Source of the DNA: Escherichia coli
Lineage (GTDB): Bacteria; Pseudomonadota; Gammaproteobacteria; Enterobacterales; Enterobacteriaceae
Reading direction: 5' to 3' (one strand)
NCBI RefSeq assembly: GCF_041248615.1
Contig: NZ_CP158426.1
Length of the DNA stretch: 64,000 nt
Shown: piece by piece, positions 1 through 64,000 of the stretch
How positions within the stretch are numbered: the stretch's first letter is position 1
Layout of the letters: each line of letters opens with the position of its first letter
Program-made: the position numbers and the translations under genes
Notes under the pieces: model-generated
Databases searched by the model: none
What the model was told of the DNA's origin: nothing
Seen by the model: the letters and a program-made list of their open reading frames with translations, nothing else

Positions 1-2638
1 TTCCGCATTGCGTAGTAATGTCAGTATGCTCGGCAAAGTGCTGGGAGAAACCATCAAGGATGCGTTGGGAGAACACATTCTTGAACGCGTAGAAACTATC
101 CGTAAGTTGTCCAAATCTTCACGCGCTGGCAATGATGCTAACCGCCAGGAGTTGCTCACCACCTTACAAAATTTGTCGAACGACGAGCTGCTGCCCGTTG
201 CGCGTGCGTTTAGTCAGTTTCTGAACCTGGCCAACACCGCCGAGCAATACCACAGCATTTCGCCGAAAGGCGAAGCTGCCAGCAACCCGGAAGTGATCGC
301 CCGCACCCTGCGCAAACTGAAAAACCAGCCGGAACTGAGCGAAGACACCATCAAAAAAGCAGTGGAATCGCTGTCGCTGGAACTGGTCCTCACGGCTCAC
401 CCAACCGAAATTACCCGTCGTACACTGATCCACAAAATGGTGGAAGTGAACGCCTGTTTAAAACAGCTCGATAACAAAGATATCGCTGACTACGAACACA
501 ACCAGCTGATGCGCCGCCTGCGCCAGTTGATCGCCCAGTCATGGCATACCGATGAAATCCGTAAGCTGCGTCCAAGCCCGGTAGATGAAGCCAAATGGGG
601 CTTTGCCGTAGTAGAAAACAGCCTGTGGCAAGGCGTACCGAATTACCTGCGCGAACTGAACGAACAACTGGAAGAGAACCTCGGCTACAAACTGCCCGTC
701 GAATTTGTTCCGGTGCGTTTTACCTCGTGGATGGGCGGTGACCGCGACGGCAACCCGAACGTCACTGCCGATATCACCCGCCACGTCCTGCTGCTCAGTC
801 GCTGGAAAGCCACCGATCTGTTCCTGAAAGATATTCAGGTGCTGGTTTCTGAACTGTCGATGGTTGAAGCAACCCCTGAACTGCTGGCGCTGGTCGGCGA
901 AGAAGGTGCCGCAGAGCCGTATCGCTATCTGATGAAAAACCTGCGTTCTCGCCTGATGGCGACACAGGCATGGCTGGAAGCGCGCCTGAAAGGCGAAGAA
1001 CTGCCAAAACCAGAAGGCCTGCTGACACAAAACGAAGAACTGTGGGAACCGCTCTACGCTTGCTACCAGTCCCTTCAGGCATGTGGCATGGGTATTATCG
1101 CCAACGGCGATCTGCTCGACACTCTGCGTCGCGTGAAATGTTTCGGCGTACCGCTGGTGCGCATTGATATCCGCCAGGAGAGCACCCGCCATACCGAAGC
1201 ATTGGGCGAGCTGACCCGCTATCTCGGCATCGGCGATTATGAAAGCTGGTCAGAGGCCGACAAACAGGCATTCCTGATCCGCGAACTGAACTCCAAACGT
1301 CCGCTTCTGCCGCGCAACTGGCAACCAAGCGCCGAAACGCGCGAAGTGCTCGATACCTGCCAGGTGATTGCCGAAGCACCGCAAGGCTCCATTGCCGCCT
1401 ACGTGATCTCGATGGCGAAAACGCCGTCCGACGTGCTGGCTGTCCACCTGCTGCTGAAAGAAGCGGGTATCGGCTTTGCGATGCCGGTTGCTCCGCTGTT
1501 TGAAACTCTCGATGACCTGAACAACGCCAACGATGTCATGACTCAGCTACTGAATATCGACTGGTATCGCGGCCTGATTCAGGGCAAACAGATGGTGATG
1601 ATTGGCTATTCCGACTCAGCAAAAGATGCGGGCGTGATGGCGGCTTCCTGGGCGCAATATCAGGCACAGGATGCATTAATCAAAACCTGCGAAAAAGCGG
1701 GTATTGAACTGACTCTGTTCCACGGTCGCGGCGGTTCCATTGGTCGCGGCGGCGCACCTGCTCATGCGGCGCTGCTGTCACAACCGCCAGGAAGCCTGAA
1801 AGGCGGCCTGCGCGTGACTGAACAGGGCGAGATGATCCGCTTTAAATATGGTCTGCCAGAAATCACCGTCAGCAGCCTGTCGCTGTACACCGGGGCGATT
1901 CTGGAAGCCAACCTGCTGCCACCACCTGAGCCGAAAGAGAGCTGGCGTCGCATTATGGATGAACTGTCAGTCATCTCCTGCGATCTCTACCGTGGCTACG
2001 TACGTGAAAACAAAGATTTTGTGCCTTACTTCCGCTCCGCTACGCCGGAACAGGAACTGGGCAAACTGCCGTTGGGTTCACGTCCGGCGAAACGTCGCCC
2101 GACTGGCGGCGTCGAGTCGCTGCGCGCCATTCCGTGGATCTTCGCCTGGACGCAAAACCGCCTGATGCTCCCCGCCTGGCTGGGTGCAGGTACGGCGCTG
2201 CAAAAAGTGGTCGAAGATGGCAAACAGAGCGAGCTGGAGGCTATGTGCCGCGATTGGCCATTCTTCTCGACGCGTCTCGGCATGCTGGAGATGGTCTTCG
2301 CCAAAGCAGACCTGTGGCTGGCGGAATACTATGACCAACGTCTGGTAGACAAAGCACTGTGGCCGTTAGGTAAAGAGTTACGCAATCTGCAAGAAGAAGA
2401 CATCAAAGTGGTGCTGGCGATTGCCAACGATTCCCATCTGATGGCCGATCTGCCGTGGATTGCAGAGTCTATTCAGCTACGGAATATTTACACCGACCCG
2501 CTGAACGTATTGCAGGCCGAGTTGCTGCACCGCTCCCGCCAGGCAGAAAAAGAAGGCCATGAGCCGGATCCTCGCGTCGAGCAGGCGTTAATGGTCACTA
2601 TTGCCGGGATTGCGGCAGGTATGCGTAATACCGGCTAA
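1..2638 (+). CDS. ppc: Phosphoenolpyruvate carboxylase, 5'-truncated at window edge (about 5 codons missing)
   Basis: ORF 8..2638 continues in frame back to base 2; translation matches Ppc along its length, including [30 protein letters not shown] and the C-terminal MRNTG. The TTG at 8 is internal, not the true start. Confidence 0.97.
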
Positions 2639-2652
2639 TCTTCCTCTCCTGC

Positions 2653-2685
2653 AAACCCTCGTGCTTTTGCGCGAGGGTTTTCTGA
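2653..2685 (+). terminator. Rho-independent terminator downstream of ppc
   Basis: GC-rich inverted repeat aaaccctcgtgc/gcgcgagggttt followed by a T-run. Confidence 0.6.
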
Positions 2686-2820
2686 AATACTTCTGTTCTA
2701 ACACCCTCGTTTTCAATATATTTCTGTCTGCATTTTATTCAAATTCTGGATATCCCTTCAGATATCCTTAAGGAATTGTCGTTACATTCGGCGATATTTT
2801 TTTCAAGACAGGTTCTTACT

Positions 2821-4554
2821 ATGCATTCCACAGAAGTCCAGGCTAAACCCCTTTTTAGCTGGAAAGCCCTGGGTTGGGCACTGCTCTACTTTTGGTTTTT
2901 CTCTACTCTGCTACAGGCCATTATTTACATCAGTGGTTATAGTGGCACTAACGGCATTCGCGACTCGCTGTTATTCAGTTCGCTGTGGTTGATCCCGGTA
3001 TTCCTCTTTCCGAAGCGGATCAAAATTATTGCCGCAGTGATCGGCGTGGTGCTATGGGCGGCCTCTCTGGCGGCGCTGTGCTACTACGTCATCTACGGTC
3101 AGGAGTTCTCGCAGAGCGTTCTGTTTGTGATGTTTGAAACCAACACCAACGAAGCCAGCGAGTATTTAAGCCAGTATTTCAGCCTGAAAATTGTGCTTAT
3201 CGCGCTGGCCTATACGGCAGTGGCAGTTCTGCTGTGGACACGCCTGCGCCCGGTCTATATTCCAAAGCCGTGGCGTTATGTTGTCTCTTTTGCCCTACTT
3301 TATGGCTTGATTCTGCATCCGATCGCCATGAATACGTTTATCAAAAACAAGCCGTTTGAGAAAACGTTGGATAACCTGGCATCGCGTATGGAGCCTGCCG
3401 CACCGTGGCAATTCCTGACCGGCTATTATCAGTATCGTCAGCAACTAAACTCGCTAACAAAGCTACTGAATGAAAATAATGCCTTGCCGCCGCTGGCGAA
3501 TTTCAAAGATGAATCGGGTAACGAACCGCGCACTTTAGTGCTGGTGATTGGCGAGTCGACCCAGCGTGGCCGCATGAGTCTGTACGGTTATCCGCGTGAA
3601 ACCACGCCGGAGCTGGATGCGCTGCATAAAACCGATCCGAATCTGACCGTGTTTAATAACGTGGTGACGTCTCGTCCTTACACCATTGAAATACTGCAAC
3701 AGGCGCTGACCTTTGCCAATGAAAAGAACCCGGACCTGTACCTGACACAGCCGTCGCTGATGAACATGATGAAACAGGCGGGTTATAAAACCTTCTGGAT
3801 CACCAACCAGCAGACGATGACCGCCCGCAATACCATGCTGACGGTATTTTCGCGCCAGACCGACAAGCAGTACTACATGAACCAGCAACGTACGCAGAGT
3901 GCGCGTGAATACGACACCAACGTGCTGAAGCCGTTCCAGGAAGTGCTGAAGGACCCTGCGCCGAAGAAACTGATCATCGTTCATCTGCTGGGTACGCATA
4001 TCAAGTACAAGTACCGTTATCCGGAAGATCAGGGCAAATTTGACGGTAATACAGAGCATGTTCCACCGGGATTAAACGCAGAAGAGCTGGAGTCATATAA
4101 TGATTATGACAATGCTAACCTGTACAACGATCACGTGGTTGCCAGCCTGATTAAAGACTTTAAAGCAGCAGACCCGAACGGTTTCCTGGTTTATTTCTCT
4201 GACCACGGTGAAGAGGTTTACGACACGCCGCCGCACAAAACTCAGGGGCGTAATGAAGACAACCCGACGCGTCATATGTACACCATTCCGTTCCTGCTGT
4301 GGACGTCAGAAAAATGGCAAGCGACTCATCCGCGTGATTTCTCACAGGATGTTGATCGTAAATACAGCCTGGCGGAACTGATCCACACCTGGTCAGATTT
4401 GGCGGGCTTATCTTACGACGGTTACGATCCAACCCGTTCAGTGGTGAATCCGCAGTTCAAAGAAACTACCCGCTGGATTGGTAACCCGTACAAGAAAAAC
4501 GCGCTGATCGATTACGACACGCTGCCATATGGCGACCAGGTAGGTAATCAGTAA
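2821..4554 (+). CDS. eptC: Phosphoethanolamine transferase EptC (YijP), 577 aa
   Basis: ORF 2776..4554; N-terminal multi-pass hydrophobic region followed by a sulfatase-like periplasmic domain. Start placed at MHSTEVQAKP, the recognised EptC N-terminus. Confidence 0.9.
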   Translation: MHSTEVQAKPLFSWKALGWALLYFWFFSTLLQAIIYISGYSGTNGIRDSLLFSSLWLIPVFLFPKRIKIIAAVIGVVLWAASLAALCYYVIYGQEFSQSVLFVMFETNTNEASEYLSQYFSLKIVLIALAYTAVAVLLWTRLRPVYIPKPWRYVVSFALLYGLILHPIAMNTFIKNKPFEKTLDNLASRMEPAAPWQFLTGYYQYRQQLNSLTKLLNENNALPPLANFKDESGNEPRTLVLVIGESTQRGRMSLYGYPRETTPELDALHKTDPNLTVFNNVVTSRPYTIEILQQALTFANEKNPDLYLTQPSLMNMMKQAGYKTFWITNQQTMTARNTMLTVFSRQTDKQYYMNQQRTQSAREYDTNVLKPFQEVLKDPAPKKLIIVHLLGTHIKYKYRYPEDQGKFDGNTEHVPPGLNAEELESYNDYDNANLYNDHVVASLIKDFKAADPNGFLVYFSDHGEEVYDTPPHKTQGRNEDNPTRHMYTIPFLLWTSEKWQATHPRDFSQDVDRKYSLAELIHTWSDLAGLSYDGYDPTRSVVNPQFKETTRWIGNPYKKNALIDYDTLPYGDQVGNQ

Positions 4555-4628
4555 ATGACCTTTGTATCGCGTCTGGCGCTATTTGCCGGATGCGATACTG
4601 TCGCAATGTTTACATCGAACTCCCCTCA

Positions 4629-4656
4629 GGCCACACTTTTCAGGTGGCCTTTTTTA
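4629..4656 (+). terminator. Rho-independent terminator downstream of eptC
   Basis: Hairpin ggccac...gtggcc followed by tttttt. Confidence 0.6.
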
Positions 4657-4702
4657 ATAATGCCAGTTACTGTTTTCTCGTCTACATACCTAAGGGAATA
4701 AC

Positions 4703-5554
4703 ATGTATCACGACGTCAGCTATCTGCTCTCCCGCCTGATCAACGGCCCGCTGTCCCTGCGCCAGATTTACTTTGCCAGCAGTAACGGCCCGGTGCCCGA
4801 TCTTGCGTATCAGGTCGATTTTCCACGACTGGAAATTGTGCTGGAAGGTGAGTTTGTTGATACCGGCGCTGGAGCAACGTTAGTTCCCGGCGATGTACTA
4901 TACGTTCCCGCTGGTGGCTGGAATTTTCCACAATGGCAAGCCCCCGCTACTACCTTTAGCGTGCTGTTTGGCAAACAGCAACTCGGCTTCAGCGTCGTGC
5001 AATGGGATGGCAAACAATATCAAAATCTGGCGAAGCAACACGTCGCCCGACGCGGCCCACGCATAGGTTCCTTTCTGCTACAAACGCTCAATGAAATGCA
5101 AATGCAGCCGCAGGAGCAGCAAACGGCAAGGCTTATCGTCGCCAGCCTGCTTAGCCACTGCCGCGATTTGCTTGGCAGCCAAATCCAGACCGCCTCACGC
5201 AGCCAGGCACTATTCGAAGCTATTCGCGATTATATCGACGAACGCTATGCCTCCGCGCTTACCCGCGAATCTGTCGCACAGGCATTCTATATTTCGCCAA
5301 ATTACCTCTCGCACCTGTTTCAAAAAACGGGGGCCATTGGTTTTAACGAATACCTGAATCACACGCGACTGGAGCACGCTAAGACGTTATTGAAAGGCTA
5401 TGACCTGAAGGTAAAAGAAGTGGCGCACGCCTGCGGCTTTGTCGACAGCAACTACTTCTGCCGTCTGTTTCGTAAAAATACCGAACGCTCACCGTCGGAA
5501 TATCGTCGGCAGTACCACAGCCAACTGACAGAAAAACCGACTACTCCAGAATGA
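4703..5554 (+). CDS. yijO: AraC-family transcriptional regulator YijO, 283 aa
   Basis: ORF 4703..5554; C-terminal AraC-type HTH region (ISPNYLSHLF...NYFCRLFRK). Confidence 0.88.
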   Translation: MYHDVSYLLSRLINGPLSLRQIYFASSNGPVPDLAYQVDFPRLEIVLEGEFVDTGAGATLVPGDVLYVPAGGWNFPQWQAPATTFSVLFGKQQLGFSVVQWDGKQYQNLAKQHVARRGPRIGSFLLQTLNEMQMQPQEQQTARLIVASLLSHCRDLLGSQIQTASRSQALFEAIRDYIDERYASALTRESVAQAFYISPNYLSHLFQKTGAIGFNEYLNHTRLEHAKTLLKGYDLKVKEVAHACGFVDSNYFCRLFRKNTERSPSEYRRQYHSQLTEKPTTPE

Positions 5555-5882
5555 GATGGGTTTGCTGCGGCGCAGAAAGCACTTTGCGTACCGCGCTCAT
5601 CACCCGCTGCGGCTCACGCAGGAAAGCGTAGATGCTGCATTGCACATAGCGGCAATGTTCAAATCGCTCAGCACCGGCAAGCTCGATATCCGTAATCAAC
5701 AGCGCAACATCCGCCCGGCGGATATCCTCGTCCGCTAAACGATTCTCCGTTCCCAACGCGCCCTGGGTTTCAATGCTGACGCCCCACTTCTCTAACTGGC
5801 ACAACTTTTCCAGCCGTTCCGCCGCCATATATGTATGCGCCACGCCGCTTACGCAGGCGGTTACTGCCACCAGGTATGCCAT
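5541..5882 (-). CDS. frwD: PTS fructose-like IIB component FrwD, 113 aa
   Basis: ORF 5541..5966 trimmed to the MAYLVAVTACVSGVAHTYMAAE start; IIB-type CxxGxAHTYMA motif. Confidence 0.88.
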   Translation of the reverse strand: MAYLVAVTACVSGVAHTYMAAERLEKLCQLEKWGVSIETQGALGTENRLADEDIRRADVALLITDIELAGAERFEHCRYVQCSIYAFLREPQRVMSAVRKVLSAPQQTHLILE

Positions 5883-5883
5883 T

Positions 5884-6762
5884 TTAACCTCCCACGGTAA
5901 CCTGAAATCCGGCCCATTCTGCCATTTCACGCATCGTTGCCACATCGGCTGACGACGGCGCAGCAACCTCTTTCATCGACCATGTTTTCCCCAGCAGGCG
6001 GTATTTCGGCTCGCCGTACTGATGAAACGGTAACAGATGGATCTGCTTGATATTCAGCGGGATCAGCACGTCCAGCGCCTGCTGCATATTCTCCCGGCTG
6101 AGCGTGAAACCAGGGATCAGCGGTAAACGCGGGATCACGTTGACGCCCTCACTCACCAGCAAACGCAGATTCTCCAGCACGCGTGGCAGATTCATCTTCA
6201 CCACATCCCGCGCCTGAGTCGCGTCCATAATTTTTAAATCGAACAACACTTCATCGCACAATTTCGCCAGCGGTAGCAGCTTGCTGGCTGGCGCGTCTCC
6301 GGCAGTTTCAATGGCGCATGACACGCCCCACAACCGCAGCCGCTGTAAAAAACGGGTAGCAAACTCCGCCTGCATTAACACTTCGCCGCCAGAAAGCGTG
6401 ACGCCGCCGCCGGACGTGCGAAAGAAAATGTCATCTTTCATCACTTCACGTTCCAGCGCGTCAAGGCTGATATCGCGGCCAATCCGTTCAAACGCCCCGG
6501 AGGGGCATTCATCCGCATCACGCAAACATTTCGCACAGTGCAGACATTTCGCCTCTCTGCGTACCGTCTGGATTTTGCCGGAGATCGACTCCGGATTAGC
6601 ACACCATGGGCAAAGATGCGGACAGCCTTTAAAAAAGACCACCGTACGAATGCCCTCGCCGTCATTCAGTGAATAACGCTGAATGTTGAAAATGCGCGCC
6701 ACATCATTGCGGCGCGTTTCCACAACGTTACAGCTGATGCGCTGTCCGGCGGATGATGTCAT
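5884..6762 (-). CDS. pflC: Pyruvate formate-lyase 2 activating enzyme PflC (radical SAM), 292 aa
   Basis: ORF 5884..6831 trimmed to MTSSAGQ; radical-SAM CxxxCxxC cluster (GCPHLCPWCANPES) and additional Cys motifs. Confidence 0.9.
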   Translation of the reverse strand: MTSSAGQRISCNVVETRRNDVARIFNIQRYSLNDGEGIRTVVFFKGCPHLCPWCANPESISGKIQTVRREAKCLHCAKCLRDADECPSGAFERIGRDISLDALEREVMKDDIFFRTSGGGVTLSGGEVLMQAEFATRFLQRLRLWGVSCAIETAGDAPASKLLPLAKLCDEVLFDLKIMDATQARDVVKMNLPRVLENLRLLVSEGVNVIPRLPLIPGFTLSRENMQQALDVLIPLNIKQIHLLPFHQYGEPKYRLLGKTWSMKEVAAPSSADVATMREMAEWAGFQVTVGG

Positions 6763-9025
6763 CCTGGATCTCCTTCGACAATTCGACAAAGAAGGCGCTG
6801 TATCCGGCAACGCGCACCACCAGCCCGGCATAATCTTGTGGGCGCTGTTGCGCTTCCCGCAACGTGTCGGCGTTCACCACGTTAAACTGAATGTGTTGTA
6901 ACTTAAGCTGGGTAAATGCCCGTAAGAAGTCGGCCAGTTTGCGTAATCCCGCTTCACCTTCCAGGGTCGCCGGAGTGAATTTCACGTTCAGCAACGTACC
7001 GTTAGACAGCAGCGTATTATCGAGCTTACTGACTGACTTCAGTACCGCCGTTGGCCCTTGTGCGTCCTGACCCAGCATAGGTGACAAGCCGCCGTCTGCC
7101 AGTTGTTCCCCGGCAAAACGACCGTCTAGCGTCGCGCCAACCACCGATCCCAACGGGACGTGAGCAGAAACGGTATACGATCCCGGCGTGAAGTAGCCGC
7201 CGCGCGGGTTCTGGTATTTTTCCACTTCTTTGCAGTAGTGGCGTAACAGTTCGGCGCTGATGTTATCCACCTCGTCGATATCGTTACCGTATTTCTCGAA
7301 GCGGTTAATTAAGCGAGCACGGACTTTTTCGCCTTCTGGCGTTGCGAAGTTGGCTTTTAATACCGACAGCAATTCGTCAAAACTTAAACGCTGTTGCTCA
7401 AAAATCATACCTTTCAACGCATGGAGAGAATCGCTCAGGTTGGCGATACCGATCCCCTGTACGCCGGAGAAGTTATAACGCGCACCGCCATCGGTAATAT
7501 CGCGGCCTTTTTCCAGACAATCGCTGATAAAAGACGAGAGCAGCGGTACAGGTGCCCAGTCACGGTGACCGATATCGCAAATATTGCTGCCCTCAACCAT
7601 CAGGGTGATGTAGTGGCTGATCTTGGCGCGGATCTGCTCCAGTAAACCTTCATAAGTCAGCGCAGCATTGCCTTCATTTTCATGCAGGCAGATTTCCATC
7701 ACTTTCAGCAGATTAAACATCGCGATGTCATGCAAGCCGTAGGTTCTGCCGGGAATAGATAATTCCACACAGCCCACTACGGAATAGTCGCGCGCATCTT
7801 CCAGCGAAACGCCACGGTTGAGGAACGCTGGCACTACCACTTCATCGTTAAAGATTTGCGGAATACCGGTGCCGAGGCGAATGGTTTCTGCGGTTTTCAT
7901 CAGGAACGGCGTGTCGATCAAGGCGTTAGTGCGCACCCCCAGGTTCGGTTGCGGTAATTGCACGCTTTGATAAGCGTCAAGGCAAAGGAACGAAAGCACG
8001 TTCACCGCGCTACGTCCGTTCTCGGTTAACCCGCCGAGCAGTGCGGTATAGCCGGTCGGGAAACCGGCGAAATAACGCGCGCTACTGGTGGAGCGCAACA
8101 GCACGATGTCGTTGCATTTCACCCATAAAGATTCGAGCAGTTCTTTCAGGAACGCCGGATCTTCGCCCTGGGTTAAAGATGCCTGATAGAACGGCAACAT
8201 ATACTGGTCGAAGCGCCCTAAAGACAGCGAACTGGCGTTGGATTCGTATTGCAGAATGATGTTCATGTACCAGAATAACTGGCACGCCTGCCAGAACGTC
8301 TGCGGCTTATGTTCGGCGTTATGGCGAGAGATCTCCGCAATAGTCAGCAGTTCTTCGCGACGCTGGGCATCTGTGCAGTTTGCCGCCATCGTTTCCGCCA
8401 GTTCGGCGTAACGCAAAATGTGTTTCTGCGAGGCTTCGAGCAGTAACAGCGCTGCCTGATAAAAGTGATTCTCCGGCTGTTGCTGACAATGTTGCTGCAT
8501 CTGCGCTACCAGCTCACCCAGCCCGTGATTCAGCAGGCGCGGGTAATCAATAATAATGTGCCCCTGGCCTTTATCCGTCTGGTTGATGCTGAAAATCTGC
8601 GTGCTGGTCGCGGCTTTTACTTCATCCGTCATCTGCCCGTTGATGAAATCTTTCATCGAACGTTTTTCCCAGTACGGGAACAACTCTTCACGGTAGATAC
8701 GTTTATCTTCTTCGCTGATAGCAAAGCGGTCCTGCGGACGCGTCGGGAATTGATCCAGCTCTTTCAGCAGCCAGTAAGGGTCCATTTCCGGCGACATAAT
8801 TCCGGCGCGCGGTTTCACCGTACGGTTACCGGCAATCAGTTCTTCATCACGAATCGATATTTCAACATGTTCAAGGATATACGCTGTTGCTTTCGCCCGG
8901 CGCAATATCACCGGTTCGCCTTCGGTTTGCCGATGGCTGGCGGTATAAAGCAGCGCCCGCTCCAGCGAGATTTCACGGGTATTGGCAAACAGTGCAGTTT
9001 TGAGGCGAGAGATACGATTCGTCAT
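6728..9025 (-). CDS. pflD: Pyruvate formate-lyase-like glycyl radical enzyme PflD, 765 aa
   Basis: ORF 6728..9025; C-terminal glycyl-radical motif RVAGYSAFF; 35-bp overlap with pflC, typical operon arrangement. Confidence 0.93.
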   Translation of the reverse strand: MTNRISRLKTALFANTREISLERALLYTASHRQTEGEPVILRRAKATAYILEHVEISIRDEELIAGNRTVKPRAGIMSPEMDPYWLLKELDQFPTRPQDRFAISEEDKRIYREELFPYWEKRSMKDFINGQMTDEVKAATSTQIFSINQTDKGQGHIIIDYPRLLNHGLGELVAQMQQHCQQQPENHFYQAALLLLEASQKHILRYAELAETMAANCTDAQRREELLTIAEISRHNAEHKPQTFWQACQLFWYMNIILQYESNASSLSLGRFDQYMLPFYQASLTQGEDPAFLKELLESLWVKCNDIVLLRSTSSARYFAGFPTGYTALLGGLTENGRSAVNVLSFLCLDAYQSVQLPQPNLGVRTNALIDTPFLMKTAETIRLGTGIPQIFNDEVVVPAFLNRGVSLEDARDYSVVGCVELSIPGRTYGLHDIAMFNLLKVMEICLHENEGNAALTYEGLLEQIRAKISHYITLMVEGSNICDIGHRDWAPVPLLSSFISDCLEKGRDITDGGARYNFSGVQGIGIANLSDSLHALKGMIFEQQRLSFDELLSVLKANFATPEGEKVRARLINRFEKYGNDIDEVDNISAELLRHYCKEVEKYQNPRGGYFTPGSYTVSAHVPLGSVVGATLDGRFAGEQLADGGLSPMLGQDAQGPTAVLKSVSKLDNTLLSNGTLLNVKFTPATLEGEAGLRKLADFLRAFTQLKLQHIQFNVVNADTLREAQQRPQDYAGLVVRVAGYSAFFVELSKEIQDDIIRRTAHQL

Positions 9026-9075
9026 GAGGAACTCCTGTGGGAAAGCGAACCCGCCCTTACGGGCGGGATAAGAAC

Positions 9076-9396
9076 TTAAGCGGTTTGTGCCAGGTGAGCT
9101 TCAATTTTGCTCATAATGGCATCAGCGCGTTTTACCGCGTCGCTGATGTTGACGCGCACGATGGTCTTGCCAGCAAAACGCTCTTCAAACTTGATGCCGA
9201 TATCTTTGGTCAGAATCACCATATCGGCGCTCGCCACGTCTTCCGCAGTCAGTTCATTTTCCAGACCAATCGAGCCCTGGGTTTCTACTTTCACTTCCCA
9301 GCCTTTCGCTTTCGCGGCACTTTCCAGCGCCTCTGCCGCCATATAGGTATGGGCAACACCAGATGGACACGCGGTTACTGCAATAATTTTCGTCAT
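9076..9396 (-). CDS. frwB: PTS fructose-like IIB component FrwB, 106 aa
   Basis: ORF 9076..9396; IIB motif CPSGVAHTYMAAEALE. Confidence 0.9.
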   Translation of the reverse strand: MTKIIAVTACPSGVAHTYMAAEALESAAKAKGWEVKVETQGSIGLENELTAEDVASADMVILTKDIGIKFEERFAGKTIVRVNISDAVKRADAIMSKIEAHLAQTA

Positions 9397-9410
9397 GGCT
9401 CGTTCCTCAA

Positions 9411-10490
9411 TTAATTAATTTCAAAATCCAAATCCAGGTCGTCTTCTTTTTCATCAGTCGAAGACCCATTATTACGCGCCAGACTTTTCAGCACGTTCAC
9501 GCAGACTGCCGTCACAACCGCCCCGACAGCCACTGCTGCGATATAACCCAGCTTGCCTTCAACCACCGGCAGCACAATCAGACCGCCCCAGCCTGCATAG
9601 CACTGCGCACCGACCAGCGCCGCAGTTACTGCACCACAAACTGAACCGACCATGATGGAAGGAATAACACGCAGCGGATCGGCAGCGGCGAAAGGAATCG
9701 CCCCTTCAGTAACCCCAACGCACCCCATCACCAACGCCGCCTTGCCGGTTTCGCGCTCTTCTGCGGAGAAATTTTTACGACCAATCAGCGTCGCCAGCCC
9801 CATCCCCAGCGGCGGGATACAAATACCCACGGCAGCAATGGCCACCACGGTATATACACCCTGAGCAACGCAAATCAGCATGAAGGCATAGGCCACTTTG
9901 TTAACCGGACCGCCCATATCGAACGCCAGCATCAGACCCATGATCACCGCCAGCATAACAATGCTGCCCTGCTGCATCCCCTGAAGCCACTGAGTCAGGC
10001 TGTTGGTCAATGCCCCCACAGGCTCGCCCAGCCCCCACATCATGATGCCTGCGGTAATCAGTGTGCCGACGATCGGAATGATGAAGATTGGCATCACCGA
10101 GCGCAGAACTTTATGCACCGGAATTTTCTTCAGGTAATGCACCACGATGCCGCCAATAATCCCGGCGATCAGCGCACCAAAGAAGCCCGCACCAAAGCTG
10201 TTGCCGACCCAGGCACCGATAGCGCACGGGGCCAGCGCAGAGCGTTCTGCAATGGAATAACCAATGTAAGCAGCGAGGAAAGGCACCATCAGCGTCAAAC
10301 CTGCAACGCCGATATCAAACAGTTTTTTCAGATTCGGATCGGCTACGGCATCCGGCACTGCGCCTTTGCCATACAACATGACGGAAACCGCCAGCAAAAT
10401 ACCGCCCGATACCACGAAGGGAATCATGTGTGAAACGCCCGTCATTAAGTGCTGACGGGTATTTTTCAGGATCTGCACCAACTCATTCAT
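9411..10490 (-). CDS. frwC: PTS fructose-like IIC permease FrwC, 359 aa
   Basis: ORF 9411..10511 trimmed to MNELVQILKNT; polytopic membrane protein. Confidence 0.88.
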   Translation of the reverse strand: MNELVQILKNTRQHLMTGVSHMIPFVVSGGILLAVSVMLYGKGAVPDAVADPNLKKLFDIGVAGLTLMVPFLAAYIGYSIAERSALAPCAIGAWVGNSFGAGFFGALIAGIIGGIVVHYLKKIPVHKVLRSVMPIFIIPIVGTLITAGIMMWGLGEPVGALTNSLTQWLQGMQQGSIVMLAVIMGLMLAFDMGGPVNKVAYAFMLICVAQGVYTVVAIAAVGICIPPLGMGLATLIGRKNFSAEERETGKAALVMGCVGVTEGAIPFAAADPLRVIPSIMVGSVCGAVTAALVGAQCYAGWGGLIVLPVVEGKLGYIAAVAVGAVVTAVCVNVLKSLARNNGSSTDEKEDDLDLDFEIN

Positions 10491-10798
10491 AAGCTGCTCC
10501 CGGGCTTGCAAAAGCCCATGTCCATATTTTTGATGGAGGAAACAATAGGCAATCGCAGGCGGAGCAAACAGTGGATAAAAAGGCCATTTACTGGACTTTT
10601 GTAATATCAGTACAAAAATGCGATCCGCCTCATAACTTGCGGCAACCCGGAAGCATGCCGCAAAACGGCGTCTTGTGAGACGCGTCGCAAATTGACGGTT
10701 ACATTACATTTGTCCAGCTTTTGGCAGATTTGTCACATGGCAGGCCGTTGCCGTGCGCTCTTATCCTGTAAACAGAAAACCGTACCGGGAGAGAGGCA

Positions 10799-13300
10799 AT
10801 GGCCCTGATTGTGGAATTTATTTGTGAGCTACCTAACGGCGTACATGCGCGCCCGGCAAGCCACGTTGAAACGCTGTGTAATACTTTTTCATCACAAATT
10901 GAGTGGCATAACCTGCGCACTGACCGCAAGGGCAACGCCAAAAGCGCCCTTGCGCTGATTGGCACCGATACGCTGGTGGGCGATAACTGCCAGTTACTGA
11001 TTTCCGGGGCCGACGAACAGGAAGCGCACCAGCGTTTAAGCCAATGGCTGCGCGATGAATTCCCCCACTGCGACGCACCGCTGGCGGAAGTAAAATCTGA
11101 CGAACTGGAACCACTGCCGGTTTCACTGACCAATCTGAATCCGCGAATTATCCGCGCCCGCACCGTGTGCAGCGGTAGCGCAGGCGGCATTCTGACGCCG
11201 ATCTCTTCTTTAGATCTCAATGCGCTGGGTAATCTTCCCGCTGCCAAAGGCGTTGATGCCGAACAATCCGCACTGGAAAACGGCCTGACGCTGGTACTGA
11301 AAAACATAGAGTTTCGTCTGCTGGATAGCGACGGTGCTACCAGCGCGATTCTGGAAGCGCACCGATCCCTGGCTGGCGATACTTCCCTGCGCGAACATTT
11401 ACTGGCAGGCGTCAGCGAGGGATTAAGCTGTGCCGAAGCGATTGTCGCCAGTGCACACCACTTCTGCGAAGAGTTCGCCCGTTCCAGCAGCAGCTACCTG
11501 CAAGAACGCGCCCTGGACGTACGCGACGTCTGCTTCCAGTTACTCCAGCAAATCTACGGTGAGCAACGCTTCCCGGCACCGGGCAAACTGACGCAGCCCG
11601 CCATTTGTATGGCTGATGAACTAACCCCCAGCCAGTTCCTCGAACTGGATAAAAATCACCTCAAAGGATTGTTGCTCAAAAGCGGCGGCACCACCTCACA
11701 TACCGTAATTCTTGCCCGTTCGTTCAACATTCCGACGCTGGTTGGTGTGGATATTGATGCCCTTACCCCGTGGCAACATCAAACGATTTATATCGACGGC
11801 AACGCCGGAGCGATTGTGGTTGAGCCAGGGGAAGCCGTAGCCCGTTATTATCAGCAAGAAGCCCGCGTACAGGATGCCCTGCGTGAGCAACAGCGTGTCT
11901 GGCTGACCCAACAAGCCCGTACCGCTGATGGTATCCGCATTGAAATTGCTGCTAACATCGCTCACTCCGTGGAAGCGCAGGCCGCATTCGGCAATGGTGC
12001 GGAAGGAGTTGGTTTGTTCCGCACTGAAATGCTCTATATGGATCGCACCAGCGCACCGGGCGAAAGCGAGCTGTACAACATTTTTTGTCAGGCGCTGGAG
12101 TCCGCCAACGGACGCAGCATTATTGTGCGCACTATGGATATTGGCGGTGACAAACCCGTTGATTATCTGAACATTCCCGCAGAGGCAAACCCGTTCCTCG
12201 GTTATCGCGCCGTGCGTATTTATGAAGAGTACGCGTCGTTATTTACCACACAACTACGGTCGATTCTCCGTGCCTCCGCTCACGGCAGCCTGAAAATCAT
12301 GATCCCGATGATCTCTTCAATGGAAGAGATCTTATGGGTGAAAGAAAAACTGGCGGAAGCCAAACAGCAACTGCGCAATGAACATATTCCGTTTGATGAG
12401 AAGATCCAGCTTGGCATCATGCTTGAAGTGCCGTCGGTGATGTTCATCATCGATCAATGCTGTGAAGAGATTGATTTCTTTAGTATTGGTAGTAATGACC
12501 TGACGCAATATCTGCTGGCAGTAGATCGCGATAACGCTAAGGTTACTCGTCACTACAACAGCCTGAATCCGGCATTCTTACGGGCGCTCGATTACGCCGT
12601 GCAGGCGGTGCATCGCCAGGGCAAATGGATTGGTCTGTGCGGTGAACTGGGAGCGAAAGGTTCCGTGCTGCCGTTGCTGGTCGGTTTAGGGCTGGATGAG
12701 CTGAGCATGAGCGCACCATCAATTCCGGCGGCGAAAGCGCGGATGGCGCAACTTGATAGCCGCGAATGCCGCCAGTTGCTCAACCAGGCAATGGCCTGCC
12801 GTACTTCGCTGGAAGTGGAACACCTGCTGGCGCAATTCCGCATGACCCAACAGGACGCGCCGCTGGTCACCGCCGAGTGCATCACGCTGGAAAGCGACTG
12901 GCGCAGCAAAGAAGAAGTGCTGAAAGGCATGACCGATAACCTGCTACTGGCGGGCCGCTGCCGCTATCCGCGTAAACTGGAAGCCGACTTGTGGGCACGC
13001 GAGGCCGTTTTCTCTACCGGTCTGGGCTTTAGTTTTGCCATTCCCCACAGCAAATCGGAACATATTGAGCAATCCACCATCAGCGTAGCGCGTCTGCAAG
13101 CGCCGGTGCGCTGGGGCGATGATGAAGCACAATTCATCATTATGTTAACCCTGAACAAACATGCTGCGGGCGATCAGCACATGCGCATTTTCTCGCGCCT
13201 CGCTCGCCGCATCATGCACGAAGAATTCCGTAACGCGCTGGTTAACGCCGCCTCTGCCGACGCTATCGCCAGCCTGCTGCAACATGAACTGGAACTGTAA
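10799..13300 (+). CDS. ptsA: Multiphosphoryl transfer PTS protein PtsA/FrwA (HPr-like, EI-like and IIA domains), 833 aa
   Basis: ORF 10799..13300; PEP-utilising enzyme signature ([21 protein letters not shown]) and a C-terminal IIA-like domain. Confidence 0.93.
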
Positions 13301-13311
13301 AAGGAAACATC

Positions 13312-13974
13312 ATGGAACTGTATCTGGACACCGCTAACGTCGCAGAAGTCGAACGTCTGGCACGTATATTCCCGATTGCCGGGGTGACAACTAACCCGAG
13401 CATTATCGCTGCCAGCAAGGAGTCCATCTGGGAAGTGCTGCCGCGCCTGCAAAAAGCGATCGGTGATGAGGGCATTCTGTTTGCTCAGACCATGAGCCGT
13501 GATGCGCAGGGAATGGTGGAAGAAGCGAAGCGCCTGCGCGACACCATTCCGGGCATTGTGGTTAAAATCCCGGTGACTTCCGAAGGTCTGGCAGCAATTA
13601 AAATACTGAAAAAAGAGGGTATTACTACACTTGGCACCGCTGTATATAGCGCCGCACAAGGGTTATTAGCCGCACTGGCAGGGGCAAAATACGTTGCTCC
13701 GTATGTTAACCGCGTAGATGCCCAGGGCGGAGACGGCATTCGTACGGTTCAGGAGCTGCAAGCGCTGTTAGAAATGCACGCACCAGAAAGCATGGTGCTG
13801 GCGGCCAGCTTTAAAACGCCGCGTCAGGCGCTGGACTGTTTACTGGCAGGATGTGAATCCATCACCCTGCCCTTAGATGTAGCGCAACAAATGCTCAACA
13901 CCCCTGCGGTAGAGTCAGCTATAGAGAAGTTCGAACACGACTGGAATGCCGCATTTGGCACTACTCATCTCTAA
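13312..13974 (+). CDS. fsaB: Fructose-6-phosphate aldolase 2, 220 aa
   Basis: ORF 13312..13974; transaldolase-like TIM-barrel sequence ([13 protein letters not shown]...). Confidence 0.93.
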
Positions 13975-13984
13975 AGGAGCAATT

Positions 13985-15088
13985 ATGGACCGCATTATTC
14001 AATCACCGGGTAAATACATCCAGGGCGCTGATGTGATTAATCGTCTGGGCGAATACCTGAAGCCGCTGGCAGAACGCTGGTTAGTGGTGGGTGACAAATT
14101 TGTTTTAGGTTTTGCTCAATCCACTGTCGAGAAAAGCTTTAAAGATGCTGGACTGGTAGTAGAAATTGCGCCGTTTGGCGGTGAATGTTCGCAAAATGAG
14201 ATCGACCGTCTGCGTGGCATCGCGGAGACTGCGCAGTGTGGCGCAATTCTCGGTATCGGTGGCGGAAAAACTCTCGATACTGCCAAAGCACTGGCACATT
14301 TCATGGGTGTTCCGGTAGCGATCGCACCGACTATCGCCTCTACCGACGCACCGTGCAGCGCATTGTCTGTTATCTACACCGATGATGGTGAATTTGACCG
14401 CTATCTGATGTTGCCAAATAACCCGAATATGGTCATTGTCGACACCAAAATCGTCGCTGGCGCACCTGCACGTCTGTTAGCGGCGGGTATCGGCGATGCG
14501 CTGGCAACCTGGTTTGAAGCACGCGCCTGTTCCCGTAGCGGCGCGACCACTATGGCGGGCGGCAAGTGTACCCAGGCGGCGCTGGCACTGGCAGAACTGT
14601 GCTACAACACTCTGCTGGAAGAAGGCGAAAAAGCGATGCTTGCCGCCGAACAGCATGTAGTGACTCCGGCGCTGGAGCGCGTGATTGAAGCGAACACCTA
14701 TTTGAGCGGCGTTGGTTTTGAAAGCGGCGGGCTGGCGGCGGCTCACGCGGTGCATAACGGCCTGACCGCTATCCCGGACGCGCATCACTATTACCACGGT
14801 GAAAAAGTGGCATTTGGTACGCTGACGCAGCTGGTTCTGGAAAATGCGCCGGTGGAGGAAATCGAAACCGTAGCTGCACTTAGCCATGCGGTAGGTTTGC
14901 CAATAACTCTCGCTCAACTGGATATTAAAGAAGATGTCCCGGCGAAAATGCGAATTGTGGCAGAAGCGGCATGTGCAGAAGGTGAAACCATCCACAACAT
15001 GCCTGGCGGCGCGACGCCAGATCAGGTTTACGCTGCACTGCTGGTAGCCGACCAGTACGGTCAGCGTTTCCTGCAAGAGTGGGAATAA
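13985..15088 (+). CDS. gldA: Glycerol dehydrogenase, 367 aa
   Basis: ORF 13946..15088 trimmed to [17 protein letters not shown]; iron-type alcohol dehydrogenase fold ([13 protein letters not shown]). Confidence 0.93.
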
Positions 15089-15159
15089 CCTACTCCAAAC
15101 TCCCGGATTGTCCGGGAGTTTGAGAGTGCAGGCAAAGTGGCTCACTCGTCACTGCGGGC

Positions 15160-15275
15160 ATGTTTTTCCCCCTCGCCCTTTCAGGGAGAGGGTCGGGATG
15201 AGGGTAAATATTCGCCCCGGAGCTGGCCTGTTCCCCTCACCCTAACCCTCTCCCCAAAGGGGAGAGGGGACTGTT
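15160..15275. repeat. Intergenic GC-rich palindromic repeat, boxC/RSA-like, two subunits
   Basis: ccctcgccctttcagggagagggtcggg and cccctcaccctaaccctctccccaaaggggagagggg; an inverted copy of the same family lies at 60340..60500. Confidence 0.7.
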
Positions 15276-15418
15276 CGAGCACTTTTTATACGTTATCACC
15301 CGTCTGAAACTCACACGTTGTTCAGGAATTTTTTATCCGCTTCTGGACATTTTCTCTACAGAACAATCGTTAGCCCGGAAGGTCGAATCTGTGACTCTTA
15401 TTTTCACGGACGAACCAG

Positions 15419-16036
15419 ATGAAAGCTTCACTGGCGCTGGTCAGCCTGCTAACGGCGTTTACCAGCAACTCCTTAAAATCTCCGGCCGTTCCACCAACCG
15501 TGGTACAAATCCAGGCCAACACCAACCTTGCCATCGCAGACGGTGCCAGACAGCAAATCGGCAGCACGCTATTTTACGATCCGGCGTATGTGCAGCTTAC
15601 CTATCCTGGCGGTGATGTCCCGCAAGAACGCGGCGTATGTTCCGATGTGGTGATCCGCGCCTTGCGCAGCCAGAAGGTCGATTTGCAGAAACTGGTTCAC
15701 GAAGATATGGCGAAGAATTTTGCTGAGTACCCGCAAAAATGGCAGTTAAAGCGCCCGGACAGCAACATCGATCACCGTCGGGTGCCTAATCTGGAAACCT
15801 GGTTTAGCCGCCATGATAAAACACGCCCCACCAGCAAGAACCCCAGTGACTATCAAGCGGGCGATATTGTCTCCTGGCGACTGGATAACGGGCTGGCGCA
15901 TATTGGGGTGGTGTCAGATGGCTTTGCCCGCGACGGTACGCCGCTGGTGATACATAACATTGGCGCAGGCGCGCAGGAAGAAGACGTGCTGTTTAGCTGG
16001 CGGATGGTGGGGCACTATCGGTATTTTGTTAAATAA
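15419..16036 (+). CDS. yijF: Uncharacterised exported protein YijF (DUF1287 family), 205 aa
   Basis: ORF 15419..16036 with N-terminal signal peptide MKASLALVSLLTAF. Confidence 0.85.
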   Translation: MKASLALVSLLTAFTSNSLKSPAVPPTVVQIQANTNLAIADGARQQIGSTLFYDPAYVQLTYPGGDVPQERGVCSDVVIRALRSQKVDLQKLVHEDMAKNFAEYPQKWQLKRPDSNIDHRRVPNLETWFSRHDKTRPTSKNPSDYQAGDIVSWRLDNGLAHIGVVSDGFARDGTPLVIHNIGAGAQEEDVLFSWRMVGHYRYFVK

Positions 16037-16062
16037 GCGATCGCCCCACATGAAGAAAAAAT

Positions 16063-16968
16063 TCAGATGTTTTTTACACTGACAGCTTCTTTTTTCTTAC
16101 GGCTCACCAGCGCCAGTGCCAGCACAATCAGCACAATACCGCTACCTTCAACGGCCCCCGGATTCTCACCGAGCAACCACCAGGAAAAGAGTACGCCGCA
16201 AACGGGAACGGCCAGTGTGCTTAAGCTGGCAATACTGGCAGGCAAGTTTTTCAATACAAACAACCATAAGCTCCACGCCAGCGCCGTCGCCAGAATCGCA
16301 CTGTAGGCCAGAGCCCAGAACACGGTGGGCTGCCAGTCAATTTCACGTTGTGGCACCAGTAAAGCGACCGCACTCATCACCAGCGCCGCATAAAGCATCT
16401 GCCAGGATGTTAACGACAATAAATCCACGCGTGGATGGCGGGCGTATAGGCGTTTCGCGACAATCGCGCTCGCCCCCCAACTAACACCGGAGAGGATTGC
16501 CAGCAGGGCACTTTTCATCGAAGAGAAATCGAGTTGCCACGGCTGCAACACCAAAAATAAGCCGAAAGCGGCAATCAGTATCGCGAAATATTGCCCACGT
16601 CGCAGGCGTTCACCGAGAAACAACGCGGCGAAAATCACCACCCAGAACGGCATGGTATAGCTCAGGATCGCCACCTTCCCCGCTCCTCCGCTAACCAGCG
16701 CCCACTGCGCCAGGCCAACCATCCCACAGGTTTGTAACAGGGCAATGGCTAAGGTGTATTTAAACGGTGTCGGGCGCATTCCGCGACCACGTAATAAAAG
16801 GACAATGAATAAAACGAGAGCGCCGAAAATGCAGCGTAAGGCGGTGAAGTCGAAGGCACCGATGTAGCTGGTGACTTGCTTCATGAAAATCCAGCTATAA
16901 CTCCAGATAAGTGTGAGCACAACCAGGCCACTGATTGCCAGTGGGTTGCTCTTTCCTGCGGCAGACAT
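16063..16968 (-). CDS. yijE: EamA/DMT-family transporter YijE, 301 aa
   Basis: ORF 16063..17001 trimmed to [17 protein letters not shown]; about 10 TM helices. Confidence 0.85.
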
Positions 16969-17018
16969 GAGAGATCCAGTGTGTAGTTTTCCTGTGGACA
17001 CTATACGCCGGTAAAGAA

Positions 17019-17052
17019 ACTTCAGCGACTGCCATCAGGCAGTCGCTGAAGA
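17019..17052 (-). terminator. Probable terminator hairpin downstream of katG
   Basis: Inverted repeat ttcagcgactgcc/ggcagtcgctgaa immediately 3' of the katG stop; weak U-run. Confidence 0.45.
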
Positions 17053-17060
17053 AGGTCAGA

Positions 17061-19295
<2,235 letters not shown>

Positions 19296-19569
19296 TTATA
19301 ATTGAATTAATCCACGGATGCGATAGTTGAGATCTTACATATTGTTGGTTAAAGAGATGTAGATCAAATTGATCGTAATTAAGCTTTTTTGATTATGTCC
19401 GAATTCGGACAAATGCTTTATAAAAAAGGGTTTTAGCTTTATATCCTTCAAGTAATGAGGGAGAAAACAAGGCTGACACCCTTATTTTCCCGCCCTCATT
19501 TCGAGGCAGCATTTTGTGCTCTGTTTAAAATTTGTGATCACTGTGTGATTTTCACAAAAGCCACACTAT

Positions 19570-20463
<894 letters not shown>

Positions 20464-20502
20464 TTACCTCATCAATCGCTTGTAGTTATATGTTGTGTTG
20501 TG

Positions 20503-20534
20503 AACATCTATCCATTTAGACGTCCAGATGTAAA
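20503..20534 (-). promoter_or_regulatory. MetJ operator (tandem met boxes) upstream of metF
   Basis: Tandem 8-bp units related to AGACGTCT (acatctggacgtctaaatggatagatgt on the metF strand), 40-75 bp upstream of the metF start. Confidence 0.6.
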
Positions 20535-20841
20535 GATGAAGGAAAAGCCGAGGGGCGTCAACCGAAAAATGACCAATGATGGTGAGGAAAAATCAGGGAA
20601 GTTGAAAAAAACTCATCTTAATTAGAGGCGATAAAAGATTTCTCTATAGCGCAATCCACCTCGCACGTTTTGACTGATATTCTGACAACACAGCGACACC
20701 TGGGCTTATTCGAAAAACAACGTCCTGCCACCGGATGGTGATGCTAAGGCATCTGATTCGGCCTGCGCCCTCGCGTAGGCCGAATACTGGATCTGCAAAA
20801 TCAACTGGTAACAAACAGATGAATCAACTCAATACGTACTT

Positions 20842-22395
20842 TTACTTGATATCTTTCACGCGCATACCGTTGATCTGTTCATCCGTGATGGTGTTACCCG
20901 CTTTGAAGTAATCAACCACGGCGTGATAAACGTAATAACCGCCCGTTGTGTTACGCGCTTTCCCTTCGGTAAAGGCGGTAAAACCATCTCCACCATCAGC
21001 AAGGAAACTCTGAGTAGCAATGTGGTAAATCGTCGCATCTTCAATGGGTTTGCCATTCAGAGTCAGCGTGATTACCCGCTGACCAACCGGCTTACTGCTG
21101 TCGTACTTCATTTCCAGGCCTTTCGATACCTGTAAAACGCCATTACTTAAACTTGCGCCGTGTTCCATCAAACTGCGTAATTGTTTACCCGTGAGATCCA
21201 TCGTCACCAGTTCGTTGGGAAACGGGAAGGTACTGATGACGCCGCCCATCGTAATCGCCCCTGCGGGGATCTCATTGCGAATGCCGCCAGAGTTGGTTAA
21301 CGCCAATTGGGTGTTTTTACCCGCCGCTACCAGTAAAGCATCAGCCGCCAGGTTCCCGAGGGAAGCCGATTCACCATAGGCACGTTTTAATTCAACCGGC
21401 GATTTCGCGACCGTTTGTTGCACCACTTCATCAAGCTTTTTATTCCAGCCGTCGATCACCTGTTTTGTTTGCGGATCGGGCTTCCACTCGTCGGCGTAAA
21501 TGGTTTTAAGCTCGAAGTTTTTCACCGTAAAATCATGCGGCTTCTCTTTGTAGTCGAGAACCAGTTTGCCCACATCAATCCCGCCGCTGTCAGTGGAGAG
21601 GATGAGCGTATTGCCGACTTTAATCGGTTCCGGCGTACCCACATGCGCATGTCCGGTGATCAAAATATCCAGCCCTTTCACCTGACTTGCCGTCTGAATA
21701 TCTTTATCCAGCGCGCGACGCACATCTGTGCCTCCCATACTGGACTGGCGGGCCGGAACACCTTCATGGATCAGGGCGACGGTCAAATCAACCTTGCCTT
21801 TAAGTTCATCGATATAACGTTGTAGCCATTTAATTTCATCACGCGCTTCAATCCCCACTCGCGTTGCCGCAGATACCGTGTCATTAAAGGCAAATACACC
21901 GTGCAAACCTATAACGCCTATTTTCACTCCGTCTTTTTCGATGATGGTATATGGCTTATCCCAGAATGATTTACTGCTGTTCTGATAAAAAACATTGCCC
22001 TGCACAATAGGGAATTTTGCCTGACTCAACTGTAATAATGTGTTGTCCCAGCCGTGGTCAAATTCATGGTTGCCTATCGTGACGGCATCAAACGGCATAG
22101 TATTCATAATATCGATAATAGCCTTACCTTTGGTCAGGCTGCTGATATATGGCCCGGTAAAATAATCACCCGCATCAAAAAACCATGTCGCTTTATTTTT
22201 TGCTTTTTCTTGCTTAACCAGCGTAGTGATATTTGCCCAGCCGCCAATATCCCGTTTACCATCAGCGATCCACGGCACTTTATAAGGCTCGACATGCGCA
22301 TGGAGGTCGTTGGTATAAATGATGGTGACATCTTTGGCGCAAGCCCAAAACGGCAGTGTTAATGCGATACCCGCAGCAAGTATTTTAATTTTCAT
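20842..22395 (-). CDS. Secreted bifunctional metallophosphoesterase/5'-nucleotidase family protein (UshA/CpdB-like), 517 aa
   Basis: ORF 20842..22395; N-terminal signal peptide [20 protein letters not shown]; calcineurin-like motifs NDLHAH, GDYFTG, GNHEFD, GHAH; C-terminal 5'-nucleotidase-type substrate domain. No equivalent gene between metF and metL in K-12 as I recall. Confidence 0.75.
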
Positions 22396-22527
22396 AAACA
22401 GTCCCTTTCAGTGAGATAAAGGATTGCTACATTACGTTCTGAAAGAGTTATTTATGTGAGAGTAATCACATCCACAGGGGAGCGTTGCCGGACAAAATCA
22501 ACGACCATGTGAAATCGTTGGTGATAT

Positions 22528-23658
22528 ATGTCGACTCTGTTTACGATTAATGCCTGCAAGTCGTTTGGTTGCCGTAATTTAGGGCAGCCAACATCTAAAG
22601 ATTATAGCTGGCCCGACTATCGGCTGGGTTATCCGGCATTGCACTGTCGGGCATGTGGCAGTTACCCGCCGTTGTTTGACGAGCAACAATTTCGTGACTG
22701 GTTGTCAGTTCACTTATCTACTTTTGCAACAGAGAAAGGCCATTTTTGCCCGGTATGTTATGGCACAAAGACGATTTGTTATGGCCACAATCCACAGGGG
22801 TCGCAACGCATTCAATGTCGTAACTGCAAAAAAGTCTGGACACCTAAACAATATCAGAAAGAAATAACGCCTCCTGAAATAATCGAAACGGTTGCTCTTC
22901 TGGTGCCATTTCAGGGAGCCAGCAATGGGCAGAAACTGTATGTTTTAATCAGTTTTGATGCTCTTCGCGGTAATATTCTTCATCTTTCTACTAATTACAC
23001 GCAGCATCAGGCTGGAGAAAGTCTGCATTATCGATACAGAGGGAATGCAGAACCAGAGTTACACGAGAGTAATATTGTACAACGCGTTGATATGCGCGAA
23101 GCACAATTTCTACGCCGCAGTCAGTTTGATGAAATTCAGTATGGCAGCGCAGCGCTCAAACGCAATGCTAAAGGTGTTATTCTGCGTCCGGTTATCACTG
23201 CACACGGGCATTTCAGAGTACTGAATATTTTATTCCCTACAGTAAAAACACATGTAATTTCACACGAGTGTTTTTTAAGAGGTGCGATTATTACGGCCTG
23301 GGCAGAACTGTTTCGCCAACAGCAAGGTGAGATTTGGTTTATTGAAGAGGAAATAGCTGACTATACCGATAATACGCCCTGGCGTTTTCAGGGAAAAACT
23401 TATCACGGCTGGTGGAAAAATCAGTGGCAACTCTGGGTTCAGGGCAAAAATCGTAAAATGGTATGTGCATTAACGGGCGGAAATATCAGCAAAGCTGAAA
23501 TGCTCTCTTTAGCAACCAGCAGACATTTTATCGACTGGCTACATAAACAAGCAGTATTTACTCACAGCGCCCCGCTTTCCGCAGGGCGCGTTACGCAAAT
23601 ACTGCTTTCTCTGGCTCAGGATTACAACAACTGCGCCAGGCGGTTAATATCCGACTGA
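22528..23658 (+). CDS. Uncharacterised 376-aa protein with N-terminal Cys-rich zinc-ribbon region (transposase InsA/IS1595-type)
   Basis: ORF 22528..23658; motifs C-x4-C, C-x2-C and CPVC-x17-QRIQCRNCKKVW resembling IS1 InsA and IS1595 zinc ribbons; no obvious DDE triad; 3' end overlaps the convergent metL stop by about 37 bp. Confidence 0.55.
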   Translation: MSTLFTINACKSFGCRNLGQPTSKDYSWPDYRLGYPALHCRACGSYPPLFDEQQFRDWLSVHLSTFATEKGHFCPVCYGTKTICYGHNPQGSQRIQCRNCKKVWTPKQYQKEITPPEIIETVALLVPFQGASNGQKLYVLISFDALRGNILHLSTNYTQHQAGESLHYRYRGNAEPELHESNIVQRVDMREAQFLRRSQFDEIQYGSAALKRNAKGVILRPVITAHGHFRVLNILFPTVKTHVISHECFLRGAIITAWAELFRQQQGEIWFIEEEIADYTDNTPWRFQGKTYHGWWKNQWQLWVQGKNRKMVCALTGGNISKAEMLSLATSRHFIDWLHKQAVFTHSAPLSAGRVTQILLSLAQDYNNCARRLISD

Positions 23659-26054
23659 ATCGCCCCTGCGGTGACGTCGCGCCCCGCGCCAGGCCCACGG
23701 ATCACCAGAGGGTTATCGCGATACCAGCGGCTTTCGATGGCAAAGACGTTATCGCACGGCAGCAGTGATGCCAGCGGATGGTCTTCACGCACCGCTTCCA
23801 CGCCCACACGCGCTTTGCCATTGGCATCGAAACGCGCCACGTAGCGCAGCACCAGCCCCATTTCGCGGGCCGCTTCCAGCCGTTGCACCATCTGCTCGTT
23901 AAGTTCATCGCCGTTTTCAAAGAAATGGTCGATGCTACCACCTTCGCAATGGGCAGGCACCAGCGATTCCACGCGCACCTGATCTGGTTCGATGTCGTAA
24001 CCCGCTTCACGCGCCAGAATCACCAGCTTGCGCATCACGTCTTTGCCGGAAAGGTCATCACGCGGATCAGGCTCGGTTAAGCCCTGCTGCCACGCCTGAT
24101 CCACCAGCTCGGTAAACGGCACGCTACCGTCGAATTGCAGGAACAGCCAGGAGAGCGTGCCGGAGAAGATCCCACTGATCGACAAAATAGTATCGCCGCT
24201 GTCGATCAGATCGCGCACGGTATGGTTGATCGGCAAGCCCGCACCGACGGTGGCGTTGTACAGCCAGTGACGCCCGGTTTTTTCGAAGGCGTCGTGGATC
24301 TGGCGATATTTATTGCTGTCGCTGGCTCCCGCCAGTTTGTTGGCGCTGATGACGTGGAAACCGTGGCTGGCAAAATCGAGATACTGATCAGCAAGCTGCT
24401 GGCTGGCGGTAACGTCCAACACCACTAAATCATCATACGGATGGGCGCGCATCCACAGGAACAGCGACTCTTCATCCTGCTCGACCGCTTCATCGTTGAA
24501 GAAGGCTAACGCGCGGCTGGCGTCCAGCCCGTCATAACTCAACAGGCTACGGCGGCTGTCCACCACGCCTGCCAGCACAAATTCAAAGCCGGTACGCGCC
24601 GAGAGCGTGCTCTGCTCACGGGCGAACAGTTCCAGCCAGCGGGAACCGATATTGCCCTTGCCGAACAATACCAGGCCGATGCGTTTTTCTGCGCGGAAGA
24701 CGGACTGATGCAGCCCCTGAATCAGGCTTTCGGTCGGTCCGGTGCGCAGTACTGCCACCAGGCTGATGCCGTCATCCGACTGCCAGGTAAATTCGACCGG
24801 CTGGCCTTTCAGTTGCTGCCAGAAGCGGTGGCAATGCAGCGGGTTACGGGTTACGCCCGCCCCAACCATCGCCACCAGCGCCAGCCCCTGACGCAGGCGC
24901 AGTTCGCCAGGTAATCCCGCTTCGTCGAGGATTTTCAGCGCACTGTCGGCCACTTCTGAGGTGTAGCAAAATTGCAGCAACTGGCGATCGTTATGTACGC
25001 CAACCGCCAGTGGGCGCACCTGAGCACGTTTCAGGATCTGGTCGATCTCTTTATGCGCCAGTTTGAAATCCTGGCTGGTGGGCACCTGAAACTCAATCAA
25101 GCAGACATCATCGTGGCTGGTGACAATACGCGCACCAGTACCGGAGGCCAGCACGCGTTCAATGCGCGTGGAACCTTGATCCGGCGTGTAGCTACAGCGC
25201 AGCTGCAGGTCAATTTCGCTGCCAGAAACCGGCTGTAAAGTACGGGCGTGAAGAACGGGAGCCGCCAGACGCGCCAGTTCGCTGGCCTCATCCAGACGCA
25301 GCAACGGCAGCAGGCAGGCATCTTTCACTTTACGCGGGTCGGCACTGTATACCCCGGCGACGTCGCTCCAGATGGTGACGCGAGAAACACCCGCCAGCGC
25401 ACCGATTTGTGTCGCGGAATAGTCGGAACCGTTACGCCCCAGCAGCACCGTTTCACCGGCGTTGTTACGGCTGATAAACCCGGTCACCACCAGACGTTTG
25501 CCCGGATGTTGCACCAGTAGCTGTTGCAGCAACGGGTAAGAAAGCCCTTCATCAACCTGCGGTTGCGCAGCGCGTTCAGCGCGTAAAAACTCGCGGGCAT
25601 CAAGCCAGGCCGCTGGCAGCCCTTGTTGATTAAGCACCGCAGACATCAGGCGCGCCGACCACACTTCACCGTGACCCACCACTTCCGCATACACCGCATC
25701 GTTAATACCGCTGTCGAGCAGCGCCGCCAGGCGCTCAAGATCGCTGACAAAAGCGCTAATGAGGCTATCGGCTTCTTCGGCGGGTAGCAGGCCGCTAATC
25801 AGATCGCACTGATAGCGACGCAGCGTTTGTTGAACCTGATGCGCAGAGAGACGATCGGTCTGACTTAGTTTCAACCAGTTAATCAACTGGTTAGTGGTGC
25901 TACCGGCGGCGGAAACCACCATCATATCGTCAGGCTGAGAGTACTCCGCCATAATGCCCGCGACACGCAAATAACACTTCACATCAGCCAGACTACTGCC
26001 ACCAAATTTATGCAGTTGACGACCTTTCGCCCCTGCCTGCGCAATCACACTCAT
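23622..26054 (-). CDS. metL: Bifunctional aspartokinase II / homoserine dehydrogenase II, 810 aa
   Basis: ORF 23622..26054 (MSVIAQAGAKGRQLHKFGGSSLADVKCY...). Confidence 0.95.
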   Translation of the reverse strand: MSVIAQAGAKGRQLHKFGGSSLADVKCYLRVAGIMAEYSQPDDMMVVSAAGSTTNQLINWLKLSQTDRLSAHQVQQTLRRYQCDLISGLLPAEEADSLISAFVSDLERLAALLDSGINDAVYAEVVGHGEVWSARLMSAVLNQQGLPAAWLDAREFLRAERAAQPQVDEGLSYPLLQQLLVQHPGKRLVVTGFISRNNAGETVLLGRNGSDYSATQIGALAGVSRVTIWSDVAGVYSADPRKVKDACLLPLLRLDEASELARLAAPVLHARTLQPVSGSEIDLQLRCSYTPDQGSTRIERVLASGTGARIVTSHDDVCLIEFQVPTSQDFKLAHKEIDQILKRAQVRPLAVGVHNDRQLLQFCYTSEVADSALKILDEAGLPGELRLRQGLALVAMVGAGVTRNPLHCHRFWQQLKGQPVEFTWQSDDGISLVAVLRTGPTESLIQGLHQSVFRAEKRIGLVLFGKGNIGSRWLELFAREQSTLSARTGFEFVLAGVVDSRRSLLSYDGLDASRALAFFNDEAVEQDEESLFLWMRAHPYDDLVVLDVTASQQLADQYLDFASHGFHVISANKLAGASDSNKYRQIHDAFEKTGRHWLYNATVGAGLPINHTVRDLIDSGDTILSISGIFSGTLSWLFLQFDGSVPFTELVDQAWQQGLTEPDPRDDLSGKDVMRKLVILAREAGYDIEPDQVRVESLVPAHCEGGSIDHFFENGDELNEQMVQRLEAAREMGLVLRYVARFDANGKARVGVEAVREDHPLASLLPCDNVFAIESRWYRDNPLVIRGPGAGRDVTAGAIQSDINRLAQLL

Positions 26055-26056
26055 TT

Positions 26057-27217
26057 TTACCCCTTGTTTGCAGCCCGGAAGCCATTTTCCAGGTCGGCAA
26101 TTAAATCTTCGCCATCTTCAATACCGGTGGAGATACGCAGCAGCGTCTCGGAGATCCCGGCGGCAGCACGCGCTTCTGGTGCCATGCCTGCATGTGTCAT
26201 GGTTGCGGCGTGAGAGATTAAACTTTCCACTCCCCCTAATGATTCCGCCAGCGTAAACAACGACAGCCCGCCCAGGAAACGACGCAGCGTCTGCTCATCG
26301 CCATCCAGTTCAAAACTCAACATTGCGCCAAAGCCTTTTTGCTGGCGCGCGGCAATTTCATGCCCCTGATTTTCCGGCAGCGACGGGTGATACAGTTTTT
26401 TCACCAACGGCTGGGTTTGCAGATATTTCACAATCGCCTGCGCGTTGCGCTGGGCCAGCTCCATACGCGGCACCAGCGTTCGCAAACCACGTAGCAGCAG
26501 ATAGCTGTCAAACGCGCCGCCCGTCACGCCAATATTATTTGCCCACCAGGCCAGTTCGGTGACAACGTCCGGATCTTTAGCAATCACCACGCCGGCCACC
26601 ACGTCTGAGTGACCGTTCAGATATTTCGTGCATGAATGCAACACCAGATCGGCACCTAATGCCAGCGGATTTTGTAATGCCGGGCTTAAGAAGGTGTTAT
26701 CCACCACGCTCACCGCCCCGACTTCCCTTGCCAGATGGCAGATTTTCGCAATATCCACGACGCGTAACAATGGATTACTTGGGCTTTCTACCAGTACCAG
26801 TTTGGGGTTTTCTGCCAGCGCTGCCCGTAATGCCTGTTCATCGCCTTGATCAACAAACAACACGCGATAGCAACCGCGTTTCGCCAGGCTGTCGAACAGG
26901 CGATAGCTGCCTCCGTAGCAGTCGTGCGGCGCAACCAGCAGATCGCCAGGTTTCAAAAAGACGGTCGTTACCAGGTGAATCGCGGACATGCCGGTATTAG
27001 TAAGTACTGCACCAGCACCGCCTTCCAGTTCTGCCAGCGCACGCTGAACCACATCGCGCGTTGGGTTGCCGCGCCGCGAGTAATCATGCGCGCGCGGTTC
27101 ATTAAATCCGGTAAAGTTATAGGTGCTGGAAAGATGGATGGGAGGGACAACGCAACCATACTGTTCGTCGTCATTTAACCCGCTACGCACTGCGATGGTG
27201 GCCTGTTTACGCGTCAT
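26057..27217 (-). CDS. metB: Cystathionine gamma-synthase, 386 aa
   Basis: ORF 26057..27394 trimmed to MTRKQATIAVRSGLNDDEQYG; PLP-dependent Cys/Met-metabolism fold; 2 bp from metL. Confidence 0.93.
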   Translation of the reverse strand: MTRKQATIAVRSGLNDDEQYGCVVPPIHLSSTYNFTGFNEPRAHDYSRRGNPTRDVVQRALAELEGGAGAVLTNTGMSAIHLVTTVFLKPGDLLVAPHDCYGGSYRLFDSLAKRGCYRVLFVDQGDEQALRAALAENPKLVLVESPSNPLLRVVDIAKICHLAREVGAVSVVDNTFLSPALQNPLALGADLVLHSCTKYLNGHSDVVAGVVIAKDPDVVTELAWWANNIGVTGGAFDSYLLLRGLRTLVPRMELAQRNAQAIVKYLQTQPLVKKLYHPSLPENQGHEIAARQQKGFGAMLSFELDGDEQTLRRFLGGLSLFTLAESLGGVESLISHAATMTHAGMAPEARAAAGISETLLRISTGIEDGEDLIADLENGFRAANKG

Positions 27218-27278
27218 GTGATGAAGTTCCCTGGGCTTTGTCGGTGAAATGTCAGGCACCAGAGTAAACATTGTGTTA

Positions 27279-27312
27279 ATGGACGTCAATACATCTGGAC
27301 ATCTAAACTTCT
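27279..27312. promoter_or_regulatory. MetJ operator (met boxes) in the divergent metB/metJ control region
   Basis: Tandem octamers ggacgtca atacatct ggacatct aaacttct related to the AGACGTCT met-box consensus, between metB and metJ. Confidence 0.7.
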
Positions 27313-27493
27313 TTGCGTATAGATTGAGCAAATCCCAAATAGCCGTTAAAATTATATGCATTATCACGCCGACAGGTGCATTACACGATGTCACGGTAGC
27401 GCCTGTACGGTAAACTATGCGGGTTTACGGTCAGTACCCACATAAATTGTGTGGTCTGGTCTCAATTTATTGACGAAGAGGATTAAGTATCTC

Positions 27494-27811
27494 ATGGCTG
27501 AATGGAGCGGCGAATATATCAGCCCATACGCTGAGCACGGCAAGAAGAGTGAACAAGTCAAAAAGATTACGGTTTCCATTCCTCTTAAGGTGTTAAAAAT
27601 CCTCACCGATGAACGCACGCGTCGTCAGGTGAACAACCTGCGTCACGCTACCAACAGCGAGCTGCTGTGCGAAGCGTTTCTGCATGCCTTTACCGGGCAA
27701 CCTTTGCCGGATGATGCCGATCTGCGTAAAGAGCGCAGCGACGAAATCCCGGAAGCGGCAAAAGAGATCATGCGTGAGATGGGGATTAACCCGGAGACGT
27801 GGGAATACTAA
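27494..27811 (+). CDS. metJ: Methionine repressor MetJ, 105 aa
   Basis: ORF 27449..27811 trimmed to [45 protein letters not shown]. Confidence 0.95.
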
Positions 27812-27870
27812 AGCGGAAAAGAGCGGCGCGGAGTTAACCAGCCGCTTTTTTCATACATGGACGTTTAACG

Positions 27871-28479
27871 ATGAAAATCAGGCTACTGATCCTCAGCCTG
27901 CTGGTTTCTGTGCCTGCATTTGCCTGGCAACCACAAACCGGCGACATCATCTTTCAGATCTCTCGCTCATCGCAAAGTAAAGCGATCCAACTGGCGACCC
28001 ATTCCGATTACAGCCACACCGGTATGCTGGTGATACGCAACAAAAAGCCCTACGTTTTTGAAGCGGTCGGCCCGGTGAAATACACCCCGCTCAAGCAGTG
28101 GATTGCCCATGGTGAAAAGGGCAAATACGTTGTTCGCCGCGTTGAAGGCGGACTGAGTGTTAAACAACAGCAAAAACTGGCGCAAACGGCAAAACGTTAT
28201 CTCGGCAAACCGTATGATTTCAGCTTCTCGTGGAGCGACGATCGCCAGTACTGTTCGGAAGTGGTGTGGAAGGTTTATCAGAATGCGCTGGGAATGCGCG
28301 TGGGCGAACAGCAGAAGTTGAAAGAGTTCGACCTGAGCAGCCCACAAGTTCAGGCAAAGCTCAAAGAACGTTACGGCAAGAATATTCCGCTTGAGGAAAC
28401 GGTGGTCTCGCCACAAGCCGTTTTCGATGCGCCACAACTCACCACTGTTGCCAAAGAATGGCCGCTGTTTTCGTGGTAA
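27871..28479 (+). CDS. yiiX: Putative lipid-binding hydrolase YiiX (permuted papain-like fold), 202 aa
   Basis: ORF 27871..28479 with signal peptide MKIRLLILSLLVSVPAFA. Confidence 0.85.
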   Translation: MKIRLLILSLLVSVPAFAWQPQTGDIIFQISRSSQSKAIQLATHSDYSHTGMLVIRNKKPYVFEAVGPVKYTPLKQWIAHGEKGKYVVRRVEGGLSVKQQQKLAQTAKRYLGKPYDFSFSWSDDRQYCSEVVWKVYQNALGMRVGEQQKLKEFDLSSPQVQAKLKERYGKNIPLEETVVSPQAVFDAPQLTTVAKEWPLFSW

Positions 28480-28623
28480 TGGATGATAAAAAAAATAATT
28501 CCCGCCGTAGTCTGTTTGTTGCTTTGTAGTTGCACGACCTTTCCGCAAGCTGTCGCTCCGGTAAACGGTGATGCCTCCAATTAGTTGAATTAAGGATATA
28601 ATACTCGCTTTTAAGGTTGTTTC

Positions 28624-28896
28624 ATGGTCACAGTTAACCTTCATTGTCCCCGTTGCCAGTCCGTTCAGGTTTACCGTCACGGGCAGAACCCCAAAAGACA
28701 TGATCGATTCCGCGGCCGTGACTGTCACCGGGTATTTCAGCTCAGTTACTGTTACGAGCCCCGTAAACCAGGAGTTAAAGACCAAATCGCTGAAATGGCT
28801 TTCAACGGTGCCGGGGTTCGCTATACTGCCCTTACGCTGAAAATCGGCATTAATACAGTCATCCGAACTTTAAAAAACTCTCGCCACGAAAAATAA
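28624..28896 (+). CDS. insA: IS1-family InsA-like zinc-ribbon protein, 90 aa
   Basis: ORF 28624..28896; CPRC-x17-CHRVFQ zinc ribbon plus HTH region (GAGVRYTALTLKIGINTVIRTLKNS); roughly 40% identity to canonical IS1 InsA by eye. Confidence 0.75.
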   Translation: MVTVNLHCPRCQSVQVYRHGQNPKRHDRFRGRDCHRVFQLSYCYEPRKPGVKDQIAEMAFNGAGVRYTALTLKIGINTVIRTLKNSRHEK

Positions 28897-28922
28897 CGTC
28901 ATCCCCGGTCGCTCATGCTGAT

Positions 28923-29330
28923 GTGGCACTCATCTGCGAACTTAGTCAGCAATGGAGCTTTGTCGGCAGTAAAGCGCGACAGCACTGGCTCTGGTACGTG
29001 TACAACACGAAAACTGGTGGTGTTCTGGCCTACACTTTTGGCCCCCGGACTGATGAAACCTGTCGTGAACTGCTGGCGCTGCTTACCCTTTTACCATCGG
29101 CATGTTGACCACTGACGAATGGGGTAGTTACGCTAGAGAGTTACCAAAGGAGAAGCATCTGACTGGTAAGATTTTTACTCAGCACATTGAGCGTAACAAT
29201 CTGACCCTGAGAACCCGAATCAAACGTCTGGCCCGCAGAACCATCTGTTTCTCGCGTTCTGTAGAACTTCATGAAAAAGTCATCGGTGCTTTTATCGAAA
29301 ATATATGTTCTACTAATTGGAGTCATCACC
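28923..29330 (+). pseudogene. insB: IS1-family insB-like transposase segment, split across two frames
   Basis: InsB-like sequence in ORF 28923..29108 (EQWSFVGSKARQHWLWYVY) continues in another frame in ORF 29102..29416 (TDEWGSY...RSVELHEKVIG); frame break near 29100; the second ORF reads through the IS end. Confidence 0.6.
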
Positions 29331-29385
29331 CTTCTGATGAGCTTTCCTTGGATGATTACCAGACTGAATACACAGCCAAAGATTT

Positions 29386-29709
29386 TTACCTCATTCTGCT
29401 CTTTTTTCTCAAATGACATATATTATATTTTACATCATATTCATAGGCATATGACATTCCCCCGCCCCCCATTATGTCATTGTGGGTTGATGTTGGGCTT
29501 TCATAAAAAAATACATCTTTTTTTGAACTAGCATTAATTATATTTACTTTATATATTAAAATATTTTCTCCATCTGGAAATATTTTAGCCACACAATATA
29601 AAGCAGCTAAATCCGAATTACTTAAAAATATATTGTCATCACTCATAACTCCAGCCATTAAATGACTGGAGACTAAAGCAAGGAAATAACAACATTGTAT
29701 TACCTTCAT
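29386..29709 (-). CDS. Putative Rhs immunity protein, 107 aa, with N-terminal hydrophobic signal or anchor
   Basis: Native ATG at 29709 lies 1 nt after the reconstructed native rhs stop (TAA, 29713..29711). N-terminus MKVIQCCYFLALVSSHLMAGV; AT-rich DNA. ORF-track entry 29386..29769 is extended into IS5. Confidence 0.55.
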   Translation of the reverse strand: MKVIQCCYFLALVSSHLMAGVMSDDNIFLSNSDLAALYCVAKIFPDGENILIYKVNIINASSKKDVFFYESPTSTHNDIMGGGGMSYAYEYDVKYNICHLRKKSRMR

Positions 29710-29754
29710 TTTAATTACTCCCTTGCCTGATAATTGTAACTCCATTCCCTTTAG

Positions 29755-30950
<1,196 letters not shown>

Positions 30951-33900
30951 TTAGCTTTGGGATTATATTTTAGATAGGTGTTATTTGGTGTTCCCAAGTA
31001 ACTACTGTATTCTTTTTTTCCCATTCCATTCATATAAGAATTCGTTAAATCTTTGCTTGAAAAATTTAGACTATCATAAACATCATTTTCTTTTGTTACT
31101 TTATTGCCTTTATCGTCAGAGTAAAAACCGTGAGTGTGATAATCGCCTACTCTCTCTGAACCTTCAGGGCATTTTATATTTCGCAAGTCTACACTATCAT
31201 TATCATTTGAACTTATCGGATTCATGGGGAAATATTCACCTTGCTTCTTACATATTAGCCCACCATATTCTTTATTCTCGTTAATTGATTCTCCATTACA
31301 CATTGCCAATGCAAATATTCCAATATCATCTATATTTTTTGATTTAAATTCATATAATCCTAATGGATCTATATTTGAGATCGGATTCAACGGATACTGA
31401 TAAAAATTCCATCCCCCCTTCAGCCCAATCGGATCCTGAGTGATATACCGCCCCTGCAGCGGGTCATAATAGCGGTGGCGGTTGTAATAGAGGCCGGACT
31501 CCTCATCATACTGCTGACCCGGCAGGCGGATGAGCTGCTGCAGCTGGTGCGGGTTCTCTTCATTCAGCAGGTTGCCCCATTCATCGTATTCTGCGCACCA
31601 TTCTGTTGCCCCTTCCGTGCTGACAAGCGCCAGCGGCAGGCCGCGATGGTCGCAGTGGTACAGGTGGATTTTTCGCGCCGGCGTGTACACCGGGTCCATC
31701 TGGTTTTGTATCTGCTCCACCGTCAGGCCGCACGATGCCAGCCAGCGGCGGCTTTCCTCACTCACCCGGTCAGCCAGGATTTCACTTTCCAGCCGGTCGA
31801 GCATCTGCACCAGCACCGGCGGGAACACCACACTGCCACCGTCTTCACCGCCGGACTGCTGAAGCGCATCCGCCAGGCTGCGGCGCTGCGTTTTCGCCAG
31901 CTCACCGGTGGCAGTTTCAACTCTGATGAGTGGCGTGAAGCTCCCCGGCTGATAAACCGTCTGGATGCGGGTTCTGTCGTTCTGTATTGTGGTCAGCCGG
32001 TCGCCGTCCCAGCCGTACCAGGGCACTTCCGGTTTCCATGACAGCGACATCCAGCCCGTCAGGTCCCGTTCACGCCGCCATACCCGTTTTGCCACCCTGC
32101 GGCCCAGCAGGTCGTAAAGATAGCGACTTTCGACCAGCGGCTCTGCATATTGTGTCCGCGTGTAGTGCACCAGCCGGTGCCGGCTGTCGTAATGGTACCG
32201 GTGAGTCCGCTCATCATCCGTGCGGATAACCCCTTCCGGGATGAGGTCGGTTTTCTCCGTCAGCCTGCCGTGACGGTCATACCGGTAAAGATAGTGCGCG
32301 TCACGGGCGATACGGTTATCCGGCCATGCGCTGAGGGGGCTGTCCGGGTGCAGCTCCGGGTCGGGCAGGCGGTTGCCCGCCGGGTCCGTGGCATACGGGA
32401 TGCGGATATCAAGGTTCGCTGCCGTGGTGTGGACGCCGGTCAGCCTGCCGGTGTCGCTGTAGCTGTAACTCCGGGTCTGGCGCGGGCTGCTGATGCGGAT
32501 GAGTTCGCCGTTGTCGTTCCAGGTGTAATCGCGGTCATACTGCAGGCTGTTCAGGTGCTGGCTCTGTAACTGCCCGGCAGGGGTGTAAGCGGTGGTGAGT
32601 TCATAACGGCCGAAGCTGCGCAGCGTTTCCCGGTGCAGGCGGTCGCGGGTGAAATCCACCAGCGGTGTGTCGCCGAGTTTCATGCCTGACAGCCAGCCGC
32701 TGCCGTAGGTCAGCCATTCCACGGCGGGCAGGCTGTCCGGTATACAGCGGTTCGCCAGTCCCTGCGCGTTGTACGCATGTCTGGTTTCATGCTGCCAGAG
32801 CAGTGCTTCCGTCTGCGGGTGATGCACCGTCTGGCGCTCACCGGTCAGGCGGCCTTTCTCATCATACCCGTAATGCACCGTCACCCGGTGGCCTTCGCTG
32901 AGATGGCTGATTTGTGTCAGCCAGCCGCGTTCGTCGTACCGCCACTGTTCTGCGGTTTCACCATTCACCGTTCGCTGTGTGATGCGGTCTGCTTCGTCAT
33001 AGTGCCAGTGGGTGACCAGCCCCTCATCCTCGCTGCGGATAAGTTTGCCGGTCAGGTCGTGGTGATAACGCTGTGTGCGGCCGTCAAAGCCGGTTTCCTG
33101 TATCAGCCGGTCGAGTACATCGTAACGGAAGGTGGTGTGGCTGCCGTTTTCACTGGTCAGGCGGATGACCCGTCCGGCAGCATCGTATTCCATACTGCGC
33201 GTCAGACCACCCTGCGTGGTACGGATGGCCTTTCCCCACGTATCGTACTGTGTCCCGTTTCTGCTGCCGTCCGGGGCAATGACGGCGGTCAGGTCACCGG
33301 CGGCGTTGTATTCATACCGCGTTTCATGGCCCTGCATGTCTTTCACCGCAATTAACTGTCCACGGCTGTCGTATGCGCGGTACTGGCTCAGGCCTTCCTC
33401 GCGGTGCACCGTCGTCACCTGACCAAAACGGTCATGGTCATAGCGGGTTACATAACCGGAACAGTCGGTAAAGCTCAGCAACTGACCGTAACGGCTCCAC
33501 GTCATGGTTTTCCGGCTGCCGGTGGCATCTTCCGTTGCGCAGGGGAAGTCACTGTGTGGATTATCATAACGGTAGCGGGTGATATCGCCGTCAGGGGCGG
33601 TTTCCTGAATCAGACGGCCGGATTCATCATATTCCCGGCGTATTTCCAGCCCGTCAGTCCCGGTGGCTGACGTTAACTGGCTGTGGTGGTTATAGTAAAA
33701 CGCCGATGCCCTGCCATCCGGCGTGGTGATGCGCGTGATGAGGCCCGTCACCACATCCGGGCTGTATTCTGTTGTCCGGCCTGCGGCATCCGTCTGTGCC
33801 TTAAGCCTGCCCACCGCATCAAACTGACTCTGCGTGACGCTGCCGTCCGCGTGTTCCTTTTTCACCACCCGCTTCAGCCCGCCTTCGCCCTGCGTGTGCA

Positions 33901-34092
33901 GCACTTCACGGCGGTCCAGACTGTCGGTGATGGTGATGCGGTCTTTCTCATACTGATACGTGTAGCTTAAGCCTGCCGGGTTTAGCTGCTCTGTCACCCG
34001 CCCGTCGCTGTCGTAACGGTAACGGATTTCCGGCCGGCCCGCGCGGTGGTTGAACTGCACCCCAAATGTTGGACATAATCTGACATCTGAAG

Positions 34093-34623
34093 GTGCAGTT
34101 TATGAAACATTCATTTGAAGTAAAACTTGCCGCTGTAAATCATTACCTGGCTGGTCATGCAGGCATCATTTCTACGGCAAAACTCTTTCAACTTTCTCAC
34201 ACCAGCCTCTCACACTGGATTAATCTTTTTCTTCTTCACGGTCCTCGGGCACTGGATTGCAGACACAAGCGTAGCTATTCTCCTGAAGATAAACTTTGCG
34301 TGGTTCTTTATGCTCTCGGGCATTCTGAGTCTCTACCCCGGGTAGCTGCCCGGTTTAACATTCCCAGCCACAACACGGTTAAAAACTGGATAAAAGGCTA
34401 CCGCAAATCTGGTAATGAGGCCTTTATCAGGCGCAGGAAGGAGAAAAGCATGACCCGTTCTGATGATACCCATGAAAACGAGGCAAACATGACGCCGGAA
34501 GAGATGAAGAATGAGCTGCGTTATCTTCGCGCAGAAAATGCATATCTGAAAGCCATGCAGGAGCATCTCCTGGAAAAAAAGCGCCAGGAGCTGGAGAAAA
34601 AACGAAAGTCATCCGGAGCCTGA
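34093..34623 (+). CDS. IS3-family transposase OrfA (HTH), 176 aa
   Basis: ORF 34093..34623; HTH and leucine-zipper-like region; slippery heptamer near its 3' end. Confidence 0.85.
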
Positions 34624-34727
34624 GGTGCGGACACTGCCAGTCTGACCTGTTAAAGGCTGCAGGGCTGGCCAGAAGCACGCTGTACTACCAGCTGTCACTG
34701 CAGAAGGCTAAGGACAAGTATGCTGAT

Positions 34728-36530
<1,803 letters not shown>

Positions 36531-36648
36531 CGTAAAATCCTTTTGAAATAAATAAGAACCAGAAGCCTAGCGCCAGTCAACAACAGGAAATGATAATGAG
36601 TTAACACCCCGGAATTTTTCAGAATTTATAAAAGGCAAATTACAGGCA

Positions 36649-36677
36649 CAAAAAAAGCGCCATGCGGCGCTTTTTTC
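36649..36677 (-). terminator. Rho-independent terminator downstream of rpmE
   Basis: Hairpin gcgccatgcggcgc flanked by A-run and T-run (aaaaaagcgccatgcggcgctttttt); potentially bidirectional. Confidence 0.7.
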
Positions 36678-36689
36678 GGAAATCCGGTC

Positions 36690-36941
<252 letters not shown>

Positions 36942-36945
36942 CTAA

Positions 36946-39303
<2,358 letters not shown>

Positions 39304-53229: not shown

Positions 53230-53985
53230 TTAACGCAAAATCTCACACTGATGATCCTGGATTTCCTCGGCTGAAGCACGGTTCAGCGTCAGTAAATTTC
53301 GTTGTGTCGCCAGCAATACAAATGAGTTATCACTCTGCCGTACCATTGCCAGCCCGTAGCTTCCCATATGTTCCCGCGCCTCAGGCACTTCTTCTGCAAG
53401 CATCATAAATGGGCTGCGTTGTACCAGTTCGCTTTCCGTTACCCGACGCGCCAGGTATTCATGCCCGCGCAAACCACCTGGCAGTGGCAACCAGCGGCTG
53501 CTGATGTTCGCCAGATTTTTATCCAGTTGTTCGCGCACATCAGGACGAATACAAGAGATATGAATATGAAAATGGTTTTGCGTACGCCCGGTGCGGGAGT
53601 TGATCGCCAAAGAAACCGCGCGATCGGGAACCGACTGACCGTATTTTTTGCTCATAAAATCACGCGCCTGCCAGGCCAACCAAAAGAAGTTCGGCGTTGA
53701 AGGATCGGTCAACAAAGGACTTTCAGTACCGTTAATACGATACGTTGGCATCAACAGATATTGCAGTGGGCCATTAAGATCTTTTAAAACCACGTATCCG
53801 GCATTGGGTTTGACTTCCGCACATGGCGAAGGATTTTGATTTTGCTGCTGATTGGGCAAACATTCCTCAAGGACAATCTTACGTAATGTATCCGACTCTT
53901 CACCGGTTAATTTCCAGTAACCAATACCGGCAGCCACAACGGCGATAACTATCATCACCAAAAAAAGAAGACCCGCTTTTTTCAT
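53230..53985 (-). CDS. cdh: CDP-diacylglycerol pyrophosphatase, 251 aa
   Basis: ORF 53230..54177 trimmed to [20 protein letters not shown]; HIT-like motif HFHIHI. Confidence 0.9.
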
Positions 53986-54091
53986 CTTTTTTTCCCTGTA
54001 CCTCAAAGAGATGCAAGGGTAACGCAAAATCGTGACAAATAAAAAACCCGGTCGCGAGAAACCACCGGGTTTGATAATTATCCTGGAGAAA

Positions 54092-55081
54092 TCAGCGTTT
54101 GCTGATCTGATCGAACGTACCGCCGTTAGCAAAATGCTCTTTTTGCGCTTTCGTCCAGCCGCCGAACTCTTCATCAATGGTGAATAACTTCAGCTTTGGA
54201 AACGCATTTTCGTACTTTTTCGCCACCTCAGCATCGCGCGGACGGTAGTAGTTTTTCTCGGCAATTTCCTGACCTTCTGGCGAGTAGAGATATTTCAGAT
54301 AGGCTTCCGCCACCTCTTTGGTGCCTTTTTTCTCGACCACTTTATCGACCACCGACACGGTTGGCTCTGCGAGGATAGACTCACTCGGCGTAACGATTTC
54401 GAATTTATCTTTCCCCAGTTCATTCGCTGCCAGCAGAGCTTCGTTTTCCCAGGCGATCAGTACATCGCCAATTCCGCGCTCGACAAAAGTGTTAGTGGAG
54501 CCGCGCGCGCCAGAATCCAGAACTTCGACGTTTTTATACAGTGCCCGAACAAAATCCTGTGCTTTTGCCTGATCGTTGTTGTTGTGATGCAGCGCGTAGC
54601 CCCAGGCTGCCAGGTAGTTCCAGCGCGCGCCACCAGAGCTTTTCGGATTAGGCGTGATCACCGAAACACCCGGTTTAATCAGATCGTTCCAGTCATGGAT
54701 CTGCTTCGGATTGCCCTTACGCACCAGGAAAACAATGGTGGAAGTGTACGGTGCGGAGTTATCCGGCAGACGTTTGATCCACTCTTTATCAATCCGCCCG
54801 CGTTCCGCAATCGCGTCCACGTCATAGGCCAGAGCCAGCGTGACAACATCAGCTTCAATACCGTTGATTACCGACGTCGCTTGTTTGCCTGAACCACCGT
54901 GGGACTGACGGATCACCACGTTATCGCCAGTTTGCTGTTTCCAGTGGGCGCTGAATGCCTTGTTGTACTGTTCGTACAATTCGCGCGTTGGATCATATGA
55001 AACGTTAAGAAGCTGAATATCCTTTGCCATAACGCTGGTTGCCGCCAGCAAAAATGTTAACCCTACGCCCCACTTGTTCAT
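54092..55081 (-). CDS. sbp: Periplasmic sulfate-binding protein, 329 aa
   Basis: ORF 54092..55081; signal peptide [19 protein letters not shown]. Confidence 0.95.
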
Positions 55082-55246
55082 CGCCAGACTCTCTTATGTT
55101 GTGTTGTGATGAGCAAAGCGTGCCAGAAGGTTAACCAAACATTAAAGAATAAAAAAAGATTGGCTATAACTTGCGGGTATATGTTGGGGGATTAAAAAGG
55201 CGGAAGAAATCCGCCTCATATTGCTGACAAAGTGCGCTTTGTCCAT

Positions 55247-55345
55247 GCCGGATGCGGCGCGAACGCCTTATCCGGCCTACAAAAGTTTGCAAATTCAATA
55301 AATTGCAGAATTCATGTAGGCCTGATAAGCGAAGCGCATCCGGCA
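55247..55345. repeat. REP/BIME element: two inverted REP palindromic units
   Basis: gccggatgcggcgcgaacgccttatccggcctac and its inverted partner gtaggcctgataagcgaagcgcatccggca. Confidence 0.85.
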
Positions 55346-55400
55346 TTTTTGCTTCTGTCATCGGTTTCAGGCTAAAGGAATCTGCCTTTTTCCGAAATCA

Positions 55401-56363
55401 TTAATACAGTTTTTTCGCGCAGTCCAGCCAGTCGCCTTTGAACGGACGCTTCATGTTTTCGATAGCGTCGATGATGTCGTGGTGAACCAGCTGTTCGTTC
55501 TGGATACCTACGCAACGACCGCCGTAACCTGCCAGCAGCAGATCGATAGCGTAAGCGCCCATACGGGAAGCCAGAATACGGTCGTAAGGCACCGGAGAAC
55601 CACCGCGCTGGATGTGGCCCAGCACAGTTGCGCGGGTTTCACGACCGGTTTCTTTCTCGATGAAATGCGCCAGTTCGTCAACATCACACATATGTTCGGT
55701 AATCGCCACGATCGCGTGTTTTTTACCTTTCGCGATACCCGCTTTGATTTCGTTTACCAGGTCTTCACGGCTGAATTCAACTTCCGGAACTACAACGAAT
55801 TCACAGCCACCGGCAATGGCCGCAGCCAGGGTCAGATCGCCACAATAACGACCCATCACTTCCACCACGGAAATACGCTGGTGAGAAGAAGAGGTGTCAC
55901 GCAGACGGTCGATCGCTTCTACAACGGTGCTCAGCGCAGTGAAGAAACCGATAGTGTAGTCAGTGCCTTTGATGTCGTTGTCGATAGTGCCAGGCAGACC
56001 GATGCACGGGAAGCCCATTTCGGTCAGACGCATTGCACCCATGTAGGAACCGTCACCGCCGATAACCACCAGCGCGTCGATACCACGTTTTTTCAGGTTT
56101 TCGATAGCCACGGCGCGGATGTTCTCGTCGCGGAATTCCGGGAAACGCGCAGAACCGAGGAACGTACCGCCACGGTTGATCATGTCAGAAACGCTGTAAC
56201 GGTCTAGCTGTACCATACGGTCTTCATACAGACCCAGATAGCCGTCATAAATGCCCATTACTTCCAGACCTTCTGTCAGCGCAGAACGAACAACCCCGCG
56301 AATTGCGGCGTTCATGCCTGGCGCATCACCGCCGCTTGTCAACACACCGATTTTCTTAATCAT
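55401..56363 (-). CDS. pfkA: 6-phosphofructokinase I, 320 aa
   Basis: ORF 55401..56459 trimmed to [23 protein letters not shown]. Confidence 0.97.
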
Positions 56364-56543
56364 GACTACCTCTGAACTTTGGAATGCAAAATGAAATCTG
56401 TTGCCGGAAGTCTTCTTGCACATCGAAGTGATCCAACGAATGTGCAAATAGTATAACAATCACTTCCTGCTGAATTGATTCAGGTCAGGCCAAATGGCGG
56501 TATTTTATACACAAAATGCGGGTCTGGCTCTCTTTTATACTGA

Positions 56544-57446
56544 TTATGAAAGCATAGACCGTTTACCCTCCCTGGGTACGACGGAACAGGGGTCCTGATG
56601 GATAATCACATCCGATCCCGGAAAACGCCGTAAAATAGCCTGCTCTACCTGATCCGCCACCATATGTGCCTGAACCAAAGGCAGAGAGTCTTCCATTTCC
56701 AAATGAATCTGAATAAAGCGGGTCGGCCCTGACTGCCGCGTGCGAAGATCGTGAGCGCCGCTAACACCCGGCCAGGAAGTCACGATATCAATAATTTCTT
56801 GCCGTTCTTCATCAGGCAATGCGCGATCCAGTAATGACTGTACCGCCTCATATCCCATGCGTAACGCGCTATATAAAATATAGATGCCGATTCCCAATGC
56901 AAACAGAGCATCGGCGCGATGCCAGCCGTACCAGGACAACCCCAGCGCCAGCAGAATTGCGCCGTTCATCATAACATCAGACTGGTAATGTAGCATATCA
57001 GCCCGCACCGCCTGGCTTTGCGTCCGGCGCACCACCCACCGCTGAAACGAGACAAGGATAATCGTACAAATTAGCGCCACAATTGTCACGATTACCCCGA
57101 CGCCTGGATCTGTCATCGGTGTTGGAGATATCAGATGTTGAATACCCGTCAAAAAGAGGAATAGTGCCGAACCGGAGATAAACATACTTTGCGCCAGCGC
57201 CGCGAGGGACTCAGCTTTACCGTGACCAAACGAGTGATTATCGTCGGCAGGTTGCAGGGAATATCGCACCACCAGTAAATTCGTCAACGACGCGCCGATA
57301 TCCACCAGCGAATCCACCAGCGCGGCGAGAATACTCACCGACCCGGTATACCACCATGCAAAAATTTTAATCAGCAATAGCAGTGAAGCCATCGCCGTTG
57401 CAGCAATCGCCGCCCGACTGACCAGCCGTCCATAAGATTGATTCAT
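56544..57446 (-). CDS. fieF: Cation diffusion facilitator (Zn/Fe efflux) FieF/YiiP, 300 aa
   Basis: ORF 56544..57464 trimmed to [21 protein letters not shown]; CDF transmembrane domain plus cytoplasmic C-terminal domain. Confidence 0.93.
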
Positions 57447-57527
57447 AAATACTCCCGCTATCAACTGACGCTAGTATAACGGAAGCAAATCATCTGCAAT
57501 GCATTAAGCAGCAGGCAAATTGAGGAT

Positions 57528-57592
57528 AAAAAAACCCCCACATCATGTGGGGGAAGACAGGGATGGTGTCTATGGCAAGGAAAACAGGGTTT
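57528..57592 (-). ncRNA. cpxQ: CpxQ small RNA, processed from the cpxP 3' UTR
   Basis: Sequence directly 3' of the cpxP stop ends in a terminator hairpin cccccacatgatgtggggg plus U-run; matches the CpxQ region as I recall it. Ends approximate. Confidence 0.5.
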
Positions 57593-57593
57593 A

Positions 57594-58094
57594 CTACTGG
57601 GAACGTGAGTTGCTACTACTCAATAGCTTCAACGATGAACTTTTTTGCCATTGCGTCACGTCACGCAACTGCTCCATTCGTTGTTGATGTTTCTCATTTA
57701 AAACCGCTTGCTGCTCCGGCGTTAACAGGCGATACATTTGGTTGCGGACTTTTGCCATCTCAACCTGACGAGCAATTTGCTCATTCGCCATTTTTTCTGC
57801 CTGTGCGCGCACAGCGTTTTCATCAAAATTTTCTGCGGTGACAAGGCGATGCATTGTCTCCAGTTCGCTAACATTAACAGGAGGCTGTTCGTGCCGGGCC
57901 TGTTGCATAAGATCTCGCATCTGCTGACGCTGATGTTCGGTTAAACTTATGCCGTCGAACATATGGCTCTGCGTACTGCGCTGCGTAAGTTCTTCACCCG
58001 GATGCCAGTTATCGCCTGAACCGACTTCAGCAGCGTGGCTTAATGAACTGACTGCCAGCGTTGAGGCCATGACGGCAGCGGTAACTATGCGCAT
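57594..58094 (-). CDS. cpxP: Periplasmic stress adaptor/chaperone CpxP, 166 aa
   Basis: ORF 57594..58097; signal peptide plus paired LTxxQ motifs. Confidence 0.93.
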
Positions 58095-58172
58095 CATTTG
58101 CTCCCAAAATCTTTCTGTCGCGATTCAACGATAGAGAGTTTACGATTCAGGCTGCAAACATGCGTCAGGGGG

Positions 58173-58187
58173 TGTAAAACAACGTAA
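58173..58187. promoter_or_regulatory. CpxR-P binding site in the divergent cpxP/cpxRA control region
   Basis: gtaaaacaacgtaaa fits the GTAAA-N5-GTAAA CpxR consensus. Confidence 0.7.
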
Positions 58188-58243
58188 AGTCATGGATTAG
58201 CGACGTCTGATGACGTAATTTCTGCCTCGGAGGTATTTAAACA

Positions 58244-58942
58244 ATGAATAAAATCCTGTTAGTTGATGATGACCGAGAGCTGACTTCCCTATTAAAGGAG
58301 CTGCTCGAGATGGAAGGCTTCAACGTGATTGTTGCCCACGATGGGGAACAGGCGCTTGATCTTCTGGACGACAGCATTGATTTACTTTTGCTTGATGTAA
58401 TGATGCCGAAGAAAAATGGTATCGACACATTAAAAGCACTTCGCCAGACACACCAGACGCCTGTCATTATGTTGACGGCGCGCGGCAGTGAACTTGATCG
58501 CGTTCTCGGCCTTGAGCTGGGCGCAGATGACTATCTCCCGAAACCGTTTAATGATCGTGAGCTGGTGGCACGTATTCGCGCGATCCTGCGCCGTTCGCAC
58601 TGGAGTGAGCAACAGCAAAATAACGACAACGGTTCACCGACACTGGAAGTTGATGCCTTAGTGCTGAATCCAGGCCGTCAGGAAGCCAGCTTCGACGGGC
58701 AAACGCTGGAGTTAACCGGCACTGAGTTTACCCTGCTCTATTTGCTGGCACAGCATCTGGGTCAGGTGGTTTCCCGTGAGCATTTAAGCCAGGAAGTGCT
58801 GGGCAAACGCCTGACGCCTTTCGACCGCGCTATCGATATGCACATTTCCAACCTGCGTCGTAAACTGCCGGATCGTAAAGATGGTCACCCGTGGTTTAAA
58901 ACCTTGCGTGGTCGCGGCTATCTGATGGTTTCTGCTTCATGA
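58244..58942 (+). CDS. cpxR: Envelope-stress response regulator CpxR (OmpR family), 232 aa
   Basis: ORF 58244..58942 (MNKILLVDDDRELTSLLKELL). Confidence 0.97.
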   Translation: MNKILLVDDDRELTSLLKELLEMEGFNVIVAHDGEQALDLLDDSIDLLLLDVMMPKKNGIDTLKALRQTHQTPVIMLTARGSELDRVLGLELGADDYLPKPFNDRELVARIRAILRRSHWSEQQQNNDNGSPTLEVDALVLNPGRQEASFDGQTLELTGTEFTLLYLLAQHLGQVVSREHLSQEVLGKRLTPFDRAIDMHISNLRRKLPDRKDGHPWFKTLRGRGYLMVSAS

Positions 58943-60312
58943 TAGGCAGCTTAACCGCGCGCATCTTCGCCATCTTCTGGCTGACGCTGGCGCTGGTGTT
59001 GATGTTAGTTTTGATGTTACCCAAGCTCGATTCACGCCAGATGACCGAGCTTCTGGATAGCGAACAGCGTCAGGGGCTGATGATTGAGCAGCATGTTGAA
59101 GCGGAGCTGGCGAACGATCCGCCCAACGATTTAATGTGGTGGCGGCGTCTGTTCCGGGCGATTGATAAGTGGGCACCGCCAGGACAGCGTTTGTTATTGG
59201 TGACCACCGAAGGCCGCGTGATCGGCGCTGAACGCAGCGAAATGCAGATCATTCGTAACTTTATTGGTCAGGCCGATAACGCCGATCATCCGCAGAAGAA
59301 AAAGTATGGCCGCGTGGAACTGGTCGGTCCGTTCTCAGTGCGTGATGGCGAAGATAATTACCAACTTTATCTGATTCGTCCGGCCAGCAGTTCTCAATCC
59401 GATTTCATTAACTTACTGTTTGACCGCCCGCTATTACTGCTGATTGTCACCATGCTGGTCAGTACGCCGCTGCTGTTGTGGTTGGCCTGGAGTCTGGCAA
59501 AACCGGCGCGTAAGCTGAAAAACGCGGCCGATGAAGTTGCCCAGGGAAACTTACGCCAGCACCCGGAACTGGAAGCGGGGCCACAGGAATTCCTTGCCGC
59601 AGGTGCCAGTTTTAACCAGATGGTCACCGCGCTGGAGCGTATGATGACCTCTCAGCAGCGTCTGCTTTCTGATATCTCTCACGAGCTGCGCACGCCGCTG
59701 ACGCGTCTGCAACTGGGTACGGCGTTACTGCGCCGTCGTAGCGGTGAAAGCAAGGAACTGGAGCGTATTGAAACCGAAGCGCAACGTCTGGACAGCATGA
59801 TTAACGACCTGTTGGTGATGTCACGTAATCAGCAAAAAAACGCGCTGGTTAGCGAGACCATCAAAGCCAATCAGTTGTGGAGTGAAGTGCTGGATAACGC
59901 GGCGTTCGAAGCCGAGCAAATGGGCAAGTCGTTGACAGTTAACTTCCCGCCTGGGCCGTGGCCGCTGTACGGCAACCCGAACGCCCTGGAGAGTGCGCTG
60001 GAAAACATTGTTCGTAATGCCCTGCGTTATTCCCATACGAAGATTGAAGTGGGCTTTGCGGTAGATAAAGACGGTATCACCATTACGGTGGACGACGATG
60101 GTCCTGGCGTTAGCCCGGAAGATCGCGAACAGATTTTCCGTCCGTTCTATCGTACCGATGAAGCACGCGATCGTGAATCTGGCGGTACAGGTTTGGGGCT
60201 GGCAATTGTTGAAACCGCCATTCAGCAGCATCGTGGCTGGGTTAAAGCGGAAGACAGCCCGCTGGGCGGTTTACGGCTGGTGATTTGGTTGCCGCTGTAT
60301 AAGCGGAGTTAA
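58939..60312 (+). CDS. cpxA: Envelope-stress sensor histidine kinase CpxA, 457 aa
   Basis: ORF 58939..60312; H-box SHELRTPLTR; 4-bp overlap with cpxR. Confidence 0.97.
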   Translation: MIGSLTARIFAIFWLTLALVLMLVLMLPKLDSRQMTELLDSEQRQGLMIEQHVEAELANDPPNDLMWWRRLFRAIDKWAPPGQRLLLVTTEGRVIGAERSEMQIIRNFIGQADNADHPQKKKYGRVELVGPFSVRDGEDNYQLYLIRPASSSQSDFINLLFDRPLLLLIVTMLVSTPLLLWLAWSLAKPARKLKNAADEVAQGNLRQHPELEAGPQEFLAAGASFNQMVTALERMMTSQQRLLSDISHELRTPLTRLQLGTALLRRRSGESKELERIETEAQRLDSMINDLLVMSRNQQKNALVSETIKANQLWSEVLDNAAFEAEQMGKSLTVNFPPGPWPLYGNPNALESALENIVRNALRYSHTKIEVGFAVDKDGITITVDDDGPGVSPEDREQIFRPFYRTDEARDRESGGTGLGLAIVETAIQQHRGWVKAEDSPLGGLRLVIWLPLYKRS

Positions 60313-60339
60313 ACTCGGCGCAGTGCCGTCCCCTTCGGG

Positions 60340-60500
60340 GTGAAGGCAACAGGTCAGCACTGTGCGAACTGATACCCTCACCACGGCCCTCTCCCTGAAA
60401 GGGCGAGGGGAAAAACGTAGCCCTGTTCAGCAACGGAGCTGAGCACCGCTCCGGACAGTCCCCTCGCCCCTCTGGGGAGAGGGTTAGGGTGAGGGGAAAA
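60340..60500. repeat. Intergenic GC-rich palindromic repeat, boxC/RSA-like, inverted relative to the 15160..15275 copy
   Basis: ccctcaccacggccctctccctgaaagggcgagggg and cccctcgcccctctggggagagggttagggtgagggg are reverse complements of the units at 15160..15275. Confidence 0.7.
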
Positions 60501-60566
60501 ATTCAGCACAATGCAAACGGCACTGCTCTCACCGGAAACCATGCCAGATTTCGTATTAAGGCAGAC

Positions 60567-61241
60567 TTATTTTCCCCACAACCGGCGGGAAAAATCTTCG
60601 ATCTTGCCGCTCAGTCGGCGCTTTTGCATCGTCCGCGTCCAGCTTTTCGATAACCCGGCGGCGGAGAGTAAACGGTGATACTGCTCGTCATCAAACGGCA
60701 TATGCCATGCGATGGCGGCAGCCTCCTGCACGGTCACATCGCTGACACGGGAAACCAACTCCAGCGGCGCATCAGCAGATACCAACCCTGGCGCTATCAC
60801 GCTATACAACCACCCCACTTTACCTGTGTTTTGCATCAACTGCGCTATATCGCTGATATCAAAATGGTAATTGAGTTTATAGCAAGGTGAGCGTGGCTGG
60901 CTGACCTGAATTAATGCCTCTCCCCAGCGGAAAATATCGCCAATATAAACATTACTTTCCGTCAGACCGTCGGTTGAGAGATTTTCGCCAAACGCAGGCG
61001 CAACAAACAACTCCGCCTGTTCCGGAAATTCCCGCGCCCAGTAGAGATAGTGCTCACGAGGATAATGACACAGCGCTCTGTCTGGCCCGCCGTGAACCTT
61101 TTTCTCCGCCTGCTCGTCACCTTCCAGCCCCAGCTCCGTCAGCATCAACTCACCATCAACCTGGATTTTGGCAATTGCGCTGGGTTTGCCTTCGGGATAA
61201 GCCTGAATCTTGCCTGTGTATACATCAACCGGATATCGCAT
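60567..61241 (-). CDS. yiiM: MOSC-domain protein YiiM, 224 aa
   Basis: ORF 60567..61271 trimmed to MRYPVDVYTGKIQAYPEG. Confidence 0.88.
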   Translation of the reverse strand: MRYPVDVYTGKIQAYPEGKPSAIAKIQVDGELMLTELGLEGDEQAEKKVHGGPDRALCHYPREHYLYWAREFPEQAELFVAPAFGENLSTDGLTESNVYIGDIFRWGEALIQVSQPRSPCYKLNYHFDISDIAQLMQNTGKVGWLYSVIAPGLVSADAPLELVSRVSDVTVQEAAAIAWHMPFDDEQYHRLLSAAGLSKSWTRTMQKRRLSGKIEDFSRRLWGK

Positions 61242-61390
61242 CTGTTCCCTCTCCACGAGAAATTTCCCCATTAGACCATATTTATTTTATGTCAGGCGTG
61301 CTGTTTTCGCGGTATGTATCCAGGCAGTAGCTCAAATAGAAAACCGGACGAACGTTAGTTCATCCGGCTGTGGGGATTAAGGAAGCAGGT

Positions 61391-62374
61391 TTATTTTACC
61401 GTGCTTAAAATTTCGATTTTCGCCACTCTGGCTTTGACTTTACGTGACCAGATAGAGGTAAGAATTGGCACCAGAATCGAAGTCACAATGACCGCCGTCG
61501 CAACCAGCGAAGTTGCTGCCGGAGCCATCGGTTTAAACGCAGGCACCATTTCAGCAATCAGCACAGGTGTCGCTACCGCGGCCCCTGCGGAACTGGAAGC
61601 GGCAATTCCGGCAGTGCCATCGCCACCGCCAATCAATTTATCAGCGATAATCAACGGAATACCGGTCACGATAATTACTGCCACACCCAACAGGATCCCC
61701 AGCAAACCTGTCTGGGCAATTACAGTCAAATCAATGGTATTGCCCAGTGCGAAGGCAAAGAACGGAATCAGCGTTTGCACCGCTTTGCTGAAAAATTCTC
61801 GCAATTCAGGATCAAGATTCCCCAGGGCAAAGCCCACCAGGAACGGTAATACTGCGCCGACGAAAACATGCGGTTCAAACGAGGCAATCCCGGCAGTGCC
61901 CAGAATAATCATCGTCATGAGCGGCCCGGACTCCAATGACATCAACACAAATGCCCCAGCTTCTTCTTTTGTGCCGTACTGCTGCATGATGGAAGCGTAA
62001 AGTCCGCCGTTGGTCATATCCATCGCCGCCACCAGCGCCAGCGTTGAAAGTCCGGCAAAGAATCCAACTTCAACACCATGTTCCGGAATAATGCGCGAGG
62101 CAATTGCCGCAACCACCCACGCGACGGCAATTTTTGTTACCACCAGCGTACCGGATTTACGCAATACCGTTCCCGTCGCGCTTAATTTTATTGACGCCCC
62201 CATGCAAAAAAACCACACCGCCAGAATGGGCACCGTACCGGTAATCATCCCGTTGGTGAATGATCCAAAATATTTCCCCGCCCCCGGCGAGAAGGTGTGG
62301 CACAGTGCGCCAAGGAATAGCGGGACGAGCATCATCCCCCCCGGGATTTTCTCAATCGAGCGTTTTATCTGCAT
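61391..62374 (-). CDS. kdgT: 2-keto-3-deoxygluconate permease, 327 aa
   Basis: ORF 61391..62383 trimmed to [23 protein letters not shown]. Confidence 0.92.
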
Positions 62375-62633
62375 TTCCATCACCTGTCGGCATATTTTTA
62401 AGGGCTGATGCGTAATTCCTCAATGGAGCATCAGTGTTGATGGAAACGAAGATAGACATTCATTTAATCAATAAAAGTGATCAAAACCACATCAATTGAA
62501 ACACTGTTTTATTTTTATCGGATCATTGTTTTTATTTTGAAATTGATCACAAAAAAACCACCGCCGTTGGCGATGGTTCATTTTTTAAGCTGATATGCGG
62601 CGTAAACGCCTCATTGCAGCAGGCGGCAAATGA

Positions 62634-63254
62634 TTATTTTTTCGCCGCGAAACGTGCCGCTGCTTCGTCCCAGTTCACCACGTTCCAGAACTCTTTGATG
62701 TAGTCCGGACGGCGGTTCTGGAATTTCAGGTAGTAAGCATGTTCCCACACATCCAGGCCCAGAATCGGGAAGCCGGAAGCGCCAGAAATAGCTTCACCCA
62801 TCAGCGGGGAGTCCTGGTTAGCAGTAGAAACCACCGCCAGTTTATCGCCTTTCAGCACCAGCCATGCCCAGCCGGAACCAAAGCGGGAAGCTGCCGCTTT
62901 CTCAAATTCTGCTTTGAAGTTATCAACGGAGCCGAAGTCACGTTCGATAGCCGCTTTCAGGTCACCCTGTAAGGTGGTGCCTTTTTTCAGACCTTTCCAG
63001 AACAGGCTGTGGTTAGCGTGACCGCCAGCGTTGTTGCGCAGTACGGTTTTCTTGTCTGCTGGCAGCTGGTCCAGTTTGGTGATCAGCTCTTCAACCGGCA
63101 GGTTGGCAAATTCTGGCAGGCTTTCCAGCGCCGCGTTGGCGTTGTTGACGTAGGTCTGATGGTGTTTGGTGTGGTGGATTTCCATGGTCTGCTTATCGAA
63201 GTGCGGTTCCAGGGCATCGTAAGCATACGGCAGGGATGGCAGGGTATAGCTCAT
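62634..63254 (-). CDS. sodA: Manganese superoxide dismutase, 206 aa
   Basis: ORF 62634..63260 trimmed to [32 protein letters not shown]. Confidence 0.98.
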
Positions 63255-63539
63255 ATTCATCTCCAGTATTGTCGGGCGGCCGATTGTTAATGCCGCGTAA
63301 GCAGTTGGTTCATTATAGTTAATTAAATGATATTGAAAATGATTATCAATGCCGTACTTTTCGTAAGGGTATGGTTTTGCAGGAAAATGCCCGAGATGTG
63401 AAGCAAATCACCCACTTAATGCCGTGATTGCCAGTAAATCGACAACGGCGGCAACAGGCGAAAGGTTAATCGACAGCACGATTTTTACACTCATCTCGTC
63501 GGAGATGTGACGCGACGAAAAATGATGAGGATAAGAAGA

Positions 63540-64000
63540 TGAGTAACGCGATTACGATGGGGATATTTTGGCATTTGATCGGCGCGGCCAGTGCAGCCTG
63601 TTTTTACGCTCCGTTCAAAAAAGTAAAAAAATGGTCATGGGAAACCATGTGGTCAGTTGGTGGGATTGTTTCGTGGATTATTCTGCCGTGGGCCATCAGC
63701 GCCCTGTTACTACCGAATTTCTGGGCGTATTACAGCTCGTTTAGTCTCTCTACGCTGCTGCCTGTTTTTCTGTTCGGCGCAATGTGGGGGATTGGTAATA
63801 TCAACTACGGCCTGACCATGCGTTATCTCGGCATGTCGATGGGGATTGGTATCGCCATTGGTATCACGTTGATTGTTGGTACGCTGATGACGCCAATTAT
63901 CAACGGCAATTTCGATGTGTTGATCAATACCGAAGGTGGACGCATGACATTGCTCGGCGTTCTGGTGGCGCTGATTGGTGTAGGGATTGTGACTCGCGCC
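63540..64000 (+). CDS. rhaT: L-rhamnose-proton symporter RhaT, N-terminal part, runs off window end
   Basis: ATG at 63540 opens [38 protein letters not shown]..., open to the window edge; not in the ORF track because no stop is reached. Confidence 0.9.

Follow-up and report, generated by a model that had tools for sequence, protein, structure and literature searches.

The divergent frw-pflDC and ptsA-fsaB-gldA operons of Escherichia coli, a probable core-genome module for anaerobic 1,5-anhydromannitol utilisation

Which sugar is taken up by the PTS encoded beside the glycyl radical enzyme PflD of Escherichia coli, and what reaction does PflD carry out? We address this question for the locus as it occurs in a stretch of 64,000 nucleotides (the window) from one E. 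coli genome. A sequence-only reading of the same DNA held that neither the PTS substrate nor the PflD reaction was established. This is outdated: Ma et al. 2024 (J Am Chem Soc 146:26187, doi 10.1021/jacs.4c07718), as summarised in a 2025 review (PMC12441222), report that a PTS phosphorylates 1,5-anhydroglucitol and 1,5-anhydromannitol, that YbiW and PflD convert the anhydro-sugar 6-phosphates to 1-deoxyfructose-6-phosphate, the K-12 PflD being the lyase that opens the ring of 1,5-anhydromannitol-6-phosphate, and that the pathway sustains anaerobic growth on 1,5-anhydroglucitol. On the review's account, a definitive substrate assignment is thus already in print; the long-unknown role of the cluster was published in 2024, and the locus is no longer an open puzzle. 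We conclude that the region, part of the E. coli core genome, very probably encodes the anaerobic utilisation of 1,5-anhydromannitol.

Organisation and distribution of the locus

Gene coordinates (Table 1) were taken from the open reading frame listing and the annotated record NZ_LT599825.1, which is 100% identical; both agree with the gene identities, strands and divergent layout of the sequence-only reading, and with its remark that the cluster is known from K-12. All nine reading frames are intact, with no internal stops. In profile searches every gene except yijO and ptsA passes an NCBIfam equivalog cut-off; yijO has only family-level AraC matches in NCBIfam, and the only NCBIfam model passed by ptsA is an EI domain-level one. 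The overlaps of pflD with pflC (35 bases, 6728-6762) and, convergently, of frwD with yijO (14 bases, 5541-5554) are as previously described, and both are equal in length in Salmonella, Citrobacter, Lelliottia, Leclercia and Edwardsiella, indicating that they are conserved features rather than chance. A Shine-Dalgarno sequence (AAGGAG) 7 nt 5' of the pflC ATG, within pflD, supports this start codon. Two earlier figures need correction: the control region, put at 288 bp, is 308 bp long, as its boundaries 10491..10798 themselves give, and the cluster, ended at 13300, extends to 15088 with fsaB and gldA, which had been named as part of it.

The cluster is the ordinary, near-universal frw–pflDC / ptsA–fsaB–gldA locus of E. 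coli, found in 5,392 of 5,426 complete genomes. At least 15 genera of Enterobacterales keep the module in one piece, Edwardsiella in a different chromosomal context.

Table 1. Genes and control elements of the locus, in window positions
Feature	Position	Strand	Description
yijO	4703-5554	+	AraC-family regulator gene
frwD	5541-5882	-	second PTS EIIB (fructose family)
pflC	5884-6762	-	radical-SAM activase for PflD
pflD	6728-9025	-	glycyl radical enzyme
pflD codon 633	7127..7129	-	C→T on the coding strand at 7128, giving Pro633Leu
frwB	9076-9396	-	PTS EIIB (fructose family)
frwC	9411-10490	-	PTS EIIC membrane permease (fructose family)
divergent control region	10491..10798		308 bp
candidate -10, frwC promoter	10542..10547	-	TATTGT on the minus strand, within conserved block GATTGCCTATTGTTT; TATTAT in Edwardsiella
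predicted tandem operator, frwC side	10568..10605	-	ATTACAAAAGTCCAGTAAATGGCCTTTTTATCCACTGT on the minus strand
CRP site, frwC side	10619..10634		TGCGATCCGCCTCATA; same as ChIP-seq motif
CRP-like site, ptsA side	10674..10689		TGTGAGACGCGTCGCA; 9/10 half-site bases against TGTGA-N6-TCACA
predicted tandem operator, ptsA side	10703..10740	+	ATTACATTTGTCCAGCTTTTGGCAGATTTGTCACATGG; direct repeat ATTTGTC, 20-base spacing
candidate -10, ptsA promoter	10762..10767	+	TATCCT
ptsA	10799-13300	+	fused HPr - Enzyme I - EIIA(Fru) phosphorelay protein
fsaB	13312-13974	+	fructose-6-phosphate aldolase 2
gldA	13985-15088	+	L-1,2-propanediol/glycerol dehydrogenase

PflD and its activase

By name, PflD would be a further formate-lyase acting on pyruvate (or a 2-ketoacid), with PflC as its activase: the RefSeq products are 'formate C-acetyltransferase' and '[formate-C-acetyltransferase]-activating enzyme', the NCBIfam equivalog model is named likewise, and PflD and PflB belong to one superfamily. 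However, PflD, which scores 1722 bits against NF007437 (cut-off 1109), reaches only 116 bits against the true pyruvate formate-lyase model TIGR01255 (cut-off 994), and its structure matches are 646 bits to B12-independent glycerol dehydratase versus 113 bits to PflB structures. The protein carries GCVE at 418-421 (eliminase-type loop) and RVAGY at 738-742 (glycyl loop), and among 134 diverse family members the key Cys, Glu and Gly columns are occupied as in PflD in 133, 113 and 126, respectively. G-C-V-E, with one Cys followed by Glu, marks the dehydratase/eliminase class, in contrast to the Cys-Cys pair of pyruvate formate-lyase. PflD is identical at 758 of 765 residues (99.1%) to the crystallised K-12 protein (PDB 8yjo), which its depositors titled 'Probable dehydratase PflD', and the reaction published for it, as the review summarises, is a different one (PMC12441222). 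Model scores, motif and published reaction effectively refute PflD as a pyruvate formate-lyase, an identity to which we give next to no credence. PflC scores 627 bits against NF007483 (cut-off 326) and 261 against TIGR02494 (cut-off 174), and contains C47-x3-C51-x2-C54 plus a second cysteine cluster, C73/76/79/86.

Proposed flow through the pathway

FrwD (225 bits against NF007747, cut-off 153) and FrwB (210 against NF007783, cut-off 135) have their active-site Cys10 in the motifs CVSGVAH and CPSGVAH, respectively, and FrwC scores 719 bits against NF007787 (cut-off 426) and 300 against TIGR01427 (cut-off 158). PtsA comprises the Pfam domains PTS-HPr (7-84), PEP-utilisers_N (123-237), PEP-utilizers (266-337), PEP-utilizers_C (363-653) and PTS_EIIA_2 (690-829), with the His16 motif GVHAR. 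Since the genes are adjacent, we assume that the PTS of the published pathway is made up of the Frw components, in which case the permease FrwC, FrwB and/or FrwD as EIIB, and PtsA would import the anhydro-sugar with PEP-driven phosphorylation at C6. PflC would install the glycyl radical on PflD as its radical-SAM activase, and PflD would open the ring by radical C-O cleavage, yielding 1-deoxyfructose-6-phosphate. This would be split by FsaB in a retro-aldol reaction to glyceraldehyde-3-phosphate, entering glycolysis, and hydroxyacetone, which GldA would reduce to 1,2-propanediol, regenerating NAD+. The last two steps fit the family assignments of FsaB (352 bits against TIGR00875, cut-off 246) and GldA (752 against NF047954, cut-off 700; K-12 product name L-1,2-propanediol/glycerol dehydrogenase), and the abstract of Ma et al. 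reportedly has both enzymes act downstream of the PflD product. Hydroxyacetone is accepted as a donor by FSA enzymes (PMC7767278), and it induces gldA (PMC6643234).

All Frw components and the EIIA domain of PtsA fall in the fructose PTS family, and earlier work, cited in PMC6643234, placed PtsA in a putative PTS for anaerobic fructose catabolism, so the system could be read as a fructose transporter, cryptic or anaerobic, with fructose as the concern of the whole cluster. Family membership, however, does not fix the substrate, the embedded glycyl radical enzyme and the co-inheritance of FsaB are left without a reason, and the published pathway, in the review's summary (PMC12441222), starts with PTS phosphorylation of an anhydro-sugar. 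Fructose as the business of the cluster is accordingly highly improbable in our estimation, a side activity of the Frw PTS on fructose being possible. Since ptsA has this older link, and fsaB and gldA have been tied to dihydroxyacetone and glycerol metabolism, the enzymes are not exclusive to the anhydro-sugar pathway.

Mirror-image promoters and YijO

The control region is mirror-symmetric about position ~10654 (43 of 90 positions match, where shuffled sequences average 34.8 and reach 42 at most; z = 4.5). It contains three blocks conserved across six genera, and its two promoter halves align to one another gap-free, again across six genera. TGCGATCCGCCTCATA is the motif under the ptsA/frwC CRP ChIP-seq peak of ETEC H10407 (PMC4287617), and genomic SELEX also recovers ptsA<>frwC as a target of CRP (PMC3105977). 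The CRP-like site on the ptsA side keeps the form TGTGA-N6-TC(G/T)CA in six of six genera, and the adjacent operator is conserved across genera; both are present in the reduced loci of Citrobacter, the operator intact, and CTTATCCTGT is invariant between the window and four of these loci. The ptsA candidate -10 is kept as TATNCT in all genera compared. A consensus promoter scan gave no sigma-70-like site in the control region; both -10 hexamers, like the '-92' positions, are assumed. The operator pattern (~38 bp) matches 71 stretches in 298 Gb of sequence from 100,044 species, where by our own calculation ~0.5 matches would be expected by chance; 70 of the 71 lie at this module, and 36 stretches are inverted pairs, offset by 128-131 bases. 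We propose that mirror-image, activator-dependent promoters would drive the two divergent operons, each with a CRP site ~92 bases upstream and the ~38 bp tandem operator at roughly -71 to -34.

YijO has a Pfam HTH_18/HTH_AraC match at residues 192-270 and no Pfam match in its N-terminal half; the DNA-binding half is almost invariant between genera. The gene adjoins the cluster with the 14-base overlap in five other genera, including Edwardsiella. Reduced loci of Citrobacter and Trabulsiella have lost all but yijO, fsaB-gldA and, of the control elements, the CRP site, operator and -10 block. The operator always co-occurs with yijO, even in the Citrobacter loci without PTS and glycyl radical enzyme genes. 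YijO is therefore a likely candidate for the dedicated regulator of the module, acting as activator at the tandem operators. The unit delimited by the sequence-only reading, frw-pfl plus ptsA-fsaB-gldA, omits yijO, which the comparative evidence places within it.

The shared operator also bears on whether ptsA-fsaB-gldA is mainly an operon for dihydroxyacetone or glycerol fermentation that lies beside frw-pflDC by chance. GldA is essential in glycerol fermentation, a double deletion of fsaA and fsaB cuts glycerol use, growth on dihydroxyacetone is slowed by deletions of fsaB and gldA and is faster with their overexpression (PMC6643234), and the PtsA N-terminus is weakly DhaM-like (88 bits, under the cut-off). 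Against this, the mirror-image promoters of the two operons carry the same operator and the operons are jointly inherited across genera, which argues that they are not neighbours by chance. On dihydroxyacetone, fsaB and gldA show low expression and no induction (PMC6643234), and the physiological role of FSA was called enigmatic before 2024 (PMC7767278). We consider this reading as a whole very unlikely; it would fit with GldA serving in more than one role.

A substitution in PflD of this strain

The C→T change in pflD is the sole difference from strain 362 across 11,001 bases. The exact 61-mer carrying it occurs in one of 5,426 complete E. coli genomes, and the exact Pro633Leu protein in nine contigs. 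The residue falls in the conserved GATPDGR (TPDGR) motif of PflD and is Pro in 120 of 120 orthologue clusters. Of 134 diverse family members, 108 have Pro at this position, 20 Ala, 3 Val, 2 Leu and 1 Ser. Because the motif is invariant among PflD orthologues, the anhydromannitol pathway may be weaker in this particular genome.

Comparison with known systems

The locus of K-12 MG1655, b3945-b3954 (gldA-fsaB-ptsA / frwC-frwB-pflD-pflC-frwD / yijO), is alike in genes, order, lengths, overlaps and the 308-bp control region, with 0-7 amino-acid differences per protein and five base differences in the control region. The window allele comes from a lineage other than K-12 and is 100% identical to that of strain NRZ14408; Pro633Leu is private to the window strain, being absent from K-12 and the other complete E. 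coli genomes.

E. coli also has a system paralogous to PflD, PflC and FsaB, namely YbiW-YbiY-FsaA (1,5-anhydroglucitol-6-phosphate pathway; PDB 8yjn, 8id7), which likewise consists of a glycyl radical enzyme, its activase and an FSA aldolase. At 476 bits YbiW is clearly homologous to PflD, and its reported product, in the review's summary, is likewise 1-deoxyfructose-6-phosphate (PMC12441222); the system differs in using the gluco rather than the manno epimer and in lying at a separate locus outside the window. B12-independent glycerol dehydratase (PDB 1r8w), CutC, HypD and propanediol dehydratase have the fold family TIGR01774 in common with PflD. Such eliminase-type enzymes and PflD are each served by a radical-SAM activase of their own and share the G-C-x-E thiyl/base loop and the RVxG-aromatic glycyl loop, at sequence identities of about 40% or less, but PflD opens the ring of a cyclic sugar phosphate, as reviewed, rather than dehydrating a diol (PMC12441222). 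PflB/PflA, the origin of the pfl gene and RefSeq product names, has superfamily and glycyl-radical chemistry in common with PflD/PflC, but PflD lies outside the PflB family by the model score and absent Cys-Cys pair described above.

In its predicted regulation, the locus resembles araBAD and rhaBAD: under the assumed starts, the CRP site is centred ~92 bases upstream, direct-repeat half-sites ~20 bases apart at roughly -71 to -34 abut a weak -35, and an AraC-family gene lies alongside. The CRP positions are -93.5 at araBAD and -92.5 at rhaBAD. Unlike in those systems, the unit is doubled here as a mirror image for two divergent operons, with YijO as the putative activator.

Gene content and conservation of the module

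The module consists of the regulator gene yijO, the frwD-pflC-pflD-frwB-frwC genes and, diverging from these around a shared control region, the ptsA-fsaB-gldA genes. All reading frames are intact (9/9) and of the same length as in K-12, from which each protein differs by 0-7 amino acids. The 11-kb block was found, over at least 80% of its length, in 5,392 of 5,426 complete E. coli genomes; the frw-pflDC / ptsA-fsaB-gldA block is part of the core genome. A sequence-only reading of the window had identified the genes, and the locus as that known from K-12, correctly. Its overlaps, of 35 bases between pflD and pflC and of 14 bases between the convergent frwD and yijO, were confirmed, and both lengths are unchanged in Salmonella, Citrobacter, Lelliottia, Leclercia and Edwardsiella. 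The control region measures 308 bp, not 288 bp as had been given, and the cluster end placed at 13300 excludes fsaB-gldA. The convergent pair frwD-yijO is among the "excludons" of a survey based on RNA-seq (PMC12288877). The frwD/yijO overlap may itself be regulatory, and transcription of the regulator yijO and of the frw operon may interfere with each other.

Features of the module, its flanks and the reduced loci of other genomes (genes from the ORF list and annotated record NZ_LT599825.1; positions of the reduced loci are those of their own sequences)
Feature	Position	Strand	Description
yijO	4703-5554	+	
frwD	5541-5882	-	
pflC	5884-6762	-	
pflD	6728-9025	-	
frwB	9076-9396	-	
frwC	9411-10490	-	
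ptsA	10799-13300	+	
fsaB	13312-13974	+	
gldA	13985-15088	+	
Control region	10491-10798		between frwC and ptsA
CRP-type site, ptsA side	10674-10689		TGTGAGACGCGTCGCA
CRP-type site, frwC side	10619-10634		TGCGATCCGCCTCATA; the published ChIP-seq peak motif
Operator (~38 bp), ptsA side	10703-10740		two half-sites 20 bases apart; direct repeat ATTTGTC
Operator (~38 bp), frwC side	10568-10605		two half-sites 20 bases apart
Conserved TATNNT hexamers	10762-10767 and 10542-10547		one per half
Hairpin, eptC-yijO gap	4620-4655		GGCCAC...GTGGCC, then T run
Hairpin past gldA	15096-15122		perfect 12-bp stem, 3-nt loop
Palindromic element, gldA-yijF gap	15160-15275		imperfect, ~100 bp, 39-nt arms
Reduced locus L011	608-3489		
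Reduced locus L017	2341-5212		
Reduced locus L026	7960-11045		
Reduced locus L032	3693-6587		
Reduced locus L072			
Reduced locus L063			
Reduced locus L047			

In NZ_LT599825.1 (strain NRZ14408, identical to the window) and in other RefSeq records, ptsA carries the gene symbol ptsP, which is a name of a different gene. On the yijO side of the module, the hairpin in the eptC-yijO gap looks like the terminator of eptC. At the other end, the hairpin that begins 8 bases past the gldA stop codon is probably the end of the operon. The palindromic element in the gldA-yijF gap is rich in GGGAGAGGG/CCCTCTCCC and is an unannotated, dispersed repeat (median 6 copies in an E. coli genome). This explains why the search with the 11-kb block hit a median of 6 places per genome. 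We take it to resemble the BoxC class of intergenic repeats.

PflD and its activating enzyme

By every sequence criterion tested for that class, PflD is classified as an eliminase-class glycyl radical enzyme. It carries the Pfam domains PF02901 (residues 1-626, 704 bits) and PF01228 (645-747, 108 bits), and passes both the PFL2/dehydratase model TIGR01774 (1343 bits, cut-off 678) and the orthologue model NF007437 (1722 bits, cut-off 1109). The glycyl radical loop RVAGY at 738-742 fits RVxG[FYW], its column being Gly in 126 of 134 diverse relatives, and the active-site motif GCVE at 418-421 is of the G-C-x-E type, with Cys in 133 and Glu in 113 of the same 134. The protein shares 758 of 765 residues with the crystallised K-12 protein (PDB 8yjo, deposited as "Probable dehydratase PflD"; the E. 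coli paralogue YbiW is in entries 8yjn and 8id7). Assignment as a pyruvate formate-lyase was rejected: PflD fails the model for the true enzyme (TIGR01255, 116 bits against a cut-off of 994), and whereas pyruvate formate-lyase has a Cys-Cys active site, the GCVE that takes its place in PflD holds a single catalytic Cys with a Glu two residues later. PflD also scores 646 bits to B12-independent glycerol dehydratase as against 113 bits to PflB. The RefSeq name "formate C-acetyltransferase", which PflD still bears, is therefore misleading; the Frw proteins likewise remain labelled as "fructose" PTS components, and through such outdated labels annotation-only scans keep marking this locus as unresolved. 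PflC, the radical-SAM activase encoded by the gene overlapping pflD, passes TIGR02494 (261 bits, cut-off 174) and carries the radical-SAM motif C47-x3-C51-x2-C54 (CxxxCxxC) and one further four-Cys cluster. The gene contexts of PflD relatives at 43-47% identity are uninformative about this module, one lying on a contig that is too short and the other in a different, ABC-transporter-linked cluster.

Each protein of the module passes its NCBIfam equivalog cut-off except YijO, which has family-level AraC matches only, and PtsA, which passes only a domain-level model for Enzyme I. PtsA combines HPr, Enzyme I and EIIA(Fru) (EIIA_2) domains in one fused protein, which has the GVHAR His motif. FrwB and FrwD both have the C-x-S-G-V-A-H active-site motif with Cys10, and FrwC scores 300 bits to TIGR01427 (cut-off 158). 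A complete fructose-family phosphorelay is thus encoded: EI, HPr and EIIA in PtsA, EIIB with its active-site Cys in FrwB and FrwD, and EIIC in FrwC.

Place of the module in a published pathway

The cluster had been called functionally unresolved by the sequence-only reading. This was wrong, since its biochemistry, including the kind of substrate assignment that the reading itself had named as contrary evidence, was published in 2024. As summarised in a review (PMC12441222), Ma et al. (2024, J Am Chem Soc 146:26187) found that a PTS, not further named in the summary, phosphorylates 1,5-anhydroglucitol and 1,5-anhydromannitol, that the 6-phosphates are then converted by YbiW and PflD, through glycyl-radical cleavage, to 1-deoxyfructose-6-phosphate, and that E. 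coli and many gut bacteria can grow anaerobically by these pathways. The same paper is cited for YbiW and PflD in another source. Activity on 1,5-anhydromannitol-6-phosphate is therefore published for the K-12 PflD, of which the window protein is the predicted orthologue. Three further observations fit steps for FsaB and GldA: FSA enzymes accept hydroxyacetone as aldol donor (PMC7767278), L-1,2-propanediol dehydrogenase is the annotated product of gldA, and this gene is reported to be induced by hydroxyacetone (PMC6643234). Papers before 2024, the last two among them, called these genes enigmatic, and the earlier verdict on the cluster presumably reflects that state of knowledge. According to the same review (PMC12441222), 1,5-anhydroglucitol serves clinically as a marker of glycaemia and gives rise to a toxic metabolite in two neutropenia syndromes, and these clinical roles lend the pathway some medical relevance.

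With the PTS and PflD results and the fitting FsaB and GldA steps, every gene of the divergent operon pair is placed in one pathway. In its final steps, FsaA or FsaB reportedly splits 1-deoxyfructose-6-phosphate into glyceraldehyde-3-phosphate and hydroxyacetone, and GldA is said to reduce the latter to 1,2-propanediol. The cluster is thus already known, and the regulatory model and the pflD allele described below are small, testable additions.

A rare Pro633Leu allele of pflD

Over 11,001 bases, the window differs from the near-identical strain 362 at a single position, 7128 (codon 633, 7127-7129, minus strand). The change replaces PflD Pro633 with Leu, so that the GATPDGR motif reads GATLDGR in the window. 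Pro is found at this position in all 120 of the 120 PflD orthologue clusters, and the window protein departs from this invariant motif; by every other criterion it is still classified as a PflD orthologue. Among 134 diverse family members, column 633 holds Pro in 108, Ala in 20, Val in 3, Leu in 2 and Ser in 1, and both of the distant relatives bearing Leu have intact catalytic loops. Of 5,426 complete E. coli genomes, a single one has the exact 61-mer with the Leu633 allele; the other 5,425 lack it. The exact Leu633 protein is found under three accessions and on 9 contigs, so the allele is genuine and clonal rather than an isolated error. Through this substitution the strain may be a natural hypomorph for PflD.

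Architecture of the divergent control region

Aligned across six genera, the control region has three blocks of strong conservation amid variable DNA. When the frwC and ptsA promoter halves are each read in their own direction, they form an ungapped alignment of about 95 bases, and the columns common to the two halves are conserved in all six genera. Symmetry about position ~10654 amounts to 43 matches of 90, compared with a mean of 34.8 and a maximum of 42 in dinucleotide shuffles (n=300). Each half contains a CRP-type site, a ~38-bp operator and a conserved hexamer (see table). CRP binding in the ptsA/frwC intergenic region is already published: the peak motif in ChIP-seq of ETEC (PMC4287617) is exactly the frwC-side site, and ptsA<>frwC is among the CRP targets of a genomic SELEX study (PMC3105977). 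A consensus promoter scan of the control region found no sigma-70-like sites; activator-dependent promoters would fit this result, but it is no evidence for them. The sole match in an Rfam scan of 4000-17500 was to a miRNA, below the threshold (28.7 bits, threshold 94) and attributable to chance. Two other descriptions of the conserved blocks were discarded. The palindrome TTTTGTA/TACAAAA was rejected as the operator, its left arm being unconserved in Lelliottia and Leclercia and its conserved right arm belonging to the tandem operator, and a "GTGAG-N6-CTCAC" palindrome was out of register, realigning as the standard CRP-type TGTGA-N6-TCNCA.

The operator is almost confined to the module. A degenerate pattern matching every one of the 12 half-regions was scanned over 100,044 species, with one genome each (298 Gb), and found 71 stretches, compared with about 0.5 expected by chance from our own calculation. 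All but one of these (70/71) are in Enterobacterales at this module; the other is in an archaeal MAG without the module genes. The inverted pair, offset by 128-131 bases as in the window, occurs at 36 loci, and the pattern scan found no second operator locus in E. coli representative genomes. Within the window there are two copies, as there also were in 7 of 100 shuffles, a count that is weak since these very sites had served to define the pattern; the case for the operator rests on its conservation across genera and the species-wide scan.

YijO as the candidate regulator

The most informative loci for linking YijO to the operator are reduced ones, in Citrobacter werkmanii, C. youngae, C. gillenii, two further Citrobacter species and Trabulsiella (T. 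guamensis), where frwDCB, pflDC and ptsA have been lost. Still present in them are yijO, the CRP site, the complete operator of the ptsA side and the invariant CTTATCCTGT block, followed directly by fsaB and gldA; in Citrobacter sp. R56, remnants of the ptsA 3' end persist. Edwardsiella tarda (locus L004, 5033-14389) has the whole module from yijO to ptsA-fsa, including the 14-base yijO overlap, between the unrelated neighbours uvrC/pgsA on one side and ato genes on the other, with no adjacent gldA. Its PflD is 91% identical to the window protein, and this identity in an unrelated neighbourhood suggests horizontal movement of the block. From the co-inheritance of gene and operator we infer that YijO binds these sites. 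The DNA-binding half of YijO is almost invariant across genera. In the search for a sensor domain, such as one of the cupin type, residues 1-190 gave no Pfam match, a PDB profile search matched the HTH domain only, and an AlphaFold model built from six orthologues has a pLDDT below 50 over residues 1-166 and is unusable. The operator motif is absent upstream of yijO, so there is no sign of yijO autoregulation through this motif.

We propose that YijO would serve this module as its own AraC-type activator, driving the two divergent promoters jointly with CRP in a layout like a mirrored araBAD, and that it would sense a downstream metabolite, such as hydroxyacetone or 1-deoxyfructose-6-phosphate, and not the imported sugar. 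Such sensing would explain why yijO, the operator and fsaB-gldA have outlived the PTS and the radical enzyme, as well as the reported induction of gldA by hydroxyacetone. The dual-promoter and metabolite-sensing proposals, taken together and alongside the separate suggestion of a PflD hypomorph, are put forward tentatively, as possible but falling somewhat short of probable. Among E. coli transcription factors YijO is one of those still uncharacterised, and the regulatory layout offers a concrete and cheap way to test its role.

If start sites are assumed 7 bases downstream of each TATNNT hexamer, the CRP sites are centred at about -92 and the operators extend from about -71 to -34. This is the layout of the araBAD and rhaBAD promoters, in which tandem half-sites about 21 bases apart abut the -35 and an AraC-family gene lies alongside, and which the control region matches with its 20-base spacing and neighbouring yijO.

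What the first reader, a model, noticed from the sequence alone, without database searches (positions are those of the whole stretch)
15160..15275. Same GC-rich palindromic intergenic repeat family at two loci in opposite orientation
The gldA-yijF spacer and the cpxA-yiiM spacer (60340..60500) carry near-identical units (ccctcaccc...ccctctcc...gggagaggg) as reverse complements. They are probably members of a known E. coli small repeat family (boxC/RSA-type), and are potential sites for recombination or transcript stabilisation.
Basis: seen in the sequence. Interest (0 to 1): 0.2.

Follow-up and report, generated by a model that had tools for sequence, protein, structure and literature searches.

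The report
Known BoxC repeats in paired form
The two spacers each carry an inverted pair of BoxC repeats, a long-known E. coli intergenic repeat also called PIT or TMECO. This is ordinary, except that both pairs are minority, strain-variable cassettes lying where E. coli K-12 has REP/BIME repeats instead.

Summary
The window holds exactly four copies of one three-block GC-rich repeat:
- gldA-yijF spacer: 15170-15204 (+) and 15234-15268 (-)
- cpxA-yiiM spacer: 60375-60409 (-) and 60461-60495 (+)

Two copies match the published TMECO/BoxC pattern CCCTCNCCC-N3-6-GGGNGAGGG-N3-GGGNGAGGG exactly; none are expected by chance. The other two miss it by one base. One copy is identical to four catalogued K-12 copies.

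Each spacer holds a type A plus type B inverted pair, as published for K-12. The pairs differ in layout: convergent at gldA-yijF, divergent at cpxA-yiiM. The loci are therefore not mirror images of each other.

The repeat is in 5424 of 5426 complete E. coli genomes, with a median of 16 places per genome. There is no Rfam family, no REP or ERIC signature, and no terminator or promoter form.

Both pairs are minority alleles: about 12% of genomes at gldA-yijF and 3% at cpxA-yiiM. K-12 carries REP/BIME at both sites. Each pair belongs to a larger cassette of about 140-190 bp that recurs at unlinked loci at 85-89% identity.

Verdict: already known (BoxC/PIT/TMECO), low interest. The cassette behaviour and the BoxC-versus-BIME alternation are the only mildly new observations.

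The parts
15170..15204 (+). BoxC/TMECO unit 1a, type B (loop 2 = TCG). It has one mismatch to the pattern in the third block (GGATGAGGG).
   Evidence: It differs by 2 bases from K-12 TMECO no. 10.
15234..15268 (-). BoxC/TMECO unit 1b, type A (loop 2 = TTA). Exact pattern match with a perfect 10-bp hairpin.
   Evidence: It differs by 1 base from K-12 TMECO no. 7/11/15.
15119..15309 (.). Convergent-pair cassette: left flank, unit B ->, 29-nt linker, <- unit A, right flank. Positions 15124-15302 are the segment that differs from the K-12 allele, which carries a two-REP BIME there.
   Evidence: 85% identity over 191 nt to the K-12 ygfF-gcvP pair module. K-12 comparison. The full spacer is present in 630-640 of 5426 genomes.
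60375..60409 (-). BoxC/TMECO unit 2a, type B (loop 2 = CCG). It has one mismatch in the third block (TGGTGAGGG).
   Evidence: It differs by 1 base from K-12 TMECO no. 10.
60461..60495 (+). BoxC/TMECO unit 2b, type A mm (loop 2 = TTA). Exact pattern match.
   Evidence: Identical to K-12 TMECO nos 9, 16, 19 and 22.
60363..60501 (.). Divergent-pair cassette: <- unit B, 51-nt linker, unit A ->. It recurs as a whole elsewhere in E. coli.
   Evidence: 89% identity over 139 nt to a pair in the rhaA-rhaD spacer of strain WY517-2.
60316..60566 (.). Strain-variable segment: almost the whole cpxA-yiiM spacer. It replaces the 102-nt REP-containing sequence of K-12. Positions 60339-60533 form a long imperfect palindrome.
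   Evidence: K-12 comparison. (160 of 5426 genomes have this allele). (self reverse-complement alignment, 72% over 185 nt). (RNA fold -130.9 kcal/mol, z = -8.35).

Best explanation
The four units are copies of the BoxC repeat of E. coli. The same element has been re-described as the PIT element and as TMECO. They are arranged as two type-A plus type-B inverted pairs.

They are non-coding, chromosome-borne repeats with no dedicated function for the flanking genes. Each unit has a C-rich block, a complementary G-rich block and a second G-rich block. As single-stranded DNA or RNA, the first two blocks form a 9-10 bp hairpin. The third block can fold back on it as a purine-motif intrastrand triplex. 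That triplex was shown in vitro for K-12 copies, one of which is identical to unit 2b; its formation here is inferred.

Each pair sits inside a larger imperfect palindrome of about 140-190 bp. That palindrome behaves as a cassette: present or absent between strains, and recurring at unlinked loci. How it spreads is unknown.

The observable consequence is local structural polymorphism of the spacer: whole-cassette gain or loss, replacement against REP/BIME alleles, and deletions between the repeated 9-mers. It is not gene regulation. The polymorphism is shown here; its cause (hairpin, triplex or slippage during replication) is inferred.
For: **Pattern and statistics.** Searches give 2 exact and 2 one-mismatch matches, with 0 expected by chance.

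**Identity to catalogued K-12 copies, and A/B typing.** (Table 1 of PMC4666352; 23 copies in MG1655, always intergenic, five A+B inverted pairs).

**Census.**: 5424 of 5426 genomes, median 16 and range 1-27 places per genome, with only 35 of 79,929 places on plasmids.

**Cassette nature.**
- 191 nt at 85% identity to the ygfF-gcvP module.
- 139 nt at 89% identity to a pair in rhaA-rhaD of another strain.
- a clean 186-nt presence/absence at fepB-entC.

**Polymorphism.**
- locus 1 is in 630-640 genomes, against 4592 with the K-12 BIME allele.
- locus 2 is in 160 genomes.
- an inter-unit deletion at alx-sstT, and remnants at lldD-trmL.

**Structure.**: hairpins, and very stable long palindromes with z = -5.9 and -8.35.

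**Literature.** In vitro triplex by CD/NMR and higher variability around TMECO loci: PMC4666352.

**No regulatory signature.** (no Rfam family; no promoter; no terminator formed by the units).
Against: - Two of the four units (1a, 2a) fail the strict published pattern by one base in the third block, which would weaken any triplex.
- Holder et al. found no protection in in vivo DMS footprinting, so triplex formation in cells is unproven.
- The link between BoxC and instability is correlative. BoxC could simply accumulate in spacers that are variable for other reasons; REP/BIME, IS621 and other changes occur at the same sites.
- No transposase, terminal inverted repeats or consistent target duplication were found, so 'cassette' is descriptive only.
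Confidence: 0.9

Rival explanations
1. MITE-like mobile cassette. The A+B pair with its flanks is a non-autonomous element of about 140-190 bp. It is mobilised in trans and inserts into, or replaces, spacer DNA, often REP/BIME-bearing spacers. This concerns how the repeat spreads, so it is compatible with the best explanation.
For: - A clean 186-nt presence/absence at fepB-entC, with a possible TAA duplication at the junctions.
- Whole modules shared at 85-89% identity between unlinked loci.
- Long palindromic symmetry.
- REP/BIME is the alternative or adjacent allele at 4 of 8 pair loci.
- In a Methylomirabilota MAG, all three convergent pairs of the same motif have ACGGTGAC upstream, and two of the three also have the complementary GTCACCGT downstream.
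Against: - No terminal inverted repeat at the E. coli module ends.
- The target duplication was seen once only and is ambiguous.
- No duplication at gldA-yijF or ygfF-gcvP.
- No associated transposase is known.
- The two window loci are replacements rather than simple insertions.
- Four of 8 loci show no REP link.
Confidence: 0.3
2. Functional 3'-end RNA elements. The hairpins would act as transcript stabilisers, terminators or insulators for gldA, cpxA and yiiM, as REP/BIME elements do.
For: - Both lie downstream of gene 3' ends.
- They occupy the same sites as REP/BIME in K-12.
- The predicted RNA structures are very stable.
Against: - No U-run follows the unit hairpins; T- and A-runs lie on the wrong side.
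- gldA has its own hairpin at 15095-15128, upstream of the cassette.
- Holder et al., citing their ref. 41, report no promoter or terminator activity and no effect on RNA polymerase.
- The alleles are present in only 3-12% of strains, so they are dispensable.
- Other copies lie in promoter-side spacers such as fepB-entC.
Confidence: 0.1
3. The loci are RSA repeats, or the A+B composite is what older catalogues call RSA (152 bp, 6 copies in K-12).
For: Only a size and copy-number resemblance, recalled from memory. The composites are about 140-190 bp, and K-12 has five strict pairs.
Against: No RSA sequence could be retrieved. The units themselves are unambiguously BoxC.
Confidence: 0.1
4. Chance similarity of low-complexity GC runs, or REP/BIME or ERIC elements misread.
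For: The blocks are G- or C-rich 9-mers.
Against: - Zero chance expectation.
- Similarity extends through loops and flanks.
- No REP hallmark k-mers in either spacer, while the K-12 alleles have them.
- No ERIC primer-site matches in the window.
Confidence: 0.01

Closest known systems
BoxC repeat = PIT element (Hoyne et al. 2000) = TMECO (Holder et al. 2015, PMC4666352)
   Same: - The three-block sequence pattern.
- Type A (TTA) and type B (CCG/TCG) second loops.
- Intergenic and chromosomal location.
- About 16-23 copies per genome.
- A+B inverted pairs in both convergent and divergent layouts, with the same spacings as the K-12 pairs.
- Unit 2b is identical to four K-12 copies.
   Different: - Neither locus carries the repeat in K-12 MG1655, so they are absent from the published K-12 list.
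- Both type-B units have a one-base defect in the third block.
- Not emphasised in the paper I read: the pairs are cores of larger cassettes of about 140-190 bp that recur as wholes.
REP/BIME (PU) elements
   Same: - Short GC-rich palindromic intergenic repeats, often in inverted pairs downstream of genes.
- They occupy exactly these two spacers in K-12.
   Different: - An unrelated sequence: no GCCGGATG- or GCCTGATG-type motifs.
- BoxC has a third block and no known partner proteins (IHF, gyrase, RAYT transposase) and no known mRNA-stabilising role (own knowledge).
MITEs (for example ERIC/IRU, Neisseria Correia elements)
   Same: - Size of about 100-200 bp, long imperfect palindrome, intergenic.
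- Presence/absence polymorphism between strains, including the clean 186-nt indel at fepB-entC.
   Different: No defined terminal inverted repeats, no consistent target-site duplication, and no cognate transposase identified.

Membership tests
BoxC / PIT / TMECO | Three-block motif CCCTCNCCC-N3-6-GGGNGAGGG-N3-GGGNGAGGG (Holder 2015) | tested here: met
   Units 1b and 2b match exactly. Units 1a and 2a each have one mismatch in block 3, which corresponds to the paper's 'mutated TMECO' category.
BoxC / PIT / TMECO | Second loop of type A (TTA) or type B (CCG, also TCG in K-12 nos 12 and 20) | tested here: met
   1b and 2b have TTA, 2a has CCG, and 1a has TCG.
BoxC / PIT / TMECO | Intergenic, dispersed, multi-copy on the E. 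coli chromosome (about 20-30 copies per genome) | tested here: met
   Both loci lie between annotated genes. Found in 5424 of 5426 genomes, median 16 places, 99.96% on chromosomes.
BoxC / PIT / TMECO | Closely spaced inverted pairs always combine one type A with one type B | tested here: met
   Locus 1 is B-> <-A with a 29-nt gap. Locus 2 is <-B A-> with a 51-nt gap. The K-12 pairs have gaps of 16-27 nt (convergent) and 59 nt (divergent).
BoxC / PIT / TMECO | Near-identity to catalogued members | tested here: met
   2b is identical to K-12 nos 9/16/19/22. Units 1b, 2a and 1a differ by 1, 1 and 2 bases from nos 7, 10 and 10.
BoxC / PIT / TMECO | Single strand folds into an intrastrand purine-motif triplex | not testable with these tools
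   ViennaRNA predicts only the hairpin. CD/NMR evidence exists for K-12 oligonucleotides (PMC4666352).
REP / BIME | REP consensus motifs (GCCGGATG..., GCCTGATG..., CTTATCCGGCCTAC) | tested here: not met
   No hallmark k-mers in either window spacer. They are present in the K-12 alleles of both spacers.
RSA | Match to the 152-bp RSA consensus | not tested
   The consensus could not be retrieved.
ERIC / IRU | Central conserved inverted repeat (ERIC1R/ERIC2 primer sites, recalled from memory) | tested here: not met
   No match with up to 5 mismatches anywhere in the window.
Intrinsic terminator | GC-rich hairpin followed directly by a U-run | tested here: not met
   No site in the consensus scans is formed by a unit hairpin. 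T-runs precede the hairpins and A-runs follow them.
MITE | Terminal inverted repeats plus target-site duplication | tested here: inconclusive
   The long internal palindrome is clear. Only one possible TAA duplication was seen, at fepB-entC, and none at the window loci.
Any Rfam RNA family | Covariance-model match at the gathering score | tested here: not met
   Only sub-threshold miRNA-hairpin look-alikes were found.

The most novel reading that the evidence does not exclude
BoxC A+B pairs are the cores of discrete palindromic cassettes of about 140-190 bp that move as units. They preferentially land in, or exchange with, REP/BIME-bearing spacers. That would imply a shared target structure or shared machinery with REP elements, and would give BoxC a mobility mechanism it has lacked for 30 years.
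Probability: 0.2. Interest if true: 0.5.

Novelty: already known. Interest (0 to 1): 0.15.

Why it matters
As found, it matters little. It is a correct sighting of a catalogued repeat with no demonstrated function.

It is useful practically in three ways:
- The two spacers are strain-variable markers, with BoxC-pair and BIME alleles.
- Annotators should not read the strong hairpins as sRNAs or terminators.
- The strict published pattern misses half of the copies here.

The cassette behaviour and the BoxC/BIME alternation, if general, could give a handle on how BoxC spreads and why its loci are unusually variable.

Tried and rejected
- **Rfam.** Permissive searches at both loci and a gathering-threshold search of the whole window gave only sub-threshold miRNA-like hairpin matches.
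- **Promoter and terminator scans.** Nothing is attributable to the units.
- **RSA consensus and original BoxC papers.** Not obtainable. Three literature searches returned mostly irrelevant hits (snoRNA 'box C/D') or none, and the 1997 Genetics paper on BIME polymorphism is not held.
- **Gene names in the Holder et al. supplements.** No hits, so I could not check whether these two loci are among their 63 loci.
- **Empty site at gldA-yijF.** None found among the sampled alleles. Only the BIME allele, BIME plus IS621, and the BoxC-pair allele were seen.
- **Fuzzy-regex scan.** A first attempt missed the one-mismatch units and was replaced by an explicit scan.

Full report
**1. What is there**

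The window is E. coli chromosome, not K-12. It runs ptsA-fsaB-gldA-yijF ... cpxR-cpxA / yiiM-kdgT.

The 330-bp gldA-yijF spacer lies between gldA (13946-15088, +) and yijF (15419-16036, +). The 254-bp spacer between the convergent genes cpxA (58939-60312, +) and yiiM (60567-61271, -) is the second locus. Each spacer contains two copies of one repeat.

An explicit scan with the published three-block pattern gives exactly four units and nothing else in 64 kb:
- 1a: + 15170-15204
- 1b: - 15234-15268
- 2a: - 60375-60409
- 2b: + 60461-60495

The strict pattern matches 1b and 2b, with 0.00 expected in 100 dinucleotide shuffles. Units 1a and 2a each miss by one base in the third block. No hit with up to 2 mismatches occurred in 30 Markov surrogates.

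The best inter-locus matches are reverse-complement ones: 88% over 56 nt and 85% over 52 nt. They include loops and flanks, so the similarity is not just GC runs.

The refinement is that each locus is itself an inverted pair. Locus 1 is convergent (units point at each other, 29 nt apart). Locus 2 is divergent (units point away, 51 nt apart). The loci are not reverse complements of one another as wholes.

**2. What it is**

The pattern CCCTCNCCC-N3-6-GGGNGAGGG-N3-GGGNGAGGG is the 'TMECO' of Holder et al. 2015 (PMC4666352). Those authors state it is the element first described as BoxC in the 1990s and re-found by Hoyne et al. (2000) as the PIT element.

Their Table 1 lists 23 copies in MG1655. 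Compared with that list:
- 2b is identical to nos 9, 16, 19 and 22.
- 1b differs by one base from nos 7, 11 and 15.
- 2a differs by one base and 1a by two bases from no. 10.

They distinguish type A (second loop TTA) from type B (CCG; TCG also occurs). They report that closely spaced inverted pairs always combine A with B. Both window pairs do so: 1a is B and 1b is A; 2a is B and 2b is A. The spacings fall in the K-12 ranges for convergent and divergent pairs.

A 68-nt query around unit 2b finds the repeat in 5424 of 5426 complete E. coli genomes. The median is 16 places per genome, the range is 1-27, and 35 of 79,929 places are on plasmids. This agrees with the published copy numbers of 23-32.

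Other families were excluded:
- REP hallmark motifs are absent from both spacers.
- ERIC primer sites are absent from the window.
- No Rfam family matches.

**3. Context: both loci are minority alleles**

MG1655 has no BoxC at either site.

At gldA-yijF, the K-12 spacer is 274 bp. It carries a two-REP BIME where the window has its pair. The alleles share flanks up to 15123 and from 15303.

At cpxA-yiiM, the K-12 spacer is 105 bp. It again carries REP sequences, and essentially the whole spacer (60316-66) differs.

Among 5426 complete genomes:
- The window's gldA-yijF allele is in 630-640 genomes, against 4592 with the K-12 BIME allele.
- The window's cpxA-yiiM allele is in only 160 genomes.

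One strain has IS621 inserted in the BIME allele of gldA-yijF.

**4. The pairs are cores of larger cassettes**

Window 15119-15309 aligns end to end with the K-12 ygfF-gcvP pair and its flanks: 191 nt at 85% identity. That is almost exactly the segment that distinguishes the window from K-12.

Window 60363-60501 is 89% identical over 139 nt to a divergent pair in the rhaA-rhaD spacer of strain WY517-2.

At fepB-entC, the K-12 pair with flanks is a clean 186-nt presence/absence relative to strain AVS0343. A TAA occurs at both junctions, which could be a target duplication, but this is a single case.

Both window cassettes are long imperfect palindromes. Their predicted single-strand folds are very stable: -106.9 kcal/mol with z = -5.9, and -130.9 kcal/mol with z = -8.35.

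Sister loci show the decay forms that Holder et al. described:
- A deletion between the CCCTCTCCC blocks of the two units, leaving one hairpin, at alx-sstT.
- Remnants and internal replacements at lldD-trmL.
- About 100 nt absent at hrpB-mrcB.

REP/BIME is the alternative or adjacent allele at 4 of the 8 pair loci I looked at: gldA-yijF, cpxA-yiiM, bglA/ygfF-gcvP and rhaA-rhaD. It is not at the other four. From memory, Bachellier et al. (Genetics 1997) already reported boxC insertions in BIME-containing regions of natural isolates. I could not retrieve that paper.

**5. How it most likely works**

Shown here:
- Family identity and copy number.
- A+B pairing.
- Cassette recurrence at unlinked loci.
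- Strain polymorphism at both window loci and at sister loci.
- Absence of terminator or promoter form: the T-run precedes and the A-run follows the hairpins.

Shown by others:
- Single-stranded K-12 units, including the sequence of 2b, form an intrastrand purine-motif triplex in vitro.
- No triplex footprint was seen in vivo.
- No promoter or terminator activity was found.
- TMECO loci are more variable between strains than control spacers.

Inferred: these elements have no dedicated function for gldA, yijF, cpxA or yiiM. They persist as neutral or selfish DNA. Their practical effect is to make the spacer structurally unstable. The likely routes are hairpin or triplex formation and slippage between the repeated 9-mers when the DNA is single-stranded. 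How cassettes reach new sites is unknown. A MITE-like route is possible but lacks terminal repeats, a consistent target duplication and a transposase.

**6. Wider occurrence (in passing)**

The exact pattern is also found in:
- A Methylomirabilota MAG, with 13 units. All three convergent pairs (29-31 nt gaps, as in E. coli) have ACGGTGAC upstream. Two of the three also have the complementary GTCACCGT downstream.
- Mitsuaria chitosanitabida, with at least 100 units.
- Candidatus Contendobacter.
- At least 120 IMG/VR contigs.

**7. Verdict**

The finding is a correct sighting of a known repeat family. Novelty: already known. Interest: low (0.15).

The most novel reading not excluded is that A+B pairs are mobile cassettes with a preference for REP/BIME sites. 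I put that at a probability of about 0.2.

Noticed in passing
window 15124-15302 and 60316-60566, compared with L001 3659-3932 and L003 2498-2602: At both loci K-12 MG1655 carries REP/BIME sequences exactly where this strain carries the BoxC pair. The two alleles share no sequence between the common flanks. REP is the alternative or adjacent allele at 4 of 8 BoxC-pair loci examined.
   Followed up: partly
L005 (K-12 fepB-entC) compared with L141 (strain AVS0343): The BoxC pair with its flanks is a clean 186-nt insertion/deletion, with TAA at both junctions. This may be a target-site duplication, but it is a single case.
   Followed up: partly
L139 1148-1388 (strain WY517-2, rhaA-rhaD) compared with L140 2274-2723 (K-12): K-12 has a nine-REP BIME array of about 400 bp between rhaA and rhaD. 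WY517-2 keeps only the first REP, followed by a divergent BoxC pair that is 89% identical to the window's cpxA-yiiM pair.
   Followed up: partly
L137 (strain GN04530, alx-sstT) compared with L007: A deletion between the CCCTCTCCC blocks of the two inverted units collapses the pair into a single perfect hairpin. This is the 'palindrome effect' described by Holder et al.
   Followed up: yes
L136 (O145 strain RM8988-C1, lldD-trmL spacer): A 35-nt perfect palindrome, CTGTCTCTTGATCAGATCTCCTGATCAAGAGACAG, lies between the remnants of the two BoxC units. From memory it resembles two IS50-type ends placed back to back.
   Followed up: no
L130 (strain 99_0849, gldA-yijF region): An IS621 (IS110-like) transposase gene is annotated immediately upstream of the yijF-proximal part of the K-12-type spacer, where gldA lies in other strains. 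I read this as an IS621 insertion into that BIME allele. From memory, IS621 targets REP sequences.
   Followed up: no
L010 1500-1700, L015 and L016 940-1130 (Methylomirabilota MAG JACPAT01); L017-L088 (Mitsuaria chitosanitabida): The exact TMECO pattern occurs in distant phyla. In the Methylomirabilota MAG, all three convergent pairs (29-31 nt gaps, as in E. coli) have ACGGTGAC upstream, and two of the three have the complementary GTCACCGT downstream. Mitsuaria has at least 100 units with loop 1 = GCTTGC.
   Followed up: partly
L143-L262 (IMG/VR contigs): The pattern is present on at least 120 predicted viral contigs with GC content from 0.32 to 0.74. L184 carries a unit identical to 2b near a contig end. 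Holder et al. reported no association with phages for the E. coli element. Host-DNA carry-over in the viral predictions is not excluded.
   Followed up: no
window 55247-55330: This is the only canonical REP/BIME in the 64-kb window. Rfam calls 55282-55323 the ES036 (CssrF) sRNA at gathering score.
   Followed up: no
window 15095-15128: A perfect 15-bp hairpin (CTCCAAACTCCCGG...CCGGGAGTTTGAGAG) lies directly after the gldA stop codon. It is shared with K-12 and lies upstream of the BoxC cassette. It is the likely gldA 3'-end structure, although it has no clear U-run.
   Followed up: no
L132 and L133 (JJ1886 and O157:H7, bglA-gcvP) compared with L006: ygfF and the adjacent BoxC pair are absent together from B2 and O157 strains. 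Those strains have a 165-bp spacer with a single REP instead. The K-12 allele is in 3025 of 5426 genomes.
   Followed up: partly

Follow-up and report, generated by a model that had tools for sequence, protein, structure and literature searches.

A transposase-derived protein paired with a predicted periplasmic nucleotidase between metF and metL of Escherichia coli: a possible CRP-controlled nucleotide-scavenging module

What is a pair of divergent genes that K-12 lacks doing between metF and metL in Escherichia coli, and how long has it been there? We examined a window of 64,000 nucleotides from one E. coli chromosome (GCF_041248615.1, NZ_CP158426.1), in which this pair consists of the ORFs that we call NT1 and hyp (Table 1). 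Homology to K-12/DH1 ends at position 20610 and restarts at 23621, one base ahead of the metL stop codon. Since K-12 holds 197 unrelated bases at the same place, the 3,010 bp in between amount to a net gain of 2.8 kb. The first-pass annotation of this DNA had described about 2.8 kb of extra sequence encoding a 517-aa phosphoesterase/nucleotidase on the minus strand and, transcribed away from it across 132 bp, a Cys-rich protein of 376 aa. All of this was borne out, as were its domain calls for NT1 and the AT-rich promoter region (41% GC, compared with 52% for the window). E. coli NRZ14408 (NZ_LT599825.1) matches the window at 100% identity. The K-12 state may reflect loss of the gene pair; a deletion scar was looked for in the K-12 metF-metL region and none was found.

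Table 1. Features of the metF-metL region, numbered from the first base of the window.
Feature	Position	Strand	Description
katG	17061-19280	-	
metF	19570-20460	-	
Short allele, with two genes, of the variable metF-metL region	20611-23620		DNA absent from K-12; from blastn against DH1 and the long allele, and alignment
Palindrome	20756-20785		13-nt arms, 92% complementary, 4-nt loop; ~57 nt downstream of NT1 stop codon
NT1	20842-22395	-	517-aa ORF; predicted periplasmic UshA-like metallophosphoesterase/5′-nucleotidase; Pfam Metallophos and 5_nucleotid_C
Divergent control region	22396-22527		132 bp between start codons; near-invariant blocks in alignment of 22 loci
CTTTCAG	22405-22411		Conserved; inverted partner of CTGAAAG (22439-22445); candidate operator half-site
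Conserved box TTACGTTCTGAAAG	22432-22445		Start-to-start distance to CRP palindrome fixed at 23 nt
TGTGA-N6-TCACA	22455-22470		Perfect CRP-consensus palindrome between NT1 and hyp; putative CRP site
CAACGA-N10-TCGTTG	22499-22520		Conserved inverted repeat directly upstream of hyp start codon; may be autoregulatory or a 5′-UTR hairpin
hyp	22528-23658	+	376-aa ORF; cytoplasmic, Cys-rich, transposase-derived protein
RNase-H-like domain of hyp	22879-23316	+	DDE transposase/integrase-type; residues ~118-263
Imperfect hairpin	23549-23607		27-nt arms, 78% complementary; inside hyp 3′ end, just downstream of metL stop codon
hyp/metL overlap	23622-23658		37 bp, convergent; last 12 hyp codons antisense to metL C-terminus
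metL	23622-26054	-	Followed by metB, metJ

At its far end, hyp runs convergently into the 3′ end of metL, an overlap that the first-pass annotation did not record. Homologues with the labels Escherichia sp. E2593 and Pseudocitrobacter cyperus end in the C-terminal tail that results, and in loci L005-L008 the hyp and metL matches overlap by an identical 31 bp. The imperfect hairpin beside this junction is a possible metL terminator. At the other edge, the palindrome that had been called REP-like is present, but the window lends the label no support: a search of its 64 kb found no further copy at 0-1 mismatch, and the matches at up to 2 mismatches (4, against 1.9 expected) are at chance level. 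This palindrome may be a terminator or an mRNA-stabilising hairpin.

We determined how the pair is distributed among 5,426 complete E. coli genomes. Both genes were present in 1,840, a fragment in 5 and neither in about 3,580; the short form seen in the window occurred in 1,179 genomes and a long form in 659, with a median of one copy per genome and a maximum of two. Among 37 species-level loci, an NT1 orthologue stood head-to-head with a hyp homologue in 33, across gaps of about 80-145 bp (of the others, one carried a paralogous nucleotidase and one was cut by a contig end). Thus, the proposal that the two genes form a unit was upheld, and the comparative check on core status and co-occurrence came out likewise, as the pair is not core in E. 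coli and co-occurs widely outside this strain. The term accessory insertion was not supported, and the DNA is no insertion peculiar to this strain. In about ten enterobacterial genera, the pair abuts metL, with 22 loci syntenic there (Escherichia, Pseudocitrobacter, Citrobacter, Klebsiella, Kosakonia, Phytobacter, Superficieibacter, Kluyvera and Salmonella arizonae are represented). Since one place is shared across genera, the pair is a long-standing resident of the site that undergoes allelic exchange.

Signs of exchange were also evident. The metF-metL gap is a hotspot of variable content, and in comparison with Pseudocitrobacter the pair has a dS of 0.27-0.35, against 0.76-1.14 for its flanks. 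The module lies elsewhere on the chromosome in Enterobacter, Pluralibacter and Silvania, and some Escherichia and Citrobacter carry a second copy. At 6 of 10 loci away from metF-metL, nucleotidase paralogues and/or a tsx-like gene follow NT1 in the same direction. Purifying selection on the pair is strong (dN/dS 0.02-0.06 for NT1 and 0.09-0.16 for hyp, between-genus comparisons of the latter included), and reading frames are intact across saturated synonymous divergence. Salmonella arizonae keeps NT1 and its CRP-type site beside a truncated hyp; thus, NT1 has no strict need of hyp.

The long E. coli allele contains the pair, two further UshA-like nucleotidases (NT2 and NT3) and a Tsx-like channel. 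Its NT1 orthologue is 99% identical to that of the window at the amino acid level (dS 0.11), and its hyp is only 78% identical (dS 1.24). This allele was reported in 2026 as GR31, in the metL..metF region of B2 ExPEC strains, and a coordinated nucleoside-processing and transport system was proposed for it (PMC12928451, PLoS One). In the ORF table and accompanying text of that report, hyp does not appear among GR31 ORFs 131-431. GR31 thus occupies the identical chromosomal site and carries an NT1 orthologue, while the short allele of the window lacks NT2, NT3 and tsx.

NT1 has the two domains expected of a 5′-nucleotidase, Metallophos (PF00149, residues 24-252, E 4e-12) and 5_nucleotid_C (PF02872, residues 335-477, E 1.1e-38). 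As read from the translation, the metal-binding motifs DLHAH, GDYF, GNHEFD, IHEG and GHAHV are intact, and the N-terminus resembles a signal peptide (two Lys, a hydrophobic core, A-C-A ahead of the predicted cut and KD after it). From these features, export to the periplasm and nucleotide substrates are predicted. We considered whether NT1 is the UshA orthologue and rejected this, as it scores 152 bits with NF007109 (cut-off 600). The NCBIfam models for CpdB, NadN and SoxB also scored far under their cut-offs; NT1 is therefore a paralogue rather than UshA itself.

The region between the two start codons suggests how the pair might be controlled. TGTGA-N6-TCACA is the textbook consensus for CRP, which would be expected to bind here, and the perfect match is the only one in 64 kb, with 0.02 expected by chance. 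In 31 of 34 loci, its arms are kept and the 6-nt spacer is free to vary. On the NT1 side, a TAATGT hexamer resembling a -10 element would place the centre of the site near -41.5, and a near-consensus CRP site also precedes NT2-NT3-tsx in the long allele. The adjacent conserved box is retained as well: its first 13 nt, written with three degenerate positions as TTACGTTCTGAAA, were found in 33/34 loci. Within the 26-kb locus of the long allele, the exact 14-mer is found nowhere else, and a search upstream of the NT2 operon found no repeat of the box. The inverted repeat ahead of hyp has an invariant right arm and a variable left arm.

What kind of protein is hyp? The name zinc-ribbon protein, given in the first-pass annotation, is correct for the InsA-type ribbon but incomplete, as an RNase-H-like domain of the transposase/integrase type is joined to it. 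Along the protein, zinc ribbon 1 (residues ~8-45) is followed by a helix (52-70), an InsA-type zinc ribbon 2 (~72-105), the RNase-H-like domain, and a C-terminal part consisting of a beta-sheet and helices. The eight cysteines form CxxC-type pairs of pairs (C10/C15/C40/C43 and C74/C77/C97/C100) and do not vary across the enterobacterial alignment; within a family of 63 members, six of the positions are kept in 59-63 members, C74 in 51 and C77 in 55. Comparison of the family profile with K-12 InsA using hhalign gave a probability of 97.3% (E 2.7e-11), and 10 of the 63 members match Pfam Zn_ribbon_InsA (PF03811) at E<=1e-3. Longer members match the NCBIfam IS1 transposase model at positions 1-85, which comprise its zinc finger and helix-turn-helix (HTH). 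The window protein alone gives weak matches (NF050000, 21 bits; cut-off 28), and it is gapped at the InsA HTH columns in the hhalign alignment. Because the E. coli subfamily lacks this segment of ~60 residues, any DNA binding by hyp would depend on the zinc ribbons alone.

The second half of the protein has the beta-beta-beta-alpha-beta-alpha-beta-alpha core of the RNase-H-like fold. No member of the family matched the Pfam or NCBIfam models of the InsB domain DDE_Tnp_IS1, hhalign returned probabilities of at most 0.4% for InsB and for an IS1 alignment (a shallow profile, with which a distant homology may be missed), and no sequence-profile similarity of the family to any DDE family was found. 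Three acidic residues, D144, D201 and E247, show no variation within Enterobacteriaceae, and their positions are acidic in 48, 54 and 62 of the 63 members, respectively, with several apparent exceptions resembling one-residue shifts. As read from the alignment, the two aspartates are 57 residues apart, the spacing found in IS1 InsB. When the strands are assigned canonically, no conserved acidic residue falls in beta-1 (118-127) or at 220-222, just past beta-4 (217-219); thus, D144, D201 and E247 may lie off the active site. Their conservation would nevertheless be unexpected if the domain were only a scaffold.

The InsA and IS1 matches of its first half indicate that hyp descends from an IS1-like transposase. 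It is domesticated rather than mobile, as it is a single syntenic copy with low dN/dS and a repeat search found no terminal inverted repeats around hyp or the island.

The first-pass annotation had left the function of the pair unknown. The distant relatives of hyp narrow it: in 9 of 9 informative neighbourhoods, homologues that are 20-30% identical directly adjoin nucleoside or nucleotide genes. Five of these contexts are divergent, as in the window. Here the neighbours are nupC with a nucleoside phosphorylase; a porin, an AphA-like phosphatase and a class II phosphodiesterase; deoD-tal-deoB-nupC, with add nearby; deoB, a nucleoside phosphorylase and a NupG-like symporter; and nupC-deoC-deoA-deoB. 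The other four homologues run the same way as the enzyme gene beside them and are placed at its end or just past it: a 5′-nucleotidase in two cases, a DeoD-like phosphorylase in one, and in one tsx, a sulfatase/phosphodiesterase and a radical-SAM maturase. To judge from gene order, these neighbourhoods tie the family to nucleoside/nucleotide scavenging. Since the relatives adjoin such genes in many gammaproteobacteria, hyp is probably a local regulator of them. The divergent layout is usual for local regulators; the co-directional one fits a co-expressed partner as well as a regulator.

A model that accommodates these data, and for which we consider the case evenly balanced, is a nucleotide-scavenging module under CRP control whose local regulator derives from a transposase. 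In carbon starvation, cAMP-CRP would switch on the module for the scavenging of external nucleotides. Exported NT1 would strip phosphate from nucleotides in the periplasm, and the nucleosides would then be taken up, the nucleotides themselves being unable to pass the inner membrane. In the long allele, two nucleotidase paralogues and a Tsx-like outer-membrane channel would extend the pathway. The protein hyp, no longer mobile, would most likely act as the transcription factor of the module by binding the conserved boxes beside the CRP site, and perhaps by regulating itself. Counting against this role are the missing HTH segment, the four co-directional homologues, the conserved acidic positions, the single occurrence of the box in the long allele and the persistence of NT1 beside a truncated hyp in Salmonella arizonae. 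More broadly, and somewhat more tentatively, hyp may represent an undescribed family of domesticated IS1-like transposases that serve as local regulators or metal-dependent effectors of nucleoside/nucleotide scavenging operons. The family has two zinc ribbons, an RNase-H-like core and, in most members, an InsA-type HTH; it extends through Enterobacterales, Vibrionales and Alteromonadales, next to operons for 5′-nucleotidases/tsx, deo, nupC/nupG and aphA/cpdP-like functions.

Other explanations have to be weighed against this model. The conserved acidic triad, the InsB-like spacing of its aspartates, the four homologues in or just after enzyme operons and the missing HTH of the E. coli subfamily would all fit an active metal-dependent nuclease or recombinase with a DDE-type acidic site, at work in nucleic-acid or nucleotide turnover beside the scavenging genes. 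We consider this unlikely, as the first and second canonical catalytic positions lack a conserved acidic residue, profile comparisons found no DDE family that resembles it, and no obvious cytoplasmic substrate would join a nuclease to periplasmic nucleotidases. Far less probable is that hyp is an IS remnant or an active IS1-like transposase, a chance neighbour or mobiliser of the nucleotidase cargo with no partnership between them. Some homologues are auto-annotated "IS1 family transposase" or "transposase-like protein", and the relocated and second copies, the discordant dS values and the variable cargo of the gap suit such an element. However, the low copy number, the synteny with metL across genera, the missing terminal inverted repeats and the strong purifying selection on intact frames do not; nor is there a reason for a transposase to have neighbours that vary and yet all belong to nucleoside or nucleotide metabolism.

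We give least credence of all to an anti-phage or stress-defence system in which, for example, the zinc-ribbon protein triggers the phosphoesterase to deplete nucleotides. The pair might suggest one, being a variable accessory module of two genes that combines a nuclease-like fold with a phosphoesterase, and NT1 has a match to a PHROG family whose function is unknown. However, a PADLOC search returned no family for either protein at E<=0.1. NT1, with its predicted signal peptide, is of the periplasmic UshA-like class and would therefore be unable to deplete cytoplasmic nucleotides. Moreover, the relatives have genes of catabolism and transport (deo, nupC, tsx) as neighbours rather than defence genes, and the CRP-type site points to catabolite control.

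Our preferred reading, a scavenging module with hyp as its regulator, can be set beside several known systems. E. coli UshA is periplasmic; NT1 shares with UshA/YfkN-type 5′-nucleotidases the two-domain architecture and all metallophosphoesterase motifs, with UshA a secretion signal (predicted in NT1), and presumably the role of freeing nucleosides and phosphate from external nucleotides. Unlike UshA, NT1 belongs in the long allele to a trio of paralogues accompanied by a Tsx-like channel. An identity of ~27-28% to B. subtilis YfkN has been given for the nucleotidase (PMC12928451).

The E. coli genes tsx, deo, udp, cdd, nupC and nupG are nucleoside-scavenging genes controlled by CRP and CytR. 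The module has in common with them the nucleoside theme, a consensus CRP site in its promoter region and, in the long allele, a tsx paralogue. Unlike the CytR-controlled genes, it has no identified CytR operator, and its candidate local regulator, hyp, is related neither to CytR, of the LacI family, nor to DeoR.

InsA of IS1 is itself a sequence-specific repressor. It is homologous to the second zinc ribbon of hyp, its HTH is kept in longer family members, and the order of domains in InsAB′ (a DNA-binding N-terminus, then an RNase-H-like domain) is that of hyp. Unlike IS1, hyp has an additional N-terminal zinc ribbon, the window protein lacks the HTH, and the C-terminal domain has ~260 residues (~140 in IS1) with no detectable sequence similarity to InsB. 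The hyp gene also differs from IS1 in having no terminal repeats and in being single-copy, syntenic and under purifying selection.

In the literature searched, we found no description of a DDE-transposase-derived regulator of a metabolic operon in bacteria. Eukaryotes have transposase-derived host regulators in FHY3/FAR1, ZBED and CENP-B. Like hyp, these are immobile host genes that retain a transposase DNA-binding module and core fold, with a conserved genomic context and a coherent functional theme; they are experimentally supported, whereas the regulatory role of the bacterial protein is deduced from sequence. The metazoan examples have been reviewed (PMC10027918). If our reading is true, hyp would be a bacterial counterpart to the eukaryotic transcription factors derived from transposases.

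Between metF and metL, the window carries a divergent gene pair where K-12 has a short unrelated sequence. The gene order is yijF, yijE, katG, metF, a 517-aa ORF encoding a UshA-like 5′-nucleotidase (NT1), a 376-aa ORF encoding a Cys-rich protein (hyp), metL, metB, and metJ, and positions 19400-26200 are 100% identical to E. coli NRZ14408 (NZ_LT599825.1). In K-12/DH1, metF and metL are 348 bp apart. Homology between the window and K-12 stops at 20610 and restarts at 23621, one base short of the metL stop codon, and the 197 unrelated K-12 bases correspond to 3,010 bp in the window. These data confirm the first-pass annotation, which had reported extra two-gene DNA at this site. The two ORFs are separated by 132 bp with a GC content of 41%, compared to 52% window-wide, and hyp overlaps the convergent metL by 37 bp. 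An imperfect hairpin (23549-23607; 27-nt arms, 78% complementary) lies within the 3′ coding end of hyp, 15 nt past the metL stop, and could serve to terminate metL from inside the gene that converges on it.

Features of the metF-metL region, in window coordinates
Feature	Position	Strand	Remarks
katG	17061-19280	-	gene layout of window
metF	19570-20460	-	gene layout of window
Palindrome	20756-20785		13-nt arms, 4-nt loop
NT1, 517-aa ORF	20842-22395	-	gene layout of window
CTTTCAG, inverted partner of conserved box	22405-22411		
Conserved box TTACGTTCTGAAAG	22432-22445		adjoins CRP palindrome
CRP-consensus palindrome, perfect	22455-22470		consensus match; CRP binding predicted
Inverted repeat CAACGA-N10-TCGTTG	22499-22520		just ahead of hyp start codon
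hyp, 376-aa ORF	22528-23658	+	gene layout of window
metL	23622-26054	-	gene layout of window

A genome counted as a carrier if it matched ≥80% of the 2.95 kb specific to the island, which takes in both genes. NT1 and hyp were both present in 1,840 of 5,426 complete E. coli genomes, or about one-third, including ExPEC strains and Nissle 1917, while 5 genomes held a fragment only. Thus, the two genes have been gained and lost together. The short two-gene allele, as in the window, occurred in 1,179 of the 5,426 genomes and the long allele (metF, NT1, hyp, the further nucleotidase paralogues NT2 and NT3, a tsx-like gene, metL) in 659. Matches to DNA specific to the island numbered 1,846 in E. coli, and two of them were on plasmids instead of a chromosome. 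Many Klebsiella, Citrobacter, and Enterobacter also carry the module.

Scanning one genome per bacterial species yielded 37 loci, and at 33 of these the hyp homologue and an NT1 orthologue are arranged head-to-head. The others comprise one locus with a paralogous nucleotidase, one cut by a contig end, and two distant Motilimonas homologues. The pair occupies the metF-metL interval, hyp being next to metL, at 22 loci (from Escherichia, Pseudocitrobacter, Citrobacter, Klebsiella, Kosakonia, Phytobacter, Superficieibacter, Kluyvera, and Salmonella arizonae). It lies elsewhere at 10 loci, six of which have NT2, a tsx-like gene, or NT3 co-directional downstream of NT1.

An additional, diverged module copy away from metF-metL, with hyp 67-75% identical, was found in E. 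coli SCPM-O-B-8794 (L014), Escherichia sp. MOD1-EC7003 (L033), and Citrobacter sp. wls619 (L034). The order is NT1-NT2-tsx-NT3 in L014, which has two tandem NT2 paralogues, and in L034; it is NT1-tsx-NT3, without NT2, in L033. In Enterobacter asburiae, a radical-SAM/SPASM "anaerobic sulfatase maturase"-like gene directly follows NT3 (L013, 2955-4043), and in a tsx-led operon a radical-SAM maturase-like gene lies between a sulfatase/phosphodiesterase gene and the hyp homologue (L055, 3847-4989). These neighbors hint that some enzymes of the modules may need post-translational maturation.

The pair and its surroundings have diverged to different extents, giving the locus a mosaic history. Comparison of the window (20842-23658) with the long allele of E. 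coli 13P477T (L004, 1478-4288) gave a dS of 0.11 for NT1 (99% amino acid identity) and 1.24 for hyp (78% identical), a sharp boundary which implies that recombination broke the sequence within or close to the 132-bp intergenic region. Relative to Pseudocitrobacter, the pair has a dS of 0.27-0.35 and the flanks 0.76-1.14, a difference that points to horizontal exchange; relative to Citrobacter, Klebsiella, and Kosakonia, divergence is greater in the pair than in its flanks. Toward metF, the content of the locus varies between species. Cargo at this hotspot includes a LysR-family regulator gene in Citrobacter braakii (L019, 6899-7807) and glucose-type PTS IIBC and MalI-like repressor genes in Escherichia whittamii (L006, 5602-8241).

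An annotated 44-aa hypothetical ORF (L001, 1637-1771) begins within the shared flank and runs with its 3′ end into the 197-bp K-12/DH1 segment (L001, 1712-1908), which contains a REP-like palindrome, GCCGGAT...ATCCGGCC. We found no similarity between this segment and either island allele, and a search of it for island remnants returned chance 9-11-mers only, leaving comparative distribution as the sole guide to whether the island was lost or gained. The module has long occupied the metF-metL site and can be exchanged there, and its absence from K-12 may well reflect loss; "insertion", the term of the first-pass annotation, is thus too simple. That annotation had also placed a REP-like palindrome at one edge of the island. 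A palindrome is present there, but its identity as a REP element could not be established.

NT1 belongs to a known enzyme class, of which it is an unremarkable new example. It contains Metallophos and 5_nucleotid_C domains with intact metal-binding motifs, and its N-terminus resembles a signal peptide. Its scores with the NCBIfam models of UshA, CpdB, NadN, and SoxB fall well short of the cut-offs, and we therefore regard it as an uncharacterized UshA-like paralogue. Across genera, NT1 shows 87-99% amino acid identity and a dN/dS of 0.02-0.06.

For the control region, we aligned the NT1-hyp intergenic sequence from 22 loci. The perfect CRP palindrome is the sole one in the 64-kb window (0.02 expected by chance) and occurs in 31 of 34 loci, with its arms kept and its spacer freely varying. 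The first 13 nt of the conserved box are present in 33 of 34 loci. As a sigma-70 consensus scan of the intergenic region gave no credible promoter, promoters were placed by eye. On the NT1 side, a TAATGT hexamer would put the CRP center near -41.5, and a conserved CAAAAT is visible on the hyp side. In the long allele, a one-mismatch CRP site lies upstream of NT2, where no second copy of the conserved box was found at ≤3 mismatches.

The hyp protein had no Pfam domain above threshold, and its source annotations read only "cytoplasmic protein" or, in some cases wrongly, "IS1 family transposase". Its eight cysteines form two zinc ribbons of four each. Searching 1.84 billion representative proteins by profile recovered only 137 relatives, many of them 400-600 aa long and 20-30% identical. 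With a 63-sequence alignment, AF2 gave a model with pLDDT 94.6 and pTM 0.93; a shallow 17-sequence alignment gave pLDDT 41, and the model became confident only after homologues of 20-30% identity were added. The core is beta-beta-beta-alpha-beta-alpha-beta-alpha, and Foldseek against PDB returned only weak, generic RNase-H-like matches. A single-sequence search of PDB gave nothing useful, and the eukaryotic C2H2 fingers found there by profile were judged Cys/His compositional matches.

Profile alignment revealed the relationship of hyp to IS1. With hhalign, the family profile matched K-12 InsA at 97.3% probability (E 2.7e-11) across the InsA zinc ribbon and helix-turn-helix (HTH), and longer family members match positions 1-85 of the NCBIfam IS1 model. 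The HTH segment has been lost in the E. coli subfamily. Beyond the InsA part, hhalign detected no similarity to IS1 InsB, whose profile was thin (close IS1 variants only), or to an IS1 alignment. In Salmonella enterica subsp. arizonae (L037, ~9900-10729), hyp is truncated, with residues 126-368 alone matching; the sequence past the CRP site is replaced, but NT1 has been preserved along with the CRP palindrome and the conserved box. AFDB also contains many short Salmonella fragments of the protein. Together, these observations suggest that hyp may have decayed repeatedly in Salmonella.

In all nine informative neighborhoods of distant hyp homologues, nucleoside or nucleotide genes are directly adjacent. 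Two homologues on contigs that were too short and one on a contig with unannotated flanking fragments only were left out as uninformative. Since the neighboring genes differ but share one physiological theme, a functional link is likely and transposon cargo is not. The Salmonella enterica homologue (L046-L048, e.g., serovar Give) is 462 aa long, its divergent operon encodes a class II cyclic-nucleotide phosphodiesterase, and the region is small, with IS3-family transposase genes on its flanks.

Genes adjacent to distant hyp homologues
Homologue	Neighboring genes	Arrangement
P0137	nupC, nucleoside phosphorylase	divergent
P0140	deoB, phosphorylase, NupG-like symporter	divergent
P0143 (Salmonella)	porin, AphA-like acid phosphatase, class II phosphodiesterase	divergent
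P0150 (Agarivorans)	nupC-deoC-deoA-deoB; other side TatD and Bmp-type ABC system	divergent
L040 (Motilimonas)	deoD-tal-deoB-nupC; add 1.1 kb downstream	divergent
Vibrio and Photobacterium	5′-nucleotidase	homologue directly downstream
P0155	tsx, sulfatase/phosphodiesterase, radical-SAM maturase	homologue last gene of operon
P0207	DeoD-like phosphorylase	homologue directly downstream

The model with the most support, to which we give an even chance, is that the island scavenges external nucleotides under cAMP-CRP control, with hyp a domesticated IS1-like transposase serving as local regulator. NT1 would act in the periplasm on external nucleotides, cAMP-CRP would control the module, and in the long allele the further nucleotidase paralogues and a Tsx-like channel would join it. 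A regulatory role for hyp is proposed because it descends from a DNA-binding protein, the divergent layout and the boxes are conserved, and nucleoside or nucleotide genes neighbor it across the family. The proposal is weakened by the absence of the HTH from the E. coli subfamily, by the co-directional arrangement at four distant loci, and by conserved acidic residues (D144, D201, and E247). Because of these residues, a catalytic role for hyp is the main rival; however, under the canonical strand assignment no conserved acid falls at either the first or the second position expected to be catalytic, and we consider such a role improbable.

It is also unlikely that hyp is an IS remnant. We searched for terminal inverted repeats around hyp and the island and found none, and the gene is single-copy and syntenic, with a dN/dS of 0.09-0.16 across saturated synonymous divergence; it is not a mobile element. 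That the pair forms a defense system is unlikely as well, as PADLOC and PHROGs scans gave no defense match: PHROGs returned only the zinc-ribbon match and, for NT1, one family of unknown function.

The long form of the island has been published. It corresponds to the "GR31" region of B2 ExPEC strains (PLoS One 2026, PMC12928451), where Tsx and three UshA-like ORFs are described and a role in nucleoside processing is proposed; hyp is missing from that paper's ORF table and text on GR31. In a limited library, this was the only description found that bears on the hyp family or a bacterial analogue, and neither the family's transposase ancestry nor its regular association with nucleoside and nucleotide scavenging was found described. 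If the family is indeed a transposase-derived regulator of such scavenging, a recurrent annotation error ("IS1 family transposase") would be put right, and the control of an accessory nutrient-scavenging pathway, relevant to growth on breakdown products of host and microbiota nucleic acids, would be explained. Bacterial transcription factors would then gain a new type, and transposase domestication in bacteria a clear example.

Follow-up and report, generated by a model that had tools for sequence, protein, structure and literature searches.

A predicted periplasmic 5'-nucleotidase between metL and metF of Escherichia coli, paired with a transposase-like protein and probably serving nucleotide scavenging

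In the window (the whole 64,000-nucleotide stretch of Escherichia coli DNA that was analysed), a nucleotidase gene and a divergent gene for a transposase-like protein share a short control region within an islet of the metL-metF spacer (Table 1). The nucleotidase open reading frame starts with ATG on the minus strand, is intact and fills 20842..22395 exactly; the plus strand over the same positions gives a translation riddled with stops. A Shine-Dalgarno-like AAGGGA precedes the ATG by 7 nt, and RefSeq names the product 'bifunctional metallophosphatase/5'-nucleotidase' (WP_000694075.1).

Table 1. Features of the metL-metF islet, in coordinates of the window
Feature	Coordinates	Strand	Basis and remarks
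3010-bp islet in place of 197 bp of the K-12 metL-metF spacer	20611..23620		blastn of the K-12 locus against the window
REP-like palindrome	20756..20785		inverted repeat I7, 13-nt arms 92% complementary; within the 231 bp that follow the nucleotidase stop codon
Nucleotidase CDS (517 aa, stop codon included)	20842..22395	-	ORF list, translation, Pfam, PDB identity, RefSeq
5'-nucleotidase C-terminal substrate-binding domain, aa 335-477, with R373, F392, F464, D470	20965..21393	-	PF02872; columns invariant with UshA and paralogues
Metallophosphoesterase domain, aa 24-252, with D30, H32, D77, N109, H110, D113, H210, H249, H251	21640..22326	-	PF00149, UshA alignment
Predicted Sec signal peptide, codons 1-20, with A-C-A signal peptidase I site	22336..22395	-	sequence inspection; PDB construct start; Cys not conserved
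Divergent control region, nucleotidase gene/neighbour gene, 132 bp	22396..22527		sequence; conserved blocks in 7-species alignment
Perfect CRP consensus site TGTGAGAGTAATCACA	22455..22470		pattern TGTGA-N6-TCACA; ~68 bp upstream of the nucleotidase ATG
Inverted repeat CAACGA-N10-TCGTTG, candidate operator	22499..22520		just upstream of the neighbour gene ATG
'Cytoplasmic protein' CDS, 376 aa	22528..23658	+	two InsA-like Cys4 zinc ribbons, plus an RNase H-like fold; final 37 nt overlap the metL 3' end

Pfam divides the nucleotidase into an N-terminal Metallophos domain (PF00149, residues 24-252, E 4e-12) and a C-terminal 5_nucleotid_C domain (PF02872, residues 335-477, E 1e-38). The metal motifs read NDLHAH (D30, H32), DAGD (D77), GNHEFD (N109, H110, D113) and GHAH (H249, H251) and are joined by H210; in the same order along the chain, these residues align to D41, H43, D84, N116, H117, D120, H217, H252 and Q254 of K-12 UshA. 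The catalytic His-Asp dyad is present, as H110/D113 of the GNHEFD motif correspond to UshA H117/D120. R373, F392, F464 and D470 of the C-terminal domain align to UshA R410, F429, F498 and D504, and the aromatic clamp F392/F464, together with R373 and D470, is invariant across the nucleotidase, UshA and the paralogues described below. No arginine aligns with the phosphate-binding R375 and R379 of UshA, R338 being the only one nearby, and the substrate preference may therefore differ from that of UshA.

By inspection, the 20 residues of the N-terminus, which KD follows, run from a basic n-region through a hydrophobic core to an A-x-A signal peptidase I site. The signal contains a cysteine, but this is not conserved: since the Enterobacter orthologue reads FWASA at the cleavage region, we do not take it for a lipobox. 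Neither a lipobox nor a surface anchor was found in the sequence or in its orthologue, both being consistent with a plain signal peptidase I signal. The crystallised construct discussed below begins at residue 19/20, which agrees with the signal peptide being removed. Judged from its sequence, the nucleotidase is a periplasmic protein exported by Sec and cleaved by signal peptidase I. Pfam, sequence and the UshA alignment thus bear out the original prediction of a secreted phosphoesterase with a signal peptide, all four metal motifs and a C-terminal 5'-nucleotidase domain.

The nucleotidase is predicted to be a secreted dinuclear-metal phosphoesterase of the 5'-nucleotidase (UshA/CD73) superfamily. 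To call orthology, whole-protein scores were set against the curated NCBIfam equivalog cutoffs. UshA was rejected (NF007109, 152 bits against a cutoff of 600), the best stretch covering only residues 21-251 and identity to K-12 UshA being 24%. CpdB was rejected as well (NF006938 and TIGR01390, 102 and 100 bits against 486 and 883; N-terminal domain only), as were SoxB and NadN (153 and 134 bits against 550 and 436). YfkN-type multifunctional nucleotidases are built of two fused phosphoesterase modules and are about 1200-1450 aa long; NF006934 and related models reached 184 bits against a cutoff of 1646, only the second module being matched (profile positions 629-1097), and this class was also dismissed. 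Apart from PDB 3IVD, the whole protein is nearest to Thermus and CD73-type 5'-nucleotidases: the Thermus thermophilus 5'-nucleotidase (2Z1A, E 2.5e-46) and human CD73 (E about 1e-32) match it over the full length and share its GHxH motif, the homology being distant in both cases. CD73 is GPI-anchored and dimeric, whereas nothing in the nucleotidase points to either property. With E. coli UshA it shares the two-domain architecture, the periplasmic location, the metal ligands, the His-Asp dyad, the Phe clamp and one Arg, but UshA has GHSQ in place of GHAH and carries insertions (~255-275 and 300-320) that the nucleotidase lacks. These comparisons place the protein in a predicted subfamily of its own, neither UshA nor CpdB. 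That it is no simple orthologue of either had been anticipated; the label 'UshA/CpdB-like' stands as far as the 5'-nucleotidase family is concerned and is weaker in its CpdB, or cyclic-nucleotide, half, where the models match the N-terminal domain only.

The protein has already been crystallised. PDB 3IVD/3IVE ('Nucleotidase') is 98% identical, differing at ~10 of the 499 aligned residues (19-517; bit score 1114), and is essentially the same protein, an allelic variant of another strain. We take these entries to be c4898 of E. coli CFT073, deposited by structural genomics with uridine and cytidine bound and without a paper. A literature search on c4898, 3IVD, 3IVE and metL/metF/nucleotidase returned only the BEN2908 genome paper, and no enzymology, expression, kinetics or physiology for this protein. 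The available text of that 2026 paper describes, between metL and metF of the APEC strain BEN2908, a region 'GR 31' with three UshA-like ORFs, reports the locus in ExPEC strains including BEN2908, UTI89 and RS218, and proposes that it is a nucleoside processing and transport unit (PMC12928451). Its ORF 431 (1554 bp, with a 'UshA' conserved-domain match and 28% identity to YfkN; PMC12928451) occupies the same locus and corresponds to the nucleotidase gene of the window, which is accordingly already in the literature. GR 31 is the 7.8-kb long form of the islet, with two additional nucleotidases and a Tsx homologue, whereas the window holds the 3.0-kb short form. The 376-aa neighbour, the CRP site and the cross-genus synteny are not discussed in the available text (PMC12928451).

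As predicted, the nucleotidase gene is accessory in E. coli: it is carried, in single copy, by 1843 of 5426 complete genomes. The long form of the islet (metF-5'NT-hyp-5'NT-5'NT-Tsx-metL) occurs in 659 of the 5426; its Tsx call lies above the NCBIfam cutoff, and its three nucleotidase paralogues are 57-68% identical. The same gene pair is found between metL and metF in Escherichia, Citrobacter, Klebsiella, Salmonella, Kluyvera, Kosakonia and Phytobacter, which is its location in about 24 of the 37 enterobacterial species loci, and it also occupies at least one other chromosomal position, beside an arylsulfotransferase. Environmental and plant-associated genera (Kosakonia, Phytobacter, Rahnella, Silvania) have the module too. 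G+C is only mildly low (0.479 for the nucleotidase gene and 0.449 for its neighbour, against 0.52-0.59 in the flanks), neither border of the islet showed inverted or direct repeats, and the IS and RHS cluster of the window is more than 5 kb away, past metL, metB, metJ and yiiX. The horizontally acquired context that had been proposed did not survive these observations: we reject a recently acquired genomic island given the missing border repeats, the mild G+C deviation, the single copy and a metL-metF site that is kept across genera. Plasmid mobility was also considered, as tblastn matches in Salmonella, Citrobacter and 'Pseudomonas' looked like plasmid copies, and was dropped; the two plasmid records inspected carry metJ-metB-metL...metF together with katG or priA/rpmE/ppc, and for that reason we read them as misfiled chromosomal contigs. 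Because its metL-metF position is common to many genera, the module appears to be an old enterobacterial one, probably lost from some E. coli lineages such as K-12. The 197-bp K-12 spacer has no islet remnants and no residual similarity to the islet, so the direction, loss or gain, is read solely from the cross-genus synteny.

The control region between the two genes holds two conserved elements. The CRP pattern has its sole match in the 64-kb window here (0.02 expected); the site is kept in the 7 aligned species, and 34 of 36 orthologous loci have it at a constant position with no more than one mismatch. A consensus site at a suitable upstream distance, as for a cAMP-CRP-dependent promoter, is thus at hand, and its placement relative to the transcription start is one that we infer. 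Promoters regulated by CytR have tandem CRP sites about 52-53 bp apart with the CytR operator between them. Here, a weak second half-match (TGTGAAATCGTTGGTG), picked out by eye and with several mismatches, is centred 53 bp from the CRP site and falls on the conserved inverted repeat; inspection of the control region by eye showed no clear CytR octamers. The inverted repeat itself, CAACGA-N10-TCGTTG, occurs once in the window (0.06 expected), and 29 of 36 loci have it at a constant distance with no more than one mismatch. Considered as a possible RNA element, it matched no Rfam family and its folding energy is no better than that of shuffles (z = -0.2). Since its variation across loci is confined to the left arm, compensatory change is absent.

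The neighbour is paired with the nucleotidase in 36 of 36 informative genomes and is single-copy in 1874 E. coli genomes. It shares with IS1-family transposases (InsA/InsAB') an InsA-like zinc ribbon, CPxC...GxNPxGxxRxxCxxC, with an RNase H-like fold after it, and several databases label its relatives 'IS1 family transposase'. It differs from them in lacking a canonical DDE triad and inverted repeats, in being single-copy and syntenic, and in having an extra N-terminal Cys4 ribbon. The only conserved acidic columns are D144 (75%), D201 (86%) and E247 (100%), the first two at non-canonical positions, and the canonical beta1 and beta4 carboxylates, judged from secondary-structure position, are replaced by T121 and R220/P221. 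With no DDE triad, no inverted repeats and one copy per genome, we reject an active DDE (IS1-family) transposase. PHROGs match only the zinc ribbon, and a Foldseek search of the PDB yielded nothing beyond weak RNase H-like similarities (PIWI, NurA, EndoV). A family profile run against PDB sequences returned only eukaryotic C2H2 zinc fingers, which we set aside as a matter of Cys/His spacing rather than homology. Apart from the zinc ribbons the protein has no recognised DNA-binding regulator domain, and a literature search for a domesticated IS1 regulator found nothing relevant. The coupling of the nucleotidase to this protein, which combines zinc ribbons with an RNase H-like fold that lacks a conserved DDE triad, is a new observation. 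The neighbour may be a transposase-derived DNA-binding regulator of the module.

We consider it likely that the nucleotidase is a Sec-exported periplasmic 5'-nucleotidase of CRP-controlled nucleotide scavenging, and one half of an old two-gene enterobacterial module whose other half is the presumed regulator. This reading is favoured because the long islet adds two paralogues and Tsx, the CRP site is perfect and conserved, and neither protein matches PADLOC; the nucleotidase would most likely scavenge nucleotides when sugar is scarce. In UshA and CD73, two metal ions of the N-terminal domain activate a water molecule and the His-Asp dyad assists. By analogy, two metals in the N-terminal domain of the nucleotidase would activate water with the help of the His110-Asp113 dyad, while Phe392 and Phe464 of the C-terminal domain would sandwich the nucleoside moiety and Arg373 would contact the phosphate. 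Closure of the domains would then unite substrate and metals and yield nucleoside and phosphate. Nucleotides that are unable to cross the inner membrane would in this way become nucleosides, which could be taken up and used as fuel. cAMP-CRP probably activates transcription at a class-II-type promoter, so that a shortage of preferred carbon would lead to production of the enzyme. Simple scavenging looks redundant, since E. coli already has UshA, CpdB and AphA. The protein is a crystallised fourth periplasmic nucleotidase that sets about a third of E. coli, ExPEC included, apart from K-12; models of how nucleotides and phosphate are scavenged in the gut and urinary tract would be refined if its substrates were known, and for the nucleotidase itself little changes. 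What goes beyond the existing annotation is a locus that appears ancestral in Enterobacteriaceae rather than an acquired island, a textbook CRP site and an invariable coupling to a transposase-like protein.

A more specialised substrate had been suggested at the outset, and the relatives CdnP, CpdB and NadN of this superfamily do hydrolyse signalling nucleotides. The nucleotidase could accordingly act on cyclic di- or oligonucleotides, 2',3'-cNMPs or NAD-derived signals, for immune evasion, phage defence or counter-defence. Its accessory status, its three diverged paralogues, which suggest divided substrate ranges, and a match to the uncharacterised phage family phrog_19584 (PHROGs, E 4e-50) would fit such a role, as would its being common to ExPEC model strains (PMC12928451). 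The context lends it no support, however: besides the missing PADLOC matches, neither defence nor phage genes adjoin the gene, its linkage is to nucleotidase paralogues and a Tsx channel, and the promoter has a conserved catabolite (CRP) signature. The nucleoside clamp and catalytic residues are, moreover, those of a standard 5'-nucleotidase, and CpdB-type models reach only the N-terminal domain. We therefore regard this specialised role as unlikely.

Surface 5'-nucleotidases of Gram-positive pathogens make immunosuppressive adenosine. A host-directed virulence enzyme of this kind, forming adenosine from host ATP/AMP, might be read from the homology to CD73 and ecto-5'-nucleotidases, from the crystallised protein presumably being c4898 of CFT073 and from the presence of the gene in the ExPEC strains BEN2908, UTI89 and RS218 (PMC12928451), but it is highly improbable given that the signal, of plain signal peptidase I type and devoid of lipobox or anchor, would keep the protein periplasmic and that the module is conserved in Kosakonia, Phytobacter, Rahnella and Silvania. 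That the islet is a recent mobile unit, in which an active IS1-like transposase (the neighbour) carries the nucleotidase as a passenger, is scarcely credible: the InsA-type zinc ribbon, the RNase H-like fold resembling DDE transposases, the database labels, the two or more chromosomal positions and the lower G+C of both genes speak for it, and against them stand the single copy, the borders free of terminal inverted repeats, the syntenic position kept across many genera, the non-canonical acidic columns with the replaced beta1 and beta4 carboxylates, and relatives that adjoin different nucleoside genes rather than identical cargo.

Returning to a regulatory role for the neighbour, its distant relatives adjoin nupC and deoD, or deoB, deoD and a nucleoside permease, or stand directly downstream of another 5'-nucleotidase. 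The locus scan used a narrower family alignment, and for the distant (Vibrio-type) relatives the sample is limited to eight individual look-ups. A CRP-like site (at most one mismatch) was present in 11 of 12 promoter regions of distant relatives, against a background of 0.08 per kb; the enterobacterial inverted repeat was not found beside them. We tentatively suggest, as a possibility that falls short of a favoured one, that while the nucleotidase is ordinary, the neighbour defines an unrecognised family. This would be transposase-derived, with two InsA-type Cys4 ribbons and an RNase H-like domain that has lost the DDE triad, and would have been domesticated in Enterobacterales and Vibrionales into proteins that regulate CRP-dependent periplasmic scavenging operons or sense their ligands, CAACGA-N10-TCGTTG being the enterobacterial operator. 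Should the neighbour prove to be a regulator, it would provide a clean bacterial example of a transposase domesticated into a metabolic transcription factor. The operons beside family members are not confined to 5'-nucleotidases, nupC/deoD and deoB/deoD/nucleoside permease: one distant branch adjoins an arylsulfatase and its maturase instead of nucleoside genes.

The nucleotidase open reading frame fills its interval exactly, and the plus-strand translation of 20842-22395 has stops throughout. As predicted, the protein carries a signal peptide, four metal-binding motifs and a C-terminal domain, all evident from the minus-strand reading frame, Pfam and an alignment with K-12 UshA (Table). Its N-terminus has the features typical of a signal peptidase I substrate, with the mature part beginning KD; the Enterobacter orthologue has Ser in place of the signal-peptide Cys, so this is no lipobox. 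Residues 19-517 are 98% identical to PDB 3IVD/3IVE (deposit title "Nucleotidase"), which we take to be structural-genomics deposits of the E. coli CFT073 protein c4898 in complex with uridine and cytidine; the crystallised construct begins at residue 19/20, and a literature search for the two entries turned up no paper. The next solved relative is the Thermus thermophilus 5'-nucleotidase (E 2.5e-46), followed by snake-venom and human CD73 enzymes (about 1e-32 to 1e-35), UshA (about 1e-23, chiefly the N-terminal domain) and CpdB fragments (about 1e-12 to 1e-14). No named NCBIfam family reaches its curated cutoff, all scoring far below: UshA 152 bits (cutoff 600), CpdB 102 (486), NadN 134 (436), SoxB 153 (550) and YfkN-type 184 (1646). 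Together with 24% identity to K-12 UshA, these scores place the protein in a separate subfamily of the 5'-nucleotidase superfamily, and its catalytic machinery is intact. It is an orthologue of neither UshA nor CpdB. The subfamily is common across Enterobacteriaceae and extends to Vibrio at about 56% identity.

Features of the islet and its surroundings (window positions) and of the nucleotidase (residues; UshA equivalents from alignment with the K-12 protein)
Feature	Position	Details
Islet	20611-23620	3010 bp, in place of 197 bp of K-12 metL-metF spacer
REP-like palindrome	20756-20785	ATTCGGCCTGCGC...GCGTAGGCCGAAT; islet-specific DNA downstream of nucleotidase gene
Nucleotidase gene	20842-22395	minus strand, 517 aa, ATG start
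CRP site	22455-22470	TGTGAGAGTAATCACA
Inverted repeat	22499-22520	CAACGA-N10-TCGTTG, just upstream of neighbour's ATG
Neighbour gene	22528-23658	plus strand, 376 aa
Neighbour/metL 3' overlap	23622-23658	37 nt
RHS element	about 28624-36530	between yiiX and rpmE
IS1H, frameshifted	about 28624-29316	in RHS element; RefSeq annotation of identical strain
ISKpn26 / IS5-like	29823-30803	in RHS element; RefSeq annotation of identical strain
IS1397 / IS3-like	about 34102-35450	in RHS element; RefSeq annotation of identical strain
Metallophos	residues 24-252	Pfam, E 4e-12
5_nucleotid_C	residues 335-477	Pfam, E 1e-38
Aligned residues	D30 / H32	UshA D41 / H43
Aligned residue	D77	UshA D84
Aligned residues	N109 / H110 / D113	UshA N116 / H117 / D120
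Extra His ligand	H210	UshA H217
Aligned residues	H249 / H251	UshA H252 / Q254
Aligned residue	R373	UshA R410
Aligned residue	F392	UshA F429
Aligned residue	F464	UshA F498
Aligned residue	D470	UshA D504

The window derives from an E. coli chromosome, the nucleotidase interval being 100% identical to NZ_LT599825.1, where the gene order is katG-metF-[islet]-metL-metB-metJ-yiiX. Two genes make up the islet, the nucleotidase and a divergent neighbour annotated as "cytoplasmic protein", which converges on metL. The K-12 border falls exactly on the metL stop codon, and the K-12 spacer, unrelated to islet DNA, has REP-like palindromes of its own. Of 5426 complete E. coli genomes, 1843 carry the nucleotidase gene, which bears out its description as accessory, and 1874 the neighbour gene, each in one copy. 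A long form of the islet, ordered metF-5'NT(517)-hyp(374)-5'NT(516)-5'NT(539)-Tsx-metL, occurs in 659 of the 5426. In one such locus (L004, 5053-10557, from an E. coli contig of Logan SRR16677015) two nucleotidase paralogues, with 57% and 68% identity to the window protein, and a Tsx-family nucleoside channel come after the neighbour on its own strand; one of the paralogues carries an Asn/Asp-rich insertion of 20 residues. The long form is "GR 31" of the 2026 BEN2908 paper, which describes three UshA-like ORFs, among them ORF 431, the window nucleotidase gene, with a Tsx homologue, and proposes a unit for nucleoside processing and transport (PMC12928451).

Citrobacter freundii, Salmonella enterica and Klebsiella also have this pair between metL and metF; the sequences used for Salmonella and Klebsiella are classed as plasmids, yet they are clearly chromosomal contigs. 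Both records look misassigned: the Salmonella "plasmid unnamed1" (L014, NZ_CP092913.1) carries the core genes metJ, metB, metL, metF and katG, and the "Pseudomonas sp. A2" plasmid (L015, NZ_CP039131.1) carries metJ, metB, metL, metF, priA, rpmE and ppc, with protein accessions that suggest enterobacterial gene content, probably Klebsiella. Scanning a single genome for each species gave 37 module loci in at least 14 genera, and a nucleotidase homologue lies immediately upstream of, and divergent from, the neighbour in 36 of the 36 with upstream DNA available. About 24 of the 37 are at metL-metF (Escherichia spp., Pseudocitrobacter, Citrobacter, Klebsiella, Kosakonia, Phytobacter, Superficieibacter, Kluyvera, S. 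arizonae); the remainder adjoin an arylsulfotransferase gene (Enterobacter, Pluralibacter, Silvania), some with extra paralogues and a Tsx gene, and the Cronobacter module likewise adjoins one. Two copies of the module occur in E. coli SCPM-O-B-8794, Escherichia sp. MOD1-EC7003, Citrobacter sp. wls619 and a Citrobacter MAG (locus pairs L021/L028, L022/L047, L039/L048, L023/L053), one at metL-metF and the second elsewhere, with extra paralogues and Tsx in three of the four.

Against the horizontally acquired context of the original prediction, or a mobile one, stand the metL-metF synteny shared across many genera, islet borders in which no repeats were found, and a G+C content that is only mildly low (0.479 for the nucleotidase and 0.449 for the neighbour, versus 0.52-0.59 in flanking genes); the window's IS and RHS cluster sits past metL, metB, metJ and yiiX and is unrelated to the islet. 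Most parsimoniously, the module would be ancestral in enterobacteria and lost by lineages such as K-12. The RHS element itself is interrupted by three insertion sequences.

The 132-bp spacer between the divergent genes holds a perfect CRP consensus (TGTGA-N6-TCACA), the single one in the 64-kb window (0.02 expected), about 68 bp upstream of the nucleotidase ATG. The site is kept in E. coli, Citrobacter, Salmonella and Klebsiella, has one mismatch in Enterobacter and Cronobacter, and is found with at most one mismatch at a fixed distance in 34 of 36 orthologous loci. About 30 bp downstream of its centre the coding strand reads as a -10-like hexamer (TAATGT / CGTAAT), a spacing that would fit a class II CRP promoter. 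The inverted repeat near the neighbour's start, a candidate operator, occurs once in the window (0.06 expected) and with at most one mismatch in 29 of 36 loci; its right arm is invariant in nearly all of them while the left arm varies. It could alternatively be a 5'-UTR hairpin. Folded as RNA, its stability does not exceed that of shuffled sequence, and it has no Rfam match.

With the nucleotidase gene already known from the PDB, RefSeq annotation and a 2026 genome paper, the part worth pursuing is its partner family, putatively transposase-derived. The neighbour has no significant Pfam domain, and its sole sequence signal is a weak match to the IS1 InsA-type zinc ribbon. It contains two InsA-like Cys4 zinc ribbons and an RNase H-like domain that is modelled with confidence and resembles DDE transposases and integrases. 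Its family is a small one, with 119 representatives at 50% identity, many of which are fragments; R197 and H228 are invariant throughout, N156, Y168, Y205, P221, H246, E247, W296 and W300 nearly so, and the sole conserved acidic columns are D144, D201 and E247. No DDE triad is conserved, and secondary-structure position suggests that T121 and R220/P221 occupy the first two carboxylate positions. The gene's single copy, its synteny and its lack of inverted repeats and of the triad make an active transposase unlikely. Tentatively, the neighbour may be a transposase-like protein that has been domesticated and serves as a DNA-binding regulator.

The nucleotidase is most likely a periplasmic broad-range 5'-nucleotidase under cAMP-CRP control. 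From nucleotides outside the cell or in the periplasm it would release phosphate and nucleosides that can be imported, and in the long-form islet it would cooperate with the paralogous enzymes and the Tsx-type channel. The specialised signalling or phage-related substrate raised earlier has no contextual support, there being no PADLOC match, no adjoining defence genes and canonical clamp residues.

The neighbour also has more distant relatives (25-35% identity), whose adjoining genes score above NCBIfam cutoffs for the families named here. One is divergent from nupC and deoD, another from deoB, deoD and a nucleoside permease, and further ones directly follow other 5'-nucleotidases. A CRP-like site with at most one mismatch is present in 11 of 12 of their promoter regions, versus 0.08 per kb in the window. 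One branch that is more distant still (loci L056/L057, 6001-9842; 404 aa, about 26% identity) is instead convergent with genes for an anaerobic sulfatase maturase and an arylsulfatase, so that the family's link would be to periplasmic scavenging generally and not strictly to nucleosides. This branch and the arylsulfotransferase-adjoining modules possibly reflect a recurring link to sulfate-ester metabolism.

Follow-up and report, generated by a model that had tools for sequence, protein, structure and literature searches.

At positions 22528 to 23658 of the 64-kb window (the whole stretch of Escherichia coli DNA that was analysed), a gene for an IS1-transposase-derived protein, referred to below as the ORF, is divergent from a 5'-nucleotidase gene and converges on metL. 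The features of the locus, with the evidence for each in brackets, were as follows.

20611..23620, no strand: two-gene segment missing from E. coli K-12 (blastn against the K-12 metL-metF region)
20842..22395, minus strand: divergent partner gene, encoding a 517-aa UshA-like bifunctional metallophosphatase/5'-nucleotidase (NCBIfam, annotation, pairing)
22396..22527, no strand: 132-bp divergent control region, from the nucleotidase gene to the ORF (phylogenetic footprint of 26 enterobacterial sequences)
22426..22445, no strand: conserved block GCTACATTACGTTCTGAAAG, between the CRP site and the nucleotidase start, a candidate operator or core promoter (footprint)
22455..22470, no strand: perfect CRP core TGTGA-N6-TCACA (centre about 65 nt from both start codons)
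22493..22523, no strand: conserved CAAAATCAACGACC-N6-AAATCGTTGGTG directly upstream of the ORF start, a candidate autoregulatory operator or 5'-UTR element (footprint)
22528..23658, plus strand: gene for the IS1-transposase-derived protein, 376 aa (ORF list, RefSeq, homologues, dN/dS)
22555..22656, plus strand: N-terminal, family-specific zinc ribbon 1, with C10, C15, C40 and C43 (family alignment, AF2 model)
22747..22827, plus strand: zinc ribbon 2, IS1 InsA-type, with C74, C77, C97 and C100 (NCBIfam, Pfam, hhalign)
22879..23322, plus strand: RNase-H-like (DDE-transposase-type) core, aa 118-265, without a conserved acidic triad
23323..23628, plus strand: four-stranded Trp-rich beta insert (W295, W296, W300) and C-terminal helices up to the conserved Y366-N367 (AF2 secondary structure, conservation)
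23549..23607, minus strand: strong hairpin in the 3' coding region of the ORF, then UUGUUUAUGU; probable metBL intrinsic terminator (inverted repeat I1, RNA fold)
23622..23658, no strand: convergent 37-nt overlap of the ORF end with the 3' end of metL (ORF coordinates)
23629..23658, plus strand: non-conserved 9-aa tail (NCARRLISD) and stop codon, antisense to the last metL codons (alignment, pLDDT)

The 376-aa ORF of the original prediction is a real gene, with an ATG start and a RefSeq annotation (WP_000105523.1, from a 100%-identical E. coli chromosome, labelled 'hypothetical protein'). Its presence varies naturally within E. coli: the gene was found in 1842 of 5426 complete genomes (34%), including those of ST131 and Nissle, is missing from K-12, and is a pseudogene in some genomes. 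Absence from about two-thirds of the genomes and pseudogenization in others indicated that it is dispensable. In K-12, 197 unrelated bp take the place of the two-gene segment and homology resumes at position 23621. The metL..metF region has been listed for ExPEC as 'GR 31', with Tsx-like and UshA-like ORFs and no discussion of the present gene (PMC12928451). Literature searches, including searches by accession and locus tag, yielded no publication on its product. Neither the ORF nor the partner nucleotidase matched any anti-phage defence family in PADLOC. The ORF product is basic (calculated pI of 9.1 for the whole protein and 9.4 for ribbon 2), and no obvious signal peptide could be read from its sequence.

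Homologues of the product numbered 253 at E ≤ 1e-3, and the family comprised 119 cluster representatives among 1.8 billion proteins. Full-length homologues, down to approximately 20% identity, occurred in Vibrionales and Alteromonadales, where their genes lie away from metL. The best 50 Foldseek matches in afdb50 were family members throughout, thus displaying the taxonomic spread of the family and supplying no outgroup. Some members carry the PGAP label 'IS1 family transposase'; 'cytoplasmic protein' is another label currently found on genes of the family.

The cysteine motifs that had been reported for the first 100 residues could all be read from the translation (C10-x4-C15, C40-x2-C43, C74-x2-C77 within CPVC, and C97-x2-C100 within CRNC). 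Their conservation was counted in an alignment of 51 family members, some of which are N-terminally truncated. The four cysteines of ribbon 1, modelled by AF2 as paired beta hairpins with a pLDDT of approximately 96, were kept in all members having the region (47-48 of 51, the others being N-terminally truncated). In ribbon 2, C97 and C100 were present in 51/51 members, C77 in 49/51 and C74 in 40/51. The proposed likeness of these motifs to the ribbons of IS1 InsA and IS1595-family transposases was confirmed in part: ribbon 2 is InsA-type and significantly so at family level, whereas the ORF product by itself stayed below threshold and IS1595 was not favoured. NCBIfam models IS1_IS1595_Zn (NF050000; 21.3 bits for a cut-off of 28) and transpos_IS1 both aligned to aa 74-123 with sub-threshold scores, and Pfam Zn_ribbon_InsA matched the single protein with an E value of only 0.11. 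Among the 51 members, Zn_ribbon_InsA was matched by eight at E ≤ 1e-3; Zn_ribbon_IS1595 was matched by none at that threshold and by only 5/51 at E ≤ 0.1. Three of ten distant members reached the 28-bit cut-off of IS1_IS1595_Zn, a fourth scored 27.9 bits, and distant members covered positions 1-130 of the 199 of the NCBIfam IS1 model. Comparison of the family with IS1 InsAB' by hhalign gave probabilities of 93.7-96.3% (93.7% over InsAB' residues 4-44). IS1595 transposases share with the ORF product an N-terminal zinc ribbon of the common IS1/IS1595 type (NF050000), but the family matched neither Zn_ribbon_IS1595 at E ≤ 1e-3 nor DDE_Tnp_IS1595. Several IS1 transposases were among the top structural matches listed, in which no target was described as an IS1595-family transposase. 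These results support IS1, with its InsA-type ribbon, rather than IS1595 as the parent family. Matches to C2H2 fingers in a profile search against the PDB were generic, driven by cysteine spacing, and were discounted.

For the remaining 270 residues, the view that they carry no assignable motif held at the level of sequence and failed at the level of structure. Residues 110-376 had no match in Pfam, NCBIfam, PHROGs or PDB sequence searches, and DDE_Tnp_IS1595 was not matched either. Structure prediction, by contrast, revealed an RNase-H-like transposase core (models with pLDDT of 94.1 and 92.8 and a pTM of 0.93). The family alignment stops at the YN pair that precedes the tail, and mean pLDDT of tail residues 371-376 was 52 in the AF2 model.

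The acidic residues of a DDE transposase were not conserved in this core. No Asp was invariant in the 51-member alignment, in which only three columns were mostly acidic: 144 (75%), 201 (86%) and 247 (100%). At least one of these was lacking in 16/51 members. The column aligned with the first catalytic Asp of IS1 (MDEQW vs NQLW) was never acidic. An initial assumption that strand beta1 corresponds to aa 118-127 was abandoned, as profile alignment placed the D1 strand of IS1 at aa 135-144; the D1 position was non-acidic with either mapping. The hhalign comparison with InsAB' was confident only over ribbon and helix-turn-helix (HTH), its extension into the core and the mapping of D2 and E being of low confidence; the core extension agreed with the NCBIfam envelope for P0141, a distant family member. 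Invariant or near-invariant core residues were N156, Y168, R197, Y205, P221, H228, H246 and E247.

P0141 has a three-helix HTH between ribbon and core, which aligned confidently to the HTH of InsA. In the AF2 model of the E. coli protein no HTH was encountered, ribbon 2 being followed at once by the first strand of the core. Loss of the HTH distinguishes the enterobacterial subfamily from its distant relatives and from IS1 InsA, so that its binding to DNA would rest on the zinc ribbons. InsA, the N-terminal product of IS1, is a repressor of IS1 transposition. In comparison with IS1 InsAB'/InsA (232 aa), the 376-aa ORF product is enlarged by a further N-terminal zinc ribbon, by the Trp-rich beta insert and by a long helical extension at the C-terminus. 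Unlike IS1, it lacks an HTH (in the enterobacterial subfamily), a conserved DDE triad, terminal repeats and a frameshift architecture, and its gene is single-copy and syntenic.

Fold and ribbon type could also be those of a very divergent IS1-family transposase that is still mobile, or of a recently inactivated IS remnant, without any host function. PGAP names some members accordingly, the gene is patchy in E. coli (34% of genomes), some genomes hold two copies, and the window contains a genuine IS1-family relic (28624-29416) at a distance of 5 kb. That relic scored 81, 67 and 57 bits over positions 1-199, the whole length of NCBIfam model NF033558 (IS1), whereas the ORF product reached 21.4 bits over positions 1-49 only, for a curated cut-off of 100 bits. 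As originally proposed, flanking inverted repeats were absent: repeat searches found no pair bracketing the ORF (22396-22527 vs 23600-23900) or segment 20611-23620. The gene was single-copy within the 64-kb window and occupied a median of one and at most two places per E. coli genome; second copies were divergent paralogues (35-75% identity), each with its own nucleotidase partner, rather than IS copies. The gene has kept a constant chromosomal position and the same neighbour, in the order metF–nucleotidase–ORF–metL, in at least nine enterobacterial genera (found in Escherichia, Pseudocitrobacter, Citrobacter, Klebsiella, Kosakonia, Phytobacter, Superficieibacter, Kluyvera and Salmonella arizonae). 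Comparison with the Nissle allele gave a dN/dS of 0.13 for the whole gene and of 0.10 for its C-terminal domain, with dS above 1, which indicated long-term purifying selection. The catalytic triad, finally, is not conserved. The reading as an ordinary mobile IS1 is largely refuted, and we consider a mobile or merely inactivated element very improbable. Single copy number, absence of terminal repeats, fixed synteny across genera and low dN/dS together argue for domestication. The earlier proposal of a domesticated or highly diverged transposase-derived protein was thus borne out, and its more specific form, in which an IS1-family transposase has been domesticated and no longer moves, is well supported.

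Gene neighbourhoods consistently linked this protein to nucleotide and nucleoside scavenging. A divergent nuc1-type 5'-nucleotidase gene was found beside the ORF in 38/38 enterobacterial loci. Thirteen contexts, among them those of Vibrio, Photobacterium and Agarivorans, were inspected at the level of single genes. In 12 of these, nucleotide or nucleoside genes lay immediately beside the family member; they comprised those for 5'-nucleotidases, Tsx, a phosphodiesterase, the nupC-deoCABD operon, xapX-PNP, adenosine deaminase, a class II PDE with an AphA-like phosphatase, and a Bmp-type ABC transporter. Genes for additional nucleotidases and a Tsx-type channel (nuc2-nuc3-tsx) adjoin the ORF in long-form loci of other strains, such as Nissle 1917, whereas ST131 has the short form, and members of the family accompany scavenging genes in many gut and marine bacteria. 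Such a pattern, in which partner genes change and the pathway is constant, is expected of a regulator.

The shared promoter region was consistent with such a role. Its CRP core is the sole perfect match in the 64-kb window (0.02 expected) and was kept in the aligned loci, including those of paralogues whose proteins are 35-37% identical. On the nucleotidase side, ACGTTCTGAAAG hardly varied between genera, at an identity of only 58-77% between their ORF products. The element upstream of the ORF start includes an imperfect inverted repeat, CAACGA/TCGTTG; its interpretation as an RNA hairpin was not supported, changes in the left arm being uncompensated across the footprint sequences. No credible RNA family was found by Rfam within 20300-24000. 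In long-form loci, a search for CGACC-N-AAAT and AAATCGTTGG ahead of tsx and of the remaining nucleotidase genes identified no repeated operator motif. Common promoter, RBS or CRP/CytR elements could account for the conserved blocks, which need not be operators of the ORF product.

Taken together, these observations place just on the probable side the interpretation that the ORF product, a domesticated derivative of IS1, controls the scavenging of extracellular nucleotides. Points against it are the lost HTH, the failure to find a repeated operator motif and the dispensability of the gene. The protein joins two zinc ribbons, the second InsA-type, to an IS1-like RNase-H-fold core in which the conserved catalytic triad has given way to a different invariant set (N156, Y168, R197, Y205, H228, H246/E247, W296 and W300). 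Its most likely task would be transcriptional control of adjacent genes for scavenging of extracellular nucleotides and nucleosides, namely the divergent 5'-nucleotidase in the window, joined in other strains by further nucleotidases and a Tsx-type channel. The protein would bind DNA and act at the shared, CRP-dependent divergent promoter. Its formerly catalytic domain might have been re-used as a ligand-sensing or oligomerization module, for which a nucleoside or nucleotide is a speculative ligand. We regard the transposase ancestry, the fold, the want of a conserved triad, single-copy synteny, purifying selection, gene association and the conserved promoter blocks as shown, and we infer DNA binding, the regulatory role with its sign, and any ligand.

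Domestication could also have produced a protein other than a DNA-binding transcription factor. The E. coli product keeps D144, D201 and E247, through which it may retain residual catalysis. It could be a cytoplasmic nuclease, or an oligonucleotide-processing or -binding enzyme, using D144/D201/E247 or the invariant cluster H228/H246/E247/R197; alternatively, it could modulate CRP/CytR-type regulation by protein-protein contacts. The RNase-H fold is a nuclease fold, column 247 is acidic throughout, H228 and R197 are invariant, and all three acidic columns are kept in 35/51 members. In addition, the enterobacterial subfamily has lost the HTH, and the association with nucleotide catabolism is equally compatible with an enzyme acting on imported oligonucleotides. 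However, from taxon to taxon the one protein is combined with different partners (nucleotidase, deo operon, PNP, PDE), which fits a regulator better than a pathway enzyme. A signal-peptide-like N-terminus (20 residues, followed by |KD) was seen on the partner nucleotidase and not on the ORF product, the acidic columns are not invariant, and two conserved zinc ribbons of DNA-binding type have been kept under selection. An enzymatic or contact-based function therefore appears rather unlikely.

A regulator derived from IS1 would find parallels in known systems. CytR and DeoR are the classical E. coli regulators of nucleoside uptake and catabolism (tsx, deo, udp, cdd, nupC/G). Genes of the same classes (tsx-like, deoCABD, nupC, nucleoside phosphorylases) adjoin members of the ORF family, and the strong CRP site in the ORF promoter resembles the situation at CytR-controlled promoters; fold and predicted DNA-binding module are, however, unrelated to the LacI and DeoR families. 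Domesticated transposon proteins that serve as transcription factors include the TnpB-derived TldR repressors of bacteria and, in eukaryotes, FHY3/FAR1 and ZBED/THAP proteins. The ORF product would resemble these in having kept a DNA-recognition module, lost catalysis and settled at a fixed locus beside its presumed targets. It differs in its parent element, a DDE transposase of IS1 rather than TnpB, Mutator or hAT, and, unlike TldR, involves no guide RNA. To our knowledge, DDE transposases that became host regulators have been amply described in eukaryotes and hardly ever in bacteria.

A broader proposal is that bacteria possess an unrecognised class of transcription factors, or of nucleotide sensors, derived from a domesticated DDE (IS1) transposase, with this protein as its founding member. 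Ribbons, together with the HTH in Vibrionales and Alteromonadales, would read an operator, and a catalytically dead RNase-H core with an invariant Arg/His/His-Glu/Tyr/Trp pocket would sense a nucleoside or nucleotide; the protein would switch on a CRP-dependent regulon for scavenging of extracellular nucleotides in Enterobacterales, Vibrionales and Alteromonadales, ExPEC lineages such as ST131 included. This proposal is tentative, and we think it somewhat more apt to fail than to hold. If the regulatory interpretation is true, nucleotide and nucleoside scavenging would have a new layer of control beside CRP, CytR and DeoR, an RNase-H catalytic core would prove re-usable as a sensor, and the annotations 'IS1 family transposase' and 'cytoplasmic protein' would be corrected. 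With its small size, confident model, consistent neighbourhoods, 132-bp promoter and natural E. coli variants, the family offers a clean and experimentally easy case.

At its 3' end the ORF is also involved in the architecture of the metBL operon. The overlap of about 37 bp claimed for the two convergent genes was exact: the metL ORF occupies 23622-26054 on the minus strand and the ORF ends at 23658. A 37-nt overlap occurred in Pseudocitrobacter and E. whittamii as well; in Klebsiella, Kosakonia, Phytobacter and C. braakii the two genes share 26 nt. These overlaps indicate that the tail-to-tail arrangement is old. A recent deletion in a Nissle-like long form was considered as the origin of the 37-nt overlap, and a TACAA microhomology was found; this scar scenario was rejected, since the same tail and overlap are present in other genera. 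The hairpin within the 3' coding region lies 15 nt downstream of the metL stop codon and was predicted to be very stable (minus strand: dG -43.8, z -6.1; plus strand: z -5.1). Equivalent GC hairpins with U-tracts were found in three Klebsiella species, and RNA folding detected no hairpin structure at the ORF 3' end of the Nissle allele, which does not adjoin metL.

This hairpin raised the alternative that the ORF is a spurious or decaying frame, open only owing to a second role of its 3' end in metBL termination, a view with which absence or pseudogenization of the gene in many strains would agree. Purifying selection nevertheless extends over the full length, including the N-terminal ribbons far from metL, the Vibrionales and Alteromonadales homologues are full-length without metL as a neighbour, and the AF2 model is highly confident, so that the probability of a spurious frame is close to negligible. 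The suggested coupling of ORF transcription to metL termination or antisense effects was partly substantiated: a very stable hairpin does lie inside the ORF end and is missing from the Nissle allele. The overlap arrangement as such is widespread. The hairpin is probably the metBL intrinsic terminator and is possibly bidirectional, which suggests that the terminator of a convergent operon can be encoded inside protein-coding sequence.

The window is E. coli chromosome (3.4 kb at 100% identity to NZ_LT599825) with the gene order katG–metF–two extra genes–metL–metB–metJ. The segment 20611-23620 stands where K-12 has 197 unrelated bp from the metL stop to the metF promoter. The locus has the following features:

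20842-22395, minus strand: nuc1, UshA-like 5'-nucleotidase gene (517 aa), divergent from the ORF
22528-23658, plus strand: the ORF (376 aa; RefSeq WP_000105523.1, hypothetical or 'cytoplasmic' protein)
23549-23607, minus strand (metL sense): inverted repeat with 27-nt arms in the conserved 3' coding part of the ORF, 15 nt beyond the metL stop

The ORF was present in 1842 of 5426 complete E. coli genomes. Two of the 1843 ORF matches in the E. coli genome search were plasmid-borne instead of chromosomal. Just 3' of nuc1, a GC-rich hairpin with 13-nt arms (ATTCGGCCTGCGC/GCGTAGGCCGAAT; 20756-20785) is likely to be a nuc1 terminator or a REP-like element. In the literature and family databases, neither a paper nor a curated family describing the ORF product was found. 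Database labels of family members read 'cytoplasmic protein', 'hypothetical' or 'IS1 family transposase', the last of which is misleading.

The four Cys pairs of the ORF product had been correctly described. With this product alone, the sole signal in sequence libraries was a sub-threshold IS1/IS1595-type zinc ribbon (aa 74-105), and the remaining 270 residues gave zero matches. An exhaustive family search over 1.8 billion protein representatives returned a small family (119 clusters), with full-length members of 400-570 aa and 21-40% identity. Both zinc ribbons were conserved in a 51-sequence family alignment, in which Pfam Zn_ribbon_InsA matched 8 members at E ≤ 1e-3. Ten distant members were scored with NCBIfam IS1_IS1595_Zn: three reached the cut-off of 28 bits and a fourth scored 27.9 bits. 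One distant member covered positions 1-130 of the 199-position NCBIfam IS1 transposase model. Alignment of the family with K-12 IS1 InsAB' by hhalign gave probabilities of 93.7-96.3%, and was confident over the ribbon and, where members have one, the helix-turn-helix (HTH). By these family-level matches the parent family is IS1, not IS1595; the original prediction had named both as resemblances of the ribbons.

An AlphaFold2 model of the ORF product, built with the family alignment, reached a pLDDT of 94.1 and a pTM of 0.93. In a second model (pLDDT 92.8), that of the family member from Vibrio taketomensis, three additional helices connect ribbon 2 to the core; these are the InsA-type HTH, deleted in the enterobacterial subfamily. 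The C-terminal part of the ORF product is the RNase-H-like core of a transposase, and the earlier statement that it has no assignable motif held for sequence libraries only.

No invariant Asp occurred in the 51-member alignment. Only three columns were mostly acidic (144, 75%; 201, 86%; 247, 100%), and at least one of them was missing in 16 of the 51 members. The column equated in profile alignments with the first catalytic Asp of IS1 (MDEQW vs NQLW) was acidic in no member. The invariant or near-invariant set comprised N156, Y168, R197, Y205, P221, H228, H246, E247, W296 and W300. Residual catalysis is still conceivable because the E. coli protein retains D144, D201 and E247, but it is unlikely.

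Absence of terminal repeats, single copy number, purifying selection and recurrent synteny all speak against the ORF being part of an insertion sequence. As had been noted originally, inverted repeats are absent: a repeat search found no terminal inverted repeats around the ORF or around the two-gene segment. One copy was found in the window, and essentially one per genome in E. coli. Between the window and Nissle 1917 alleles, dN/dS was 0.13 for the whole ORF and 0.10 for its core domain (dS > 1); purifying selection on the ORF is long-standing. In an enterobacterial scan of one genome per species (39 loci), a divergent nuc1-type nucleotidase partner was present in all 38 informative loci. 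The order metF–nucleotidase–ORF–metL recurred in Escherichia, Pseudocitrobacter, Citrobacter, Klebsiella, Kosakonia, Phytobacter, Superficieibacter and Kluyvera and, in degraded form, in Salmonella arizonae. The ORF is absent in K-12, and strain 2018-05-2CC carries pseudogenes. This pattern is the one expected of a resident host gene with repeated losses, and is unlike that of an insertion sequence.

A degraded IS1-family element between yiiX and the next gene (28624-29416, plus strand) served as an internal control for a real relic. An InsA-like ORF of 90 aa comes first, then two InsB-like fragments that lie in different frames, and MDEQW has become LSQQW. Whereas its parts scored 81, 67 and 57 bits over the whole NCBIfam transpos_IS1 model, the ORF scored 21 bits in the ribbon only. 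Ancestry, fixed synteny, low dN/dS and lack of terminal repeats bore out the predicted domesticated or diverged transposase-derived protein, and the ORF product is very probably a domesticated IS1 derivative. It would represent a domesticated transposase that derives from a bacterial DDE (IS1) transposase and is linked to nucleotide/nucleoside scavenging.

Genomic context is the strongest functional evidence for the role of the ORF. Nucleotide- or nucleoside-gene neighbours were found in 12 of 13 contexts; the 13th was a 2.7-kb contig with its end 156 bp 5' of the family gene. A 5'-nucleotidase gene was divergent from the family member in V. taketomensis and two further genomes, and lay directly 5' on the same strand in Photobacterium ganghwense and another genome. 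Neighbours on one metagenomic contig were tsx, a nucleotidase gene and a phosphodiesterase/sulfatase-type hydrolase gene. Motilimonas carried xapX-PNP-tal-deoB-nupC on one side and tsx and adenosine deaminase genes on the other; Agarivorans had a divergent nupC-deoC-deoA-deoB-deoD operon, with TatD and Bmp-type ABC transporter genes nearby; Thaumasiovibrio had an xapX-like gene and PNP; and Salmonella Give had genes for a porin, an AphA-like phosphatase and a class II cyclic-nucleotide phosphodiesterase. The nuc1-type product of Enterobacteriaceae has a signal-peptide-like N-terminus, as read from its sequence; the ORF product has no obvious signal peptide. Partners that vary within one constant pathway, together with this difference at the N-terminus, are typical of a local regulator and not of an enzyme in the pathway.

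A 132-bp divergent control region separates nuc1 and the ORF. Mid-way in it, at 22455-22470, lies a perfect TGTGA-N6-TCACA core, the sole match in the 64-kb window (0.02 expected). Phylogenetic footprinting showed that this CRP core is kept even beside paralogues with 35-37% identical proteins, and identified further blocks at 22426-22445 (GCTACATTACGTTCTGAAAG) and immediately 5' of the ORF start (CAAAATCAACGACC-N6-AAATCGTTGGTG). GTTGC(A/C)-like resemblances to CytR half-sites occur near the CRP core, around 22481-22486. An identical 13-mer, CGAAGTGCATCAC, was present in promoter regions by family members at L011 3309-3435 and L006 4513-5061, loci from V. taketomensis and an unrelated metagenomic contig, inside a CRP-like T(A/G)CGA-N6-TCAC(A/G) site.

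The ORF product is basic (pI 9.1 overall, 9.4 for ribbon 2). It may modulate a CRP-dependent divergent promoter, with the zinc ribbons contacting DNA. The former catalytic domain could, speculatively, be re-used for effector binding or oligomerisation, a suggestion made only because of the invariant Arg/His/Glu/Tyr/Trp set and the pathway. No repeated operator motif was found upstream of the other nucleotidase and tsx genes of long-form loci; this and the loss of the HTH in the enterobacterial subfamily weaken the case for DNA binding. On balance, a role as transcriptional regulator of the adjacent genes is slightly favoured.

The ORF overlaps metL by 37 nt, as described earlier. The last nine residues (NCARRLISD) are unconserved, poorly modelled and antisense to the final metL codons. 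Tail-to-tail overlap also occurs outside the window strain, with a length of 37 nt in both Pseudocitrobacter and E. whittamii and of 26 nt in Kosakonia, Phytobacter, C. braakii and three Klebsiella species. In other Citrobacter, a gap of 26-91 nt filled by REP-like hairpins takes its place. On the metL-sense strand, the hairpin at 23549-23607 had a folding energy of -43.8 kcal/mol (z = -6.1) and was followed by a U-rich trailer, UUGUUUAUGU. In Klebsiella alleles, an equivalent hairpin, likewise GC-rich, precedes a run of U4-5. No comparable structure (z about 0) was present in the homologous coding sequence from Nissle, where the next gene is not metL. The hairpin is probably the metBL terminator, embedded in the ORF coding sequence, and as such gives some substance to the proposed coupling of the ORF to metL termination.

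Two additional nucleotidase genes and a gene for a nucleoside channel of Tsx type follow the ORF on the same strand in Nissle and further B2 strains. In L010 (Nissle 1917, 7001-12505) and locus L059, this long form comprised two UshA-like genes and a Tsx paralogue in the ORF-to-metL interval; it was seen in B2 and other E. coli strains. A 2026 ExPEC paper covers the long-form locus as region 'GR 31', with the present gene unmentioned (PMC12928451). Between Nissle and the window, the promoter and first ~350 nt of the ORF were ~97% identical, versus 75-80% for the rest (dS > 1); the ORF is therefore a recombination mosaic. In a third state, L058 (E. coli 2018-05-2CC, 3005-6212), most of the module has given way to a malI-like regulator and a PTS EIIC gene, and both the nucleotidase and the 'cytoplasmic protein' persist as pseudogene stubs. 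A second divergent paralogue (35-75% identity) occupies another locus in E. coli SCPM-O-B-8794, Escherichia sp. MOD1-EC7003 and Citrobacter spp. (loci L026, L046, L047 and L053), each with its own divergent nucleotidase and often with more nucleotidase and tsx genes. Remoter Salmonella and E. coli 'cytoplasmic proteins' in AFDB (22-26% identity) share the common fold.

Follow-up and report, generated by a model that had tools for sequence, protein, structure and literature searches.

The short open reading frame that follows yiiX in the 64-kb stretch of Escherichia coli DNA analysed here (the window) is, with a probability that we put at about 0.93, a non-functional 5' remnant, or pseudogene stub, of a TIGR02117/DUF2459 lipoprotein gene that was cut by an IS1H-like element. 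The frame had been noticed in a sequence-only reading, which offered as explanations either the 5' remnant of a gene disrupted by an island or IS, or a small lipoprotein or leader peptide in its own right. The first of these is borne out by the finding that homology to an intact 207-aa gene stops at the first base of the IS. The comparison with island-free genomes that had been proposed gave the same answer: strains 98193, BL21, ATCC 11303 and E2 all carry a 207-aa TIGR02117/DUF2459 gene starting from the same ATG. The features bordering the two junctions are the following.

27871 to 28479, plus strand: yiiX, encoding a YiiX family permuted papain-like enzyme (Peptidase_C92).
28483 to 28584, plus strand: stub ORF of 33 codons, with the 33-aa product MIKKIIPAVVCLLLCSCTTFPQAVAPVNGDASN.
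28483 to 28566, plus strand: native part of the stub, delimited by DNA alignment with the intact gene (98193, E2, 8600), blastn/tblastn and the lipobox pattern.
28567 to 28584, plus strand: IS-derived tail of the stub ORF, five codons (GDASN) and TAG from the left inverted repeat of the IS1H-like element.
28567 to 29330, plus strand: IS1H-like element of the IS1 family, 764 bp, identified by NF033558 and NF050000 matches, PGAP annotation and its inverted repeats.
28567 to 28589: left inverted repeat (IRL) of this element, 23 nt, GGTGATGCCTCCAATTAGTTGAA.
28624 to 28896: InsA-like ORF of the IS1H-like element.
29308 to 29330: right inverted repeat (IRR), 23 nt, GGTGATGACTCCAATTAGTAGAA.
36643 to 36902, minus strand: right junction, placed by blastn, three-way alignment and annotation.
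36690 to 36902, minus strand: rpmE, from annotation.

The TAA of yiiX occupies positions 28477-28479 and the stub ATG at 28483 lies 3 nt further downstream. Two ATGs, at 28479 and 28483, had been proposed to open the frame; the one at 28483 does open the 33-codon ORF, but the one at 28479, 4 nt upstream, is in another frame and encodes only MDDKKNNSRRSLFVAL before a stop codon. It is also this upstream ATG alone that overlaps the yiiX stop (TAATG), and the supposed overlap of the ORF with yiiX is thus not found, the stub beginning 3 nt past the stop. The peptide originally reported equals the product listed above minus its final N. At the other end, the stop codon TAG (28582-28584) does fall within the 23-nt left inverted repeat, as had been recognised, and the stub frame inside this repeat reads GGT GAT GCC TCC AAT TAG. 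Within 28486-28495, a G-to-A change converts a second ATG to ATA and makes a run of seven A residues eight long. For strain TA271, the protein on record (MDDEKIIP...) points to the loss of one base from that run, which brings the TAATG-overlapping ATG into frame.

Between 28483 and 28566, the stub shares about 96% DNA identity with the 5' end of the intact E. coli gene over 84 bp. The window follows the 98193 gene from its ATG through 28566 and diverges at 28567, which is the first base of the IS repeat; in a tblastn search of the intact protein against the window the left match ends at 28572. When the intact locus was compared to the window by blastn, matches covered 27842-28566 and then 36643-37306, a pattern from which it follows that codons 28-207 and a further 7 bp have been lost and replaced by 28567-36642 (about 8.1 kb). 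To the right, the match begins again with the rpmE terminator hairpin (CAGGCACAAAAAAAGCGCC...), located 7 bp past the expected stop of the intact gene, and neither blastn nor tblastn found the missing 3' part anywhere else in the 64-kb window. Over 8.7 kb, the region from 27.4 to 37.3 kb matches the E. coli NRZ14408 chromosome (NZ_LT599825.1) with 100% identity, and the stub breakpoint is the same in all six carriers aligned (NRZ14408, 7/2, O157:H7, KO11FL/W, CUVET20-PYO4 and isolate 624). Short ORFs are abundant in this region, 51 of at least 25 aa overlapping the surrounding 4 kb, and the stub might have been one that arose by chance, derived from no gene and hydrophobic by accident. This explanation is ruled out for practical purposes by the DNA alignments and by the blastn match to the intact E. 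coli gene, which establish nucleotide-level orthology to the start of a conserved gene at the same chromosomal position.

In strain 98193, the intact gene is 624 bp long, lies between yiiX and rpmE and is annotated 'TIGR02117 family protein'. Its product starts MKKIIPAVVCLLLCSCSTFPQAVAPVNNDFAGQHNIYIVSHGWHTG..., and the translation MKKIIPAVVCLLLCSCSTFPQAVAPVNNDFAG... agrees with the stub through residue 27. The intact 207-aa protein exceeds both family cut-offs, with 225 bits for TIGR02117 (cut-off 131) and 157 bits for PF09601 (cut-off 27), the PF09601 domain spanning residues 36-196; since this domain begins at residue 36, the stub has none of the permuted papain-like domain. The His of the SHGWHTG motif (residues 41-44) and the Cys of NTCNKW (residue 176) likewise lie beyond the end of the stub, at about native residue 27. 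Compared with the TIGR02117/DUF2459 family (PF09601), for which WP_000720774.1 of E. coli B strains served as reference, the stub corresponds to the 5' end by orthology: it occupies the same place immediately downstream of yiiX and has the same signal peptide and lipobox. However, it retains only about residues 1-27, the Pfam domain is wholly missing, and neither the His motif SHGWHTG, which is invariant, nor the Cys of NTCNKW is left, which makes it a remnant and not a member of the family. What the comparisons demonstrate is orthology, the exact breakpoint, a haplotype shared across lineages and the complete absence of the catalytic domain.

The lipoprotein-like signal with a lipobox, which had drawn attention to the frame in the first place, is real, a PROSITE-type pattern being matched at Cys17. 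Signals of this type combine a positive n-region, an uncharged h-region and a lipobox of the form [LVI..][..][AGS]C, with the Cys at positions 15-35. The stub N-terminus has K3/K4, an uncharged h-region and L-C-S-C ending at Cys17. In its native part (about 27-28 codons), a signal peptide of 16 residues is followed by the lipobox Cys17 and by 11 mature residues. The lipobox Cys is kept in at least 90% of 24 aligned homologues, and the lipobox pattern was found in 100 of 113 full-length family members, with S, A or T following the Cys. Given this conservation, the lipoprotein look of the stub is evidently the signal peptide of the TIGR02117/DUF2459 family itself. The 33-aa peptide alone matched neither PF09601 nor TIGR02117 at E ≤ 1 in Pfam and NCBIfam scans. 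Pfam returned nothing for it, and two NCBIfam matches, to a C-type lysozyme inhibitor (E 0.096) and to Slp (E 0.19), were discarded as insignificant and of signal-peptide level.

The PGAP start of the intact gene is the second ATG, 6 bp downstream of yiiX in other E. coli, and called DUF2459 genes show an equal 6-bp spacing after yiiX in Citrobacter, Klebsiella and a divergent E. coli. The gene order is metJ-yiiX-DUF2459-rpmE-priA in Klebsiella spallanzanii and metJ-yiiX-DUF2459, with additional genes ahead of rpmE, in Citrobacter werkmanii and a divergent E. coli; in Salmonella it is metJ-arylsulfotransferase-DUF2459-rpmE, the DUF2459 gene not directly following yiiX. The DUF2459 gene is ancestral downstream of yiiX in Enterobacteriaceae. 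The arylsulfotransferase gene (PF05935) takes the position of yiiX in Salmonella and stands between the DUF2459 gene and rpmE in a divergent E. coli, which marks the metJ-rpmE interval as a hotspot of gene-content change across Enterobacteriaceae. In strain 8600, the TIGR02117 gene would be complete but for an IS1A insertion, on either side of which a pseudogene fragment is annotated. This is an independent inactivation, indicating that the gene has been repeatedly lost in E. coli.

The protein that the intact gene encodes belongs to a group whose fold has been described. The C92 and PPPDE (C97) families are circularly permuted representatives within the NlpC/P60-type cluster, and DUF2459 has been placed among the papain-like families (PMC10318531). 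DUF2459 lipoproteins are papain-like cysteine hydrolases of the NlpC/P60 type with a permuted fold, and YiiX and the DUF2459 product, both permuted papain-like, are structural paralogues, a relationship that may aid work on the function of either. A PDB sequence search with the intact protein gave no match at E ≤ 10 and a fold search was used instead; an hhalign comparison of the DUF2459 alignment with YiiX was not significant (probability 1.9%), though the two His motifs were aligned. The comparators were the YiiX/Peptidase_C92 permuted papain-like enzymes (PDB 2if6, 3kw0) and TseH (6v98), and, unlike these, the stub encodes none of the permuted papain-like fold.

Members of the IS1 family measure about 770 bp, have terminal inverted repeats of about 23 bp that begin with GGTGATG, and carry an InsA (zinc-finger/HTH) and an InsB frame. 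The element at 28567-29330 agrees with this description in length, repeats and InsA/InsB, and is labelled by PGAP in the identical genome 'IS1-like element IS1H family transposase, frameshifted'. A simple IS1 insertion normally leaves a duplication of about 9 bp. No target-site duplication is present at the IS1H-like element, its flanks being CCGGTAAAC and CTTCTGATG, which argues that the IS marks a rearrangement junction and not a simple insertion. The junction shares with IS1-mediated adjacent deletions in E. coli and Shigella a coding sequence that abuts the IS repeat, a fortuitous stop codon and the lack of a target-site duplication. It differs from known IS-truncated pseudogenes in being old and widespread (about 2,180 genomes) and in that the IS itself has decayed. 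The rest of the replacing segment is occupied by an Rhs element, of which the coordinates were obtained by converting the PGAP annotation of NZ_LT599825.1 to those of the window and from the ORF list.

29331 to 36642, minus strand: decayed Rhs element as a whole.
29386 to 29709: dsORF-f3, annotated by PGAP 'RHS element protein dsORF-f3', the only part annotated as intact.
29823 to 30803: transposase of ISKpn26 (IS5-like), from PGAP.
About 30950 to 34048, minus strand: Rhs core fragment, from PGAP.
34102 to 35450: transposase of IS1397 (IS3-like), from PGAP.
35484 to 36530, minus strand: DUF6531 N-terminal Rhs fragment, from PGAP.

In this strain, ISKpn26 and IS1397 have broken up the Rhs gene on the minus strand; the island of strain 7/2 is the same but lacks the IS5 insertion. 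Jackson et al. (2009, PMC2935791) mapped an E. coli Rhs locus, number 11, to the interval from yiiX to priA, and the DNA that replaces the DUF2459 gene is an Rhs element at exactly the position given there. The passages of that paper bearing on the locus list flanking genes only, and neither truncation nor insertion sequences nor IS1 came up in a text search of it; in comparison with the published locus, the Rhs gene described here is additionally split by ISKpn26 and IS1397. The 'RhsF/RhsFI' of an EHEC study (PMC7618764) was considered as a match and set aside, as it is located at S-loop 44, a different locus. The stub is thus an ordinary IS-truncated pseudogene at an already known Rhs locus and will not surprise specialists.

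The distribution of the junction was determined by megablast of positions 28380-28600 (221 bp) against 5,426 complete E. coli genomes, 4,479 of which matched. The matches fall into three classes: full-length with the IS end included; ending exactly at the IS boundary, where the gene is annotated 'TIGR02117 family protein'; and ending at the yiiX stop codon (K-12 type). About 950 genomes that gave no match were left unclassified, and the allele percentages that follow are lower bounds. With the intact gene as query, its first 87 bp were present in 2,466 of the 5,426 genomes and at least 80% of the gene in 288 (at least 5%), BL21 and ATCC 11303 included; subtraction gives about 2,180 stub carriers (about 40%), among them O157:H7, O26, KO11FL/W and E24377A. 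The IS1H/dsORF-f3 junction, on the far side of the IS, occurs in 2,160 of the 5,426. Together with the shared breakpoint, this count indicates, so far as sequence comparison can tell, one linked haplotype and a single origin of the stub allele. A further 2,013 or so genomes (at least 37%) are K-12-like, with neither stub nor gene, yiiX being followed immediately by the rpmE terminator. The yiiX-rpmE locus is accordingly a three-allele polymorphism (intact gene, stub with IS1H and Rhs, K-12-type absence) for which the stub provides a handy marker. In the window, the positions concerned are 28477-28482 and 36630-36660. The right-hand ends of the K-12 deletion and of the Rhs replacement fall on one base, where the rpmE terminator hairpin (CAGGCAC) begins, and K-12 has 13 unique nt, TACGACCAAAATT, at its yiiX-rpmE junction.

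One alternative is that the stub persists because its product works as a small lipoprotein, which Lgt/LspA/Lnt would lipidate at Cys17 and which would reach the outer membrane as a 17-residue lipopeptide, the sorting predicted from a Thr, and not an Asp, after the Cys. Such a triacylated product could have taken on a new role, for instance as an envelope component or a TLR2 ligand, and would then represent a small gene born from IS truncation in about 40% of E. coli strains, O157:H7 included. Besides its frequency, this proposal can call on a start codon placed 3 nt past the yiiX stop, which favours coupled translation, on the label 'putative lipoprotein' given to the stub in the GenBank submission for E24377A (ABV18848.1), and on the preservation of ORF, start codon and rule-conforming lipobox in all six of the diverse carriers aligned. 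The last point carries little weight, however, because 81 bp are too short for chance disabling mutations to be expected at E. coli divergence. Moreover, five of the 17 mature residues and the stop codon derive from the IS inverted repeat, and at least 37% of the genomes (2,013/5,426) do with neither stub nor gene. Relative to the majority, CUVET20-PYO4 and isolate 624 carry three non-synonymous substitutions and one synonymous one, the second ATG (the PGAP start in intact genes) is lost in the window and in strain 7/2, and the start is frame-shifted in TA271. In O157:H7 TR01 the first ~10 codons are replaced by K-12-like sequence and the start is removed, although in this case an assembly artefact is possible. 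As the stub peptide also lacks a family match in Pfam and NCBIfam and PGAP annotates nothing over it in any RefSeq record examined, the independent small lipoprotein put forward in the sequence-only reading is unsupported, and we hold a function of this kind to be very improbable. The hybrid junction in TR01 consists of TGATACGACCAAAATTCAGGCACAAAAAAAGCGC followed by the remainder of the stub and IS1H, and is either a real recombinant or an artefact of assembly or polishing.

A leader peptide, or an upstream ORF regulating what lies downstream, for instance whether the yiiX transcript terminates or reads through into the IS1H-like insA, was the other role suggested for the frame, and we rate it lower still. 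The ORF does end 40 nt upstream of the insA-like ATG (28624), and read-through is plausible, no terminator-like site being found on the plus strand between yiiX and the IS. But the sole downstream gene on this strand is a frameshifted, inactive transposase, the juxtaposition was made by the rearrangement, and in other strains the same sequence is the signal peptide of a full-length protein. Leader peptides and attenuators are recognised by terminator/antiterminator structures and a regulated downstream gene, neither of which is seen at the stub: the plus strand has no terminator-like site in 27400-29400, where promoter and terminator counts are at shuffle expectation, and an Rfam scan of 27400-29900 at E ≤ 1 returned nothing.

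We therefore return to the truncated DUF2459 gene, for which the following course of events can be proposed. In the ancestral state, yiiX was followed by a lipoprotein gene of about 207 codons of the TIGR02117/DUF2459 family, encoding a permuted papain-like (NlpC/P60-type) protein. A single ancestral rearrangement would then have created the stub, by an IS1-mediated adjacent deletion or by recombination importing the Rhs element together with its IS, either of which would yield the junction; the IS may have come first and the deletion later, or all may have arrived as one block. The IS1H-like element, at the distal edge of the Rhs element, now abuts the gene after about codon 27-28, and the old reading frame continues for five codons into the IS repeat as far as the TAG. 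From there the haplotype presumably spread both vertically and by recombination. Since the start region beside the yiiX stop is intact and no plus-strand terminator-like site intervenes, transcription of yiiX probably still extends through the stub, which may also be translated. Translation would give a 33-aa prolipoprotein and processing a 17-residue lipopeptide (CTTFPQAVAPVNGDASN), for which no activity is expected. Annotations should name this ORF a TIGR02117/DUF2459 pseudogene, 5' fragment.

Two further ORFs in the replacing segment read out of IS ends. One, of 104 codons (29102-29416), runs from the InsB C-terminal remnant through the right end of the IS1H-like element into the flank, and another, of 62 codons (30785-30973), spans the end of ISKpn26 and is annotated by PGAP 'hypothetical protein'; both look like annotation noise.

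Follow-up and report, generated by a model that had tools for sequence, protein, structure and literature searches.

Two questions were raised by an IS1-like element at positions 28567–29330 (forward strand, as are all of its features below) of the window, the 64,000-nucleotide stretch of Escherichia coli DNA analysed here: whether its split insB reflects decay or the normal programmed frameshift, and why it lacks a target-site duplication. The initial annotation had offered decay of the copy and remodelling of its flank by the adjacent rhs island rearrangements as alternatives. Our results support both of them being true together. The element is very probably a dead copy of IS1H, passed on vertically and lying at a rearrangement junction; IS1H is a named iso-IS1 on the IS1N-like branch of the family. 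It is already catalogued and annotated, and there is nothing new in it: it is an ordinary IS pseudogene that borders an Rhs island and lies at an IS-end deletion junction.

The 764-bp element had terminal inverted repeats of 23 nt, with 21 of the 23 positions matching (E = 0.003 within the window), which bears out the IS1-like repeats reported before. The left repeat (IRL, 28567–28589, GGTGATGCCTCCAATTAGTTGAA) pairs with the right repeat (IRR, 29308–29330, TTCTACTAATTGGAGTCATCACC). Elements of the IS1 family measure ~740–800 bp and have ~23-bp imperfect inverted repeats starting from GGTGATG or GGTAATG. The window element agreed on both counts, and its ends could be aligned with those of IS1A. 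The gene layout was also that of IS1, with an insA gene for a zinc ribbon plus helix-turn-helix (HTH) protein, followed by insB′ in the −1 frame via an A6C motif. The insA ORF (28624–28896, 90 codons) was still open, and its product matched Pfam PF03811 and PF12759 (Zn_ribbon_InsA, 6.8e-19; HTH_Tnp_IS1, 7.8e-27), so that the InsA-like zinc-ribbon/HTH protein seen earlier is confirmed. The programmed −1 motif TTAAAAAAC (A6C) was intact at 28870–28878, where the InsA frame (mod 3 = 1) passes into the InsB frame (mod 3 = 0), and was the same as the IS1A motif in a pairwise alignment. Sekine and Ohtsubo reportedly showed in 1989 that IS1 frameshifts at A6C. An active element of this kind would make InsA and, when ribosomes slip by −1 on TTAAAAAAC, the InsAB′ transposase. 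By its ends, gene layout, slip site and domains, the element is a member of the IS1 family by descent. As a functional IS it falls short on two points, the continuity of its catalytic domain and the target duplication.

From canonical IS1 the element is clearly diverged, as had been stated. The K-12 IS1A shares with it the GGTGATG...CATCACC-type inverted repeats, the insA/insB′ layout, an identical TTAAAAAACTC slip site and the DDE_Tnp_IS1 domain, but IS1A is 768 bp long and active, and the identity between the two was 52% at the nucleotide level (global alignment) and 39% at the amino acid level. A BLASTN search of IS1A against the window gave no match at E ≤ 1e-3. The label "divergent" was an understatement, since this is a named element, IS1H.

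As intact comparators we used copies from Enterobacter, three IS1N copies from Shigella dysenteriae, and copies from a Salmonella plasmid and an Escherichia marmotae plasmid. Aligned to the window element, all were 766 bp long and had a 695-nt CDS (231 codons plus the stop, minus 1 nt), which indicates a single programmed −1 shift in the intact relatives. The nearest of them were the copies on Salmonella enterica pSA20083530.1 and E. marmotae pEM148, with ~94% nucleotide identity to the window over the full length, ends identical except for one or two bases, and the same A6C site. Their proteins differed from the repaired window protein at 19 of 231 residues (~92% identity). Unlike the window copy, they had an uninterrupted 695-nt frameshift-fusion CDS, Cys31 and Asp108-Glu109, and the pEM148 copy also had an 8-bp target duplication. 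A protein search listed nothing above 87% identity across the full length, and the 92% identical intact proteins came only from the search of plasmid DNA, so that their absence from the protein search reflects its limits and not biology. The nearest well-known named relative was IS1N, the iso-IS1 of S. dysenteriae, with the same architecture and length class and nearly the same IRL and IRR, but with ~80% nucleotide identity, 83–85% amino acid identity to the repaired protein and a saturated dS (~1.3). The usual ISfinder thresholds for isoforms are >90% nucleotide and >95% amino acid identity. IS1N falls under them, and we rejected it as the isoform identity of the element.

The name IS1H was assigned through the product name given by PGAP to an identical RefSeq sequence, so the match to the ISfinder reference is an indirect one. 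The E. coli NRZ14408 genome (NZ_LT599825.1) was 100% identical to the window over 12.7 kb, and its CDS corresponding to 28624–29316 is annotated in RefSeq as "IS1-like element IS1H family transposase", a frameshifted pseudogene ending at 29316. Among the E. coli genome matches, copies with 99–100% identity carried the name IS1H. Same-locus copies with ~98–99% identity, and also the intact 94% relatives, were named only "IS1 family transposase". We infer that the IS1H reference entry is itself a member of this relic lineage. The literature found on "IS1H" consisted of catalogue mentions: IS1H stands in an IS table for E. coli W and Crooks (Table 3 of the E. coli W genome paper, PMC3032704) and in routine IS typing lists (PMC10383658). 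The "IS1H" of the K-12 literature (EcoGene, flhDC papers) appears to be a different thing, the eighth copy of ordinary IS1.

The flanking 9-mers, ccggtaaac (28558–28566) and cttctgatg (29331–29339), matched at three of nine positions, and the 8-mers were unmatched too. The mismatch of the flanks had been noted correctly: the window copy has no 8–9 bp target duplication. The sequence to the right of the IS starts with cttctgatgagc. Recently inserted intact relatives had 8-bp duplications, TGGTAAGT in E. marmotae pEM148 and GGGAAATT in S. dysenteriae IS1N, indicating that the family behaves normally. The duplication is missing in the window because the IS sits at a rearrangement junction, with a 550-bp deletion starting from IRL.

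This junction became visible in a search with the joined flanks. To the left of the element, on the forward strand, positions 28483–28566 encode the 5′ stub of a TIGR02117-family gene, about 28 codons with a lipoprotein-type signal, cut by the IS; the 33-codon ORF at 28483–28584 is this stub running into IRL. In BL21 and MS14386 the left flank continued into an intact 624-bp gene of the same family (NCBIfam TIGR02117, 7.3e-69), situated between yiiX and rpmE. Bases 1–4300 of the MS14386 segment aligned to 24267–28566 of the window, ending exactly at IRL, and bases 4851–8300 aligned to 36643–40092. The 550 bp between them (4301–4850) were missing from the window. What follows the stub in the TIGR02117 gene, 550 bp in all, has therefore been replaced by IS1H and the Rhs island (28567–36642), with IRL as the exact starting point, and the suggestion that the flank was remodelled in the course of rhs island rearrangements proved right.

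Three alleles of the yiiX-rpmE locus (window interval 28481–36642) were found in E. coli. The first has the intact TIGR02117 lipoprotein-like gene, and it is in this gene that the missing 550 bp were found, in 289 genomes including BL21 and the B lineage. The second, that of K-12, has neither the gene nor the island between yiiX and rpmE, and 13 unrelated nucleotides at the junction. The third, with the stub, IS1H and the Rhs island, was present in about 2,170 genomes. The right flank was detected in 2,169 genomes, and every match listed lay under dsORF-f3 and the Rhs gene. Both flanks were separated by the IS in 1,954 genomes.

How the junction arose, and in what order the events took place, we infer from this allele structure. 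The most likely route, at about an even chance among the variants considered, would be an adjacent deletion of the IS1 type, through intramolecular transposition that starts at one end of the IS and leaves it with an old flank on one side and a new one on the other. In the window, the left end of the element abuts codon ~28 of the TIGR02117-family gene, and the right end the AT-rich tail of the Rhs island. A deletion starting precisely at an IS end is a textbook product of IS1 intramolecular transposition, and Reif and Saedler are said to have described in 1975 that IS1 makes deletions precisely from an IS1 end. The frameshifts and substitutions described below would have arisen after the deletion, or independently of it.

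Two other routes, both unlikely though to be taken seriously, would give the same end structure as the adjacent deletion, and the three are inseparable at this locus. One is homologous recombination of an IS1H copy within the TIGR02117 gene with a second copy at the Rhs island edge, with loss of the intervening DNA and one hybrid IS left between mismatched flanks. Its end product is identical to that of an adjacent deletion, including the homology to the uninterrupted allele that stops precisely at IRL, and active members of the clade do exist, with three matching places in E. marmotae pEM148. It needs, however, two insertions within a few kb, and most of the E. coli records had only one matching place among the near-identical matches listed. 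Nor does the element show anything chimeric, which is a weak test, as all copies belong to a single lineage.

The other, rated no higher, is that IS1H never transposed at this site but came with the Rhs island, whose end it had already formed in a donor, so that an 8-kb block (28567–36642) replaced the 550 bp by illegitimate or IS-end-mediated integration. In agreement with this, in all listed E. coli genomes the right flank and IS1H occur together with the Rhs element, the replaced segment runs from the IS end on one side to the island end (36642) on the other, and there are sharp changes of G + C content along the block (flank, 0.32; IS, 0.48; Rhs core, 0.57). An adjacent deletion is, however, more usual for IS1 than the one-ended integration of an 8-kb segment, and no copy of the junction in a donor or another species was found. 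The 21-mer of the right flank, with which we also looked for the pre-insertion site, gave zero matches in 100,044 species-representative genomes. Neither an empty site, nor a state preceding the deletion, nor an Rhs island of this type that was free of IS1H or had a longer left end was found among the listed E. coli matches of the right flank or in the scan of the species-representative genomes.

The break of insB had been placed near 29100 in the initial annotation, with the gene split between two frames, and the Pfam profile agreed. DDE_Tnp_IS1 was recovered in two pieces, with positions 1–55 in ORF 28923–29108 (mod 3 = 0) and positions 61–127 in ORF 29102–29416 (mod 3 = 2), locating the break between about 29086 and 29108. 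The N-terminal part of insB′, in the −1 frame (28875–29108), carries profile positions 1–55 and ends with TGA at 29106–29108. The lesion itself is at 29086–29088, where a run of three C stands in place of the four in intact IS1H-clade copies: GCC CCT TTT of the intact relatives has become ACC CTT TT in the window (29085–29092; gap columns 29085/29086). The C-terminal part (29089–29316) lies in two further frames and has kept the TDEW and IERNN motifs and profile positions 61–127.

Four further features had been missed: a second deletion, two changes at conserved residues and the intact −1 site at 28870–28878. The second deletion is at 29298–29301, where a run of four A replaces the five of the intact relatives and destroys the C-terminus (...IEKYMFY*). 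As a result the native insB stop, TAA at 29314–29316 within IRR, is out of frame, and the last ORF runs on through IRR to 29416. In the DDE domain, the Asp-Glu of ELDEQW was changed to Ser-Gln (D108S, E109Q; 28944–28949, AGT CAG in the window vs GAT GAG in the relatives). Both columns were conserved in all nine comparators, IS1A included, and the Asp (D108) would be the first D of the catalytic DDE triad. In InsA, the third Cys of the zinc ribbon was replaced by Gly (C31G; codon 28714–28716, GGC). [quoted passage not shown]

Hence a continuous DDE_Tnp_IS1 domain with its conserved acidic residues is no longer there, the domain being split over three frames and carrying Ser-Gln. Judging from two 1-nt deletions, the Ser-Gln change and C31G, the window copy is no longer able to make the InsAB′ transposase. 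An autonomous IS would have an intact transposase or multiple identical copies at different loci, and neither was seen: across 1,954–2,175 genomes the element occupied one locus each. A pseudogene flag was present on every copy examined (NRZ14408, EDL933, HB-Coli0, 14EC017 and the T6SS plasmid). Calling the element a decayed copy was accordingly correct: two frameshifting 1-nt deletions and substitutions of conserved residues are present, and RefSeq lists a frameshifted pseudogene.

We also compared substitution rates. Between yiiX-locus copies, omega was 0.3–0.76, calculated from 7–12 differences only. It was 0.26 for the window against the intact E. marmotae copy, close to the 0.30 for the intact Salmonella copy against the E. 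marmotae one. With so few differences, dN/dS is uninformative on neutral decay. That dN/dS does not clearly show neutral drift, and that insA is still an open ORF of 90 codons, both speak against a dead relic. The modest omega, from tiny counts, is compatible with constraint on the relic. It is nevertheless very unlikely that the relic has been retained by function, either through co-option of insA or the repeat ends (for example as a small regulator that binds DNA, or to bound or terminate the convergent dsORF-f3/Rhs tail) or through −1 slippage at a low rate on C CTT TTA, giving some product with InsB.

Even less probable is that the break at 29086–29108 is functional, with a second −1 slip on C CTT TTA restoring InsB, in an active variant with two programmed frameshifts. 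The shift needed is indeed −1, and there is a T-run at the site. A slip at C CTT TTA would yield ...LLTLFTIGM..., one residue off the relatives, and the same C3 run occurs in the 92%-identical 14EC017 copy at another locus. However, the intact members of the clade read straight through GCC CCT TTT, and in the incoming frame CTT TTA does not form an X XXY YYZ heptamer. The frameshift at 29298–29301, D108S/E109Q and C31G would disable the product anyway. Only a single locus per genome was found among the matches listed, and the 14EC017 copy is further damaged by a stop codon and two additional deletions. The insB frame break lies ~210 nt downstream of the normal programmed −1 site and is distinct from it, and at this position the frame continues unchanged in the intact relatives, so the reading that had been named as fatal to decay, a break that is simply this programmed site, falls away.

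Homopolymer errors in sequencing or assembly, suggested by the position of both lesions in short runs (C3 and A4), are effectively refuted as the source of the frame breaks: the 764-bp length and the lesions recur in complete genomes of different lineages, sequenced independently and on different platforms. For instance, the copies of O157:H7 EDL933 and HB-Coli0, which sit at the equivalent place between yiiX and Rhs, had the two deletions as well as G31 and S108-Q109, and because the same lesions occur in these two genomes at the same locus, they are not a sequencing artefact.

Returning to the dead, vertically inherited copy, its distribution was wide. Matches to the element were found in 2,793 of the 5,426 complete E. 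coli genomes, covering at least 80% of it in 2,399. At least 95% identity was reached in 2,175 records, usually at one place per genome, and the element sat at the same spot beside yiiX in about 40% of the complete E. coli genomes. In a spread sample of the matches, all uninterrupted full-length chromosomal copies listed, from 100% down to 97.6% identity, were exactly 764 bp long, and four listed copies with an IS1F insertion spanned 1540 bp. No second IS1H copy was found within the 64-kb window; the NRZ14408 chromosome record shows two matching places. The comparison of these copies indicates that this is one old insertion, apparently inactivated before the lineages of O157:H7 EDL933, HB-Coli0 and the window split, or spread later by recombination.

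For annotation, this means that the region is to be recorded as an IS1H pseudogene with two frameshifts, and the ORF at 28483–28584 as a TIGR02117 stub. The missing target duplication is to be taken as the mark of a deletion junction at the IS end, on the Rhs island border. The yiiX-rpmE locus has some use as a marker, having three alleles, and as a dated example of IS decay. Beyond annotation hygiene the result matters very little, and it will not surprise a specialist.

IS1H-clade relics at other loci (14EC017 near sul2; the T6SS plasmid) were independently broken. The relic on the 14EC017 chromosome (extracted locus 3001–3763, near sul2) and that on plasmid NZ_OP290546.1 were 92% identical to the window copy and lay in a resistance region. 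The 14EC017 relic shared the C4-to-C3 contraction with the window copy and had, in addition, a stop codon and two 1-nt deletions elsewhere. The shared contraction may reflect a homopolymer hotspot or shared ancestry. The IRL pattern of the IS1H clade gave one match in the species-representative genomes, in a Lachnospiraceae metagenome-assembled genome (MAG). The contig concerned, SFGN01000258.1 (2240 bp, from a "Lachnospiraceae bacterium" MAG that is a GTDB species representative), was 96–97% identical to window positions 28066–29754 and 30951–31505, spanning yiiX, IS1H and Rhs. It is almost certainly an E. coli contamination of the bin.

The rest of the Rhs island (29331–36642) consists of dsORF-f3, an IS5-like insertion, a truncated Rhs core, IS1397 and an Rhs N-terminal fragment. 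The Rhs tail next to the IS (29331–29754) had a G + C content of 0.32, against 0.57 in the Rhs core and 0.51 on the yiiX side. The 107-codon dsORF-f3 within it gave no match to an NCBIfam model. The IS5-like element (29755–30950; ISKpn26 family according to PGAP) lay within the 3′-terminal part of the Rhs core ORF, flanked by a perfect 4-bp target duplication (TTAG, 29751–29754 and 30951–30954), and was absent from O157 EDL933 and HB-Coli0. The Rhs gene is split at about 34060–35470 by IS1397, an IS3-family element for which a programmed frameshift is annotated. The Rhs core (30842–34060) is without both termini, and an N-terminal fragment with DUF6531 (35475–36530) lies beyond IS1397. The IS5-like and IS1397 insertions mean that the Rhs toxin gene is broken by two further IS. 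We considered RhsF/RhsFI (PMC7618764) as a candidate for this locus and rejected it: it corresponds to ECs0604 in the S-loop 44 of EHEC, which is another locus, and that paper carries no mention of IS1. In the metJ-yiiX spacer, K-12 has a REP/BIME-type repeat of ~120 bp, which is absent from the window at 27835–27841. A copy of this repeat with 85% similarity was found at 55223–55344.

Follow-up and report, generated by a model that had tools for sequence, protein, structure and literature searches.

The principle of Rhs/T6SS toxin-immunity pairs, in which a toxin tip is matched by an RhsI protein, was reportedly set out by Koskiniemi and colleagues in 2013. One tip type, DUF4329, corresponds to Tox-JAB-2 of Zhang et al. 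2012 (PMC3482391), who proposed a RadC-like nuclease role for the JAB domains of toxins and who assigned the immunity family Imm-NTF2-2 (PF15631) to Tox-JAB-2; Imm65, the partner of Tox-JAB-1, was described in the same work as a lipoprotein with a signal peptide. Later papers label DUF4329 as an RNase and give Ma et al. 2017 as the source. In an in-silico study of enterohemorrhagic Escherichia coli (EHEC), the locus considered here is termed RhsB/RhsBI (z5488/z5489), where z5488 carries DUF4329 and z5489 (57 aa) was proposed as the immunity protein (PMC7216683). At another EHEC rhs locus, a promoter within the 3′ part of rhs drives both the tip and the immunity gene (PMC7618764), and a 2025 paper on "RhsFI" treats a different locus, ECs0604.

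Here, we analyzed a window of E. coli DNA (the whole stretch under study, 64,000 nucleotides), in which a small gene, dsORF-f3, lies directly after the remains of an rhs gene with a DUF4329 tip. dsORF-f3 occupies the place of RhsBI, in the order rpmE-rhs-dsORF-IS1H-yiiX. However, in the window it is the upstream toxin gene that is broken by insertion sequences (IS), whereas EHEC has a frameshift in the open reading frame (ORF) itself, with 57 aa in EDL933, a defect that went unrecognized in PMC7216683. Like RhsI genes, dsORF-f3 is small, AT-rich, specific to one tip type, placed directly after a polymorphic tip, and also found beside orphan tips. In contrast to most characterized RhsI proteins, which are cytoplasmic and have nuclease partners, its product has a signal-like N-terminus and a JAB-domain partner. 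The function of dsORF-f3 has so far merely been assumed in the literature: our literature search found no published experiment on the toxin/dsORF-f3 pair, and the name "dsORF-f3" is absent from the searchable literature. From the evidence below, dsORF-f3 is very probably the antidote of an Rhs JAB-type toxin; the whole of the best explanation, namely, an intact rhsI-type gene whose product is exported as the cognate immunity protein of the JAB tip, we regard as probable.

Organization of the interrupted rhs element

The Rhs element lies on the minus strand between rpmE and yiiX and is interrupted twice, by IS1397 and by ISKpn26. Its features, in window positions, are as follows:

27871..28479: yiiX
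28563..29330, minus strand: IS1H, frameshifted (left boundary approximate; IS end from sequence and RefSeq annotation)
29386..29709, minus strand: dsORF-f3 coding sequence, candidate immunity protein for the Tox-JAB-2 tip (RefSeq identity and family HMM)
29389..29652, minus strand: mature domain of the dsORF-f3 product, about 88 residues
29653..29709, minus strand: predicted Sec-type signal peptide, approximately residues 1-19 (n-h-c pattern read from sequence)
29711..29754, minus strand: the 14 final codons and TAA (29713..29711) of the native rhs tip, severed by ISKpn26 (in-silico excision and BLAST versus strain 7/2)
29718..29722, minus strand: Shine-Dalgarno sequence GGGAG, 8 nt 5′ of the ATG and within the final rhs codons (read from sequence)
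29755..30950, plus strand: ISKpn26, IS5 family, 1196 bp (RefSeq name; transposase 29823..30803)
30951..31354, minus strand: bulk of the toxin domain that follows DPLGL at the Rhs C-terminus, DUF4329/Tox-JAB-2 with JAB/MPN fold
31355..34041, minus strand: GC-rich rhs core with YD-repeat shell and PxxxxDPxGL end, the middle piece of the broken gene
34042..35482, plus strand: IS1397, IS3 family, which splits rhs (boundaries approximate to a few bases; from ORFs, RefSeq, and alignment gap)
35483..36530, minus strand: rhs N-terminal piece, PAAR-like/DUF6531 region, adjoining rpmE
36690..36902: rpmE

ISKpn26 is flanked by a TTAG target duplication (29751-29754 and 30951-30954). In the sequence-only reading of this DNA, removal of the IS5-type element and one TTAG copy was said to give a native rhs stop at 29713..29711, with the next ATG at 29709. 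Our in-silico excision reproduced this exactly: the repaired rhs frame is uninterrupted, terminates ..KGNGVTIIRQGSN-TAA, and is followed on the minus strand, 1 base past the TAA, by the ATG of the ORF (TAA-A-ATG). Over 870 nt, the repaired junction matches the uninterrupted locus in E. coli 7/2, as well as in many other genomes, at 100% identity, and the intact order in strain 7/2 is rpmE, rhs (1390 aa), dsORF-f3, IS1H, and yiiX. Outside the repaired junction, the rhs of the window is 97-99% identical to the intact rhs of strain 7/2, with 98.97% identity for the core and tip (34041..30951) over a BLAST match of 3091 nt. IS1H lies 55 bp 3′ of the dsORF-f3 stop, occupies the same site in all E. 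coli loci inspected, and is followed by yiiX. The AT-rich composition that the ORF had been said to share with the toxin domain is also evident, with a GC content of ~26-28% for the ORF and 31-36% for the tip, against 60-69% for the rhs core.

dsORF-f3 itself consists of 324 nt, i.e., 107 codons plus TAA (29386-29388), and starts MKVIQCCYFLALVSSHLMAGV. As had been claimed, it is intact beside the disrupted toxin gene, with a full frame, a start codon, and a Shine-Dalgarno sequence, the last of which survives because it is positioned downstream of the IS insertion point. In the window, it corresponds to RefSeq WP_001521836.1 ("RHS element protein dsORF-f3"), with 100% identity over 324 nt at the same genomic place, and this protein is annotated in both NZ_LT599825.1 and strain 7/2. 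On NZ_LT599825.1, RefSeq lists two rhs pseudogene pieces with IS1397 between them, ISKpn26, dsORF-f3, a frameshifted IS1H, and yiiX. Therefore, since RefSeq already names the gene, dsORF-f3 is no discovery, and the excision recovers the known, standard locus. Of the 5426 complete E. coli genomes, 2170 contain a match to dsORF-f3, which is chromosomal in every case and has a median of one copy, and the Rhs element between rpmE and yiiX is present in ~40% of complete E. coli genomes. Within the window, the dsORF-f3 family HMM matched this ORF alone among 854 six-frame segments (E = 2e-23). No Pfam match was obtained for dsORF-f3 even at E <= 10, there is no NCBIfam model for it, and PDB sequence searches with the ORF, its family profiles, and the toxin gave nothing meaningful.

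A partner family that follows DUF4329 tips

A word-indexed search with dsORF-f3 returned E. coli variants only. When 1.8 billion representatives were scanned in full with HMMER, relatives were found at 48-50% identity (clusters P0045-47) and at 29-33% identity (P0051 and P0052), and a profile search added relatives from Salmonella and Hafnia at 27-35% identity. dsORF-f3 and its relatives have in common an invariant GGGG-x-x-Y-x-Y motif and one Cys, and all of the relatives at 27-50% identity end at the same residue as the window ORF (..K-x-x-M-K/R). Because of this common end, the possibility that the 107-aa ORF is a 3′-truncated remnant was rejected. For the same reason, a longer form on metagenome contig L004, which carries the same tip and ORF but encodes 165 aa from an MKAIQ start and diverges past HLRKK, is taken as derived. 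A 74%-identical match in E. coli HH97 (H70) was left out, as it lies in a homopolymer-ridden, unannotated rhs region and looks like an assembly artifact.

The genomic position of these relatives is constant. Those at 48-50% identity, which come from metagenomes, lie 3′ of Rhs tips 71-73% identical to the window tip, and the TAA-A-ATG/GTG junction was the same in both such loci checked (L005 and L006). In Salmonella, the relatives are encoded just after an orphan DUF4329 tip of 162 aa, within an array of Rhs orphans adjoining vgrG, and in Hafnia there is a 4-nt overlap between the relatives and an orphan DUF4329 tip. In two loci where no toxin gene was called (L009 and L010), the upstream DNA encodes DUF4329 remnants. 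At every locus examined, ORF homologues thus stand directly after homologous DUF4329 tips, with either a 1-nt gap (TAA-A-ATG/GTG) or a 4-nt overlap between toxin and ORF. The sequence-only reading would have been refuted by an ORF that was absent or not conserved beside homologous CT domains elsewhere, and these loci show the opposite. The pairwise identities of toxin and ORF are correlated (Pearson r = 0.90 over 15 non-independent pairs), with the ORF diverging faster than the toxin.

Beyond these close relatives, a scan of one genome per species supplied 52 additional DUF4329 loci, and an HMM seeded with the dsORF-f3 alignment was iterated over the stop-to-stop segments of 70 loci, 2305 in total when both strands are counted. 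At convergence it retained 53 segments from 51 loci, all on the toxin strand, with zero matches on the non-toxin strand of the 70 loci. Nearly all of the segments are located directly 3′ of a DUF4329 ORF; loci L039 and L072 hold second copies further downstream, which are presumably orphan modules. Therefore, the toxin-strand, tip-adjacent position of the matches argues against profile drift. In single-sequence hhalign comparisons, the Burkholderia, Limnobaculum, and PAAR-DUF4329 partners scored probabilities of 0.15-4.5%; the Burkholderia and Limnobaculum partners joined the family only via the iterated HMM, by which the PAAR-DUF4329 partner was not recovered. The resulting superfamily spans Proteobacteria, Acidobacteriota, Myxococcota, Planctomycetota, and one spirochaete, and it includes tandem two-domain forms. 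Its members share a Gly-containing loop, and 25 of the 26 that were aligned have a C-terminal Lys or Arg. Constant linkage to the tip, tight coupling, and joint divergence thus lend good genetic support to the view, already put forward in the sequence-only reading, that the ORF is a putative cognate immunity gene.

Decay of the pair across E. coli and expression in this strain

The junction between the ORF and ISKpn26 is confined to isolate NRZ14408 (NZ_LT599825.1) among the 5426 complete E. coli genomes, so the loss of the toxin is recent. In roughly 30-40% of E. coli carriers the situation is reversed: rhs is intact and dsORF-f3 is frameshifted. Among 40 dsORF-f3 matches sampled at even rank steps, 17 were 322-323 nt long and frameshifted, a count that may in part reflect homopolymer error in long-read assemblies. 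In the three loci inspected, those of O157:H7 7636, WCHEC020032, and 2014C-3051, rhs is full-length (1390-1394 aa) and the adjoining dsORF-f3 is frameshifted according to RefSeq. The indels fall within homopolymers, either the A-run at nt 186 or a T-run extended to T9 by the substitution A198T, and further alleles are disrupted by IS5 or IS1. At the protein level, in clusters from short-read assemblies, the full-length cluster P0002 has 1460 members, and the truncated clusters P0015 (256 members), P0017 (343), and P0033 (43) amount to ~640 in total. With the insertion confined to a single genome and so many carriers in the reverse state, the earlier suggestion that immunity had been retained after loss of the toxin is unsupported. 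The full-length rhs genes beside frameshifted dsORF-f3 speak against the immunity reading, as the toxin gene is evidently tolerated without dsORF-f3, at least while rhs is silent; that different halves of the pair have decayed in different lineages is as expected if rhs is usually silent.

A consensus scan of the minus strand revealed no sigma-70-like site in the interval from ISKpn26 to the ATG, and neither upstream of the ORF nor inside the tip did such scans score more promoter-like sites than shuffled sequence. If, by analogy with the other EHEC locus, an internal promoter in the 3′ part of rhs applies here, it would now lie 1.2 kb away behind ISKpn26.

These observations raise the possibility that dsORF-f3 is a functionless relic in this strain, intact because the IS insertions are recent but promoterless, unexpressed, and decaying. 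This would be consistent with the unique ISKpn26 junction, with the many frameshifted, truncated, and IS-broken alleles elsewhere in E. coli, and with the null promoter scan, as well as with a promoter of the EHEC type, if one applies here, now lying beyond the IS. However, the frame, start codon, and Shine-Dalgarno sequence are all intact and identical to those of the commonest full-length alleles, and the family has long been kept, with the same ends and motifs at 27% identity. Furthermore, the null result of the consensus scan is compatible with read-through or IS-derived transcription, and the frameshift count is open to the assembly error noted above. We therefore regard a relic as unlikely, though it is the alternative that survives best. 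As an intact immunity gene, dsORF-f3 would in this strain serve at most as an orphan defense against E. coli that still fire the DUF4329 toxin, since the insertions of IS1397 and ISKpn26 leave its own toxin gene split and dead.

The JAB toxin tip and the fold of the mature protein

The 147 residues past the DPLGL cleavage motif match Pfam DUF4329 (3.7e-16), and the predicted model of the toxin tip shows a confident JAB/MPN fold with conserved E..HxH..S..D. The family alignment shows no variation at E29 and H73-T-H75 and almost none at S95, S99, and D102; therefore, judged by residue conservation, the toxin domain looks catalytically competent. The partner toxin thus combines the features of Tox-JAB-2, namely the Pfam match, the JAB/MPN fold, and the E / H[ST]H / S / D motif. 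The nearest structural neighbors of the toxin model are isopeptidases, not nucleases.

The mature part of dsORF-f3 (88 residues), which is characterized by the invariant GGGG loop, YxY, one Cys, and a C-terminal ..M-R/K, was modelled from 12 sequences (pLDDT 75.6, pTM 0.64). The predicted structure comprises short N-terminal strands, one helix, and four antiparallel strands, i.e., a cystatin/PepSY-like alpha+beta domain, in a model that is moderately confident and a fold that is common. Comparison of the mature-domain model with known structures gave the following scores:

Designed cystatin fold: 8.1
Copper amine oxidase domains: 6-7.7
PepSY protein YpeB: 6.8
PepSY protein YpmB: 5.7
M4-peptidase propeptides: 5.5-5.6
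Cystatins and other peptidase inhibitors, and many NTF2-like proteins: about 5

A Foldseek search of AFDB returned uncharacterized members of the family together with several PepSY-annotated proteins. The Pfam PepSY model (PF03413) matched 1 of 26 superfamily members (2.8e-5) and did not match the window ORF itself. PepSY is known from M4 metallopeptidase propeptides and from YpeB/YpmB, and the likeness of dsORF-f3 to it is that of a common small fold; in contrast to PepSY systems, the partner of dsORF-f3 is a JAB-fold enzyme and not a thermolysin-like one. Many proteins of the cystatin/PepSY-like fold are peptidase inhibitors. A small helix-on-sheet domain of a kind that often inhibits peptidases would fit direct blocking of the JAB toxin, and we consider it likely that dsORF-f3 neutralizes the toxin by binding to it directly.

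The known immunity family assigned to this toxin type, Imm-NTF2-2, resembles dsORF-f3 in several respects: it partners the same toxin family, has a size of ~100-110 aa, and has an alpha+beta fold of the NTF2/cystatin kind, with a signal-like start in the two proteins that were read. In contrast, dsORF-f3 is without the Y,W signature of Imm-NTF2-2 and has the GGGG loop, YxY, and C-terminal K/R instead. An assignment of dsORF-f3 to Imm-NTF2-2 was rejected, as there was no Pfam match and the hhalign probability was 0.3% against an E. coli PF15631 protein, the reference being a protein that adjoins another E. coli DUF4329 toxin.

Predicted N-terminal signal and proposed site of action

The sequence-only reading had described a hydrophobic N-terminal signal or anchor. 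The N-terminus of dsORF-f3, MK / VIQCCYFLALV / SSHLMA followed by GV, indeed has the n-h-c layout of a Sec signal without a lipobox, and its predicted signal character, though not its sequence, is conserved in the homologues. The h-region of the E. coli protein is borderline, with a hand-worked best 9-residue Kyte-Doolittle mean of ~2.1. The N-termini of the homologues are unrelated in sequence, more hydrophobic, and have small residues at -3/-1, as in the signals of the Salmonella relative (MKFFIFIFLLCKVCSA|F), the Hafnia relative (MRNILFFIILLTVYEA|T), and P0045 (MKIRILRFLLMFFIMLMGSYA|T). Across the superfamily, ~24 of ~35 related lineages have a signal-like N-terminus and ~11 are without one, as counted by a simple hydrophobicity rule (which mis-picked a few start codons) and inspection by eye. 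The signal-less lineages are Burkholderia, Duganella, Limnobaculum, Myxococcota, Planctomycetota, Terriglobia, Methylumidiphilus, Xenorhabdus, and Zophobihabitans. Therefore, a periplasmic site of action cannot hold family-wide.

An exported immunity protein normally implies an extracytoplasmic target of the toxin, and the signals in about two-thirds of the lineages argue for action in the periplasm and against the RNase or nuclease label, under which the immunity protein would have to be cytoplasmic. A signal-like peptide also opens each of the two Imm-NTF2-2 partners that were read, one in E. coli (L022) and the other in E. albertii (L066). A further difference lies between dsORF-f3 and the exported Tsi/Tai-type immunity proteins and Imm65: dsORF-f3 has no lipobox and no sequence similarity to them, and a third of its family is signal-less. 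We also considered a Cys35/Cys62 disulfide of the toxin as a marker of exported partners. The Cys pair does track exported partners in the enterobacterial clade and in the toxins paired with Imm-NTF2-2; the marker was rejected because the toxins of Janthinobacterium, Luteimonas, and Arsukibacterium are without the pair while their partners bear signals.

In the native element, dsORF-f3 would be translationally coupled to the rhs stop through the TAA-A-ATG junction, with its Shine-Dalgarno sequence within the last rhs codons. The 107-aa preprotein would lose a Sec signal of ~19 residues, and the cystatin/PepSY-like domain of ~88 residues would enter the periplasm, where it would bind and block the cognate JAB/MPN-type, zinc-hydrolase-like toxin delivered by a neighboring cell. 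For the clade of dsORF-f3, we lean towards this periplasmic location and site of action as the likelier one.

Alternatively, dsORF-f3 could remain cytoplasmic or sit on the inner side of the membrane, with an uncleaved N-terminus, and act against a JAB toxin that degrades nucleic acids. This would accord with (i) the nuclease proposal of Zhang et al. 2012 (PMC3482391) and the later RNase labels, (ii) the roughly one-third of related partners that are without a signal peptide, and (iii) the only moderately hydrophobic h-region of the E. coli protein. However, signal-like N-termini recur in roughly two-thirds of the lineages despite their unrelated sequences, the other immunity families of JAB toxins, Imm-NTF2-2 and Imm65, are likewise exported, and the structural neighborhood of the toxin is that of isopeptidases. 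Taken together, a cytoplasmic immunity protein seems quite improbable.

A role for dsORF-f3 as an accessory factor of the toxin, such as a PepSY-like folding helper or a secreted partner, in place of immunity is very improbable: strict toxin linkage would be equally expected and the fold is PepSY-like, but dsORF-f3 bears the hallmarks of immunity (tip-adjacent, small, faster-diverging, and found beside the orphan tips of Salmonella and Hafnia), and an exported helper would not reach a cytoplasmic Rhs tip. PepSY propeptides both inhibit M4 peptidases and assist their folding, and Rhs tips fold inside the Rhs shell in the cytoplasm.

Implications for the putative Rhs immunity family

With immunity as the preferred role of dsORF-f3, the existing annotation is extended in three respects: how widely the unnamed partner family is spread, the PepSY/cystatin-like fold predicted for it, and the signal-like export sequence that recurs in it. 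The pairing with JAB tips far beyond E. coli gives an uncharacterized protein family a firm genetic role, and exported partners in three immunity families of JAB toxins cast doubt on the "RNase" label of DUF4329. Tentatively, the unnamed superfamily may represent the usual, mostly exported partners of Tox-JAB-2 in several phyla, the JAB toxins may be periplasmic (iso)peptidases, and the Gly loop and C-terminal Lys/Arg may plug the JAB groove; we offer this as a possible scheme that is somewhat more doubtful than not. If the JAB toxins were indeed periplasmic (iso)peptidases, possible targets would be peptidoglycan stem-peptide linkages or Lpp-peptidoglycan linkages. Finally, because the broken half of the pair is rhs in some E. 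coli lineages and dsORF-f3 in others, this locus provides a natural test of whether Rhs immunity is under selection or drifts while rhs is silent.

Insertion sequences in and beside the Rhs element

The following features are placed in and beside the window Rhs element, in window coordinates:

34042-35482, IS1397 (IS3 family), splitting rhs between the YD-repeat shell and the N-terminal PAAR/DUF6531 region
30785-30973, + strand, 62-aa 'hypothetical protein' WP_316527337.1 (RefSeq annotation)
29512-29530, A-run and T-run, nt 180-198 of dsORF-f3, the candidate immunity gene; frameshift sites
~28563-29330, frameshifted IS1H, 55 bp past the dsORF-f3 stop

IS1397 also interrupts rhs, and therefore three IS elements lie within 8 kb at this Rhs element. 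The frameshifted IS1H was seen at the same distance, 55 bp after the dsORF-f3 stop, in all E. coli loci inspected (7/2, O157:H7, AMSHJX01, 2014C-3051, and WCHEC020032), with an additional IS1F sitting within it in WCHEC020032. Because it occupies the same place in every one of these loci, IS1H is an old insertion that today forms the right border of the Rhs element. The reading frame of WP_316527337.1 starts in the end of ISKpn26 and continues on the antisense strand of the rhs tip; it is almost certainly an artefact ORF produced by the ISKpn26 insertion.

Sequence variation and frameshifts in dsORF-f3

In O157:H7 and other lineages (L003, L019, and L020), dsORF-f3 is inactivated by frameshifts in the A-run or T-run, despite which rhs is full length in these loci; in the common A198T allele, the T-run is T9. 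These frameshifts could reflect slippage-driven decay or switching, or could in part be assembly errors.

The 2.2-kb contig L026 (SFGN01000258.1), labelled as a Lachnospiraceae MAG, matches rhs tip and dsORF-f3 sequence of E. coli at 99% identity and is most likely an E. coli contig mis-binned into a Firmicutes MAG. In E. coli HH97 (L002, NZ_CP116409.1 38690-50875), the match to dsORF-f3 reaches only 74%, and the rpmE-yiiX interval, 4 kb without annotation and rich in G/C homopolymer-like sequence, appears to be a badly polished region.

An altered 3′ end was found in an ENA metagenome contig (L004:530-1027), where the toxin tip and ORF are the same as in the window except that the last five codons (window 29386-29400) are exchanged, giving a length of 165 aa. 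A further small ORF beginning MAEVKRDYAKMM lies downstream, and the end of the rhs core (GWNLYTYPLSPVNSMDPLGL) belongs to another subtype as well. The arrangement has the look of a 3′ end recombined in a different host element.

The partner-protein family beyond E. coli

In Salmonella enterica (L014:29-13675, GCA_900456075.1), at least five orphan tip/immunity modules come after a full Rhs that has a TseH-like tip with Imm58. Among these modules, one consists of a DUF4329 tip with a dsORF-f3 relative, and another is Tox-WTIP. In seven loci from Acidobacteriota, Myxococcota, Terriglobia, Planctomycetota, and Holophagales (L035, L037, L038, L041, L042, L043, and L045), the partner protein is a tandem domain duplication of 170-190 aa, with a hydrophobic N-terminus present in some and absent in others.

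Among the diverse family members aligned (alignment A5), 25 of 26 end in a C-terminal Lys or Arg, positioned two residues past an aromatic or aliphatic position. This suggests a functional role for the free C-terminus of the dsORF-f3 family, which would possibly act in the active site of the toxin.
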